A stretch of 61,928 nucleotides of DNA, counting the filler. It is 16 parts of 16 records of this genome, joined end to end, with 100 filler letters (N's around TTAATTAATTAA, not from the genome) between each part and the next. Parts side by side here need not be neighbours in the genome. Positions count along the whole stretch, not along the records: positions 25,708 to 28,026 come from SRR11831580_298; 15 more parts are not named here. The stretch is one strand, 5' to 3'. The notes below the pieces were generated by a model. It was not told the DNA's origin and ran no database searches. It worked only from the letters and a program-made list of their open reading frames with translations. The stretch's first letter is position 1. Every line of letters begins with the position of its first letter. Shown in pieces: positions 1 through 61,928 of the stretch. Both the position numbers and the translations under genes were made by a program.

Positions 1-1067
1 AAAACAGGTTTTGTCACTTTAACCGGCATTTCACGGTTGCGAATTTGCACAATCGCCGTTTCGCCAATACCTTCCGGCACGCGCGCCAGCGCAATGCTGT
101 AACCCAGCGTCGGGGAGAAAGTACCGCTGGTGATAATGCCTTCATGCTGGTTGCCCTGCGCATCGGTAAAGCGTACCGGCAGTTCATTACGCAGCACGCC
201 TTTTTCGGTCATCACCAGACCAACCAGTTTTTCTGTACCATGCTCACGCTGCACTTCCAGGGCTTCACGACCGATAAAGTCACGATCTGCCGGTTCCCAG
301 GCGATGGTCCAGCCCATGTTGGCGGCTAAAGGAGAGATGGTTTCGTCCATCTCCTGACCATAAAGATTCATGCCCGCTTCCAGACGCAGCGTGTCACGCG
401 CGCCCAAGCCACATGGCTTAACACCCGCTTCCACCAGCGCACGCCAGAAATCGGCCGCTTTTTCATTGGGCAGCGCAATTTCATAGCCCGCTTCACCGGT
501 ATAACCAGTGGTGGCAATAAACAGATCGCCCGCCTGCACGCCAAAGAACGGTTTCATCCCTTCCACCGCCTGACGCTGGGCGTCATTAAACAGTGTGGCA
601 GCTTTTGCCTGCGCATTCGGCCCTTGCACGGCAATCATGGAAAGGTCATCACGAACGGTAATTTCGATGCCGAAAGGTTCAGCGTGTTGGGTAATCCAGG
701 AGAGGTCTTTTTCGCGGGTGGCGGAGTTAACAACGAGGCGGAAGAAATCTTCAGTAAAGTAGTAGACGATGAGGTCATCTATCACACCGCCAGAGGCATT
801 CAACATCCCCGAGTAAAGGGCTTTGCCGCTTTTGGTGAGCTTCGCCACATCGTTCGCCAGCAGATAACGCAAAAACTCCCGGGTGCGGCTGCCGCGAAGA
901 TCGACGATGGTCATATGTGACACATCAAACATTCCGGCATCGGTACGTACCGCATGATGTTCGTCGATTTGCGAACCGTAATGCAGCGGCATCATCCAGC
1001 CGTGGAAATCCACCATGCGAGCGCCGCAAAGCGTGTGTTGTTCGTACAAAGGAGTCTGTTGTGCCAT
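1..1067 (-). CDS. gcvT: Glycine cleavage system aminomethyltransferase T (3' end runs off the window)
   Basis: Minus strand from ATG at 1067 reads [10 protein letters not shown]... and reaches ...[10 protein letters not shown] at the window edge; absent from the ORF track because no stop lies in the window. Confidence 0.96.
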
Positions 1068-1440
1068 CTTGTCCTCATTGAATAAGCGGGGCTGACAACT
1101 TTTTCATGGTGAAATTATCACCACGAAACCCAGCATCGGAGCCACTCCCGGTCCCCAACGCAATCGTTCTCTTTTGCCTGAACTTACCACCGAAACAGAC
1201 TGTTAACCATAAGGTAAAATTGATCATCACATTAGCTTATGGTTAAAAAATGCAAAAATCGCGACAGAATAAAAACCAAAAATACACCAGTTTCTATACA
1301 AAGATGATGTGATGAGAAAGTCAATTTGAATAAGACAATATTAAGAGCTAAAAAAATGTCAAAAAACACTAAATCAAAAAATAATGGCATTAGAAAATAT
1401 AATGCGAAAACGGAGGTGAAATTAGTTTATTTCAAATGAG
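1068..1440 (-). promoter_or_regulatory. gcvTHP control region, with a PurR-like box at ~1158-1173 and an inverted repeat at 1203-1246
   Basis: ACGCAATCGTTCTC resembles the PurR consensus; TTAACCATAAG...CTTATGGTTAA is an inverted repeat; A-tract-rich. The region is known to be regulated by GcvA, Lrp and PurR. Confidence 0.65.
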
Positions 1441-1444
1441 GAAA

Positions 1445-1470
1445 ATCTCCCGGCGAAAAAACCGGGAGAT
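1445..1470 (-). terminator. Stem-loop downstream of ubiI
   Basis: ATCTCCCGG-cgaaaaaa-CCGGGAGAT inverted repeat. Confidence 0.6.
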
Positions 1471-1512
1471 GAAAGTGTGATGGGTATCAAATAAACAACA
1501 GAGGAGAAATTT

Positions 1513-2075
1513 TTAACGCAGCCATTCAGGCAAATCGTTTAATCCCATTGCCTGGCGGATAAGTTGCGGCTTAACGCCAGGAAGCGTGTCGGCCAGTTTC
1601 AAACCAATATCACGCAGCAGTTTTTTCGCCGGATTGGTACCGGAAAACAGATCGCGGAATCCCTGCATACCAGCCAGCATCAACGCCGCACTGTGCTTGC
1701 GGCTACGCTCATAGCGACGCAGATAAATGTACTGCCCGATGTCTTTCCCCTGACGATGCAACCGTTTCAGTTCGGCAATCAGCTCTGCAGCATCCATAAA
1801 GCCGAGATTTACCCCCTGCCCCGCCAGCGGGTGAATGGTATGTGCGGCGTCGCCCACCAGCGCCAGACGGTGCGAGGCAAACTGGCGCGCATAACGCCCC
1901 GTCAGTGGGAACACCTGACGCGCGCTCTCAACCTTGCATAAGCCCAGGCGATTATCAAAAGCGATATTTAACGCGCGATTAAATTCGTCTTCACTTGCCT
2001 GCTGCATCCGCTGCGCTTCCTCTGGCGACAGTGACCAGACAATCGAGCAAAGATGCGGATCGCTAAGCGGTAAAA
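1513..2075 (-). CDS. ubiI: 2-octaprenylphenol hydroxylase (VisC), C-terminal part
   Basis: Flavin monooxygenase motif GDAAHTIHPLAGQGVNLG; ends NDLPEWLR; 5' end cut by the linker. Confidence 0.95.
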
Positions 2076-2175
2076 NNNNNNNNNNNNNNNNNNNNNNNNN
2101 NNNNNNNNNNNNNNNNNNNTTAATTAATTAANNNNNNNNNNNNNNNNNNNNNNNNNNNNNNNNNNNNNNNNNNNN
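2076..2175. other. Artificial contig linker (44 N + TTAATTAATTAA + 44 N), first of 15
   Basis: Identical 100-bp spacers also at 4929, 9159, 15835, 20583, 22735, 25608, 28027, 35963, 40364, 42944, 47711, 50058, 54777 and 57302. Confidence 0.99.
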
Positions 2176-2652
2176 CAGAATAGCGGTAATCACCATCTCA
2201 ACTGCGAAAGCCTGCACAAAATTGATATGAGGATTAGGGTAAGTAGAGAAAGTGCCAGCCAGATCAACACTTTCAACGCTGCCGCGAACAATGTGATGAG
2301 TCTGCTCGAAGTCGAAAAATAAATTGTAGTAAAGCCCGTAAACTAAAGCCGCAGCACAGAAAGCGCCGGCAACTTGTGAAACGATAAAAGGAATAACTTT
2401 GCGCTTGTCGAAACAGGCAAACAGCCACAATGCAATGGTAACAGCGGGATTAAGATGCGCGCCGGAAACCCCTGCGGTCAGGTAGATGGCCATTGCCACC
2501 CCCAGTCCCCAAATGACACTGATTTCCCACTGACCAAAAGACGCACCAGCGACTTTTAGTGCTGCAACGCAACCCACACCGAAGAAAATCAACAACCCGG
2601 TACCGAGGAATTCAGCAATGCACTGGCCTTTCAAGGTTGATGTTTGACTCAT
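2176..2652 (-). CDS. glpF: Glycerol uptake facilitator (aquaglyceroporin), N-terminal part
   Basis: MSQTSTLKGQCIAEFLGT; MIP-family SGAHLNPAVT motif. Confidence 0.97.
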
Positions 2653-3028
2653 AATCGGATCCTGAAGAGTTAATGTTTGTTGTATGCGTGAAAGTCACGG
2701 ACCTCCACGATGCTTGTAGGCATGCTGTAAACTTATCGTTAACGAGCAAAAACGAGAAATATCGAACTTAAAATGTGTGTGCCTCGTCATAAAATGAGCG
2801 TTATCGCGCCATTTATTCCATCTGATTGTACATGATGCATGTTTGTTAGATCATTCGCGCAACAAATTTATTAACATTTTCGATTGATGTGGATTATGTC
2901 ACCAGGAGAAGGATGAAAAGTGTGGCAAACCGTAATCTGCAAGGCGTGCCGCTGGACAGCGATGGCGCGGCTTCATACAATCGGAGCTAACTAAAGTGCG
3001 CTCGTATTTATTAAGGCGTCACCGGTAA

Positions 3029-3321
<293 letters not shown>

Positions 3322-3376
3322 TTACGCTTCATCTTCCGCGTAATTTCTTTACTGTGTAGGCCAACAGGTAACGCAG

Positions 3377-3404
3377 AAAAAAGGCACCTTGCGGTGCCTT
3401 TCTT
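3377..3404. terminator. Bidirectional terminator between convergent zapB and rraA
   Basis: AAAAAAGGCACC-ttgc-GGTGCCTTTCTT. Confidence 0.75.
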
Positions 3405-3405
3405 A

Positions 3406-3891
3406 TCATTCAATATCCAGCGGATCTTCTGAAAGAATAATCCCGGTATTGTCGGCATAAAGATGGTCGCCGGAGAAGAAGGTGACACCGCCAAAATTGA
3501 CGCGGACATCGCTTTCGCCAATGCCTTCGCCAGCGGCACCAACCGGAATTGCCGCCATCGCCTGGATGCCGATATCCAACTCTTCCAGGTCATCTACCTG
3601 ACGCACCGCGCCGTAAATGACCAGACCTTCCCATTCATTTTGTACTGCCAGACGCGCCAGTTCAGCATCGACCAGTGCGCGACGAACAGAACCACCGCCA
3701 TCGACGACAAGAACACGACCACGGCCATTCTGTTCGAGCAGATCGTACAGCAACCCGTTGTCCTCGAAACATTTTACCGTGATTATTTGTCCGCCAAACG
3801 ACGCCCGTCCGCCAAAGTTGGAGAACAGCGGTTCCACGACGTTAACATCTTCTTGATAGATGTCACAAAGCTCGGAAGTATCGTATTTCAT
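3406..3891 (-). CDS. rraA: RNase E inhibitor RraA (MenG)
   Basis: 161 aa, [23 protein letters not shown]. Confidence 0.97.
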
Positions 3892-3983
3892 AGGCTTAAC
3901 ATTCAGTTGCTGCGAGAATTTTCAGTATATCGCGCTATGTGGGCTGTTGGCAAAATCATCAATTGTTAATTGATATTTGTCAG

Positions 3984-4910
3984 TTATGCTGCCCACTGGC
4001 TTAGGAATATCCCTAAAACAAACAGCAGGTTAGTCAGTAACGCTCCCTTGACAGTACGTTCCAGCATTGGTCGCATCGCCACCGGGTCCATTTCCCGCAT
4101 CACATAACGGGCTTGCTTCACCAGTAATGGTGCCGCCAGCAGGAACAGCCAGCCCCACAGGCTATGCAGCGAAAAGAGATTAAACAGCGCCAGACACACC
4201 AGCGAGCCCATCAGCAGGCAGGCATGATAACGACGCGCGTTCACTTCACCTAAGCGCACCACCAGCGTGTTTTTGCCATTTTCGCGGTCGCTATTGATAT
4301 CACGCAGGTTATTAATATTCAGTACTGCCGTTGCCAGCAGGCCGCATGCGGTCGCCGGAAGGATCAGTGCCGGAATCAATGTATGAGCCTGTAAATACCA
4401 GCTCCCCATGACACTCAACCAGCCAAAGAAAACCAGTACGGAAATATCACCCAGACCGATATAACCATAAGGACGATTGCCCACGGTGTAGGTGATAGCG
4501 GCAATGATCGACAACCCGCCAAGAATCAGGAAACCGACAAAATCGGCCAGCGTATGGCATGCCACTGCAACCAGTGCCAGCCCGGAGAGACAGATGAGCA
4601 CGACGGTAATAATGAGCGCCCGTTTCATCTCTTGCTGGGTAATGACCCCTTTTTGCATGCCGCGTAGCGGCCCAATGCGGTCAGGTTTATCGCTGCCTTT
4701 TACCGCATCGCCGTAATCATTGGCGAGGTTAGAAAGGATCTGTAATAGCCCGGCGGTAATTAGTGCCAGCAGGGCGACCAGCGGATCGAAGTGACCTTGC
4801 CACCATGCCAGCGCTGTCCCGACGATAATTGCAGCAAAGGCGAGGGGGAGGGTTTTAGGTCGTAAACTTTCCAGCCACGCCTGAGTTCGGCTAATTTGTT
4901 GTTCAGTCAT
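3984..4910 (-). CDS. menA: 1,4-dihydroxy-2-naphthoate octaprenyltransferase
   Basis: 308 aa from MTEQQISRTQAWLESLRPKTL; UbiA-family NDYGD and NNLRD motifs. Confidence 0.97.
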   Translation of the reverse strand: MTEQQISRTQAWLESLRPKTLPLAFAAIIVGTALAWWQGHFDPLVALLALITAGLLQILSNLANDYGDAVKGSDKPDRIGPLRGMQKGVITQQEMKRALIITVVLICLSGLALVAVACHTLADFVGFLILGGLSIIAAITYTVGNRPYGYIGLGDISVLVFFGWLSVMGSWYLQAHTLIPALILPATACGLLATAVLNINNLRDINSDRENGKNTLVVRLGEVNARRYHACLLMGSLVCLALFNLFSLHSLWGWLFLLAAPLLVKQARYVMREMDPVAMRPMLERTVKGALLTNLLFVLGIFLSQWAA

Positions 4911-5028
4911 AATACGCGCCAATAAAAANNNNNNNNNNNNNNNNNNNNNNNNNNNNNNNNNNNNNNNNNNNNTTAATTAATTAANNNNNNNNNNNNNNNN
5001 NNNNNNNNNNNNNNNNNNNNNNNNNNNN

Positions 5029-5491
5029 CGGGGTTGACGATTCTGTTGATCACCACGAAATGGACGTTGTGAAGCGCATTTGTGATTGCGTGGCGGTCAT
5101 CAGCAATGGAGAACTGATCGAGCAGGACACGGTAAGTGAAGTGTTCTCGCATCCGAAAACGCCGCTGGCGCAGAAGTTTATTCAGTCGACCCTGCATCTG
5201 GATATCCCGGAAGATTACCAGGAACGTCTGCAAGCGGAGCCATTTACTGACTGCGTGCCGATGCTGCGTCTGGAGTTTACCGGTCAATCGGTCGATGCCC
5301 CACTGCTTTCTGAAACCGCGCGTCGTTTCAACGTCAACAACAACATTATTAGCGCGCAGATGGATTACGCCGGTGGCGTTAAGTTCGGCATCATGCTGAC
5401 TGAAATGCACGGCACACAACAAGATACGCAAGCCGCCATTGCCTGGCTGCAGGAACACCATGTAAAAGTAGAGGTACTGGGTTATGTCTGA
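5029..5491 (+). CDS. metN: Methionine ABC transporter ATPase, C-terminal part
   Basis: ...[17 protein letters not shown]...NIL domain...VEVLGYV; directly precedes metI; 1-nt miscall near the contig start in the LITHEM motif. Confidence 0.95.
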
Positions 5492-6137
5492 GCCGATGAT
5501 GTGGCTGCTGGTTCGTGGCGTATGGGAAACGCTGGCAATGACCTTCGTATCCGGTTTTTTTGGCTTTGTGATTGGTCTGCCGGTTGGCGTTCTGCTTTAT
5601 GTCACGCGTCCGGGGCAAATTATTGCTAACGCGAAGCTGTATCGTACCGTTTCTGCGATTGTGAACATTTTCCGTTCCATCCCGTTCATTATCTTGCTTG
5701 TATGGATGATTCCGTTTACCCGCGTTATTGTCGGTACATCGATTGGTTTGCAGGCAGCGATTGTTCCGTTAACCGTTGGTGCAGCACCGTTTATTGCCCG
5801 TATGGTCGAGAACGCTCTGCTGGAGATCCCAACCGGGTTAATTGAAGCTTCCCGCGCAATGGGTGCCACGCCGATGCAGATCGTCCGTAAGGTGCTGTTA
5901 CCGGAAGCGCTGCCGGGTCTGGTGAATGCGGCAACTATCACCCTGATTACCCTGGTCGGTTATTCCGCGATGGGTGGTGCAGTCGGTGCCGGTGGTTTAG
6001 GTCAGATTGGCTATCAGTATGGCTACATCGGCTATAACGCGACGGTGATGAATACGGTACTGGTATTGCTGGTCATTCTGGTTTATTTAATTCAGTTCGC
6101 AGGCGACCGCATCGTCCGGGCTGTCACTCGCAAGTAA
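5484..6137 (+). CDS. metI: Methionine ABC transporter permease
   Basis: 217 aa, EAA-loop-like [10 protein letters not shown]. Confidence 0.97.
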
Positions 6138-6176
6138 CGTTCAACACAACATAAATAATTGAAGAAGGAATAAGGT

Positions 6177-6992
6177 ATGGCGTTCAAATTCAAAACCTTT
6201 GCGGCAGTGGGAGCCCTGATCGGATCACTGGCACTGGTAGGCTGCGGTCAGGATGAAAAAGATCCAAACCACATTAAAGTCGGCGTGATTGTTGGTGCCG
6301 AACAGCAGGTTGCAGAAGTCGCGCAGAAAGTTGCGAAAGACAAATATGGCCTGGACGTTGAGCTGGTAACCTTCAACGACTATGTTCTGCCAAACGAAGC
6401 ATTGAGCAAAGGCGATATCGACGCCAACGCCTTCCAGCATAAACCGTACCTTGATCAGCAACTGAAAGATCGTGGCTACAAACTGGTCGCAGTAGGCAAC
6501 ACTTTTGTTTATCCGATTGCTGGTTACTCCAAGAAAATCAAATCACTGGATGAACTGCAGGATGGTTCGCAGGTTGCCGTGCCAAACGACCCAACTAACC
6601 TTGGTCGTTCACTGCTGCTGCTGCAAAAAGTGGGCTTGATCAAACTGAAAGATGGCGTTGGCCTGCTGCCGACCGTTCTTGATGTTGTTGAGAACCCCAA
6701 AAATCTGAAAATTGTTGAACTGGAAGCACCGCAACTGCCGCGTTCTCTGGACGACGCGCAAATCGCTCTGGCAGTTATCAATACCACCTATGCCAGCCAG
6801 ATTGGCCTGACTCCGGCGAAAGACGGTATCTTTGTTGAAGATAAAGAGTCCCCGTACGTAAACCTGATCGTGACGCGTGAAGATAACAAAGACGCCGAGA
6901 ACGTGAAGAAATTCGTCCAGGCTTATCAGTCTGACGAAGTTTACGAAGCAGCAAACAAAGTGTTTAACGGCGGAGCTGTTAAAGGCTGGTAA
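6177..6992 (+). CDS. metQ: Methionine-binding lipoprotein
   Basis: 271 aa, lipobox LVGC. Confidence 0.97.
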   Translation: MAFKFKTFAAVGALIGSLALVGCGQDEKDPNHIKVGVIVGAEQQVAEVAQKVAKDKYGLDVELVTFNDYVLPNEALSKGDIDANAFQHKPYLDQQLKDRGYKLVAVGNTFVYPIAGYSKKIKSLDELQDGSQVAVPNDPTNLGRSLLLLQKVGLIKLKDGVGLLPTVLDVVENPKNLKIVELEAPQLPRSLDDAQIALAVINTTYASQIGLTPAKDGIFVEDKESPYVNLIVTREDNKDAENVKKFVQAYQSDEVYEAANKVFNGGAVKGW

Positions 6993-7027
6993 TTTTTAGG
7001 CTGTTTCCACAATTTGTAATATCATTC

Positions 7028-7058
7028 AGGACGGGCGCTTGCCCGTCTTGTCATTTTT
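7028..7058 (+). terminator. Terminator after metQ
   Basis: AGGACGGGC-gctt-GCCCGTCTT followed by a T-rich tract. Confidence 0.6.
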
Positions 7059-7109
7059 ACAAGCTCCTGATTCAATATTGACGTTTTGATCATACATTGA
7101 GGAAATACT

Positions 7110-7514
7110 ATGCGTGCTTTACCGATCTGTTTAGTAGCACTCATGCTAAGCGGCTGTTCCATGTTAAGCAGATCCCCTGTCGAACCCGTTCAAAGCACTG
7201 CACCCCAGCCGAAAGCGGAGCCTGCAAAACCGAAAGCGCCGCGCGCCACGCCGGTCCGAATTTATACCAATGCAGAAGAATTAGTCGGCAAACCGTTCCG
7301 CGATCTCGGTGAAGTCAGTGGCGACTCTTGCCAGGCCTCTAATCAGGACTCTCCGCCGAGCATTCCAACCGCACGTAAGCGGATGCAAATCAACGCCTCT
7401 AAAATGAAAGCCAATGCTGTATTACTGCATAGCTGCGAAGTCACCAGCGGTACGCCAGGCTGCTATCGTCAGGCTGTATGTATCGGTTCTGCGCTTAACA
7501 TTACGGCGAAATGA
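7110..7514 (+). CDS. rcsF: Rcs stress sensor lipoprotein
   Basis: 134 aa, lipobox LSGC, Pro-rich linker, 4 Cys in the folded domain. Confidence 0.97.
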   Translation: MRALPICLVALMLSGCSMLSRSPVEPVQSTAPQPKAEPAKPKAPRATPVRIYTNAEELVGKPFRDLGEVSGDSCQASNQDSPPSIPTARKRMQINASKMKANAVLLHSCEVTSGTPGCYRQAVCIGSALNITAK

Positions 7515-8218
7515 GCAGTTTCCAGTTCGAGCAAATAGGCGTTATTCGCTCGCCCTATAAAGAAAAGTTCGCCGTTCCGCGCCAGCCAGGTCTGGTAAAA
7601 AGCGCCAACGGCGAACTGCATCTCATTGCTCCCTACAACCAGGCCGACGCCGTTCGCGGCCTGGAAGCGTTCAGCCATTTATGGATCCTTTTCGTCTTTC
7701 ATCAAACGATGGAAGGCGGCTGGCGTCCGACTGTGCGTCCACCGCGCCTCGGCGGTAACGCCAGAATGGGGGTTTTCGCAACACGCTCTACTTTCCGCCC
7801 TAACCCAATTGGCATGTCGCTGGTAGAGCTGAAAGAGGTTGTTTGCCATAAAGACAGCGTGATTCTGAAGCTCGGCAGTCTGGATCTGGTCGATGGTACG
7901 CCGGTAGTGGATATCAAACCGTATCTCCCCTTTGCCGAATCGCTTCCCGATGCCAGTGCCAGCTATGCGCAAAGTGCGCCAGCTGCAGAGATGGCGGTGA
8001 GTTTTACCGCAGAGGTCGAAAAGCAGCTTTTGACGCTGGAGAAGCGTTATCCGCAGTTAACGCTGTTTATCCGCGAAGTACTGGCGCAGGACCCGCGCCC
8101 GGCCTATCGTAAAGGTGAGGAAACGGGCAAAACCTATGCCGTCTGGCTACATGATTTTAACGTTCGCTGGCGCGTCACCGACGCAGGTTTTGAAGTCTTT
8201 GCGCTGGAACCGCGTTAA
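7511..8218 (+). CDS. trmO: tRNA m6t6A37 methyltransferase (TsaA/YaeB)
   Basis: 235 aa with GVFATRSTFRPNPIG and DGTPVVDIKPY motifs. Confidence 0.96.
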   Translation: MSSFQFEQIGVIRSPYKEKFAVPRQPGLVKSANGELHLIAPYNQADAVRGLEAFSHLWILFVFHQTMEGGWRPTVRPPRLGGNARMGVFATRSTFRPNPIGMSLVELKEVVCHKDSVILKLGSLDLVDGTPVVDIKPYLPFAESLPDASASYAQSAPAAEMAVSFTAEVEKQLLTLEKRYPQLTLFIREVLAQDPRPAYRKGEETGKTYAVWLHDFNVRWRVTDAGFEVFALEPR

Positions 8219-8328
8219 ATTCACGCCCTTCTCTTTTGACATTTCTTTTGCACTGGTAAACTAAATCACTTTTTTTGTCCCAGGCTCGCCTTGAGCCTGT
8301 TCTACCTTCCAACTGGAACCGTAACAAC

Positions 8329-9158
8329 ATGCGTACTAGCCAATACCTGCTCTCCACTCTCAAGGAGACACCTGCCGACGCCGAGGTGATCAGCCATCAG
8401 CTGATGCTGCGCGCCGGGATGATCCGCAAGCTGGCCTCCGGGTTATATACCTGGCTGCCGACCGGCGTGCGCGTTCTGAAAAAAGTCGAAAACATCGTGC
8501 GTGAAGAGATGAACAACGCCGGTGCGATCGAGGTGTCGATGCCGGTGGTTCAGCCAGCCGATTTGTGGCAAGAGAGTGGTCGTTGGGAACAGTACGGTCC
8601 GGAACTGCTGCGTTTTGTTGACCGTGGCGAGCGTCCGTTCGTACTCGGCCCAACTCATGAAGAAGTTATCACTGACCTGATTCGTAACGAGCTTAGCTCT
8701 TACAAACAGCTGCCGCTGAACTTCTATCAGATCCAGACCAAGTTCCGCGACGAAGTGCGTCCGCGTTTCGGCGTCATGCGTTCCCGCGAATTCCTGATGA
8801 AAGATGCTTACTCTTTCCATACTTCTCAGGAATCCCTGCAGGAAACCTACGATGCAATGTATGCGGCCTACAGCAAAATCTTCAGCCGCATGGGGCTGGA
8901 TTTCCGCGCCGTACAAGCCGACACCGGTTCTATCGGCGGCAGCGCCTCTCACGAATTCCAGGTGCTGGCGCAGAGCGGTGAAGACGATGTGGTCTTCTCC
9001 GACACCTCTGACTATGCAGCGAACATTGAACTGGCAGAAGCTATCGCGCCGAAAGAACCGCGCGCTGCTGCTACCCAGGAAATGACGCTGGTTGATACGC
9101 CGAACGCGAAAACCATCGCGGAACTGGTTGAACAGTTCAATCTGCCGATTGAGAAAAC
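8329..9158 (+). CDS. proS: Proline--tRNA ligase, N-terminal part
   Basis: [19 protein letters not shown]; class II motif 2 [17 protein letters not shown]. Confidence 0.97.
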
Positions 9159-9258
9159 NNNNNNNNNNNNNNNNNNNNNNNNNNNNNNNNNNNNNNNNNN
9201 NNTTAATTAATTAANNNNNNNNNNNNNNNNNNNNNNNNNNNNNNNNNNNNNNNNNNNN

Positions 9259-9667
9259 GTTGGGGGCAGATGACTACCTGGTGAAGCCATTCGCTTTTGC
9301 TGAACTGCTGGCGCGGGTGCGCACATTACTGCGGCGCGGGGCGGCGGTGATTATCGAAAGTCAGTTTCAGGTTGCCGATTTGATGGTCGATCTCGTCAGC
9401 CGCAAAGTCACCCGCAGCGGCACGCGCATCACTTTGACCAGTAAAGAGTTTACTCTGCTGGAGTTCTTCCTTCGCCATCAGGGCGAAGTGCTGCCCCGCT
9501 CGCTTATCGCCTCGCAGGTATGGGACATGAATTTTGACAGCGATACCAATGCTATTGATGTGGCGGTGAAGCGGCTGCGCGGCAAAATCGACAACGACTT
9601 TGAGCCGAAGCTAATTCAGACCGTGCGCGGCGTGGGTTACATGCTTGAGGTGCCGGATGGTCAGTAA
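9259..9667 (+). CDS. cusR: Copper response regulator, C-terminal part
   Basis: [10 protein letters not shown] receiver end plus OmpR-type winged helix, ends EVPDGQ. Confidence 0.95.
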
Positions 9668-11099
9668 GCCATTTCAGCGCCCGTTTTCGCTGGCAACCCG
9701 CCTGACCTTTTTTATCAGCCTGGCCACCATCGCGGCGTTTTTCGCCTTTGCATGGATCATGATCCACTCAGTAAAAGTTCATTTTGCCGAGCAGGATATT
9801 AATGATTTAAAAGAGATTAGCGCCACCCTTGAACGGGTACTAAATCACCCTGACGAAACGCAAGCCCGACGCTTAATGACGCTGGAAGATATCGTCAGTG
9901 GTTATTCCAATGTGTTGATTTCCCTGGCAGATAGTCAGGGTAAAACGGTGTATCACTCCCCCGGTGCGCCGGATATCCGCGAGTTTACGCGTGACGCCAT
10001 ACCCGATAAAGACGCTCAGGGTGGCGAGGTGTATCTCCTTTCCGGCCCGACGATGATGATGCCAGGCCACGGTCACGGGCATATGGAACACAGCAACTGG
10101 CGGATGATTAACTTGCCGGTTGGCCCGTTGGTGGACGGCAAACCGATTTATACGCTCTACATCGCGCTTTCGATCGATTTTCATCTTCATTACATAAATG
10201 ATTTGATGAATAAACTTATTATGACCGCATCGGTAATCAGCATCCTGATCGTCTTTATCGTACTGTTGGCGGTACATAAAGGTCACGCGCCGATCCGCAG
10301 CGTCAGCCGTCAAATCCAGAATATTACCTCGAAAGATCTCGACGTTCGCCTCGACCCGCAGACCGTGCCCATTGAGCTGGAACAGCTGGTACTGTCGTTC
10401 AACCATATGATCGAGCGTATTGAGGATGTCTTTACCCGCCAGTCCAATTTCTCAGCGGATATCGCTCACGAAATTCGCACACCAATTACGAATCTCATAA
10501 CGCAAACCGAAATCGCCCTCAGCCAGTCGCGCAGCCAGAAGGAGCTGGAAGATGTGCTCTACTCTAATCTCGAAGAGCTGACGCGAATGGCGAAAATGGT
10601 CAGCGATATGCTGTTTCTCGCTCAGGCCGATAACAACCAGCTAATCCCCGAAAAGAAAATGCTCAACCTGGCGGATGAAGTCGGCAAAGTGTTCGATTTT
10701 TTCGAGGCGTTAGCGGAAGATCGCGGCGTGGAGTTGCGGTTTGTTGGCGACAAGTGTCAGGTCGCGGGCGATCCGCTGATGCTGCGTCGGGCGCTAAGCA
10801 ACCTGCTTTCGAACGCCCTGCGTTATACGCCAACCGGAGAGACAATTGTAGTGCGCTGTCAGACGGTCGATCACCTGGTGCAAGTTATCGTCGAAAACCC
10901 CGGTACGCCCATTGCGCCCGAGCACTTACCGCGATTGTTTGACCGTTTCTATCGCGTTGACCCCTCCCGCCAGCGAAAAGGTGAAGGTAGCGGTATTGGC
11001 CTGGCGATAGTGAAATCGATTGTTGTCGCGCATAAAGGCACGGTTGCGGTAACGTCGGATGCGCGGGGGACAAGGTTTGTTATCACATTACCCGCTTAA
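9657..11099 (+). CDS. cusS: Copper/silver sensor histidine kinase
   Basis: 480 aa from [11 protein letters not shown]-box [10 protein letters not shown]; Met/His-rich periplasmic segment. Confidence 0.97.
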
Positions 11100-11247
11100 T
11101 CCTTCAGCAAACGGCAACTTTTATAACCAGTGTAAAAATAACGTGCCGCAATAGTCATACCTATTAATGGTAAAAAGCTGTCACAATTCATAAAAACCTT
11201 AATATACGCCACCCTAAACATAACCAGCGTTAATGTAAGGTTTTTGT

Positions 11248-13485
11248 GTGGACTGGCTTCTTGATGTTTTTGCTACCTGGCTCTACGGCTTAAAAGTAAT
11301 CGCGATAACGTTAGCGGTCATCATGTTCATCAGCGGGCTGGACGATTTTTTTATTGATGTCGTCTACTGGGTACGCCGCATTAAACGCAAGTTGAGTGTT
11401 TATCGCCGCTACCCGCGAATGAGTTACCGCGAACTGTATAAACCAGATGAAAAACCGTTAGCGATTATGGTTCCGGCGTGGAATGAAACGGGCGTCATCG
11501 GCAATATGGCCGAGCTGGCGGCGACCACGCTCGACTACGAAAACTATCATATCTTTGTTGGCACCTACCCCAACGACCCCGATACTCAGCGTGATGTTGA
11601 CGAAGTGTGCGCTCGCTTCCCGAATGTGCATAAGGTAGTCTGCGCGCGTCCTGGCCCCACCAGCAAAGCCGACTGTCTGAACAACGTGCTGGACGCCATC
11701 ACCCAATTTGAGCGTAGCGCCAATTTCGCTTTTGCTGGTTTTATTCTGCATGACGCCGAAGATGTGATTTCACCGATGGAATTGCGTCTGTTCAACTATC
11801 TGGTCGAGCGTAAAGATCTGATTCAGATCCCGGTGTATCCGTTCGAACGCGAATGGACGCACTTCACCAGCATGACTTACATTGATGAGTTTTCAGAGCT
11901 GCATGGCAAAGATGTTCCGGTGCGTGAAGCCCTCGCCGGACAAGTGCCCAGCGCAGGCGTCGGCACCTGTTTCAGCCGCCGCGCCGTGACCGCACTGTTA
12001 GCTGACGGTGACGGTATTGCTTTCGACGTGCAGAGTCTTACTGAAGATTACGACATTGGCTTCCGCCTGAAAGAAAAAGGTATGACGGAAATTTTTGTCC
12101 GTTTTCCGGTGGTGGACGAAGCCAAAGAACGCGAGCAGCGTAAATTTTTACAGCACGCGCGGACATCAAACATGATCTGCGTGCGCGAATATTTCCCCGA
12201 TACCTTTTCGACTGCGGTTCGACAAAAATCCCGCTGGATCATCGGCATTGTTTTCCAAGGCTTTAAAACCCATAAATGGACCTCCAGCCTGACGCTGAAC
12301 TACTTTCTCTGGCGCGACCGCAAAGGGGCAATCAGTAACTTTGTCAGCTTCCTCGCGATGCTGGTGATGATCCAGCTTTTGCTGTTGCTGGCGTATGAAA
12401 GTTTGTGGCCCGATGCCTGGCATTTCCTTTCTATTTTCAGCGGCAGCGCATGGTTAATGACCCTGCTGTGGCTAAACTTTGGTTTGATGGTTAACCGCAT
12501 CGTGCAGCGGGTGATTTTCGTTACTGGCTACTACGGCCTGACGCAGGGGCTGCTTTCCGTCCTGCGTCTTTTCTGGGGCAACCTGATTAACTTCATGGCC
12601 AACTGGCGCGCGCTAAAACAGGTACTTCAACACGGCGATCCACGTCGCGTGGCGTGGGATAAAACAACGCATGACTTCCCCAGCGTGACTGGCGATACCC
12701 GCTCGTTGCGCCCGTTAGGTCAAATTCTGCTGGAAAATCAGGTCATCACTGAAGAACAACTCGATACAGCACTGCGTAATCGCGTCGAAGGTCTACGCCT
12801 GGGCGGTTCAATGCTGATGCAGGGGCTGATTAGCGCCGAGCAGCTGGCACAGGCGCTGGCAGAGCAAAACGGCGTGGCGTGGGAATCCATCGATGCCTGG
12901 CAGATCCCTTCCTCGCTGATTGCCGAAATGCCGGCCTCCGTGGCGCTGCATTATGCGGTACTGCCGCTGCGTCTGGAAAATGACGAGTTAATTGTCGGCA
13001 GTGAAGATGGTATTGACCCGGTTTCGCTGGCGGCCCTGACGCGTAAAGTCGGACGCAAAGTGCGTTACGTCATTGTTCTGCGGGGACAAATTGTCACAGG
13101 GTTACGTCACTGGTATGCACGCCGACGCGGTCACGATCCGCGGGCAATGTTGTACAATGCGGTTCAGCATCAGTGGCTCACGGAACAGCAGGCCGGTGAA
13201 ATCTGGCGGCAATATGTGCCGCATCAGTTCCTGTTCGCCGAAATACTGACCACGCTCGGTCATATTAATCGTTCAGCAATTAACGTGTTGTTATTGCGCC
13301 ATGAACGCAGTTCTCTGCCGCTCGGCAAGTTTTTGGTCACCGAAGGCGTTATCAGCCAGGAAACGTTGGATCGCGTCCTGACAATTCAACGCGAATTACA
13401 AGTTTCGATGCAATCACTATTACTCAAAGCAGGTTTAAACACAGAACAGGTTGCGCAACTGGAGTCCGAAAATGAAGGAGAATAA
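11248..13485 (+). CDS. nfrB: Phage N4 adsorption protein B, c-di-GMP-activated GT2 glycosyltransferase
   Basis: 745 aa, GTG start; GT2 motifs TED and QKSRW; MshEN-like repeats RPLGQILLENQVI and RLGGSMLMQGLI. Confidence 0.96.
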   Translation: MDWLLDVFATWLYGLKVIAITLAVIMFISGLDDFFIDVVYWVRRIKRKLSVYRRYPRMSYRELYKPDEKPLAIMVPAWNETGVIGNMAELAATTLDYENYHIFVGTYPNDPDTQRDVDEVCARFPNVHKVVCARPGPTSKADCLNNVLDAITQFERSANFAFAGFILHDAEDVISPMELRLFNYLVERKDLIQIPVYPFEREWTHFTSMTYIDEFSELHGKDVPVREALAGQVPSAGVGTCFSRRAVTALLADGDGIAFDVQSLTEDYDIGFRLKEKGMTEIFVRFPVVDEAKEREQRKFLQHARTSNMICVREYFPDTFSTAVRQKSRWIIGIVFQGFKTHKWTSSLTLNYFLWRDRKGAISNFVSFLAMLVMIQLLLLLAYESLWPDAWHFLSIFSGSAWLMTLLWLNFGLMVNRIVQRVIFVTGYYGLTQGLLSVLRLFWGNLINFMANWRALKQVLQHGDPRRVAWDKTTHDFPSVTGDTRSLRPLGQILLENQVITEEQLDTALRNRVEGLRLGGSMLMQGLISAEQLAQALAEQNGVAWESIDAWQIPSSLIAEMPASVALHYAVLPLRLENDELIVGSEDGIDPVSLAALTRKVGRKVRYVIVLRGQIVTGLRHWYARRRGHDPRAMLYNAVQHQWLTEQQAGEIWRQYVPHQFLFAEILTTLGHINRSAINVLLLRHERSSLPLGKFLVTEGVISQETLDRVLTIQRELQVSMQSLLLKAGLNTEQVAQLESENEGE

Positions 13486-15834
13486 CCTTAATCGCGTCAT
13501 CGGATGGTCTGGTTTACTGCTGACGTCTTTATTGAGTACCAGCGCACTCGCAGACAATATCGGCACCAGCGCAGAAGAGCTGGGGCTGAGCGATTATCGC
13601 CATTTTGTTATTTATCCCCGTCTCGATAAAGCGCTGAAGGCACAGAAAAATAACGACGAAGCAACCGCCATCCGCGAATTTGAATATATACACCAGCAGG
13701 TGCCGGATAATATTCCGCTGACTTTATACCTTGCGGAAGCCTATCGCCATTTTGGTCATGATGACCGGGCGCGGCTGTTGCTTGAGGATCAACTGAAACG
13801 TCACCCAGGAGATGCCCGACTTGAGCGCAGTCTGGCGGCTATTCCGGTTGAAGTGAAAAGCGTTACGACAGTTGAAGAACTGCTTGCCCAGCAAAAAGCG
13901 TGCGATGCTGCGCCGACCCTGCGTTGTCGCAGTGAAGTCGGGCAGAATGCCCTGCGGCTGGCACAGTTACCTGTCGCCAGAGCGCAACTGAACGATGCGA
14001 CGTTTGCTGCATCGCCGGAAGGAAAAACGCTGCGAACCGATCTGCTGCAACGGGCAATCTACCTGAAACAATGGTCCCAGGCAGATACGCTATACAATGA
14101 AGCACGCCAGCAGAACACATTAAGCGCGGCAGAACGCCGTCAGTGGTTTGACGTGCTTCTTGCCGGGCAGCTGGACGATCGGATCCTGGCACTGCAATCA
14201 CAGGGGATCTTCACCGATCCTCAGTCATATATTACTTACGCGACCGCGCTGGCTTATCGTGGCGAAAAAGCACGCCTCCAGCATTATCTCATTGAAAATA
14301 AGCCACTATTTACCACGGACGCACAAGAGAAAAGTTGGCTCTATCTGTTATCTAAATACAGCGCTAACCCCGTTCAGGCGTTGGCGAATTATACGGTACA
14401 GTTTGCCGACAACCGCCAGTATGTTGTTGGCGCGACGCTACCGGTGCTGTTAAAAGAAGGTCAGTACGACGCAGCGCAAAAACTGCTCGCCACCCTCCCC
14501 GCCAATGAAATGCTTGAGGAGCGTTATGCTGTCAGCGTGGCGACCCGTAACAAGGCTGAAGCTCTGCGTCTGGCACGATTGCTGTATCAGCAAGAACCGG
14601 CAAATCTTACCCGCCTGGATCAACTAACCTGGCAACTGATGCAGAACGAGCAGTCACGCGAAGCTGCCGATTTATTGCTGCAACGCTATCCTTTCCAGGG
14701 CGATGCGCGTGTCAGCCAGACTTTAATGGCGCGACTGGCGTCTCTGCTGGAAAGTCATCCTTACCTGGCAACGCCGGCGAAGGTGGCGATTTTATCGAAA
14801 CCCTTACCGCTGGCGGAGCAACGTCAGTGGCAAAGTCAGTTGCCGGGTATTGCAGATAATTGCCCGGCAATAGTTCGCTTGCTGGGCGATATGTCGCCTT
14901 CCTACGATGCCGCCGCCTGGAACCGTCTGGCAAAGTGTTATCGGGACACGCTACCCGGTGTGGCGTTGTATGCATGGCTTCAGGCCGAACAACGACAACC
15001 GAGCGCCTGGCAACATCGTGCGGTAGCCTATCAGGCGTATCAGGTTGAGGACTACGCCACCGCACTGGCGGCCTGGCAGAAAATCAGTCTTCACGACATG
15101 AGCAATGAGGATCTGCTTGCTGCTGCCAATACCGCCCAGGCGGCAGGAAATGGTGCGGCTCGCGATCGCTGGCTACAACAGGCAGAAAAACGTGGACTGG
15201 GAAGCAATGCCCTCTACTGGTGGCTGCATGCGCAACGTTACATTCCTGGTCAGCCGGAACTCGCACTGAACGATCTCACGCGCTCAATCAATATTGCGCC
15301 TTCTGCCAACGCTTACGTTGCGCGGGCGACAATTTATCGCCAACGTCATAATGTCCCGGCCGCGGTGAGTGATTTGCGCGCCGCGCTGGAACTGGAACCG
15401 AATAATAGCAACACCCAGGCAGCGCTTGGTTACGCCTTGTGGGATAGCGGTGATATCGCACAGTCGCGGGAAATGCTCGAACCGGCGCATAAAGGGCTTC
15501 CGGACGATCCGGCACTGATCCGACAACTGGCCTACGTGAACCAGCGTCTGGATGACATGCCTGCGACGCAGCACTACGCCCGGCTGGTGATTGATGACAT
15601 TGATAATCAGGCGCTGATAACCCCACTGACCCCAGAACAAAATCAACAACGCTTCAATTTCCGCCGTTTGCATGAGGAGGTCGGTCGCCGCTGGACGTTC
15701 AGTTTCGATTCTTCCATCGGCTTGCGTTCCGGCGCAATGAGTACCGCTAACAATAATGTCGGCGGCGCAGCGCCAGGGAAAAGCTATCGTAGCTACGGAC
15801 AACTGGAAGCCGAGTACCGCATCGGACGCAATAT
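13472..15834 (+). CDS. nfrA: Phage N4 receptor outer-membrane TPR protein, N-terminal part
   Basis: MKENNLNRVIGWSGLL signal peptide; TPR-like helical repeats; overlaps the nfrB stop. Confidence 0.95.
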
Positions 15835-15934
15835 NNNNNNNNNNNNNNNNNNNNNNNNNNNNNNNNNNNNNNNNNNNNTTAATTAATTAANNNNNNNNNN
15901 NNNNNNNNNNNNNNNNNNNNNNNNNNNNNNNNNN

Positions 15935-15969
15935 AGGCACGATAAGACGCGACAGCGTCGCATCGGGCA
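15935..15969. repeat. REP element (partial, at contig end)
   Basis: aggcacGATAAGACGCGACAGCGTCGCATCgggca matches the REP palindrome pattern. Confidence 0.8.
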
Positions 15970-16030
15970 TGGTTTGCCAGATACGTCATAGATCTAAATG
16001 CCACTGAATAACAGTTTAGTTGCCGTTCTT

Positions 16031-16056
16031 CCCGCCTGTCAGGGGCGGGTTTTTTT
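16031..16056. terminator. Hairpin terminator downstream of fre
   Basis: CCCGCC-tgtcagg-GGCGGG followed by TTTTTTT. Confidence 0.7.
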
Positions 16057-16061
16057 ATATC

Positions 16062-16763
16062 TCAGATAAATGCAAACGCATCGCCAAACAGGCGATCTTC
16101 CCGCGCATTACGCTCACTGCAAAACAGATCGCGGGCAATTTTCGCCATCTCAAAACGTCCGGCAATATAGATATCATGCTCTGCCAGCGTACCGTGATCC
16201 TGCAATACCGCCGTTAACACGGTGCCAGTACGCCCACGCCAGCCCGCTTCCGGTTGTTCAACCACCGGCACCACTTGCAGACCAGGATGCTTCAACGAAA
16301 GCGCCTCAAGCTCGCAGAGATCATACAGATGCTGCTCTTCACGCCCGCCCCAGTAAATGGTGATATCACGGTTTGGGTTACGCGCCAACGCTGTCAGCAA
16401 AATCGAGCGGGCATAAGAGAACCCGGTGCCGCCCGCAATCAAAATCATCGGACGCTCTTCATCATCGCGCAGCCACGCTTCTCCGTGGGGAATGTCGACC
16501 ACGATTTGATGATCTTTGAGGATGCGGTCCATGACTGCTTTCGCGTAAAGGTTGATTTCAGAAGCGCCAATATGCAGCTCGATAAACCCTTTTTCATCCG
16601 GCGTCGAAGCCATTGAGAACGGACGTTTGTCGCGCTCATCCATCACTACCATCAAATACTGACCAGCACGAAAAGAAAAGGCCGCGTCTGGCACGATGCG
16701 GACACGATATACGGTATCCGTGATAGCTTCTACCGAGGTCACTTTACAGCTTAAGGTTGTCAT
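16062..16763 (-). CDS. fre: NAD(P)H-flavin reductase
   Basis: 233 aa from [23 protein letters not shown] and IAGGTG motifs. Confidence 0.97.
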
Positions 16764-16808
16764 GCGCTTTCTCTGTCGGATCGATAAATAGGGCAAAACA
16801 AACGCGCA

Positions 16809-18302
16809 TCAGGCGCTTTTACCGTTGTTAAAAATAGCCAGTTCATCCCAGATGGCGTCAATATGCGCGACAACATCTGGATCTTTTTTGATGGGACGTC
16901 CCCATTCACGCTGGGTTTCCCCCGGCCATTTATTCGTGGCATCCAGCCCCATTTTTGAACCCAGCCCGGAGACAGGCGAGGCAAAATCCAGATAATCAAT
17001 AGGCGTATTTTCTACCAGAACAGTATCCCGCGCCGGGTCCATACGGGTGGTAATCGCCCAAATCACATCGTTCCAGTCGCGTGCGTTAACGTCATCATCG
17101 CAAACGATCACAAATTTAGTGTACATAAACTGGCGTAAGAACGACCAGACGCCCATCATGACGCGCTTCGCGTGTCCGGCGTACTGTTTTTTGATTGTCA
17201 CTACCGCCAGGCGATAAGAGCAGCCTTCCGGCGGCAGGTAAAAATCGACAATTTCCGGGAACTGTTTTTGCAGAATCGGCACAAACACTTCGTTCAGTGC
17301 GACACCCAGCACCGCGGGCTCATCTGGCGGACGCCCGGTATAGGTGGAATGGTAAATCGCATCTTCACGCTGGGTAATATGCGTCACGGTAAATACCGGG
17401 AAACTATCGACTTCATTATAGTAACCGGTGTGGTCGCCATACGGCCCTTCCGGCGCAGTTTCGCCTTGTTCGATATACCCTTCCAGCACAATCTCCGCAC
17501 TGGCGGGCACTTCAAGATCATTGGAGATACACTTCACCACTTCGGTCTTGGTGCCACGTAGCAATCCGGCAAACGCATACTCTGAAAGCGTATCCGGAAC
17601 GGGAGTGACTGCACCGAGAATCGTGGCGGGATCGGCACCCAGCGCCACAGAAACCGGGAAACGTTCGCCCGGATGCGCCGCACACCACTCCTGATAATCC
17701 AGCGCGCCGCCGCGATGCGACAGCCAGCGCATAATCAGTTTGTTTTTACCAATCAGCTGCTGGCGATAAATGCCCAGATTCTGCCGCTCTTTATGTGGGC
17801 CGCGCGTCACTGTCAGCCCCCAGGTAATCAGCGGCGCGGCATCTTCCGGCCAGCAGGTCATAATGGGAATGCGATTGAGATCGACGTCATCGCCAGAGAC
17901 GATTTTTTGTTGGCAGGGCGCACCACGCAGCCGCTTTGTCGGCATGTTCAATACTTGCTTAAACTGCGGCAGTTTATCAAACAGGTCGCGGAAACCTTTT
18001 GGCGGCTCCGGCTCTTTCAGAAACGCCAATAATTTACCAACTTCACGCAGCGCCGAAACATCTTCCTGCCCCATGCCCATCGCCACGCGCTTTGGCGTAC
18101 CGAACAGGTTGCACAGCACCGGCATTGAGTAGCCTTTAGGGTTTTCGAACAACAGCGCAGGCCCACCGGCACGCAAAGTGCGGTCAGCAATTTCAGTGAT
18201 TTCCAGATGCGGATCCACCGGGAGCGTGATACGTTTTAGCTCACCCTGCTGTTCAAGCAGCGTCAAGAAGTCGCGTAAATCGTTATATTTCATGGCGTCC
18301 AT
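16809..18302 (-). CDS. ubiD: 3-octaprenyl-4-hydroxybenzoate decarboxylase
   Basis: 497 aa, [11 protein letters not shown] motif. Confidence 0.97.
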
Positions 18303-18423
18303 TGTAGCCTCTTAATCTGCGCCCATTATACGGCGTTCATCTTTGCGATGCTGTAAATTTGTTAAATTAGCGTGAACTCTGACGGTATAACGCAAACCGG
18401 GGAATATAATTAACTTAGCGTAA

Positions 18424-19736
<1,313 letters not shown>

Positions 19737-19777
19737 CCTGTACTCCATATGACAACCGCCCTGACGGGCGGTTGAAT

Positions 19778-20554
19778 TTATTCTTCAGTTTTTTCGCTTT
19801 CTGCTTCAGCGTCGTTTTCCTCTTCCCGATTTCGCCCTTTACCAACGTAAAAGCGTGAGAAGAAGACACCGATTTCAAACAGACAGTACATCGGGATCGC
19901 CAACAGCGTTTGCGAGAAGACATCCGGCGGCGTCAGCAACATCCCGACAACGAATGCACCAACCAGCACATACGGGCGTTTTTTGCGTAAGTCTTCTGGC
20001 GAGGTAATCCCCATCCAGCACAGCAGCACAATTGCTACCGGCACTTCAAAGGAGACACCAAACGCCATAAACAGCGCCATAACGAAGCTTAAATAGCTGG
20101 CGATGTCGGTGGATACCTGCACCCCTTCCGGCGCGGTATTGGCAAGGAAGCCAAATGCCAGCGGAAAGACCACAAAGTAGGCGAATGCCATGCCGATATA
20201 AAACAGCAGAGAGCTGGAAACCAGCAGCGGCACCACCAGGCGACGTTCATGCTTATACAGCGCTGGGGCGATAAATGCCCACACCTGATAGAGAATCACC
20301 GGCGCTGACAGAATCAGCGACACCATAAAGGTCAGCTTGATCGGCGTAAAGAACGGCGAGGCCACGTCGGTGGCGATCATCGTTGAACCTTGCGGCAACT
20401 GCTTGATCAATGGCGCGGATACCAGGTGATAGATGTCATTGGCGAAATAGACCAGACACAGGAATATCACGATCACCGCGATAATGCAGTTCAGCAGACG
20501 CTTACGCAGCTCAATCAGATGCGTGATAAGCGGTTGAGTATCTTCTACAGACAT
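19778..20554 (-). CDS. tatC: Twin-arginine translocase subunit C
   Basis: 258 aa, [20 protein letters not shown]. Confidence 0.98.
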
Positions 20555-20556
20555 GT

Positions 20557-20582
20557 TTACGGTTTATCACTCGACGAAGGGA
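20557..20582 (-). CDS. tatB: TatB, last codons only
   Basis: ...PSSSDKP* immediately upstream of tatC. Confidence 0.8.
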
Positions 20583-20682
20583 NNNNNNNNNNNNNNNNNN
20601 NNNNNNNNNNNNNNNNNNNNNNNNNNTTAATTAATTAANNNNNNNNNNNNNNNNNNNNNNNNNNNNNNNNNNNNNNNNNNNN

Positions 20683-20734
20683 CAACCTTAATGTAACATT
20701 TCCTTATTATTAAAGATCAGCTAATTCTTTGTTT
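20683..20734 (-). CRISPR. Cas2-proximal part of the type I-E CRISPR leader; no repeats in the window
   Basis: AT-rich AAACAAAGAATTAGCTGATCTTTAATAATAAGGAAATGTTACATTAAGGTTG directly after the cas2 stop; the contig breaks before the array. Confidence 0.7.
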
Positions 20735-21938
<1,204 letters not shown>

Positions 21939-21953
21939 TTTATTACACCTCAA

Positions 21954-22553
21954 TCACAGTGGAGCCAAAGATAGCAAGCCACATCCCATCGATTTAGCTG
22001 GCCCAATACCTTGCTGTACAAGATCTATTAACGCTGGCGCGTCGTTGATGGTGAGCACACCTTCAAAGCAAACCGTTTGGATCTTTCCACTTTTACCATC
22101 ACCAGAAAAATACTGTGGCCGTTCCGATATGGGATGCACATCTTCAACGCGCGCCGCATTGCCCAATTTACGTTGCAACCACGCGATTTGTTCTGCTTCT
22201 TTTATTAACGGAACCCGACAGCGTTTAATATTCCCTTTACTGTCCAGGCGCTTTTGATTGTCGAGAATAGTTTTGATCGGATTTGCCCGAAGCCGAAAAT
22301 AGAGTGGAACACCAACCTGAAGTTGAAATTCAACCTGTTTAGTTTTAATGACTGTCGCAACGGCAGTTGAAACAGGCATTTGCGCTGACTGCAATAAAAC
22401 ATGACAGCCTTCTGGTGTGTTTCGCTTCTCAACATGAAAAAGAAAATCACGAGCAGCATCCGGTCTGTTTGGAAATAAATGCCATAATCCCTGGTGAAGT
22501 TGGTAAAGATCCCTGCTCCAGGCCCTGGCAATGATGACTTTACTGAGATACAT
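21954..22553 (-). CDS. casE: Type I-E crRNA endoribonuclease Cas6e
   Basis: 199 aa; YQLHQ; Gly-rich loop GIGPAKSMGCGLL. Confidence 0.97.
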   Translation of the reverse strand: MYLSKVIIARAWSRDLYQLHQGLWHLFPNRPDAARDFLFHVEKRNTPEGCHVLLQSAQMPVSTAVATVIKTKQVEFQLQVGVPLYFRLRANPIKTILDNQKRLDSKGNIKRCRVPLIKEAEQIAWLQRKLGNAARVEDVHPISERPQYFSGDGKSGKIQTVCFEGVLTINDAPALIDLVQQGIGPAKSMGCGLLSLAPL

Positions 22554-22734
22554 CCATACCTCCTTTAATCACATACCATTCTCGGGAAGCAAATTGTCGA
22601 GGCAAGGTGATCATCGGTTCGTCGCGCGCCGTAAATTTTAAATGATGCCCTGTAACTGATTCCTCACTATATATATCGCCGCCAACGGGCTCATAATTTA
22701 ATAGCGCCTTCTGAGGATCCGATGCCTGACATGT
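22540..22734 (-). CDS. casD: Type I-E Cas5, C-terminal part
   Basis: ...RDEPMITLPRQFASREWYVIKGGMDVSQ* overlapping the casE start. Confidence 0.9.
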   Translation of the reverse strand, partial: TCQASDPQKALLNYEPVGGDIYSEESVTGHHLKFTARDEPMITLPRQFASREWYVIKGGMDVSQ

Positions 22735-22834
22735 NNNNNNNNNNNNNNNNNNNNNNNNNNNNNNNNNNNNNNNNNNNNTTAATTAATTAANNNNNNNNNN
22801 NNNNNNNNNNNNNNNNNNNNNNNNNNNNNNNNNN

Positions 22835-22858
22835 TTTCCCCGCTTATTCGCACCTTCC
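22835..22858. mobile_element. Terminal inverted repeat of IS5; CTAA target at 22859-22862
   Basis: TTTCCCCGCTTATTCGCACCTTCC is the reverse complement of GGAAGGTGCGAATAAGCGGGGAAA (IS5 end), followed by a YTAR target; the contig breaks in the repeat. Confidence 0.88.
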
Positions 22859-23926
22859 CTAAATCAGGTCATACGCTTCGAGATACTTAACGCCAAACAC
22901 CAGCGAAATGAGCGGCTTGCCGACGATCAACACCGCGAGCGCCACCAGAATACCGATTCCGCCCGCCAGTAAACCGGACTTCACACCTAACAACCACGGT
23001 CTGGTGGTGCGCGGATCTAAACGCATCACCTCTGGGTAAAAACTTTTACCCAGCAAACCCGCTGGCGTTCCGGCGGCGTCGAAGAATGTCATGGCGATTT
23101 TAAATAACCCGGCGGCAGCGGGTCCTAACACGATCCCCACCAACACTGTGCTGCACGAGTTACGCGCCGACCAGATGGAGTGGGCAATGTTGGTTGACCA
23201 GACAAAACTCCACGCGCCTTTAATGTATCGGGCAGACTCAAACAGATTCAATTTGAAGGCGTTATGGATATTTCGGCGGCGTAATTCGCGCGCGGCAAAC
23301 CACCAGTACATGGTGCCGCCAACCAGATTCGACACGTACCAGGCAATAACAAAACCCGCAAAACCAAAGTCAAAATACCAGGCTACGACGCTCCCCGCTG
23401 CGCGCAGAAAAGGTTTCGTCGCCTGCTGTACAGCAATTAAATCGAAGCGATCTACCGCACGCAGAATGCCGGTCGGCGTGGAGGAAGCCATTGAAGGAAT
23501 GAGCGTGCAATAGAGCGCTGCCAGCCAAAAACTTTGGTCATCCAGACCTAATGAATGGGAAAGGAATGGCAGTAAGGCAATGCCACCGACAATCACCACC
23601 GCGCCGCTGACGATATCCAGCGAGAAGGAAAATGAGACGACATTGCGGAATTGCTGCGGATTATTGTTGGTTAATGCTGGTGTTCCGTACTGAACCACCA
23701 GTTGCCATGTCTGAAACTTAATAAAATCGCTGATCGACTTGGCGTACGATTGCACAATCACCAGTACGCCAAACATGGCGGGCGTCATCCCTTTACCGGC
23801 ACACGAGAGCGCCAACAGACCCAGCAAGGCGCTCACGACATTACTGGAGCCTAACCAGGCGCTATTGCGAATAATGGTGCGAAACGCGCCATCTGCAAAC
23901 CAATGTTTGATGTTAAAACCCGCCAA
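22859..23926 (-). CDS. yghQ: Putative MOP/Wzx-like polysaccharide or lipid flippase; ends at the IS5 target and is probably C-terminally truncated
   Basis: 355 aa multi-TM protein, TTG start; stop TAG lies within the IS5 target tetramer. Confidence 0.88.
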   Translation of the reverse strand: MAGFNIKHWFADGAFRTIIRNSAWLGSSNVVSALLGLLALSCAGKGMTPAMFGVLVIVQSYAKSISDFIKFQTWQLVVQYGTPALTNNNPQQFRNVVSFSFSLDIVSGAVVIVGGIALLPFLSHSLGLDDQSFWLAALYCTLIPSMASSTPTGILRAVDRFDLIAVQQATKPFLRAAGSVVAWYFDFGFAGFVIAWYVSNLVGGTMYWWFAARELRRRNIHNAFKLNLFESARYIKGAWSFVWSTNIAHSIWSARNSCSTVLVGIVLGPAAAGLFKIAMTFFDAAGTPAGLLGKSFYPEVMRLDPRTTRPWLLGVKSGLLAGGIGILVALAVLIVGKPLISLVFGVKYLEAYDLI

Positions 23927-23971
23927 TTCAGCCTGACCTTATCGTTGATAGTAAAAAGTATCCCGCCAGCC

Positions 23972-24730
23972 TTAAGTTAAACTTCGGCGGTCAGAAACGA
24001 TGGCAACCAGAGAAACCGCCTTCTGTGCCTGTTCCAGCACTTCGCTGTAGGGCGCTCTGGAATCAATCTCAAGAATTTTTGTGCCGTTATAGCCAATCTT
24101 CGACATGACACCGATTTTGTCCTGCAGCTCGGCATAGTCATGGTCAGGCTTGCGGGAGATGGCAGTCTCAATATCAATGCCCAGGCGAATAATTAATTCC
24201 GGGCGATATTGCGCCATTTGTTGGTATAAACGCCGTTCGCGCTGCGCCAGAAACATGCTGATTTTCCCGGTCGCACGTTCGACGCCAATCCCCGGTCCAT
24301 CATAATAAAAGCCCGAAATTTCAGCCTGCGGGAAGCGATCGCTGACCACCAGAACGCCACTTTGCGCCAGTCGCTGAACCTTGCGTAGATTCGCCATTCT
24401 TCGCAGCGAGAAGCAGTACATAATCACCGCCGCCCATAGCGCCGGAGATTTGGTTTTCATGCTTTGGGTTTTCGAGGATTTGGCCGCCAGTCGCCGTTCC
24501 AGCCAGACGCCAACCAACGGCAATCGTTTGATTTTGTCGCCGTCTTCGCCGGAGAGCAGCCCCAGATAGCGCCGCTCGGTTTGCCAGTGTTGTTGCAGCG
24601 ATTTCACCAGGTCGGTGGTCAGTGTGGATTTACCGGTGCCATCACACCCGACCACCGCAATCAGCCCCGGAATGTAGTTGGGCTGCGGCGCGATTGTACT
24701 ATTAACAGTTTGAGTTTGTAGTGCATCCAT
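23972..24730 (-). CDS. yghR: Thymidylate-kinase-like P-loop protein
   Basis: 252 aa; GCDGTGKST Walker A; SDRF motif. Confidence 0.92.
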   Translation of the reverse strand: MDALQTQTVNSTIAPQPNYIPGLIAVVGCDGTGKSTLTTDLVKSLQQHWQTERRYLGLLSGEDGDKIKRLPLVGVWLERRLAAKSSKTQSMKTKSPALWAAVIMYCFSLRRMANLRKVQRLAQSGVLVVSDRFPQAEISGFYYDGPGIGVERATGKISMFLAQRERRLYQQMAQYRPELIIRLGIDIETAISRKPDHDYAELQDKIGVMSKIGYNGTKILEIDSRAPYSEVLEQAQKAVSLVAIVSDRRSLT

Positions 24731-24761
24731 TCGTTAAATCATCCCCTATCCATTTTGGTGA

Positions 24762-25475
24762 TCAGGAAAGCGCGGCGTGAATTGCGCGTAGTGACGCTTG
24801 CAGAATTTCATCGGCGGGGTGTCGCCCATCCAGTTCAAGGATCTTTGCGCCATTGAATGTCAGTTGCGGCGTAACGGCGATTTTTTCCTGTAACGCTGCC
24901 AGTTGGTGGTCAGGTTTACGCGCAAACGCGGTTTGTTCATCAATGCCAAGACGAATCAACAATACGGGCAAATAAGATGCCATCCATTGGTACAGCTTCA
25001 GCTCGCGCTGCCTTAACATTTTTATCCAACCGTTACCGCCCGTGGTTTTTGCCAATTGCGGGCCATCAAAGCGAAACCCCGGCACTTCAACCTGCGGGTA
25101 GCGGTCGGTGATGAGCAGAAAGCCTTGCTGGCTTTTACACAACATTTTGCGAAACTTGTACGCCCGCCAGCAGGAAAGCAGATAGATAACCAGTGCAGTA
25201 ATATTGCCAGGCGGTGTTGAGGGCTTTTCGTGCACATGTGCCGCTTTACTTCGCAGATAACGCCCAAAAGGTGCGCCAATAACAGGGAGCTGTGAAATCC
25301 ATTCGCCAATTCGCCCGGACGATTGCCCGAGATAAATGTGTTCTGTTGGCATTCTTGCTGCCAGTTCATTTACCAGGCTTGCCGTGAGGGTCGATTTACC
25401 TGAACCATCACATCCTACAATGGCAATAACACGCACTGGCGTGGAATTAATTATTGACATATTACGTTGATTCAC
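24762..25475 (-). CDS. yghS: Thymidylate-kinase-like P-loop protein, paralogue of yghR
   Basis: 237 aa; GCDGSGKST Walker A; TDRY motif. Confidence 0.92.
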   Translation of the reverse strand: MNQRNMSIINSTPVRVIAIVGCDGSGKSTLTASLVNELAARMPTEHIYLGQSSGRIGEWISQLPVIGAPFGRYLRSKAAHVHEKPSTPPGNITALVIYLLSCWRAYKFRKMLCKSQQGFLLITDRYPQVEVPGFRFDGPQLAKTTGGNGWIKMLRQRELKLYQWMASYLPVLLIRLGIDEQTAFARKPDHQLAALQEKIAVTPQLTFNGAKILELDGRHPADEILQASLRAIHAALS

Positions 25476-25721
25476 GAAAAACCCGGCAGTAAATAATGTA
25501 TTGAATATTACGTGGTCCGTGCTCAGAATATCCGTTCAACCTTATTGTGACAATGGTTAATTGTGACATTGACCTGAATTACGCTTTCATAAAAACATAT
25601 TAACCAANNNNNNNNNNNNNNNNNNNNNNNNNNNNNNNNNNNNNNNNNNNNTTAATTAATTAANNNNNNNNNNNNNNNNNNNNNNNNNNNNNNNNNNNNN
25701 NNNNNNNCCACGCAAGTGTAC

Positions 25722-27103
25722 CTGAGAGACATCGATGATAAACAGCTGCTTGTTGTAGTACAGCACGTTATACTCGGAAAGATCCGCGTGCACAAGCTTG
25801 GCTTCCTGGTACATCTTGCGCATCAGTTTCACCATCTGCAGGTACATTTCGCGCATTTCTGACTCGTTCAGACCAGCATCCTTCAGTTTGGGAGCAGCCC
25901 TACACAGCGTGATAATAACACAAACAGCAGCACGGTGAGTGGGAGCTGAATCCACAGCGGAAACAAACAAACAAGGCAACAACAGATCCGGAGCACTCAC
26001 TGCACGTGCATATCACGCCAGGATGCAGCCCTTTCACATGTTGGAGATGCTATGTTTTCCACACGAACACGCCACTGCATAACAACGCGCGCACGCACAC
26101 ACGCACACGCGCACGCACACACGCACCATCCATCCTTTCCCAGGAACTCCATGACGAGCACGTGCATATGCAGACACACCACCTGCGGGGTCGGCAGGCC
26201 ACTCAGCTTCATTCTGCACATGCGAATGCGAGAGATGCGTCAGCAAATACGGATACACACGCTGTGCGACCTCGGTATCTCTGTATTATGGAGAAACGAA
26301 GAACAGTGCGTGCATGCATCATAAACATTGATCGTTCACATAACAAGTATGGTTGAAACTCAAAGGAAGACAAACAAAGCACATTCGGCACGAAGTAGGT
26401 GCGAGTATGGATGCCGCACAAACGTGAGTTCCACATGACCTGCGTCATATCATCGTATGAAAGAGCATACCGGTTCAAGTTGCGTGTCTCCTTCTCCGCC
26501 CACATGCGCACCATTTTGCGCGGGTTGGATTTGCAGTAGCCGCGACGAAACCGAAAGTCACCCGAAACGTAGCGATCACGATCCTGCAAACATCATTCAC
26601 AAACAACACAATTAGAAAGCAGAACCAGACTAAGAAGAAGAACAGCACGAAAGCAACTACGACGAGCAACAACCATATCGGACACCTCTGCTCCTTCTAC
26701 GCAACGATCGGTAGATGCAAATACCATACCTTGAACACAAGGATGGATGTTTTGTAGACTTTAACTGCGAGTTCTTTGCCGCCCGGTCCAAACGCATGAT
26801 ACACATTGGCCTGGCTTCGGTGAGCGAGTGATTTCACAACAAAATGTGCGCACCTCTTTACCCGTAGAAACACAGCCATGAATCTCGGACAACACTTCTC
26901 GATTGAGCATCTTGAACAAGATCATTCGAGTGCGTGGGTCAAGAACCTGATCTTGCGTGGCGCGATCTGCTCTGTCATGTGACCGTCTGCATAGAGTATT
27001 AACACAAAGTAGCAGCACGGCAAGGACCGAACCTTGCATCTTCGATGCTTTGTTCGACAGCCCGCAATTTAATGGAGATACTGGAAGGTAGATCATCCGC
27101 CAT
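25722..27103 (-). CDS. RIO1: Eukaryotic RIO1 atypical Ser/Thr kinase/ATPase, spliced and 3'-truncated: exons 27103-27033, 26986-26854, 26810-26730, 26583-26471, 26213-26127, 25899-25722
   Basis: The spliced 663 nt give 221 codons: ...[21 protein letters not shown]...STGKE|ANVYHA...[20 protein letters not shown]...WAEKETRNL...HVLVMEFLG...[10 protein letters not shown]...IIDVSQ. All introns are GT..AG and phases match; the first exon is least certain. Confidence 0.92.
26085..26126. repeat. Alternating purine-pyrimidine (CA/CG)n microsatellite in a RIO1 intron
   Basis: 42 bp acgcgcgcacgcacacacgcacacgcgcacgcacacacgcac, beginning at the 5' splice site on the minus strand. Confidence 0.9.
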
Positions 27104-28126
27104 TATTTCGCACAGGCACCTTTCCACAGATCACAATTTACTGAGTCTCATGAGCGCTGATGGAGTTTTCTGTGTGGGCATCGATCAAACTTTCCATTCT
27201 TTTCGAGTTTACAAGTTAGTAACAGTAGTTATATACTTTACTTTACCTGATCGATCTTTCGACACGCCACCGATCCGCGATACCTGACCCACCCACAAAA
27301 AAGACCATGAAGCAATGGAGCCATGACATTACCTACCACATTGCCCAGAACCATGGAGTTGGCACCACGCGAGAGCAAGAGGACTGCTGGCACAGACGTG
27401 TCTTCGCGACTCCGCGTATGTCAAACAATGAAGCTGCCCGGTAGCAGGTTGTATTCGATCCACTGGCGCATGTAACACAATGCTGATGACGATGAGAGGA
27501 AACCATAGACGTGCTACCATGAATCCACGCAACACGGTTCAGCACAGTTGGCATCCAGTCTCTACATATACGAAACACAATATACCCTGAAGTTCGCGGA
27601 CTTCAGCCCGACGAAACAGCCAATATTTGTGTGTCGTCCTGTTCAGCTATCACTTGTCACTATACCGTCTAATCGCCCACTACTCTTAACGACCAAGTAC
27701 ATTACGTTGCGCTGACCCACTGGTCACCCTATGTACCTAAATCAAAAGCCTGACTTCTCTAAAAACAGCTAAGCGGCGATATGTGGTCCAGTGCGGAGCA
27801 GCGTAGATAACTAGAGAGCGGCACATGTCCCCCTTTCTTCTCTTCGCCCATGCCATATGTCAATTACCCGCTTGGCAGACAAACTGCTAAACCTTGAAAA
27901 TTGTCATGTAGGTGGCACATTTCACAGTAGTGTTGTGTTTGTTCGCTCCTGATAGCTGCCTGGCGGATAAACTAATGCCACACACGTTGATTTGCGAAAA
28001 CAACAACAAGGACTACGACAACAAAANNNNNNNNNNNNNNNNNNNNNNNNNNNNNNNNNNNNNNNNNNNNTTAATTAATTAANNNNNNNNNNNNNNNNNN
28101 NNNNNNNNNNNNNNNNNNNNNNNNNN

Positions 28127-31026
28127 GAATATGAACGGTATCGATAACCTGATGTATATGTCCTCCACCAGCGATTCCGCCGGTAGCGTGACAATTACCC
28201 TTACCTTCCAGTCCGGGACCGATCCTGATATCGCGCAAGTGCAGGTGCAGAACAAACTCCAGCTCGCCACGCCGTTGCTGCCGCAGGAGGTTCAGCAGCA
28301 GGGGATCAGTGTTGAAAAGTCCAGTAGCAGCTATTTGATGGTGGCGGGCTTTGTCTCTGATAACCCAGGCACCACACAGGACGATATCTCGGACTATGTG
28401 GCCTCTAACGTTAAAGATACGCTTAGCCGTCTGAATGGCGTCGGTGACGTACAGCTTTTCGGCGCACAGTATGCGATGCGTATCTGGCTGGATGCCGATC
28501 TGCTAAACAAATATAAACTGACACCGGTTGATGTGATTAACCAGTTGAAGGTACAGAACGATCAGATCGCTGCCGGACAGTTGGGCGGAACGCCAGCGTT
28601 ACCAGGGCAACAATTGAACGCCTCGATTATTGCTCAGACGCGGTTTAAAAATCCGGAAGAATTCGGCAAAGTGACCCTGCGCGTAAACAGTGACGGCTCG
28701 GTGGTACGCCTGAAAGATGTCGCACGGGTTGAACTTGGCGGTGAAAACTATAACGTTATCGCTCGTATCAACGGAAAACCGGCGGCGGGCCTGGGGATTA
28801 AGCTGGCAACCGGCGCGAATGCTCTCGATACCGCGAAAGCCATTAAGGCAAAACTGGCGGAATTACAGCCATTCTTCCCGCAGGGAATGAAGGTTCTCTA
28901 CCCTTATGACACCACGCCATTCGTCCAGCTTTCTATTCACGAAGTGGTAAAAACGCTGTTCGAAGCCATTATGCTGGTGTTCCTGGTGATGTATCTGTTC
29001 TTGCAGAATATGCGAGCAACGCTGATCCCCACCATTGCGGTACCCGTGGTGTTGTTAGGGACGTTTGCCATCCTCGCCGCTTTTGGTTACTCCATCAACA
29101 CACTAACGATGTTCGGGATGGTGCTTGCCATCGGGCTGCTCGTCGATGATGCGATAGTGGTGGTGGAGAACGTCGAGCGCGTGATGATGGAGGATAAGCT
29201 CCCGCCAAAAGAAGCGACGGAAAAATCGATGTCGCAAATTCAGGGCGCACTGGTGGGTATCGCGATGGTGCTGTCAGCGGTATTTATTCCGATGGCATTC
29301 TTCGGCGGTTCTACTGGGGCAATTTATCGCCAGTTCTCTATCACCATCGTTTCGGCAATGGCGCTTTCTGTTCTGGTGGCATTGATTCTTACCCCTGCGT
29401 TATGTGCAACGCTGCTTAAACCCGTCTCTGCTGAGCATCACGAAAATAAGGGCGGTTTCTTCGGTTGGTTTAATACCACCTTCGATCATAGCGTTAACCA
29501 CTACACCAACAGCGTCGGCAAAATCCTCGGATCCACAGGACGATATTTACTGATCTATGCGCTGATTGTTGCAGGAATGGTGGTGTTGTTTTTACGTCTT
29601 CCGTCTTCCTTCTTACCTGAAGAGGATCAGGGTGTCTTTCTGACCATGATTCAGTTACCCGCTGGCGCGACGCAAGAGCGGACGCAAAAAGTGTTGGATC
29701 AAGTTACGGATTACTATCTGAAGAACGAGAAAGCGAACGTTGAAAGTGTCTTTACGGTTAACGGCTTTAGCTTCAGCGGCCAGGCACAAAACGCCGGTAT
29801 GGCCTTCGTCAGTCTGAAACCGTGGGAAGAGCGTAATGGTGACGAAAACAGTGCGGAAGCGGTAATCCATCGTGCCAAAATGGAATTGGGCAAGATCCGC
29901 GACGGTTTTGTCATTCCATTCAATATGCCAGCCATTGTTGAACTGGGCACGGCAACGGGTTTCGACTTTGAGTTAATTGATCAGGCTGGGCTGGGTCACG
30001 ATGCCCTAACCCAGGCCCGTAACCAGTTGCTTGGTATGGCGGCGCAACATCCTGCCAGCTTAGTCAGCGTGCGCCCTAATGGCCTGGAAGACACCGCGCA
30101 GTTTAAACTGGAAGTTGACCAGGAAAAGGCGCAGGCATTAGGTGTTTCACTTTCTGACATCAATCAGACCATTTCAACGGCGCTGGGTGGGACTTACGTT
30201 AACGACTTCATCGACCGTGGCCGCGTGAAAAAGTTGTATGTTCAGGCGGATGCCAAATTCCGTATGCTGCCAGAAGATGTCGATAAACTTTATGTCCGCA
30301 GCGCCAACGGCGAAATGGTGCCATTCTCGGCCTTTACCACTTCACATTGGGTGTATGGCTCTCCGCGACTGGAACGCTACAACGGTCTGCCGTCAATGGA
30401 GATTCAGGGGGAAGCCGCGCCAGGAACCAGTTCCGGCGATGCCATGGCGTTGATGGAAAACCTTGCGTCAAAATTACCTGCGGGCATTGGTTATGACTGG
30501 ACGGGTATGTCGTATCAGGAACGCTTATCGGGAAACCAGGCTCCCGCTCTGGTAGCATTCCTTGTGTTCGTTTCTGTGCCTTGCTGCACTCTATGAAAGC
30601 TGGTCAATTCCTGTCTCGGTTATGTTGGTAGTGCCGTTAGGGATTGTCGGCGTGCTGCTGGCGGCGACACTCTTTAATCAAAAAAATGACGTCTACTTTA
30701 TGGTGGGCTTGCTAACGACAATTGGCTTGTCGGCCAAAAACGCTATTTTGATCGTTGAGTTCGCTAAAGATCTCATGGAGAAAGAGGGTAAAGGTGTTGT
30801 TGAAGCGACACTGATGGCAGTACGTATGCGTCTGCGTCCTATCCTGATGACCTCTCTCGCCTTTATTCTCGGCGTATTACCGCTAGCTATCAGTAACGGT
30901 GCCGGCAGTGGCGCGCAGAACGCTGTGGGTATCGGGGTAATGGGAGGAATGGTCTCTGCAACGTTGCTGGCAATCTTCTTCGTACCGGTGTTCTTTGTGG
31001 TGATCCGCCGTTGCTTTAAAGGATAA
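28127..31026 (+). CDS. acrF: RND multidrug efflux transporter AcrF (5' truncated; cluster of indel miscalls at ~30555-30578)
   Basis: [18 protein letters not shown] motif; ORFs 28131-30596 and 30562-31026 join across the degraded VAISFVVVFLCLAAL segment; ends IRRCFKG. Confidence 0.94.
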
Positions 31027-31035
31027 ATCAGAAAC

Positions 31036-31066
31036 ATAAAGGCGCTTTCGGGTGCCTTTATTATTT
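31036..31066 (+). terminator. Terminator after acrF
   Basis: ATAAAGGCGC-tttcgg-GTGCCTTTAT hairpin. Confidence 0.65.
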
Positions 31067-31278
31067 CCAGTGAAACCCATAAAAATTAATAAGATATTCT
31101 TCTGCTCACTCTTTAAAAGCTTTCTATAGTTCCCGCTCCCTTCACTATTTTTACAATTCACATAATTTGTCATTATTCATTCCGCAAGATTTATAACCTC
31201 CGGTGATAAAATGGCATTCAGCTCGTTAATAAGAGAGTTAACTTATTAAGCGTTAGCGTTTATTACTGAGGTAACACC

Positions 31279-31500
31279 ATGAAAAGATTAATTCCTGTGG
31301 CATTGCTCACCGCATTGCTGGCGGGCTGTGCTCACGATTCGCCCTGCGTTCCGGTTTATGACGATCAGGGTCGTCTGGTTCACACCAATACCTGTATGAA
31401 AGGCACGACTCAGGATAACTGGGAAACGGCTGGGGCTATTGCCGGCGGGGCAGCTGCTGTTGCTGGCCTGACGATGGGGATCATCGCTCTATCGAAATAA
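31279..31500 (+). CDS. yhdV: Small lipoprotein YhdV
   Basis: 73 aa, lipobox LAGC. Confidence 0.93.
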   Translation: MKRLIPVALLTALLAGCAHDSPCVPVYDDQGRLVHTNTCMKGTTQDNWETAGAIAGGAAAVAGLTMGIIALSK

Positions 31501-31930
31501 CTGAACAGGGCGCGGAGTTCCGCGCTCTTTTTAACGATACAGTATCTCTCCATAAGATAAAATATTGCTATATTCTGCTGGGTAATTCCCTGCTGATTTA
31601 GCATGTTACATCGCGTTATTTCGCTGCTTTCGAAATAACGCATCAATTTAATTTTCACACTTCCCACCAGAAATATACTCACGCTAACAATCATTATTCT
31701 GCTTAGTAAAACACGCGTAAATATTTTGCGCCAAAATGTGGCGCATGTTTCATTTTCGCACCATTGCGGGGCGCTGTTTTTATTATTTCCTGTCTACACT
31801 CAGCTTATTGCGACGCGAAATCGTGCGCAAAAGCTGGCACTACTTTTGCTTATAAGAGGATGGCCACAGACAGGTAAAAGACGTTTCCCAAACGTCCTAT
31901 AACGATAATTTTCGCCTCACAGGAAGCATT

Positions 31931-32955
31931 ATGAAAAAGATGATGATAGCCACACTGGCTGCCGCCAGCGTGCTGCTTGCCGTTGCAAATCAGGCGCTGC
32001 TGGCGCGACGCTTGATGCCGTTCAGAAAAAAGGTTTTGTGCAATGCGGGATCAGTGATGGATTACCTGGGTTCTCTTATGCCGATGCTGACGGTAAGTTT
32101 TCAGGTATTGATGTTGATATTTGTCGTGGTGTTGCCGCTGCTGTATTTGGTGACGACACGAAAGTGAAATATACCCCGCTCACTGCAAAAGAACGCTTCA
32201 CCGCTTTACAGTCAGGGGAGGTGGATTTGCTCTCCCGTAATACGACCTGGACTTCATCTCGCGATGCCGGGATGGGAATGGCATTTACCGGCGTCACTTA
32301 TTACGACGGCATTGGCTTCCTGACGCACGATAAAGCGGGGCTAAAAAGCGCGAAAGAACTGGATGGCGCTACCGTCTGTATTCAGGCGGGTACTGATACC
32401 GAACTCAACGTCGCCGACTACTTCAAGGCAAACAATATGAAGTACACACCGGTGACTTTCGATCGCTCTGACGAATCAGCGAAGGCACTGGAATCTGGTC
32501 GCTGCGATACGCTGGCCTCGGATCAATCACAACTGTATGCCCTGCGCATCAAATTAAGCAACCCAGCTGAATGGATTGTCTTACCGGAAGTTATCTCAAA
32601 AGAACCGCTTGGTCCGGTAGTTCGTCGTGGCGATGATGAATGGTTCTCGATTGTACGCTGGACGCTTTTCGCCATGCTGAATGCTGAAGAGATGGGCATC
32701 AATTCCCAGAACGTCGATGAAAAAGCGGCTAATCCAGCAACGCCTGATATGGCACATCTGCTGGGTAAAGAAGGCGATTACGGCAAGGATCTGAAGCTGG
32801 ATAATAAATGGGCCTATAACATCATCAAACAGGTGGGTAACTACTCGGAAATTTTTGAGCGTAACGTAGGTTCAGAAAGCCCGCTGAAAATTAAACGTGG
32901 GCAAAATAATCTCTGGAATAACGGCGGTATTCAGTACGCACCGCCCGTGCGTTAA
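31931..32955 (+). pseudogene. yhdW: Amino-acid ABC transporter periplasmic binding protein, frameshifted near the end of the signal peptide (~31997)
   Basis: MKKMMIATLAAASVLLAVANQA, then a frame change to ...GATLDAVQKKGFVQCGISDG...YAPPVR; non-homopolymer 1-nt deletion, which I recall as the K-12 allele. Confidence 0.85.
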
Positions 32956-33022
32956 GTCGGTGTGAGGTAACGAGCGTCGCTACGGCGGCGCTCTCTTCAG
33001 CGTTATGCTTTCCGAGGTTTCT

Positions 33023-34204
33023 ATGTCTCATCGCCGCTCAACCGTTAAAGGCTCACTCTCTTTTGCCAACCCTACGGTTCGCGCCTGGTTATTCCAGATC
33101 CTTGCCGTTGTTGCTGTTGTCGGCATTGTTGGTTGGTTATTTCACAACACTGTAACGAATCTCAATAATCGTGGCATTACTTCAGGTTTTGCCTTTCTGG
33201 ATCGCGGCGCTGGCTTCGGTATTGTCCAGCATTTGATCGATTACCAGCAGGGCGACACCTACGGACGCGTTTTTATTGTCGGCTTACTCAATACGCTACT
33301 GGTTTCTGCATTGTGTATTGTGTTCGCTTCTGTTTTGGGCTTCTTTATCGGTCTGGCGAGACTTTCGGATAACTGGCTGCTACGAAAGCTTTCCACAATT
33401 TATATTGAGATCTTCCGTAATATTCCCCCGCTGCTGCAAATCTTCTTCTGGTACTTTGCCGTGTTGCGCAATTTGCCCGGACCACGCCAGGCTGTGAGCG
33501 CGTTTGATCTGGCCTTTTTGAGCAATCGTGGGCTTTATATTCCGTCACCGCAGCTGGGAGACGGATTTATTGCGTTTATCCTGGCTGTTGTTATGGCTAT
33601 AGTCCTTTCTGTTGGGCTATTCCGCTTTAATAAAACATACCAGATAAAGACCGGACAACTGCGCCGCACCTGGCCGATCGCCGCAGTGTTGATCATTGGT
33701 TTGCCTTTACTGGCGCAATGGCTTTTTGGCGCAGCACTACACTGGGATGTCCCAGCCCTACGAGGCTTTAACTTCCGCGGCGGGATGGTTTTAATTCCTG
33801 AACTGGCAGCCTTAACGCTGGCACTTTCGGTTTATACATCTGCATTTATCGCCGAGATTATCCGCGCTGGGATCCAGGCAGTGCCTTATGGTCAACATGA
33901 AGCGGCTCGGTCACTGGGATTACCCAACCCGGTTACGCTACGCCAGGTCATTATTCCCCAGGCATTGCGGGTGATTATTCCACCGTTAACCAGCCAGTAT
34001 CTCAACATCGTCAAAAACTCCTCTCTTGCCGCCGCTATTGGCTATCCCGATATGGTTTCGCTGTTTGCCGGCACCGTGCTGAATCAGACGGGGCAAGCCA
34101 TCGAGACGATAGCCATGACCATGTCGGTCTATCTGATTATCAGCCTGACTATCTCGCTGCTGATGAATATCTATAACCGCCGCATCGCGATCGTTGAACG
34201 CTAA
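33023..34204 (+). CDS. yhdX: Amino-acid ABC transporter permease
   Basis: 393 aa, EIFRNIPPLLQ, EAARSLGL. Confidence 0.94.
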   Translation: MSHRRSTVKGSLSFANPTVRAWLFQILAVVAVVGIVGWLFHNTVTNLNNRGITSGFAFLDRGAGFGIVQHLIDYQQGDTYGRVFIVGLLNTLLVSALCIVFASVLGFFIGLARLSDNWLLRKLSTIYIEIFRNIPPLLQIFFWYFAVLRNLPGPRQAVSAFDLAFLSNRGLYIPSPQLGDGFIAFILAVVMAIVLSVGLFRFNKTYQIKTGQLRRTWPIAAVLIIGLPLLAQWLFGAALHWDVPALRGFNFRGGMVLIPELAALTLALSVYTSAFIAEIIRAGIQAVPYGQHEAARSLGLPNPVTLRQVIIPQALRVIIPPLTSQYLNIVKNSSLAAAIGYPDMVSLFAGTVLNQTGQAIETIAMTMSVYLIISLTISLLMNIYNRRIAIVER

Positions 34205-34213
34205 GGAGTCATG

Positions 34214-35317
34214 ATGACAAAAGTATTGCTGTCTCATCCCCCGCGCCCGGCGAGCCATAACTCAAGCCGCGCGATGGTGTGGGTGCGAAAAAATCTGTTC
34301 TCCAGCTGGAGCAATAGCCTGCTGACTATTGGCTGCATATGGTTGATGTGGGAACTGATCCCACCGTTGCTGAACTGGGCATTTTTGCAGGCTAACTGGG
34401 TTGGCTCAACGCGTGCCGACTGCACAAAAGCCGGTGCCTGTTGGGTCTTCATCCACGAACGATTTGGTCAGTTTATGTATGGGCTTTACCCACACGACCA
34501 ACGCTGGCGAATTAACCTCGCATTACTGATTGGGCTTGTGTCGATCGCACCAATGTTCTGGAAAATACTCCCGCATCGCGGTCGCTATATTGCGGCCTGG
34601 GCGGTGATTTACCCACTGATTGTCTGGTGGCTGATGTATGGCGGTTTTTTTGCTCTTGAGCGGGTTGAAACCCGGCAATGGGGCGGGCTGACGCTAACTT
34701 TAATTATTGCATCAGTTGGGATTGCGGGGGCGCTACCGTGGGGGATCTTACTGGCGTTAGGTCGCCGCTCCCATATGCCGATTGTGCGTATCTTATCGGT
34801 CATTTTTATCGAATTCTGGCGCGGCGTGCCGCTGATTACCGTTCTGTTTATGTCTTCGGTCATGCTGCCGTTGTTTATGGCAGAAGGCACCAGTATCGAC
34901 AAATTGATCCGCGCGCTGGTTGGCGTGATCCTGTTTCAGTCAGCATATGTTGCGGAAGTCGTGCGAGGTGGATTACAGGCGCTGCCTAAAGGGCAATATG
35001 AAGCGGCAGAGTCGCTGGCGTTGGGTTACTGGAAAACTCAGGGGCTGGTTATTCTGCCACAGGCGTTGAAGCTGGTAATTCCTGGGCTGGTAAATACCAT
35101 CATCGCACTCTTCAAAGATACCAGCCTGGTGATCATTATCGGGTTGTTCGATCTTTTCAGTAGCGTTCAGCAGGCAACCGTTGATCCCGCCTGGTTGGGT
35201 ATGTCGACGGAAGGGTATGTTTTCGCCGCGCTGATCTACTGGATCTTCTGTTTCAGCATGTCGCGCTATAGCCAGTATCTGGAAAAACGTTTTAACACCG
35301 GGCGTACACCGCATTGA
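34214..35317 (+). CDS. yhdY: Amino-acid ABC transporter permease
   Basis: ~367 aa, [17 protein letters not shown]. Confidence 0.94.
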
Positions 35318-35324
35318 GGACACT

Positions 35325-35962
35325 ATGAGCCAAATTTTACTGCAACCTGCTAACGCGATGATTACGCTGGAAAACGTCAATAAATGGTATGGACAATTCC
35401 ATGTTTTGAAAAATATAAATTTAACCGTGCAACCGGGAGAACGGATCGTTCTGTGTGGCCCTTCAGGTTCCGGTAAATCGACAACCATTCGTTGTATTAA
35501 TCATCTGGAAGAACATCAACAGGGACGGATCGTGGTAGATGGCATCGAACTTAATGAAGATATCCGCAATATTGAGCGCGTCAGGCAGGAAGTGGGAATG
35601 GTCTTTCAGCATTTCAATCTCTTCCCTCATCTGACCGTTTTACAGAACTGTACCCTGGCACCGATTTGGGTACGCAAGATGCCTAAGAAAGAGGCTGAAG
35701 ATCTGGCGGTGCATTACCTAGAGCGGGTGAGAATTGCCGAACATGCGCATAAGTTTCCCGGACAGATTTCAGGTGGTCAGCAGCAACGCGTTGCCATTGC
35801 GCGTTCGCTGTGTATGAAGCCGAAAATTATGTTGTTTGATGAGCCAACGTCGGCGCTCGATCCTGAGATGGTGAAAGAGGTGCTGGATACGATGATTGGG
35901 CTGGCGCAGTCGGGTATGACAATGTTGTGTGTAACACATGAGATGGGGTTTTGCACGAACCG
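35325..35962 (+). CDS. yhdZ: Amino-acid ABC transporter ATPase (3' truncated)
   Basis: [23 protein letters not shown]. Confidence 0.94.
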
Positions 35963-36062
35963 NNNNNNNNNNNNNNNNNNNNNNNNNNNNNNNNNNNNNN
36001 NNNNNNTTAATTAATTAANNNNNNNNNNNNNNNNNNNNNNNNNNNNNNNNNNNNNNNNNNNN

Positions 36063-36306
36063 TAACCAAAAATTGTTCCGCTGGCGCTGCCGTGCCGCCA
36101 CCTACGCCAACTGGCCGGTGTTGCGTTACATGCTGCGCGGCAATACCGTTTCTGACGCACCGCTGATTATCGGTAGCCTTGATCCCTGCTACTCCTGTAC
36201 CGACCGTGTGACGCTGGTAGATGTGCGCAAGCGCCAGTCAAAAACCGTGCCGTATAAAGAGATCGAACGCTACGGCATTGATCGTAACCGTTCGCCGCTG
36301 AAGTAA
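36063..36306 (+). CDS. hyfG: Hydrogenase-4 large subunit, C-terminal part
   Basis: DPCYSCTDR NiFe-binding motif plus C-terminal extension. Confidence 0.93.
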
Positions 36307-36315
36307 GGACAGAAG

Positions 36316-36861
36316 ATGCTGAAGTTACTGAAAACTATTATGCGCGCCGGAACCGCGACGGTGAAATATCCCTTCGCGCCACTGGAGGTCAGCCCTGGCT
36401 TTCGCGGAAAACCGGACCTGATGCCCAGCCAATGTATTGCCTGCGGTGCCTGCGCCTGTGCTTGTCCGGCAAATGCGCTGACTATCCAGACCGACGACCA
36501 GCAAAATTCGCGCACCTGGCAGCTCTATCTGGGGCGTTGTATTTACTGCGGACGTTGTGAAGAAGTGTGCCCGACCAGAGCCATCCAGCTTACCAATAAC
36601 TTTGAACTGACCGTCACCAATAAAGCCGATCTCTATACCCGCGCGACGTTCCATCTACAACGTTGCAGCCGTTGCGAACGCCCGTTTGCCCCGCAAAAAA
36701 CCATCGCACTGGCTGCTGAATTGTTAGCACAGCAACAAAATGCGCCACAAAACCGCGAAATGTTGTGGGCGCAAGCGAGCGTCTGCCCGGAATGCAAACA
36801 ACGCGCGACGCTGATCAACGACGATACAGATGTACTGCTGGTGGCTAAGGAGCAGCTATGA
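36316..36861 (+). CDS. hyfH: Hydrogenase-4 Fe-S subunit
   Basis: 181 aa, two CxxCxxCxxxCP motifs. Confidence 0.95.
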
Positions 36862-37616
36862 GTCCAGTGCTTACACAACATGTCAGCCAGCCCATCACGC
36901 TGGACGAGCAAACGCAAAAGATGAAGCGGCATTTGCTACAGGATATCCGTCGCTCGGCTTACGTTTATCGCGTCGATTGCGGCGGCTGCAACGCCTGTGA
37001 AATCGAAATTTTTGCTGCCATTACACCAGTATTCGACGCAGAACGTTTTGGCATTAAGGTTGTTTCATCACCGCGTCACGCCGATATTTTGTTATTTACT
37101 GGCGCAGTCACCCGGGCGATGCGTATGCCTGCACTTCGGGCGTATGAGTCTGCCCCCGATCATAAAATTTGTGTTTCCTACGGCGCGTGCGGTGTCGGCG
37201 GCGGTATTTTCCACGATCTCTACAGCGTCTGGGGCGGTAGCGACACCATTGTCCCCATTGATGTTTGGATCCCCGGCTGCCCGCCAACACCGGCCGCCAC
37301 CATTCACGGTTTCGCCGTGGCGCTCGGTTTGCTGCAACAGAAGATTCACGCTGTGGATTATCGCGATCCCACCGGGGTGACTATGCAACCGTTGTGGCCG
37401 CAGATCCCGCCATCACAGCGTATCGCCATTGAGCGAGAAGCGCGGCGGCTGGCGGGCTATCGTCAGGGGCGAGAAATTTGCGATCGGCTCCTGCGCCATT
37501 TAAGCGACGATCCTACAGGAAATCGGGTTAACACCTGGTTGCGCGATGCCGACGATCCACGTCTCAATAGTATCGTTCAGCAACTCTTTCGCGTACTCCG
37601 GGGGTTACATGACTGA
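36858..37616 (+). CDS. hyfI: Hydrogenase-4 small subunit
   Basis: 252 aa, [16 protein letters not shown]. Confidence 0.95.
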
Positions 37617-38022
37617 AGAGTGCGGGGAAATTGTTTTCTGGACGCTGCGAAAAAAGTTTGTCGCCAGTAGCGACGAGATGCCGGAACACAGCTCTCAGGT
37701 AATGTATTACTCGCTAGCTATCGGCCATCACGTTGGCGTGATTGATTGTCTGAATGTCGCCTTCCGCTGCCCACTGACGGAATACGAAGATTGGCTTGCA
37801 CTGGTCGAAGAGGAGCAAGCCCGACGTAAGATGCTGGGGGTGATGACTTTTGGTGAGATTGTTATTGACGCCAGCCACACCGCCCTGTTGACCCGGGCAT
37901 TCGCGCCACTGGCGGATGACGCGACGTCTGTGTGGCAGGCGCGTAGCATTCAATTCATTCATCTGTTGGATGAAATTGTGCAGGAACCGGCCATCTATCT
38001 GATGGCCAGAAAAATTGCGTGA
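37609..38022 (+). CDS. hyfJ: Hydrogenase-4 maturation protein (HycH family)
   Basis: 137 aa from [24 protein letters not shown]. Confidence 0.93.
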
Positions 38023-38051
38023 GAAGGATTTCTCATTAATAAGGACTGTTG

Positions 38052-40064
38052 ATGGCTATGTCAGACGAGGCGATGTTTGCCCCGCCACAAGGAATAACAA
38101 TTGAAGCGGTAAACGGAATGCTCGCGGAGCGGTTAGCACAGAAACACGGCAAGGCGTCTTTATTACGCGCCTTCATCCCGCTGCCGCCGCCGTTCAGCCC
38201 GGTACAACTTATTGAACTGCATGTTCTCAAAAGCAACTTCTATTACCGCTACCATGATGATGGCAGCGATGTGACGGCAACAACAGAGTATCAGGGCGAG
38301 ATGGTCGATTATTCGCGTCACGCCGTCCTTCTCGGCAGTAGTGGAATGGCGGAGCTACGCTTTATTCGCACCCACGGCAGTCGTTTTACTTCCCAGGATT
38401 GCACACTGTTTAACTGGCTGGCGCGGATAATCACCCCGGTTCTGCAATCATGGCTCAATGATGAAGAACAGCAGGTGGCGCTGCGTTTGCTGGAGAAAGA
38501 TCGCGATCATCATCGGGTACTGGTTGATATTACTAATGCAGTGCTGTCACATCTTGATCTCGACGATCTGATCGCTGACGTCGCTCGTGAGATCCATCAT
38601 TTTTTCGGTCTGGCTTCAGTCAGTATGGTACTGGGCGATCATCGAAAGAACGAGAAGTTCAGCCTGTGGTGCAGCGATCTTTCTGCCTCACATTGTGCGT
38701 GTCTGCCACGCTGTATGCCTGGCGAAAGTGTATTGCTGACACAAACGCTACAAACCCGACAACCGACCTTGACGCACCGTGCAGATGATCTGTTTCTCTG
38801 GCAACGCGACCCGTTATTACTCTTACTTGCATCTAACGGCTGCGAATCTGCGCTCCTTATACCGCTTACCTTTGGCAACCATACACCGGGTGCATTGTTG
38901 CTGGCGCATACCTCTTCCACTCTCTTTAGTGAGGAAAACTGCCAGCTACTACAACACATAGCCGATCGCATCGCTATTGCCGTTGGCAATGCCGATGCCT
39001 GGCGTAGCATGACCGATTTGCAGGAAAGTTTGCAGCAAGAAAACCACCAGCTTAGCGAGCAGCTCCTTTCGAATCTGGGCATCGGTGACATTATCTATCA
39101 AAGCCAGGCAATGGAAGACCTGCTCCAGCAGGTAGATATTGTGGCGAAGAGCGACAGTACGGTGTTGATTTGTGGTGAAACCGGAACTGGCAAAGAGGTG
39201 ATCGCCAGAGCGATCCATCAACTTAGCCCGCGACGCGACAAGCCGCTGGTCAAAATCAACTGCGCTGCCATCCCCGCCAGTCTTCTGGAAAGTGAGTTAT
39301 TCGGTCATGACAAAGGGGCGTTTACTGGTGCGATTAATACCCATCGTGGTCGTTTTGAAATTGCCGATGGCGGCACGTTGTTTCTCGATGAAATTGGCGA
39401 TCTGCCGTTAGAACTTCAGCCTAAACTGCTGCGCGTATTGCAGGAGCGGGAGATTGAGCGTCTCGGCGGGAGTAGAACGATCCCGGTGAATGTCAGAGTC
39501 ATTGCCGCCACCAACCGTGATTTGTGGCAAATGGTTGAAGATCGCCAGTTTCGCAGCGATCTCTTTTATCGCCTGAATGTCTTCCCACTGGAATTGCCGC
39601 CGCTACGCGACCGTCCGGAAGATATCCCTCTTTTAGCAAAACATTTCACGCAAAAAATGGCGCGCCATATGAATCGCGCAATTGACGCCATCCCGACCGA
39701 GGCACTACGCCAGTTGATGTCGTGGGATTGGCCGGGCAACGTGCGCGAGCTGGAAAACGTGATTGAGCGGGCGGTACTGTTGACTCGTGGTAACAGTCTG
39801 AATTTACATCTAAATGTCCGACAAAGCCGTTTACTGCCGACGCTAAATGAAGATTCAGCGCTTCGCAGTTCAATGGCGCAGTTACTGCACCCGACGACGC
39901 CAGAGAATGACGAAGAAGAACGTCAGCGCATTGTTCAGGTATTGCGAGAAACCAATGGCATTGTTGCCGGGCCCCGTGGCGCAGCGACGCGATTAGGGAT
40001 GAAGCGCACCACGCTGCTGTCACGAATGCAGCGGCTGGGGATCTCGGTTCGCGAGGTGTTGTAA
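38052..40064 (+). CDS. hyfR: Sigma-54-dependent activator (FhlA-like)
   Basis: 670 aa; [15 protein letters not shown]-terminal HTH. Confidence 0.96.
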
Positions 40065-40085
40065 TCTGCTTTTGCAGGAGTATGC

Positions 40086-40363
40086 ATGAGAAACAAACTC
40101 TCTTTCGACTTGCAGTTGAGCGCCAGAAAAGCGGCAATCGCTGAACGGATTGCCGCCCATAAAATTGCCCGCAGTAAAGTGTCGGTCTTTTTAATGGCGA
40201 TGTCCGCTGGCGTGTTTATGGCGATCGGATTTACTTTTACCTTTCCGTTATCGCCGATGCCCCGTCTTCACAGGCATTAACCCATCTGGTGGGCGGCCTT
40301 TGCTTTACACTCGGCTTTATTTTGCTGGCGGTTTGCGGCACCAGCCTGTTCACCTCGTCGGTA
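40086..40363 (+). CDS. focB: Formate channel FocB, N-terminal part (1-nt miscall in the T-run at 40235-40238)
   Basis: MRNKLSFDLQLSARK...AIGFTF, then in the shifted frame LSVIADAPSSQALTHLVGGLCFTLGFILLAVCGTSLFTS. Confidence 0.9.
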
Positions 40364-40463
40364 NNNNNNNNNNNNNNNNNNNNNNNNNNNNNNNNNNNNN
40401 NNNNNNNTTAATTAATTAANNNNNNNNNNNNNNNNNNNNNNNNNNNNNNNNNNNNNNNNNNNN

Positions 40464-41287
40464 GCGTTACCGGCACCCCCGGCGCGGGGAAAAGTACCTT
40501 TCTTGAGGCCTTTGGCATGTTGTTGATTCGAGAGGGATTAAAGGTCGCGGTTATTGCGGTCGATCCCAGCAGCCCGGTCACTGGCGGTAGCATTCTCGGG
40601 GATAAAACCCGCATGAATGACCTGGCGCGTGCCGAAGCGGCGTTTATTCGCCCGGTACCATCCTCCGGTCATCTGGGCGGTGCCAGTCAGCGAGCGCGGG
40701 AATTAATGCTGTTATGCGAAGCAGCGGGTTATGACGTAGTGATTGTCGAAACGGTTGGCGTCGGGCAGTCGGAAACAGAAGTCGCCCGCATGGTGGACTG
40801 TTTTATCTCGTTGCAAATTGCCGGTGGCGGCGATGATCTGCAGGGCATTAAAAAAGGGCTGATGGAAGTGGCTGATCTGATCGTTATCAACAAAGACGAT
40901 GGCGATAACCATACCAATGTCGCCATTGCCCGGCATATGTACGAGAGTGCCCTGCATATTCTGCGACGTAAATACGACGAATGGCAGCCACGGGTTCTGA
41001 CTTGTAGCGCACTGGAAAAACGTGGAATCGATGAGATCTGGCACGCCATCATCGACTTCAAAACCGCGCTAACTGCCAGTGGTCGTTTACAACAAGTGCG
41101 GCAACAACAATCGGTGGAATGGCTGCGTAAGCAGACCGAAGAAGAAGTACTGAATCACCTGTTCGCGAATGAAGATTTCGATCGCTATTACCGCCAGACG
41201 CTTTTAGCGGTCAAAAACAATACGCTCTCACCGCGCACCGGCCTGCGGCAGCTCAGTGAATTTATCCAGACGCAATATTTTGATTAA
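40464..41287 (+). CDS. argK: MeaB-family GTPase for methylmalonyl-CoA mutase (YgfD), 5' truncated
   Basis: GTPGAGKST, VDPSS, ETVGVGQSE, NKDD. Confidence 0.94.
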
Positions 41288-41297
41288 AGGAATTTTT

Positions 41298-42083
41298 ATG
41301 TCTTATCAGTATGTTAACGTTGTCACTATCAACAAAGTGGCGGTCATTGAGTTTAACTATGGCCGAAAACTTAATGCCTTAAGTAAAGTCTTTATTGATG
41401 ATCTTATGCAGGCGTTAAGCGATCTCAACCGGCCGGAAATTCGCTGTATCATTTTGCGCGCACCGAGTGGATCCAAAGTCTTCTCCGCAGGTCACGATAT
41501 TCACGAACTGCCGTCTGGCGGTCGCGATCCGCTCTCCTATGATGATCCATTGCGTCAAATCACCCGCATGATCCAAAAATTCCCGAAACCGATCATTTCG
41601 ATGGTGGAAGGTAGTGTTTGGGGTGGCGCATTTGAAATGATCATGAGTTCCGATCTGATCATCGCCGCCAGTACCTCAACCTTCTCAATGACGCCTGTAA
41701 ACCTCGGCGTCCCGTATAACCTGGTCGGCATTCACAACCTGACCCGCGACGCGGGCTTCCACATTGTCAAAGAGCTGATTTTTACCGCTTCGCCAATCAC
41801 CGCCCAGCGCGCGCTGGCTGTCGGCATCCTCAACCATGTTGTGGAAGTGGAAGAACTGGAAGATTTCACCTTACAAATGGCGCACCACATCTCTGAGAAA
41901 GCGCCGTTAGCCATTGCCGTTATCAAAGAAGAGCTGCGTGTACTGGGCGAAGCACACACCATGAACTCCGATGAATTTGAACGTATTCAGGGGATGCGCC
42001 GCGCGGTGTATGACAGCGAAGATTACCAGGAAGGGATGAACGCTTTCCTCGAAAAACGTAAACCTAATTTCGTTGGTCATTAA
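41298..42083 (+). CDS. scpB: Methylmalonyl-CoA decarboxylase (crotonase fold)
   Basis: 261 aa from MSYQYVNV; FSAGHDI, WGGAFE. Confidence 0.96.
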   Translation: MSYQYVNVVTINKVAVIEFNYGRKLNALSKVFIDDLMQALSDLNRPEIRCIILRAPSGSKVFSAGHDIHELPSGGRDPLSYDDPLRQITRMIQKFPKPIISMVEGSVWGGAFEMIMSSDLIIAASTSTFSMTPVNLGVPYNLVGIHNLTRDAGFHIVKELIFTASPITAQRALAVGILNHVVEVEELEDFTLQMAHHISEKAPLAIAVIKEELRVLGEAHTMNSDEFERIQGMRRAVYDSEDYQEGMNAFLEKRKPNFVGH

Positions 42084-42106
42084 TCCCTGCGAACGAAGGA
42101 GTAAAA

Positions 42107-42943
42107 ATGGAAACTCAGTGGACAAGGATGACCGCCAATGAAGCGGCAGAAATTATCCAGCATAACGACATGGTGGCATTTAGCGGCTTTACCCCGGCGG
42201 GTTCGCCGAAAGCCCTACCCACCGCGATTGCCCGCAGAGCTAACGAACAGCATGAGGCCAAAAAGCCGTATCAAATTCGCCTTCTGACGGGTGCGTCAAT
42301 CAGCGCCGCCGCTGACGATGTACTTTCTGACGCCGATGCTGTTTCCTGGCGTGCGCCATATCAAACATCGTCCGGTTTACGTAAAAAGATCAATCAGGGC
42401 GCGGTGAGTTTCGTTGACCTGCATTTGAGCGAAGTGGCGCAAATGGTCAATTACGGTTTCTTCGGCGACATTGATGTTGCCGTCATTGAAGCATCGGCAC
42501 TGGCACCGGATGGTCGAGTCTGGTTAACCAGCGGGATCGGTAATGCGCCGACCTGGCTGCTGCGGGCGAAGAAAGTGATCATTGAACTCAATCACTATCA
42601 CGATCCGCGCGTTGCAGAACTGGCGGATATTGTGATTCCTGGCGCGCCACCGCGGCGCAATAGCGTGTCGATCTTCCATGCAATGGATCGCGTCGGTACC
42701 CGCTATGTGCAAATCGATCCGAAAAAGATTGTCGCCGTCGTGGAAACCAACTTACCCGACGCCGGTAATATGCTGGATAAGCAAAATCCCATGTGCCAGC
42801 AGATTGCCGATAACGTGGTCACGTTCTTATTGCAGGAAATGGCGCATGGGCGTATTCCGCCGGAATTTCTGCCGCTGCAAAGTGGCGTGGGCAATATCAA
42901 TAATGCGGTAATGGCGCGTCTGGGGGAAAACCCGGTAATTCCT
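42107..42943 (+). CDS. scpC: Propionyl-CoA:succinate CoA transferase, N-terminal part
   Basis: METQWTRMTANEAAE; SGFTPAGSPK; QSGVGNI. Confidence 0.95.
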
Positions 42944-43099
42944 NNNNNNNNNNNNNNNNNNNNNNNNNNNNNNNNNNNNNNNNNNNNTTAATTAATTAAN
43001 NNNNNNNNNNNNNNNNNNNNNNNNNNNNNNNNNNNNNNNNNNNAAATAATATTTATTATTGTTAATAAAAAGGGGCGAAATATCGCCCCAATTCTAAGA

Positions 43100-43455
43100 T
43101 TAATTTGAACCAAACTTCGGATCGTTTCCGTAACGATTGCTGCCAGAAGTACCTTCTGTGCAGAAAAAAACCAGAAGCACGAGCCAGCCAATAAACGGAA
43201 CAAAAAGAGCAAGGCCCAGGCACCTGAACGGTCGGTATCGTGTAAGCGACGGATAGCAAGCGCAAGGACGGGAAGGAAGGTTGCCAGCAAATAAAGCATA
43301 GACAGATATGGAAGCTCCAGACCTAAAATCAATTGAATGACATTGATAATAGCGCCGACGATGGCGTTAATCAGAGTAAACATCCAGTACTCTTTACGAC
43401 GTGCGCGACCAGAGAAACCAACATAATTTTTTAATACGGACAAATACCACTGCAT
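43100..43455 (-). CDS. yhaI: DUF805 inner-membrane protein (1-nt miscall in the run at ~43202-43206)
   Basis: MQWYLSVLKNYVGFSGRARRKEYW...RRLHDTDRS; the shifted frame continues VPFIGWLVLLVFFCTEGTSGSNRYGNDPKFGSN*. Confidence 0.9.
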
Positions 43456-43695
43456 AAAAACATCCCTTTAATTAAAAGTGACGAAAGTCTATTCCGGGTA
43501 TTGTGTAAATGCTATTCGTATCTTTCTTTTTCGGATGTTATAAAGGTTTTGATATTTAAGATAAATACATGGTTATTTTTATAGGTAATTTATATAACGA
43601 CATTGAAATATTTTAAATAAACATTAGTAAATTATTCATTCATCAACATAATGATAAAAGCCGGATGAGTCAGACATCCGGCGAGCAGATTTGTT

Positions 43696-44061
43696 TTAAG
43701 GTTCCAGTTTTGGATCTGGTCCAAAGCGGTTTTCGCCTGGCGTACCCGCCTGGCAGTTAAAGACGATGATAATAAGCCAGCCGATAAACGGGATTAAGAA
43801 TAGCAGTGCCCACCACGCCGAGCGGTCGGTGTCGTGCAGGCGGCGGAACTGAACCGCCCACCACGGTAAAAACACCAGAATACCGTAGATTGTCGTCAGG
43901 ATGCCTTCGCCACCAGCGCGTTGCCAGCCTAACATTTTATCCAGCAGCCCCAGCACGAACGTAAAGATGATGTTGACCAGAATAAACATCCAGTACTCTT
44001 TGCGCCGCGCACGACCCCGGAAACCGACATAATTTTTTAGTACTTTCAGATACCAGTCCAT
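43696..44061 (-). CDS. yhaH: DUF805 inner-membrane protein
   Basis: 121 aa, MDWYLKVLKNYVGFRGRARRKEYW...RRLHDTDRS. Confidence 0.94.
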   Translation of the reverse strand: MDWYLKVLKNYVGFRGRARRKEYWMFILVNIIFTFVLGLLDKMLGWQRAGGEGILTTIYGILVFLPWWAVQFRRLHDTDRSAWWALLFLIPFIGWLIIIVFNCQAGTPGENRFGPDPKLEP

Positions 44062-44182
44062 TTTTGCCTCAATTTTGCTCAATCACTTGTTTTTAAAGCA
44101 GCAAATTAAGAATAGACGTGAATGAAATGGCAGTAAATATTCGTTCAAGGAATTAATAAAGTGCCGTGAAGGCGCGCTAAGA

Positions 44183-44310
44183 CTGATGACAAGCGCAAAA
44201 TCGCCAGATGCGCTACGCTTATCTGGTCTGCGCGGGTTATGCAATCTATTGAATGTACAATGTTTTGTATGTCAGATAAGGCGTTCATGCCACATCCGAC
44301 ATGAACAACA
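44183..44310. repeat. Degenerate BIME: two REPs flanking an IHF-like L motif
   Basis: gccagatgcgctacgcttatctggtc ... tgcaatctattgaat ... gtcagataaggcgttcatgccacatccgaca. Confidence 0.75.
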
Positions 44311-44354
44311 TGCACTTAGCTAATTATCAGAGGCACCTCGTAAGGTGCCTTTTT

Positions 44355-45341
44355 TTAACCGAAGCGAACATCTCGTCCATGCGGTTCATCGAGATCCTGC
44401 CACGGACCAATTGAAATAATCCCCGTAGGGTTGATGGTCTTATGGCTGCGGAAGTAATGATTACGGATATGATCGAAATTGACTGTTTCGGCGATCCCCG
44501 GCATCTGGTAGATATCGCGCAGAAAACCGTACAGATTCAGGTAATCGCTGATGCGGTGCTTATCACACTTGAAGTGGGTCACATACACCGGATCAAAACG
44601 CACCAGCGTAGTCCACAGGCGAATATCGGCTTCGGTTAGCTGGTTGCCGGTCAGGTAACGATGCTGGCCTAAAATCTGCTCCAGTCGTGCCAGCGATTCA
44701 AACACTTTCGCCACCGCCTCGTCGTAAGCTTCCTGGCTGGTGGCAAAACCAGCTTTATACACGCCGTTGTTAACGGTGTCATAAATCCAGCCGTTAAGTT
44801 CGTCAATTTTTGTTTGCAGGGCTGGAGGGTAGTAATCACCCGCTTTCGCGCCCAGCGCATCAAACGCGGTATTGAACATGCGGATGATTTCTGCTGATTC
44901 GTTGCTGACGATGGTGTGGTTCTTTTTGTCCCACAGCACGGGAACAGTAACTCGTCCGCTGTAGTGTGGATCGGCGTGGAGATAAAGCTGATACAGAAAT
45001 TCATTTTGATAGAGCGTGTCTCCGGTTGCTCCCGGAAAACTGTCATCAAAGGTCCAACCGTTTTCCAGCATCAGCGGGTTCACTACGGAAACGGAAATAA
45101 ACGGTTCCAGTCCTTTGAGTTTGCGCATGATCAGCGTGCGGTGCGCCCACGGGCAGGCGAGTGAAACATAGAGATGATAACGATCTTTCTCTGCGATAAA
45201 ACCGCCTGTGCCAGTGGGGCCAGGAGCGCCATCGGCAGTGAGCCAGTTACGAAATGCGGAAGCTGAACGTTGAAATTTACCGCCGGTAGATTTGGTATCG
45301 TACCAGGTGTCATGCCAGACGCCGTCAATCAGTTGACCCAT
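44355..45341 (-). CDS. yqjG: Glutathionyl-hydroquinone reductase
   Basis: 328 aa from MGQLIDGVW; CPWAHR active site. Confidence 0.96.
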   Translation of the reverse strand: MGQLIDGVWHDTWYDTKSTGGKFQRSASAFRNWLTADGAPGPTGTGGFIAEKDRYHLYVSLACPWAHRTLIMRKLKGLEPFISVSVVNPLMLENGWTFDDSFPGATGDTLYQNEFLYQLYLHADPHYSGRVTVPVLWDKKNHTIVSNESAEIIRMFNTAFDALGAKAGDYYPPALQTKIDELNGWIYDTVNNGVYKAGFATSQEAYDEAVAKVFESLARLEQILGQHRYLTGNQLTEADIRLWTTLVRFDPVYVTHFKCDKHRISDYLNLYGFLRDIYQMPGIAETVNFDHIRNHYFRSHKTINPTGIISIGPWQDLDEPHGRDVRFG

Positions 45342-45409
45342 TTTTCTCTCCTCCAATAGCAAAAACGAGGAGCTTCCTCCTCGTTTTTATCGTTAAGTAT
45401 AGCGCGTGC

Positions 45410-45801
45410 TTACCACTTTTTATTCAGCAGGCGGTCGATGCTATACGCGCCCGGACCGGTAATTGCCAGCAGCAGGAATCCGCCAGAAATTGTCAGGTTT
45501 TTCATGAACATCAGCGAGTTGACGCCTTCAGCAAAGTTGCTGTGAAATAAAAATGCCGTCAGCAGCGTAAAGCCCGCAGTAAACAGGGCTGTGGTGCGAG
45601 TCAGGAAACCGAACAGGATTGCCAGACCACCACCAAACTCAAGCAGAATCACCAGTGGCAGCATAAAACCCGGGACGCCCATTGCTTCCATATATTGTTG
45701 GGTACCCGCGTAGCCAGAATTTTTCCCCAGCCAGCGGTAATAAACAGAATCGGCATTAAAATGCGCGCTACCAGTACACCAACATCTTCTAATTTTTTCA
45801 T
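45410..45801 (-). CDS. yqjF: DoxX-family membrane protein (apparent 1-nt deletion at ~45717)
   Basis: MKKLEDVGVLVARILMPILFITAGWGKI, then in the shifted frame GYAGTQQYMEAMGVPG...GPGAYSIDRLLNKKW. Confidence 0.88.
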
Positions 45802-45986
45802 CATACTCTCCACTGCGCCACTCAGGCTGCTGATTGTTTTTTTGTGCAATGGCGCGGTATTAGCGTCGTTGCTGTCGATGGAGAGAATCATAAACGTGGT
45901 GAATGATGATTGTTAGCAAGGAAAACTGTCAAAAATCTTCAAAAAATTTGAGGGATAAGGCCGGAATGGCTCCGGCCAGAGGGAAG

Positions 45987-46286
45987 TTAACCGCGAAGCT
46001 GTTGCTGCTTGAGGGTCGTTTTAACCAGACGCCAGGCGCTCCATACGCCAAAACCGCGTCTGGCCCAGCGGACCAGCATATTAGGATGGCGAATCGTCCA
46101 GATCGCCATCACGCTACTGCCAACCAGCGCCCAGGAGCGCAGACTTAGCAGCATATTCCAGCGACGATCGTAAGCGCCTGTTGTCTCCAGCCATTCACGA
46201 CGACTGGCGGAAAGATCCAGCCGTTGTTGCTGGATCTGGCTAAGCAGTTGCGCCTTACGTCGTTCACGTTCGACTTTACTGCTCAC
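45987..46286 (-). CDS. yqjK: YqjK family protein
   Basis: 99 aa, GTG start, overlaps the yqjE stop. Confidence 0.92.
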   Translation of the reverse strand: MSSKVERERRKAQLLSQIQQQRLDLSASRREWLETTGAYDRRWNMLLSLRSWALVGSSVMAIWTIRHPNMLVRWARRGFGVWSAWRLVKTTLKQQQLRG

Positions 46287-46680
46287 GGGACTCCTCCTCG
46301 AGCAGCTGCCGATCGTTTGCTAACTCATGGCGTGTATGGCGCAGCAACGTAGACTTACGCGATTTACGTAGCGTCCAGATACCGCCAATCAGTGCCAGTA
46401 GCAGCAACACCACGGTGGTGGCAATCATCGCATTCAGGCGATATTGCGGGTCAACCGCCCAAATAATTAGCACCATCAGGCTCATAAGACCAAATGCAGC
46501 GAAAAGCATCGTCAGGCCCAGCATCAGTAAAAGTTGAAAGAGATTCGCTTTTTCCTCTTCCAGCTCCACCACCGCCAGCCGCAGACGTGTCTCTACCATT
46601 TCAACCATGATAGAAACAATTCGCTGCCCGATGCCCAGAACGCTTTTACCGGGCCCTTGTGCGTGATGAGTGTCCGCCAT
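46276..46680 (-). CDS. yqjE: Inner-membrane protein YqjE (holin-like family)
   Basis: 134 aa from MADTHHAQGPGKSVLG, two TM segments. Confidence 0.93.
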   Translation of the reverse strand: MADTHHAQGPGKSVLGIGQRIVSIMVEMVETRLRLAVVELEEEKANLFQLLLMLGLTMLFAAFGLMSLMVLIIWAVDPQYRLNAMIATTVVLLLLALIGGIWTLRKSRKSTLLRHTRHELANDRQLLEEESREQ

Positions 46681-46682
46681 AA

Positions 46683-46988
46683 TTAACGACGCGACAGCAG
46701 AACGCCGAGCACTACACCGATTGCAGCGCCAATGCCCACGCCCGTCCACGGATTTTCGCGCACATACTCATCGGCACGCGCCGCCGCGACACGGGTTTGT
46801 TTGGCAATGGCATCACCGGTTTCACCCAGGCGATAACGGCTCTGTTTCAGTGCCTGCTCCGCTTTGCTACGAATCTTACTCAACTCTTCTTTCGACTTCT
46901 CGCCAGATGAGCTAAGCACCTCTTCCAGCGTATCGGAAAGGGATTTCAACTCAGCACGCAGATGTTCCGTAGTGTGTTCTTTCGACAT
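46683..46988 (-). CDS. yqjD: Ribosome-binding membrane protein (DUF883/ElaB family)
   Basis: 101 aa, YVRENPWTGVGIGAAIG tail anchor. Confidence 0.95.
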   Translation of the reverse strand: MSKEHTTEHLRAELKSLSDTLEEVLSSSGEKSKEELSKIRSKAEQALKQSRYRLGETGDAIAKQTRVAAARADEYVRENPWTGVGIGAAIGVVLGVLLSRR

Positions 46989-47025
46989 AGTTTTCTCCAG
47001 GTGAGTAAGTAGTGACTATTGTGAG

Positions 47026-47394
47026 TTAGTAGTCGCGCGCTTCCAGCTTTTTCAGCTCTTCCTGCGCTTCTGCCAGTTTCCGTTCGCGTTTGGCAATCTT
47101 ATCGGCATCGCCTTTTTGCTTCGCCTCGGCTAAATCTTGCTGGCGTTCCGCCACCTCATCTTTCTGCTTTGCGATTTTCTTCTGATGATCGGCACGCAGC
47201 TGGCTATCTGAACAGTTGGCCCGGACTTCACTCAGGGCTTTATTCAGACCGTCAATACGATTCTGGTTTTGGTGTTTTTCGGCATAGCTGATCTCCTTAA
47301 GGATATTTTGCTCCTTTTCCTGACACAGGGTAGTGGCATAACTACCGGCACTAAGAGCAAAGAGAGAAACAGCTAAAGCGATGCGGTATTTCAT
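47026..47394 (-). CDS. yqjC: Periplasmic DUF1090 protein
   Basis: 122 aa from MKYRIALAVSLFALS (signal peptide). Confidence 0.93.
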   Translation of the reverse strand: MKYRIALAVSLFALSAGSYATTLCQEKEQNILKEISYAEKHQNQNRIDGLNKALSEVRANCSDSQLRADHQKKIAKQKDEVAERQQDLAEAKQKGDADKIAKRERKLAEAQEELKKLEARDY

Positions 47395-47540
47395 TCTTGA
47401 ACCTTCCATTGTGATTCGGACCTATTACAAAGGAACGATTGTCCAGACAACGAAGCGGTAGTGTTAACCACCGCCTCATTAATCATAGACAGTTACGGTG
47501 AAATCACCAAAGTGAGTGATATGTTTCGGATAACAGGAAG

Positions 47541-47710
47541 TTATCCGAAGCGATGAGAGTTATCCCGTAACCGGGTCAGCCACTGCATAGCCTGACTGTT
47601 ATTGTCCTGCTGCGCAATGATGTAGCCATGGGGCAATGTTCTGTCGAGGACCGCTTTTGCGGCGGCGCTCTGGTCGCTGGAGTCAAATGTAATTAACAGA
47701 GTGTCGTTTT
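47541..47710 (-). CDS. mzrA: EnvZ/OmpR modulator, C-terminal part
   Basis: ...DTLLITFDSSDQSAAAKAVLDRTLPHGYIIAQQD...LTRLRDNSHRFG*. Confidence 0.88.
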
Positions 47711-47810
47711 NNNNNNNNNNNNNNNNNNNNNNNNNNNNNNNNNNNNNNNNNNNNTTAATTAATTAANNNNNNNNNNNNNNNNNNNNNNNNNNNNNNNNNN
47801 NNNNNNNNNN

Positions 47811-48132
47811 TGTGCTGGGTATTCCGGCAAGCGACGTCGAAGGTGTGGCAACGTTCTACAGTCAGATCTTCCGCCAGCCGGTTGGTCGCCATGTGATCCG
47901 TTATTGTGACAGCGTGGTCTGTCATATCAACGGTTATCAGGGTATTCAGGCGGCGCTCGAGAAAAAGCTGAACATCAAACCAGGGCAAACGACATTTGAT
48001 GGCCGCTTTACGCTGCTGCCAACTTGCTGCCTGGGGAACTGTGATAAAGGGCCAAACATGATGATCGATGAGGACACTCACGCGCATCTGACCCCGGAAG
48101 CGATCCCTGAACTGCTGGAGCGGTATAAATGA
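47811..48132 (+). CDS. nuoE: NADH:quinone oxidoreductase subunit E, C-terminal part
   Basis: CDSVVC and CCLGNC 2Fe-2S ligands. Confidence 0.95.
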
Positions 48133-49466
48133 AAAACATTATCCGTACTCCCGAAACGCATCCGCTGACCTGGCGTCTGCGCGATGACAAACAGCCAGTG
48201 TGGCTGGACGAATACCGCAGCAAAAACGGTTACGAAGGCGCGCGTAAGGCGCTGACCGGGCTGTCTCCGGACGAAATCGTTAATCAGGTAAAAGACGCTG
48301 GTCTGAAAGGGCGCGGCGGCGCGGGCTTCTCGACTGGCCTGAAATGGAGCCTGATGCCGAAAGACGAATCCATGAACATCCGTTACCTGCTGTGTAATGC
48401 CGATGAAATGGAGCCGGGCACCTATAAAGACCGCCTGTTGATGGAGCAACTGCCGCACCTGCTGGTGGAAGGTATGCTCATCTCCGCGTTTGCGCTGAAA
48501 GCTTACCGTGGCTACATCTTCCTGCGTGGCGAATATATCGAAGCGGCAGTTAATCTGCGCCGTGCCATTGCCGAAGCCACCGAAGCGGGTCTGCTTGGCA
48601 AAAACATTATGGGAACAGGTTTCGATTTCGAACTGTTCGTCCATACCGGGGCAGGGCGCTACATCTGCGGGGAAGAAACAGCGTTAATCAACTCCCTGGA
48701 AGGACGTCGTGCTAACCCACGCTCGAAGCCACCCTTCCCGGCAACCTCCGGCGCATGGGGTAAACCGACCTGTGTCAACAACGTCGAAACCCTGTGTAAC
48801 GTTCCGGCGATCCTCGCTAACGGCGTGGAGTGGTATCAGAACATCTCGAAAAGTAAAGATGCTGGCACCAAGCTGATGGGCTTCTCCGGTCGGGTGAAAA
48901 ATCCGGGACTGTGGGAACTGCCGTTCGGCACCACCGCACGCGAGATCCTCGAAGATTACGCCGGTGGTATGCGTGATGGTCTGAAATTTAAAGCCTGGCA
49001 GCCAGGCGGCGCGGGGACTGACTTCCTGACCGAAGCGCACCTTGATCTGCCGATGGAATTCGAAAGTATCGGTAAAGCGGGCAGCCGTCTGGGTACGGCG
49101 CTGGCGATGGCGGTTGACCATGAGATCAACATGGTGTCGCTGGTGCGTAACCTGGAAGAGTTTTTCGCCCGTGAGTCCTGCGGCTGGTGTACGCCGTGCC
49201 GCGACGGTCTGCCGTGGAGCGTGAAAATTCTGCGTGCGCTGGAGCGTGGTGAAGGTCAGCCGGGCGATATCGAAACACTTGAGCAACTGTGTCGATTCTT
49301 AGGCCCGGGTAAAACTTTCTGTGCCCACGCACCTGGTGCAGTGGAGCCGTTACAGAGCGCCATCAAATATTTCCGCGAAGAATTTGAGGCGGGAATCAAA
49401 CAGCCGTTCAGCAATACCCATTTGATTAATGGGATTCAGCCGAACCTGCTGAAAGAGCGCTGGTAA
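48129..49466 (+). CDS. nuoF: NADH:quinone oxidoreductase subunit F
   Basis: 445 aa; [28 protein letters not shown]. Confidence 0.98.
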
Positions 49467-49518
49467 CCGAATTTCGATTAACGCTCAGTCTCTGACTGAG
49501 AAAACTGGAAGCATGCTA

Positions 49519-50057
49519 ATGGCTACAATTCATGTAGACGGCAAAGAATACGAGGTCAACGGAGCGGACAACCTGCTGGAAGCTTGTCTGTCTCTGGGCC
49601 TTGATATTCCTTACTTTTGCTGGCATCCGGCGCTGGGAAGTGTCGGTGCTTGCCGCCAGTGTGCGGTGAAGCAATACCAAAACGCGGAAGACACGCGTGG
49701 TCGCCTGGTGATGTCCTGTATGACACCGGCTTCCGATGGCACCTTTATTTCCATTGACGACGAAGAAGCGAAACAGTTCCGTGAAAGCGTGGTCGAGTGG
49801 TTGATGACCAACCACCCGCACGACTGTCCGGTATGTGAAGAGGGCGGTAACTGCCATCTTCAGGATATGACTGTGATGACCGGACACAGCTTCCGTCGCT
49901 ACCGTTTCACCAAACGTACCCACCGTAATCAGGATTTGGGGCCATTCATCTCTCACGAAATGAACCGCTGCATCGCCTGCTACCGCTGTGTGCGTTACTA
50001 CAAAGATTACGCTGACGGTACAGATCTGGGCGTTTACGGTGCGCACGACAACGTCTA
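49519..50057 (+). CDS. nuoG: NADH:quinone oxidoreductase subunit G, N-terminal part
   Basis: [31 protein letters not shown]. Confidence 0.96.
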
Positions 50058-50157
50058 NNNNNNNNNNNNNNNNNNNNNNNNNNNNNNNNNNNNNNNNNNN
50101 NTTAATTAATTAANNNNNNNNNNNNNNNNNNNNNNNNNNNNNNNNNNNNNNNNNNNN

Positions 50158-50619
50158 GTCAAATGCTCTTGTATGTAAGATTTGACGCAACATCTCCCCA
50201 TCAGGAAACACCAACTCCGGCGCGATTTCAAACAGCGGCCACAGCATAAATCCACGATTCTTCATATCGTAGTGCGGAACGGTCAGGCGTTCAGTATTTA
50301 TCACTTCATTACCAAACAGCATGATGTCGAGATCCAGCGTGCGTGGTCCCCAGCGTTCAGCTTTGCGGACGCGACCTTGCTGCAATTCAATACGCTGTGT
50401 GTGATTGAGTAGCTCTTCAGGTGCAAGAGAGGTTTCCAGCGCCACGGCTGCGTTTAAGTAATCGGGTTGATTTTGCGGCCCCAGCGGTGGGGTGCGGTAA
50501 AACGAAGAAACGGTAAGAATGTGGCTTTCAGGGATATCGCCTAATGCTTTCAGGGCAGCATTGACCTGCTCCAGCGGAGAGGCCAGATTGCTGCCTATGG
50601 CAATATACGCCACTGTCAT
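50158..50619 (-). CDS. folK: HPPK (2-amino-4-hydroxy-6-hydroxymethyldihydropteridine diphosphokinase), last codons missing
   Basis: [23 protein letters not shown]. Confidence 0.96.
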
Positions 50620-52013
50620 GCGGTACCCTCACGACGTGGTGCGCGTTTGCGTGGACGACGAGTACGACGACGCGGTGACGGTTCTTCATCCAGCTCGTTG
50701 AGCATCCCTTTTTGGTCTGGTGGCGCGGAAACCTGGAACTCACCCCACCATTTCACCAGACGCTGCAGTTCAGCGTTACGCTCAACTTCAGCTCGCAAGG
50801 CCAACAGGTCATAAGCCGCACGGAACTTAGGATGCTCCAGCAGTTTCCATGCGCGTTTACCCTGACGACGGGACATACGCAACTGCAACTGCCAGATATC
50901 GCGGGTTAATGTCGTCAGACGTTTCGGGATTGCCAGTGAACGGCAGGCTTCGTCCAGCACGTCGTTCATCGCCAGCGCGAAAGCGTCGTGATAGGTCAGG
51001 CCGCTTTCCTGGGCGATCTTCTGTGCCGTCTCCAGCAGTGGGTACCAGAACATGGCGGCAAACAGGAACGCCGGGTTCACGCGCATATCGTTATGGATAC
51101 GCGTATCGGTATTCTTCAGCACCTGTTCAATGATCCGCTCCATCGGGCTGTCGCCATTTTCCGTGAAGTAGCGGGTAATGGTCGGGAACAGCGGCTGGAA
51201 CAGATGATATTCACACAACAGCTTATAGGTTTCGTAACCGTAGCCCGCTTGTAGCAGTTTAAGCGATTCTTCAAACAGGCGTGCCGGTGGGATATCGTTC
51301 AGCAGGGTAGCGAGGCGAGGGATCGGTTCTGCGGTTTCCGGGCTGATGCGCATACCCAATTTGGCGGCAAAACGTACCGCGCGCAGCATACGTACCGGAT
51401 CTTCACGGTAGCGCGTTTCCGGGTTACCAATCAGACGGATAACGCCGTCCTTCAGATCCTTCATGCCGCCAACGTAATCACGGACGGTAAAATCCGCTAC
51501 GCTGTAATACAGGCTGTTGATAGTGAAATCGCGGCGCTGGGCGTCTTCTTCGATGGAGCCGAAAATGTTGTCGCGCAGCAACATGCCGTTTTGCCCGCGT
51601 TGGGAGGTCGTGCGGTCGCTGACGTTACCTTCGTGGTGTCCACGGAAGGTCGCAACTTCGATAATCTCCGGGCCAAACATTACATGAGCCAGACGGAAAC
51701 GGCGACCCACCAGGCGGCAGTTACGGAACAGTTTGCGCACCTGCTCAGGCGTGGCGTTAGTGGTTACGTCAAAATCTTTCGGCTTTTTGCCAAGTAACAG
51801 GTCGCGCACGCCGCCGCCAACCAGCCAGGCTTCGTATCCCGCTTTATTGAGCCTGTACATTACCTTCAGGGCATTTTCACTGATATCTTTGCGGGAAATA
51901 GCATGCTGCTCACGCGGGATCACCGTCACCTGTGGACGGGCGACTGCCTGTTCAGCCTCGCTTTCCTCGCGGCTTAGCACCTTGCGGCAAAAATTAGCGA
52001 CTCGGGTAAAAAT
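50616..52013 (-). CDS. pcnB: Poly(A) polymerase I (ATT start codon)
   Basis: 465 aa from ATT TTT ACC CGA ([11 protein letters not shown]), preceded by GAGGT; GGGVRD, DFDV and RRDFTIN motifs. Confidence 0.95.
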
Positions 52014-52071
52014 AGTACACCTCGGTAGTGTCAAACATCATTCAGGACAAAAAATAGCGGCTAATCATAGC

Positions 52072-52998
52072 TCAGCATGACGCATTTGAGAATGTTGAAT
52101 TTACAATTGCCGACTCGGGCACGGCGGTAAGCCGCCAGTTTTTGACGGCTGACTGAAGGATTTGCTCGACGCTGAAATCCTGCCAGTGTGCTTCTGCCTG
52201 CTGCCCCAGAAATTGAAGTGCCGCGATTAGTACCGGGCGTGGATCGCCTTTCGGCAACGCAGGCGCATGATTCTGCTTGGAAAGTTTAGCGCCTTGTGGA
52301 TTAAGCGCCAGCGGCAGATGAATGTAATCTGGCACTTTCCAGCCAAAAAGCTGGTACAGCGAGATTTGCCTTACTGTTGGTTCAATCAGATCAGCCCCAC
52401 GCACTATTTCTGTAACGCCCTGGAAATGATCATCAACCACAACAGCCAGGTTGTAGGCGAACAACCCATCACGGCGATGAATGATAAAATCTTCCCGTGC
52501 CAGTTTTTCGTCGGCGTGAATAATGCCGCGCAGCTGGTCAGTAAATTGCGTGACCGGATGCTGCTGGCGGATACGCACTGCGGCGTTGTCTGGTCCATGA
52601 TGCAACACCCGGCAATGACCGTCGTAAATACCGCCAATGCTTTGAATACGCGCACGCGTACAGGTGCAGTAATAACTTAGTCCTTGTTCATGTAACCAGG
52701 CGAGTGCTTCACGATAGGCGTCGTGACGTTGCGATTGCCAGAGAACATCGCCGTCCCAGTGCAGACCGTAATGTTCCAGCTGGCGCAGGATAGTTTCTGC
52801 GGCACCGGGAACTTCACGAGGCGGGTCGATATCTTCTATGCGTACCAGCCAGCGACCTTGCCGGGCGCGAGCCTGCAAATAGCTGCCGAGCGCGGCGATC
52901 AGAGAGCCAAAATGAAGCTCGCCGGAAGGAGAGGGGGCGAAGCGGCCAATATACTGTGTGTCTGTCATCTCTTTGAACAAAAAATAAGGCGGGAGCAT
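52072..52998 (-). CDS. gluQ: Glutamyl-Q tRNA(Asp) synthetase (alternative start 52968, MTDTQY)
   Basis: [19 protein letters not shown]. Confidence 0.95.
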
Positions 52999-53007
52999 TT
53001 CCCGCCT
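52978..53007 (-). terminator. Terminator hairpin between dksA and gluQ
   Basis: AGGCGGGA-aatgc-TCCCGCCT followed by TATTTTTTG on the minus strand. Confidence 0.7.
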
Positions 53008-53034
53008 GTGGTAAACGTGATGGAACGGCTGTAA

Positions 53035-53490
53035 TTAGCCAGCCATCTGTTTTTCGCGAATTTCAGCCAGCGTTTTGCAGTCGATGCACAGATCGGCTGT
53101 CGGGCGCGCTTCCAGACGGCGAATACCAATTTCAACACCGCAGGATTCGCAGTAGCCGAAATCTTCGTCTTCCACTTTTTTCAGCGTCTTCTCGATCTTT
53201 TTGATCAGCTTACGCTCGCGATCGCGGTTACGCAGTTCGAGGCTGAACTCTTCTTCCTGGGCTGCACGGTCTACCGGGTCCGGGAAGTTGGCTGCTTCAT
53301 CCTGCATATGTGTAACGGTGCGATCGACTTCATCCCTGAGTTGATTACGCCATGCTTCCAGAATACGACGGAAGTGCGCCAGCTGGGCTTCATTCATATA
53401 CTCTTCGCCCGGCTTCTCCTGATATGGTTCCACCCCAGCGATGGCGAGAATACTCAGGGACGATGTTTTACGGTTTTGCCCTTCTTGCAT
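53035..53490 (-). CDS. dksA: RNA polymerase-binding factor DksA
   Basis: 151 aa from [14 protein letters not shown] tip; C4 zinc finger. Confidence 0.98.
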
Positions 53491-53667
53491 GTTGCTTCTC
53501 CTTAACACGCACTATCGATCCCCATGTTCGGGGGAAAAATGAGGCCGCTATAAATAGCAGATGCTTTTCCGGATAGCAATTATCTAAACGTAACACTTGA
53601 CAACTGTGTGAGGAAAAGCGTATTTGCGCACGCGACCAGAATGTAAATTAACCAGTTACTTACTTTA

Positions 53668-54776
<1,109 letters not shown>

Positions 54777-54876
54777 NNNNNNNNNNNNNNNNNNNNNNNN
54801 NNNNNNNNNNNNNNNNNNNNTTAATTAATTAANNNNNNNNNNNNNNNNNNNNNNNNNNNNNNNNNNNNNNNNNNNN

Positions 54877-55380
<504 letters not shown>

Positions 55381-55699
55381 TTATATGCCTTTATTTGCTT
55401 TTTTATGCCACTGCATACTGATTAACCCTCATTAATCAGTCGGCAAGTCCATTCTCCCCAAAAATGCAGAATAATCCAACACGAATATGATACTAAAACT
55501 TTTAAGATGTTTCATTTATCGCTATAGATGTTTCAAAATGTAAATGCAAGGGAACTTTTTAAGATTATTGCGGAATGGCGAAATAAGCACCTAACATCAA
55601 GCAATAATAATTCAAGGTTAAAATCAATAACTTATTCTTAAGTATTTGACAGCACTGAATGTCAAAACAAAACCTTCACTCGCAACTAGAATAACTCCC

Positions 55700-55790
55700 G
55701 CTATCATCATTAACTTTATTTATTACCGTCATTCATTTCTGAATGTCTGTTTACCCCTATTTCAACCGGATGCCTCGCATTCGGTTTTTT
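55700..55790 (+). ncRNA. micF: MicF sRNA (antisense regulator of ompF)
   Basis: GCTATCATCATTAACTTTATTTATTACCG...AACCGGATGCCTCGCATTCGGTTTTTT, divergent from ompC, ends in an intrinsic terminator. Confidence 0.95.
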
Positions 55791-56101
55791 ACCCTTCTTT
55801 ACACACTTTTCATTATTCTGTGCTACCACAGAAAAACTATAACGCTTGTTAACTATTTCACAAATAATTAACATCCGCATAATTTCCAGCAATCTTTGTT
55901 TATTTGCAATTATTTTTGTTGGGCTTTTTGTAGGTTATTTGTACAGCAAAATGGCGCTTGTACATCTATTTCCCCCAATGCAGGATGATAAATATCACGG
56001 GAGAATAGAGAATCATCAATCAGGTAAGAGTCTGGAATTTCACACTGTACCCTTTATACTGCCCTATCACTTCGCGAAGTTTTAACAGGTCATAAACACG
56101 A

Positions 56102-57301
56102 ATGCGTCAGAAAGAGACAACGGCCACGACCCGCTTTTCACTCCTACCGGGGAGCATTACCCGCTTCTTTTTACTGTTGATCATTGTGTTACTGGTGACG
56201 ATGGGTGTAATGGTACAAAGCGCCGTTAACGCCTGGCTGAAAGATAAAAGTTACCAGATTGTCGACATTACCCATGCTATCCAAAAGCGCGTCGATAACT
56301 GGCGTTACGTGACCTGGCAGATCTACGACAACATTGCCGCGACGACCTCCCCCTCCTCCGGCGAAGGTTTACAAGAGACGCGCCTGAAACAGGATGTCTA
56401 CTATCTGGAGAAACCACGCCGCAAAACGGAAGCGTTAATCTTTGGCTCTCACGACAACTCAACGCTTGAGATGACTCAGCGGATGTCCACTTATCTGGAT
56501 ACATTGTGGGGCGCAGAAAATGTACCGTGGTCGATGTATTACCTGAATGGTCAGGATAACAGTCTGGTGCTGATCTCAACCCTACCCCTTAAAGATCTCA
56601 CCTCCGGATTTAAAGAATCGACCGTCAGCGACATTGTTGATTCACGTCGTGCAGAGATGTTGCAACAGGCCAACGCCCTCGATGAACGCGAAAGCTTTTC
56701 TAACATGCGCCGCCTGGCCTGGCAGAACGGTCATTACTTTACATTGCGTACTACCTTTAACCAGCCAGGACATCTGGCAACGGTCGTGGCTTTTGATCTG
56801 CCGATTAATGATTTGATCCCACCGGGTATGCCGCTGGACAGTTTCCGCCTTGAGCCAGACGCGACGGCAACGGGAAACAATGATAATGAGAAAGAAGGGA
56901 CGGATAGCGTCAGTATCCACTTTAACAGTACGAAGATTGAAATCTCCTCGGCACTCAACTCTACCGATATGCGCCTGGTCTGGCAGGTTCCTTATGGCAC
57001 CTTATTGCTGGATACGTTGCAAAACATTCTGCTGCCACTGCTGCTGAACATCGGTTTGCTGGCGCTGGCGTTATTTGGCTATACCACATTCCGCCATTTC
57101 TCCAGCCGCAGTACAGAAAACGTCCCCAGCACGGCGGTCAATAACGAATTGCGCATTTTACGGGCAATCAATGAAGAGATAGTCTCACTGCTGCCGCTCG
57201 GCCTGCTGGTTCACGATCAGGAATCGAACCGCACTGTCATAAGTAACAAAATTGCCGATCATTTGCTGCCGCATTTGAATCTGCAAAACATCACCACCAT
57301 G
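56102..57301 (+). CDS. rcsD: Rcs phosphotransferase RcsD, N-terminal part
   Basis: MRQKETTATTRFSLLPGSITRFF; two TM segments flanking a periplasmic domain; downstream of micF. Confidence 0.95.
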
Positions 57302-57424
57302 NNNNNNNNNNNNNNNNNNNNNNNNNNNNNNNNNNNNNNNNNNNNTTAATTAATTAANNNNNNNNNNNNNNNNNNNNNNNNNNNNNNNNNNNNNNNNNNN
57401 NCAATGTGCTCCATTGTTAGCAAC

Positions 57425-57454
57425 AAAAAGCCGACTCACTTGCAGTCGGCTTTC
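57425..57454 (-). terminator. Terminator after gpmA
   Basis: AAAAGCCGACT-cacttgc-AGTCGGCTTT. Confidence 0.7.
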
Positions 57455-57474
57455 TCATTTTAAACGAATGACGT

Positions 57475-58227
57475 TTACTTCGCTTTACCCTGGTTTGCAA
57501 CCGCCGCTGCTTTCGCTGCGATCTCGTCAGCATTACCCAGATAATAGCGTTTCAGCGGTTTGAAATTCTCGTCGAACTCATACACCAGCGGCACGCCAGT
57601 CGGGATATTAAGCTCAAGAATCTCTTCTTCGCTCATGTTATCAAGATATTTCACCAGCGCACGTAAAGAGTTACCGTGTGCAGCGATGATCACGCGCTCA
57701 CCGCTCTTCATACGCGGCAGAATAGTTTCATTCCAGTAAGGGATCACGCGGTCAATGGTCAGCGCCAGGCTTTCCGTCAGCGGCAGTTCTTTCTCGCTCA
57801 GTTTCGCGTAACGCGGATCGTGACCCGGATAACGCTCATCATCTTTAGTCAGTTCCGGCGGAGTCACTGCAAAACCACGACGCCACTGTTTCACCTGCTC
57901 GTCGCCATACTTTTCAGCAGTTTCCGCTTTGTTCAGACCCTGCAACGCACCGTAGTGACGTTCGTTCAGTTTCCAGGATTTCTCAACGGGCAGCCATGCC
58001 TGATCCAGTTCGTCCAGCACATTCCACAGGGTATGGATAGCGCGTTTCAGCACAGAAGTGTAAGCAAAGTCAAAGCTGTAACCTTCCTCTTTCAGCAGCT
58101 TACCTGCTGCTTTTGCTTCGCTTACGCCTTTCTCAGACAGATCCACGTCGTACCAACCGGTGAAACGGTTTTCTTTGTTCCACTGACTTTCGCCATGACG
58201 AACCAGAACCAGCTTAGTTACAGCCAT
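57475..58227 (-). CDS. gpmA: 2,3-BPG-dependent phosphoglycerate mutase
   Basis: 250 aa from [14 protein letters not shown]. Confidence 0.98.
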
Positions 58228-58251
58228 ATACTTACTCCTCAAATCATCTTT

Positions 58252-58272
58252 TAATGATAATAATTCTCATTA
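58252..58272 (-). promoter_or_regulatory. Fur box upstream of gpmA
   Basis: TAATGATAATAATTCTCATTA, near-palindromic match to the GATAATGATAATCATTATC consensus. Confidence 0.75.
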
Positions 58273-58404
58273 TATTGCCGCGACGAAGCAACAGCAATGC
58301 TTACGCATAACCATAGCGAAAATAGTGGCGCAGTGTAAGGTTGTTGTGAATATTGAGTTGCAAATATGTCGGTGTTTGCTGGTGATTTGAACAATATGAG
58401 ATAA

Positions 58405-58422
58405 AGCCCTCATGACGAGGGC
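58405..58422 (-). terminator. gal operon terminator hairpin
   Basis: GCCCTC-atgac-GAGGGC just downstream of the galM stop, followed by TTT on the minus strand. Confidence 0.6.
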
Positions 58423-58428
58423 GTAACA

Positions 58429-59469
58429 TTACTCAGCAATAAACTGATATTCCGTCAGGCTGGAATACTCTTCGCCAGGACGCAGGAAGCAGTCCGGTTG
58501 CGGCCATTCAGGGTGGTTCGGGCTGTCCGGTAGAAACTCGCTTTCCAGAGCCAGCCCTTGCCAGTCGGCGTAAGGTTCGGTTCCCCGCGACGGTGTGCCG
58601 CCGAGGAAGTTGCCGGAGTAGAATTGCAGAGCCGGAGCGGTGGTGTAGACCTTCAGCTGCAATTTTTCATCTGCTGACCAGACATGCGCCGCCACTTTCT
58701 TGCCATCGCCTTTGGCCTGTAACAAGAATGCGTGATCGTAACCTTTCACTTTGCGCTGATCGTCGTCGGCAAGAAACTCACTGGCGATGATTTTGGCGCT
58801 GCGGAAATCAAAAGACGTTCCGGCGACAGATTTCAGGCCGTCGTGCGGAATGCCGCCTTCATCAACCGGCAGATATTCGTCCGCCAGAATCTGCAACTTG
58901 TGATTGCGCACGTCAGACTGCTCGCCGTCAAGATTGAAATAGACGTGATTAGTCATATTCACCGGGCAAGGTTTATCAACTGTGGCGCGATAAGTAATGG
59001 AGATACGGTTATCGTCGGTCAGACGATATTGCACCGTCGCGCCGAGATTACCCGGGAAGCCCTGATCACCATCATCTGAACTCAGGGCAAACAGCACCTG
59101 ACGATCGTTCTGGTTCACAATCTGCCAGCGACGTTTGTCGAACCCTTCCGGCCCGCCGTGCAGCTGGTTAACGCCCTGACTTGGCGAAAGCGTCACGGTT
59201 TCACCGTCAAAGGTATAACGGCTATTGGCGATACGGTTGGCATAACGACCAATAGAGGCCCCCAGAAACGCGGCCTGATCCTGATAGCATTCCGGGCTGG
59301 CACAGCCGAGCAGCGCCTCGCGGACGCTGCCATCGGAAAGCGGAATACGGGCGGAAAGTAAAGTCGCACCCCAGTCCATCAGCGTGACTACCATCCCTGC
59401 GTTGTTACGCAAAGTTAACAGTCGGTACGGCTGACCATCGGGTGCCAGTGCGGGAGTTTCGTTCAGCAC
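58429..59469 (-). CDS. galM: Galactose mutarotase
   Basis: 346 aa, GTG start; GRYANRI, LHGG, NHVYFNL. Confidence 0.97.
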
Positions 59470-60611
59470 TGTCCTGCTCCTTGTGATGGTTTACAAACGT
59501 AAAAAGTCTCTTTAATACCTGTTTTTGCTTCATATTGTTCAGCGACAGCTTGCTGTACGGCAGGCACCAGCTCTTCCGGGATCAGCGCGACGATACAGCC
59601 GCCAAATCCGCCGCCGGTCATGCGTACGCCACCTTTGTCGCCAATCACAGCTTTGACGATTTCTACCAGAGTGTCAATTTGCGGCACGGTGATTTCGAAA
59701 TCATCGCGCATAGAGGCATGAGACTCCGCCATCAACTCGCCCATACGTTTCAGGTCGCCTTGCTCCAGCGCGCTGGCAGCTTCAACGGTGCGGGCGTTTT
59801 CAGTCAGTATATGACGCACGCGTTTTGCCACGATCGGGTCCAGTTCATGCGCAACAGCGTTGAACTCTTCAATGGTGACATCACGCAGGGCTGGCTGCTG
59901 GAAGAAACGCGCACCGGTTTCGCACTGTTCACGACGGGTGTTGTATTCGCTGCCAACCAGGGTACGTTTGAAGTTACTGTTGATGATGACGACAGCCACA
60001 CCTTTGGGCATGGAAACTGCTTTGGTCCCCAGTGAGCGGCAATCGATCAGCAAGGCATGATCTTTCTTGCCGAGCGCGGAAATTAGCTGATCCATGATCC
60101 CGCAGTTACAGCCTACAAACTGGTTTTCTGCTTCCTGACCGTTAAGCGCGATTTGTGCGCCGTCCAGCGGCAGATGATAAAGCTGCTGCAATACGGTTCC
60201 GACCGCGACTTCCAGTGAAGCGGAAGAACTTAACCCGGCACCCTGCGGCACATTGCCGCTGATCACCATGTCCACGCCGCCGAAGCTGTTGTTACGCAGT
60301 TGCAGATGTTTCACCACGCCACGAACGTAGTTAGCCCATTGATAGTTTTCATGTGCGACAATGGGCGCATCGAGGGAAAACTCGTCGAGCTGATTTTCAT
60401 AATCGGCTGCCATCACGCGAACTTTACGGTCATCGCGTGGTGCACAACTGATCACGGTTTGATAATCAATCGCGCAGGGCAGAACGAAACCGTCGTTGTA
60501 GTCGGTGTGTTCACCAATCAAATTCACGCGGCCAGGCGCCTGAATGGTGTGAGTGGCAGGGTAGCCAAATGCGTTGGCAAACAGAGATTGTGTTTTTTCT
60601 TTCAGACTCAT
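59463..60611 (-). CDS. galK: Galactokinase
   Basis: 382 aa; [28 protein letters not shown]. Confidence 0.98.
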
Positions 60612-60614
60612 TTC

Positions 60615-61661
60615 TTACACTCCGGATTCGCGAAAATGGATATCGCTGACTGCGCGCAAACGCTCTGCTGCCTGTTCTGCGGTCAGGTCTCGCTGGGTCT
60701 CTGCCAGCATTTCATAACCAACCATAAATTTACGTACGGTGGCGGAGCGCAGCAGAGGCGGATAAAAGTGCGCGTGCAGCTGCCAGTGTTGATTCTCTTC
60801 GCCATTAAATGGCGCGCCGTGCCAGCCCATAGAGTAGGGGAAGGAGCACTGGAAGAGGTTGTCATAACGACTGGTCAGCTTTTTCAACGCCAGCGCCAGA
60901 TCGCTGCGCTGGGCGTCGGTCAAATCGGTGATCCGTAAAACGTGGGCTTTGGGCAGCAGTAGCGTTTCGAACGGCCAGGCAGCCCAGTAAGGCACGACGG
61001 CTAACCAGTGTTCGGTTTCGACAACGGTACGGCTACCGTCTGCCAGCTCGCGCTGAACATAATCCACCAGCATTGGTGATTTCTGTTCGGCAAAATATTC
61101 TTTTTGCAGGCGGTCTTCGCGCTCAGCTTCGTTAGGCAGGAAGCTATTTGCCCAAATCTGACCGTGCGGATGCGGGTTAGAGCAGCCCATCGCCGCGCCT
61201 TTGTTTTCAAAAACCTGCACCCATGGGTACGTTTTCCCCAGTTCTGCGGTTTGCTCCTGCCAGGTTTTGACGATTTCCGTCAATGCTGCAACGCTGAGCT
61301 CTGGCAGCGTTTTACTGTGATCCGGTGAAAAGCAGATCACCCGGCTGGTGCCGCGCGCGCTCTGGCAACGCATCAGCGGATCGTGACTTTCTGGCGCATC
61401 TGGCGTGTCAGACATCAAAGCCGCAAAGTCATTAGTGAAAACGTAAGTCCCGGTGTAATCGGGGTTTTTATCGCCTGTCACCCGCACATTACCTGCGCAG
61501 AGGAAGCAATCTGGATCGTGCGCAGGTAACACCTGTTTGGCTGGCGTTTCCTGCGCCCCCTGCCAGGGGCGCTTAGCGCGGTGCGGTGAAACCAGAATCC
61601 ATTGCCCGGTGAGCGGGTTGTAGCGGCGATGTGGATGATCAACGGGATTAAATTGCGTCAT
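60615..61661 (-). CDS. galT: Galactose-1-phosphate uridylyltransferase
   Basis: 348 aa; [10 protein letters not shown]. Confidence 0.98.
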
Positions 61662-61670
61662 GGTCGTTCC

Positions 61671-61928
61671 TTAATCGGGATATCCCTGTGGATGGCGTGA
61701 CTGCCAGTGCCAGGTGTCCTGCGCCATTTCATCGAGTGTGCGCGTTACGCGCCAGTTCAGTTCACGGTCGGCTTTGCTGGCGTCCGCCCAGTAGGCCGGA
61801 AGGTCGCCCTCGCGACGCGGTGCAAAATGATAATTAACCGGTTTGCCGCAGGCTTTGCTGAAGGCATTAACCACGTCCAGCACGCTGTTGCCTACGCCAG
61901 CGCCGAGGTTGTAGATGTGTACGCCTGG
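61671..61928 (-). CDS. galE: UDP-glucose 4-epimerase, C-terminal part
   Basis: ...YNLGAGVGNSVLDVVNAF...RREGD...WQSRHPQGYPD*. Confidence 0.96.
   Translation of the reverse strand, partial: PGVHIYNLGAGVGNSVLDVVNAFSKACGKPVNYHFAPRREGDLPAYWADASKADRELNWRVTRTLDEMAQDTWHWQSRHPQGYPD

What the first reader, a model, noticed from the sequence alone, without database searches (positions are those of the whole stretch)
25722..27103. Intron-containing eukaryotic RIO1 kinase gene hidden among E. coli contigs
Seen: the ORF track shows only fragments here, but minus-strand splicing at canonical GT..AG sites gives one open 221-codon frame. The introns are 27032-26987 (46 nt), 26853-26811 (43), 26729-26584 (146), 26470-26214 (257) and 26126-25900 (227), and a sixth starts at 25721. 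Split codons are restored correctly (AG|A Arg, CG|A Arg, TG|G Trp), and the STGKEA motif forms only across a splice junction. Established: STGKEA is the Rio1-subfamily P-loop (Rio2 GxGKES, Rio3 STGKES), [10 protein letters not shown] is the catalytic loop and IIDVSQ the metal-binding loop; Rio1 acts in 40S ribosome maturation. Inference: this contig comes from an intron-rich eukaryote, not from E. coli.
Basis: partly seen in the sequence, partly recalled or inferred. Interest (0 to 1): 0.85.

Follow-up and report, generated by a model that had tools for sequence, protein, structure and literature searches.

The report
Eukaryotic RIO1 gene fragment contaminating E. coli
A 2.3-kb contig in this E. 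coli K-12 assembly is foreign DNA: the front part of an intron-split RIO1 ribosome-maturation kinase gene from an unidentified eukaryote, so it is an assembly-contamination matter and not new bacterial biology.

Summary
The window is 16 contigs joined by N/TTAATTAATTAA spacers. The contig at 25708-28026 carries six exons on the minus strand. They join at five GT..AG introns into 663 nt (221 codons) with no stop.

Exons 3-6 hit consecutive parts of Pfam RIO1, profile positions 1-150 of 187. The spliced product is 60-70% identical to eukaryotic RIO1 proteins, with no gaps at the junctions. It is about 39-44% identical to archaeal Rio1 and 42% to a RIO3. In a tree it falls inside a 100/100 eukaryotic clade.

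Introns 2 and 5 lie where other eukaryotic RIO1 genes have introns. The proposed sixth intron has a parallel in one related fragment.

The contig has no match in 5,426 E. coli genomes or 72,556 plasmids. Neighbouring contigs are 99.9-100% E. coli K-12.

The source eukaryote is unidentified. The best identities are 73% over the last exon and 87% over 38 residues. No RNA data could be reached.

Verdict: an ordinary contaminant or foreign contig carrying a new RIO1 orthologue. Interest is low.

The parts
25708..28026 (.). Whole foreign contig (2,319 nt), bounded by artificial 100-nt spacers at 25608-25707 and 28027-28126
   Evidence: Spacer map. It is the only one of 16 contigs without bacterial ORF density: 0.53 against 0.70-1.00. 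No match in E. coli genomes, the nearest held genome, or plasmids.
27104..28026 (-). Upstream region (promoter/5'UTR or intergenic). No coding signal found
   Evidence: 9 ORFs scanned against Pfam; none reached E<0.1. No Rfam hit here. No significant tblastn HSP from 21 RIO1 proteins (HSPs printed for 7 of the 21). An in-frame stop lies 9 codons upstream of the ATG.
27033..27103 (-). Exon 1. The ATG at 27103 sits in context GAAATAATGGCGG. It encodes the segment that precedes the RIO domain
   Evidence: No Pfam hit. In 31 of 170 RIO1/RIO3 hits the alignment to the spliced product begins at residue 8 or earlier, so it runs through this exon. That this is the true first exon is inferred.
26987..27032 (-). 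Intron 1: 46 nt, phase 2, GTTCGG...ATGCAG
   Evidence: Its exact borders are the least constrained of the five, because the region is variable in homologues.
26854..26986 (-). Exon 2: N-terminal helix region and P-loop STGKE
   Evidence: No Pfam hit, but strong tblastn and alignment support, e.g. 65% identity to P0006 residues 184-240.
26811..26853 (-). Intron 2: 43 nt, phase 0, GTGCGC...AGCCAG
   Evidence: The same position (STGKE|A) carries clean GT..AG introns in 6 of the 13 metagenomic eukaryote loci printed.
26730..26810 (-). Exon 3: the A of STGKEA and the strand carrying the conserved Lys (VKVYK)
   Evidence: Pfam RIO1 profile 1-26, E 4.5e-4, 20.3 bits, just under the 22-bit cutoff. Alignment.
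26584..26729 (-). Intron 3: 146 nt, phase 0, GTATGG...TTGCAG
26471..26583 (-). Exon 4: flexible-loop region
   Evidence: Pfam RIO1 profile 28-63, E 2.3e-9, 37.6 bits. 82% identity to P0006.
26214..26470 (-). Intron 4: 257 nt, phase 2 (CG|A), GTATGC...GTGCAG
26127..26213 (-). Exon 5: hinge region
   Evidence: Pfam RIO1 profile 66-92, E 4.9e-4, 20.2 bits. tblastn.
25900..26126 (-). Intron 5: 227 nt, phase 2 (TG|G Trp), GTGCGT...GTGTAG. A GT/GC-rich microsatellite lies at its 5' end (26085-26126)
   Evidence: The same split-Trp position is shared by 7 of the 13 loci printed.
25722..25899 (-). Exon 6: catalytic loop [10 protein letters not shown] and metal-binding loop IIDVSQ
   Evidence: Pfam RIO1 profile 94-150, E 2.1e-19, 70.3 bits. 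Human RIOK1 (4otp, 6g5i) E 8e-18; query Asp39 and Asp56 align with human residues 324 and 341.
25708..25721 (-). Probable start of intron 6 (GTACAC...), cut off by the contig end
   Evidence: Homology ends at IIDVSQ. An intron-free relative continues with SVEHDHP (P0048). A related genomic fragment (P0362, 33/38 identical) also leaves homology right after IIDVSQ, with a GTN codon. Only 14 nt are present, so this is inferred.

Best explanation
The contig 25708-28026 is a piece of nuclear DNA from an intron-rich eukaryote. It carries about 920 nt of upstream sequence and the first six exons of the RIO1 (RIOK1-type) atypical protein kinase/ATPase gene on the minus strand. It ends inside or at the start of a sixth intron.

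The encoded 221 residues cover the pre-domain helix, the Rio1-type P-loop (STGKEA), the ATP-binding Lys strand, the flexible loop, the hinge, the catalytic loop and the metal-binding loop. That is Pfam RIO1 profile positions 1-150 of 187. The rest of the C-lobe and the C-terminal extension lie off the contig.

In its own organism the gene would be spliced by the spliceosome. Its product would act in late cytoplasmic maturation of the 40S ribosomal subunit; this role is established knowledge for Rio1, recalled and not tested here.

The contig is not part of the E. coli genome. It sits in this file because non-E. coli DNA was co-assembled or binned with a fragmented E. coli K-12 assembly. Possible routes are sample, reagent or run contamination, a eukaryote culture or library that also held K-12, or a cloned insert. 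The route and the name of the eukaryote are unresolved.
For: Shown:
- The splice model is exact and the frame stays open.
- Four exon peptides give colinear Pfam RIO1 hits.
- Independent tblastn HSPs from RIO1 proteins fall on exons 2-6 in the predicted order and frames.
- The spliced product aligns without gaps across the junctions at 60-70% identity to RIO1 of Balamuthia, Chlorella/Micractinium, Amoebidium, Fabomonas, Aplanochytrium, Lagenidium, Chenopodium, Cavenderia, Pseudonaja, Lotharella and fungi.
- Archaeal Rio1 reaches only 39-44%. A RIO3 reaches 42%.
- PDB matches rank human RIOK1 first, then RIOK3, then archaeal Rio1. No Rio2 is listed.
- In the ML tree the eukaryotic clade and the archaeal clade each have 100/100 support, and the window's product sits in the eukaryotic one.
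- Intron positions 2 and 5 are shared with other eukaryotic RIO1 genes. The break after IIDVSQ is shared with P0362.
- There is no DNA match in 5,426 E. coli genomes, the nearest held genome, or 72,556 plasmids. The viral collection holds no relative.
- This is the only contig of the 16 without bacterial ORF density.
- Neighbouring contigs are 99.9-100% E. coli K-12.

Inferred: the function of the product, the route of entry into the assembly, and that exon 1 is the first exon.
Against: - No transcript evidence for any junction could be obtained.
- Exons 1 and 2 have no Pfam hit of their own; their support comes from alignments only.
- Most RIO1 proteins have 100-250 residues before the domain, while this model has 24. 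A further upstream exon cannot be excluded, although none was detectable and two relatives (P0087, P0111) start at or within two residues of the same point.
- The gene is truncated, so its integrity as a whole is unknown.
- The assembly shows small indel errors elsewhere, so single-base accuracy of this contig is not guaranteed.
- No whole assembly is held. Read depth, mate links and other foreign contigs could not be examined.
Confidence: 0.93

Rival explanations
1. The eukaryotic fragment is a cloned genomic insert (plasmid, fosmid or BAC library clone) carried by a K-12 cloning host, and not free contaminating DNA.
For: The E. coli contigs are K-12. For contig 50158-54776, 52 of the 60 rows listed share the top score (8525 bits). 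These include DH5alpha, DH1, XL1-Blue, XL10-Gold, TOP10 and S17-1. Standard MG1655 (NZ_CP032667.1) and C600 score 8519.
Against: No vector or plasmid sequence was found anywhere on the contig (blastn against 72,556 plasmids). The top-score group also holds one record labelled MG1655 and a wild-bird isolate, so the lineage signal amounts to one mismatch. The contig ends are plain eukaryote-like sequence.
Confidence: 0.2
2. The sequence is truly integrated in the E. coli chromosome, as a horizontal transfer of an intron-containing eukaryotic gene.
For: Only that the contig was filed with an E. coli assembly.
Against: No E. coli sequence lies at either contig end. None of 5,426 complete E. coli genomes holds it. 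The gene has intact spliceosomal introns that a bacterium cannot remove, and it is truncated at the contig end.
Confidence: 0.01
3. It is a degraded prokaryotic (archaeal or bacterial) Rio kinase gene broken by insertions and frameshifts, and not an intron-split gene.
For: Archaeal Rio1 genes do match the exon peptides, at up to 60% over the 59-aa exon 6 alone.
Against: Over the whole product, archaeal identity is 39-44%, against 60-70% for eukaryotes. The tree separates them at 100/100. All five interruptions are bounded by GT..AG and restore exact colinearity. Two sit at intron positions conserved in other eukaryotes.
Confidence: 0.01
4. It is a RIO3 or other RIO paralogue, or a non-functional duplicate, and not the organism's working RIO1.
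For: RIO3 shares the domain. The RIO3 in the panel (Tabanus, P0015) itself shows STGKEA, so the P-loop motif alone does not discriminate. The C-terminal third of the gene is unseen.
Against: Identity is 60-70% to RIO1 proteins and 42% to the named RIO3. The PDB score is 66 bits for RIOK1 and 59 for RIOK3 over exon 6. The 221 codons hold no stop or frameshift, and the catalytic and metal-binding Asp residues are intact.
Confidence: 0.04

Closest known systems
Human RIOK1 (PDB 4otp; 6g5i and related entries)
   Same: Best solved-structure match for exon 6 (E 8e-18). The catalytic-loop and metal-binding-loop residues align one to one: query Asp39 and Asp56 with human 324 and 341. The P-loop is the same STGKEA type.
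   Different: A vertebrate RIO1 in the panel (Pseudonaja, P0029) is only 62% identical over 220 aligned residues. Human RIOK1 has a long N-terminal extension, whereas this model has 24 residues before the conserved part. The window's gene is truncated after the metal-binding loop.
RIO1 of Balamuthia mandrillaris (P0001) and of Chlorella ohadii / Micractinium conductrix (P0004, P0006)
   Same: Highest named identities: 64.8% over 219 aa (Balamuthia) and 69.5-69.8% over 197-199 aa (the algae), with no gaps at the splice junctions.
   Different: No lineage is clearly closest. The tree leaves all deep eukaryotic branches unresolved: 14 of 26 inner branches are open.
Unnamed RIO1 P0048 (497 aa) and unnamed fragment P0362 (84 aa)
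   Same: P0048 is the only supported sister in the tree (96/87; 71% over 197 columns). P0362 is 33/38 identical and breaks off after IIDVSQ at the same point.
   Different: Neither carries a name or taxon. Both are still clearly other species.
Archaeal Rio1 (Archaeoglobus fulgidus, PDB 1zp9)
   Same: Same RIO domain and same catalytic residues.
   Different: E 1.7e-9 against 8e-18 for human RIOK1. Archaeal loci are 39-44% identical and uninterrupted by introns. They form a separate 100/100 clade.

Membership tests
RIO kinase family, Rio1 subfamily | RIO domain (Pfam PF01163) | tested here: met
   Exons 3-6 hit profile positions 1-26, 28-63, 66-92 and 94-150 of 187. Exons 4 and 6 are above the 22-bit cutoff on their own; exons 3 and 5 score 20.3 and 20.2 bits. 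The last 37 profile positions lie off the contig.
RIO kinase family, Rio1 subfamily | Rio1-type phosphate-binding loop STGKEA (Rio2 has GxGKES, Rio3 has STGKES) | tested here: met
   STGKE|A is formed across junction 2. The motif rule is taken from passages in PMC2564912 and PMC5562798. Caveat: the RIO3 in my panel also reads STGKEA.
RIO kinase family, Rio1 subfamily | Catalytic loop with Asp and Asn (HxDLSExN), and metal-binding Asp (IDxxQ) | tested here: met
   [10 protein letters not shown] and IIDVSQ in exon 6 align residue for residue with human RIOK1. The roles of these residues are recalled and supported in general terms by PMC2564912.
RIO kinase family, Rio1 subfamily | Closer to Rio1 than to Rio2, Rio3 or archaeal Rio | tested here: met
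   60-70% to RIO1, 42% to the named RIO3, 39-44% to archaeal Rio1. No Rio2 chain appears among the 6 PDB matches. No winged-helix or other Pfam family is found in exons 1-2.
RIO kinase family, Rio1 subfamily | Complete C-lobe and C-terminal extension; ATPase/kinase activity; role in pre-40S maturation | not testable with these tools
   The contig ends 14 nt after exon 6. Function is inferred from family membership.
Eukaryotic nuclear gene with spliceosomal introns | GT..AG boundaries whose removal restores one open frame colinear with homologues | tested here: met
   5 of 5 introns. Alignments are gap-free at the junctions.
Eukaryotic nuclear gene with spliceosomal introns | Intron positions shared with orthologues in other eukaryotes | tested here: met
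   Intron 2 position in 6 of 13 printed loci and intron 5 position in 7 of 13. The break after IIDVSQ is shared with P0362. Introns 1, 3 and 4 have no counterpart among the loci printed.
Eukaryotic nuclear gene with spliceosomal introns | Spliced transcripts observed | not testable with these tools
   No sequencing run could be listed.
Escherichia coli genomic or plasmid DNA | Nucleotide similarity to E. coli genomes or plasmids; bacterial coding density | tested here: not met
   No match. ORF coverage is 0.53, against 0.70-1.00 for the other 15 contigs.

The most novel reading that the evidence does not exclude
The contig may be one of very few public traces of a eukaryote with no sequenced close relative.

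- An exhaustive HMMER search of 1.84 billion cluster representatives gave at most 73% identity over the last exon.
- The finer 90%-clustered collection gave at most 71% among longer proteins.
- That collection also held one anonymous 84-aa fragment with 87% identity over 38 residues.
- The tree gives no supergroup placement.

If so, the source sample (an E. coli K-12-containing culture or library) holds an unsampled protist or invertebrate lineage worth recovering.
Probability: 0.2. Interest if true: 0.35.

Novelty: new member of a known kind. Interest (0 to 1): 0.15.

Why it matters
The main value is quality control. A eukaryotic contig is filed under an E. coli genome. It could be annotated as E. 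coli 'hypothetical proteins', seed false claims of eukaryote-to-bacterium gene transfer, or pollute reference databases.

Biologically it adds one more RIO1 orthologue with a well-supported exon-intron structure. Two, and probably three, of its intron positions are shared with other eukaryotes. The source organism is not closely represented in the protein collections searched. The finding does not bear on E. coli biology.

Tried and rejected
1. RNA or DNA run look-up for the contig: none was listed. Read laying was therefore not used, and the junctions have no transcript test.

2. Whole-assembly inspection: no genome is held for this window. Other foreign contigs, read depth and rRNA markers could not be sought.

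4. A wrong turn, later corrected.
- Blast of the window against the nearest held genome G001 showed 7 contigs at 100% and 8 contigs at only 75-91% (window 60001-61928 was not searched).
- I provisionally read this as a second enterobacterial species in a mixed bin (note).
- That reading is rejected. A GluQRS ORF from one such contig is 97-98% identical to E. coli clusters.
- Two of the 8 contigs, tested directly, are 100.0% identical over 100% of their length to K-12 strains.
- The low values are an artefact of the held copy of G001. The other 6 contigs were not retested.

5. Naming the eukaryote.
- Protein searches, metagenome and prokaryote-genome locus scans and a 29-row ML tree give no lineage.
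- Named hits from six or more supergroups sit at a flat 59-70%.
- For the tree I used 22 of the 170 proteins then held. These were the named ones plus the best-scoring unnamed ones. I added 6 of the 80 loci from the genome-contig scan.

6. Upstream 920 nt: 9 ORFs gave no Pfam family (best E 0.27), and Rfam gave no match in that region. The one Rfam match on the contig lies inside exon 6: a trypanosomatid snoRNA model at 22.5 bits against a 40-bit gathering score, E 0.16. I take it as chance.

7. Viral origin: 16 pattern matches in the viral contig collection, none confirmed by tblastn.

Full report
**What the window is.** The 61,928-base window is a chain of 16 contigs, each separated by a 100-nt artificial spacer made of N runs around TTAATTAATTAA. 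The finding lies on one short contig, 25708-28026 (2,319 nt).

**Check of the observation.**
- The six exons are 27103-27033, 26986-26854, 26810-26730, 26583-26471, 26213-26127 and 25899-25722. They add up to 663 nt and translate into 221 codons without a stop.
- The five introns are 46, 43, 146, 257 and 227 nt long. All begin with GT and end with AG.
- None has a length divisible by three. Retaining any one of them shifts the frame and meets a stop.
- A GT follows the last codon at 25721, with only 14 nt left before the spacer.
- The stop-to-stop ORF list shows only fragments.
One nuance: STGKE lies in exon 2, and only the last residue of STGKEA is supplied by exon 3.

**Is it more than chance?**
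- I gave each exon peptide to Pfam by reference. Exons 3, 4, 5 and 6 hit the RIO1 domain (PF01163) at profile positions 1-26, 28-63, 66-92 and 94-150 of 187.
- These stretches are consecutive and non-overlapping, and they run in the order of the exons. The E-values are 4.5e-4, 2.3e-9, 4.9e-4 and 2.1e-19.
- Exons 1 and 2 gave no Pfam family.
- As an independent test, I ran tblastn of 21 full-length or partial RIO proteins against the contig. HSPs fell on exons 2-6 in the predicted frames and order, and nothing significant fell upstream (HSPs printed for 7 of the 21).
- The spliced product, built inside a script from coordinates, matched all 21 proteins. The best was Balamuthia RIO1: 64.8% over 219 residues, E 4e-102. 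The alignment shows no gap at any junction.
- Exon 1 has no Pfam hit. Even so, in 31 of 170 hits the alignment to the spliced product begins at residue 8 or earlier and so runs through exon 1. There it pairs with the weakly conserved LPxx(V/I)xxxL(R/K)-like segment that precedes the RIO domain in RIO1 and RIO3 proteins.

**Eukaryotic or prokaryotic?**
Over the whole product, eukaryotic RIO1 proteins score 250-309 bits at 57-70% identity.
- Archaeal loci score 150-170 bits at 39-44%.
- One locus labelled as an actinobacterial MAG scored 52%. In the tree it nests among ascomycete fungi, so it is not a true prokaryotic Rio.
- Among solved structures, exon 6 matches 6 distinct sequences. Human RIOK1 is best (E 8e-18), followed by RIOK3 (2e-15) and archaeal Rio1 (1.7e-9). 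No Rio2 is listed.
- A maximum-likelihood tree of 29 rows puts the product inside a eukaryotic clade with 100/100 support, separate from a 100/100 archaeal clade.
- The catalytic-loop Asp and the metal-binding Asp align with human residues 324 and 341.
However, the one named RIO3 in my panel also reads STGKEA. I therefore base the Rio1 assignment mainly on overall similarity: 60-70% to RIO1 against 42% to that RIO3.

**Intron positions.**
- Metagenomic eukaryote loci fetched with exon 6 break into separate HSPs at the same places as this gene.
- Of the 13 loci printed, 6 have an intervening GT..AG sequence of 49-79 nt exactly between STGKE and A. This matches intron 2, phase 0.
- Seven of the 13 resume after a ...AG|G at the split Trp codon, which matches intron 5.
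- For the proposed sixth intron, the only exon-sized relative in the 90%-clustered collection is P0362 (33/38 identical). It also leaves RIO1 homology directly after IIDVSQ, with a GTN codon.
- An intron-free relative, P0048, continues with the conserved SVEHDHP instead.
- Shared intron positions are hard to explain unless this is a genuine spliceosomal-intron gene.
- Five introns in 663 nt of coding sequence supports the description 'intron-rich' for this gene.

**Not E. coli.**
- The contig has no megablast match in 20,395 records of 5,426 complete E. coli genomes.
- It has no match in the nearest held genome, and no blastn match in 72,556 plasmids, so no vector sequence either.
- It is the only contig of the 16 without bacterial ORF density: 0.53 against 0.70-1.00.
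- The contigs on either side are 100% and 99.9% identical to K-12.
- In all, 9 of the other 15 contigs were shown to be K-12-identical.
- I briefly misread low identities of 8 contigs against the held genome G001 as a second species. Direct tests of two of them gave 100.0% to K-12, and a protein from one is an E. coli GluQRS. That idea is withdrawn, and the low values are an artefact of the stored G001. The other 6 contigs were not retested.
- For one contig, 52 of the 60 rows listed share the top score. Most are cloning or laboratory derivatives (DH5alpha, DH1, XL1-Blue, TOP10, S17-1). Standard MG1655 and C600 are one step lower. This is a one-mismatch hint toward a cloning-type K-12 and no more than that.

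**Which eukaryote?** This is unresolved.
- The exhaustive HMMER search of 1.84 billion representatives found 1,506 hits at E<=1e-3, but none above 73% identity over exon 6.
- The word-based search of longer proteins topped out at 71%.
- The metagenome scan gave 63% at best.
- The viral collection held no relative.
- Named relatives come from Amoebozoa, Ichthyosporea, Ancyromonadida, Labyrinthulea, Oomycota, Rhizaria, green algae, plants, animals and fungi. They all sit at 59-70%.
- The tree resolves only a sister pairing with an unnamed protein, P0048 (96/87). 14 of 26 inner branches are open.

**Remainder of the contig.**
- The 920 nt upstream of the ATG show no Pfam family in 9 ORFs and no RNA family.
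- An in-frame stop lies 9 codons upstream of the ATG, whose context is GAAATAATGGCGG.
- Whether an additional upstream exon exists cannot be excluded.
- A GT/GC-rich microsatellite lies at the 5' end of intron 5.

**Verdict.** How it works in its own organism follows from family membership. From recall, and not tested here, Rio1 is an atypical kinase/ATPase of late 40S subunit maturation. How it came to be in this file is an assembly matter: contamination, co-culture or a cloned insert. These routes cannot be told apart without the reads. It is a new orthologue of a well-known family. For E. coli biology it is an artefact. Interest is low, except as a database-hygiene flag and a possible pointer to an unsampled eukaryote.

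Noticed in passing
window 28127-35962 (acrF-yhdX-yhdY-yhdZ contig): The contig matches K-12 at 99.9%, with 7,836 query bases spanning 7,840 record bases. This implies about four single-base indels. The acrF frame (open from 28083) ends early at 30596. It suggests an indel-prone sequencing or assembly method; contig 50158-54776 also spans 4,620 record bases with 4,619 query bases.
   Followed up: partly
L082 (contig CBDCLF010000001.1, 1.45 Mb, labelled MAG: Friedmanniella sp.), match at 10001-10189: This contig carries an uninterrupted RIO1 gene 52% identical to the window's product. In the tree it nests among ascomycete fungi (97/54 within 99/91). Either this large contig is fungal DNA in a bacterial MAG, or it is an unusual eukaryote-like Rio kinase in an actinobacterium.
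   Followed up: partly
window contigs 2176-4928, 5029-9158, 15935-20582, 43044-47710, 47811-50057, 50158-54776, 54877-57301, 57402-60000 against G001: the genome search reported only 75-91% identity to the nearest held genome. Yet two of these contigs are 100.0% identical to K-12 in the complete-genome collection (against 43, 44). Identity values against G001 are therefore unreliable here.
   Followed up: yes
window 50158-54776: 52 of the 60 rows listed share the top score (8525 bits). They are mostly cloning or laboratory K-12 derivatives (DH5alpha, DH1, XL1-Blue, XL10-Gold, TOP10, S17-1, ST18). MG1655 (NZ_CP032667.1) and C600 score 8519. This is a one-mismatch hint that the E. coli is a cloning-type strain.
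   Followed up: partly
window 26085-26126 (minus strand, 5' end of intron 5): An imperfect GT/GC-rich microsatellite (units CACGCACA / CGCACA on the plus strand; TRF scores 41-78). The non-homologous tail of the related fragment P0362 also looks Cys/Val/Ala-rich, as a translated repeat of this kind would.
   Followed up: no
P0015 (UniRef name: RIO3 of Tabanus bromius), alignment: This RIO3-labelled protein carries STGKEA rather than the STGKES quoted for Rio3 in PMC5562798. The P-loop motif alone is therefore not a safe Rio1/Rio3 discriminator.
   Followed up: no
window 25811-25857 (minus strand, inside exon 6): A sub-threshold Rfam match to a trypanosomatid H/ACA snoRNA model (RF01537): 22.5 bits against a 40-bit gathering score, E 0.16. 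I take it as chance.
   Followed up: no
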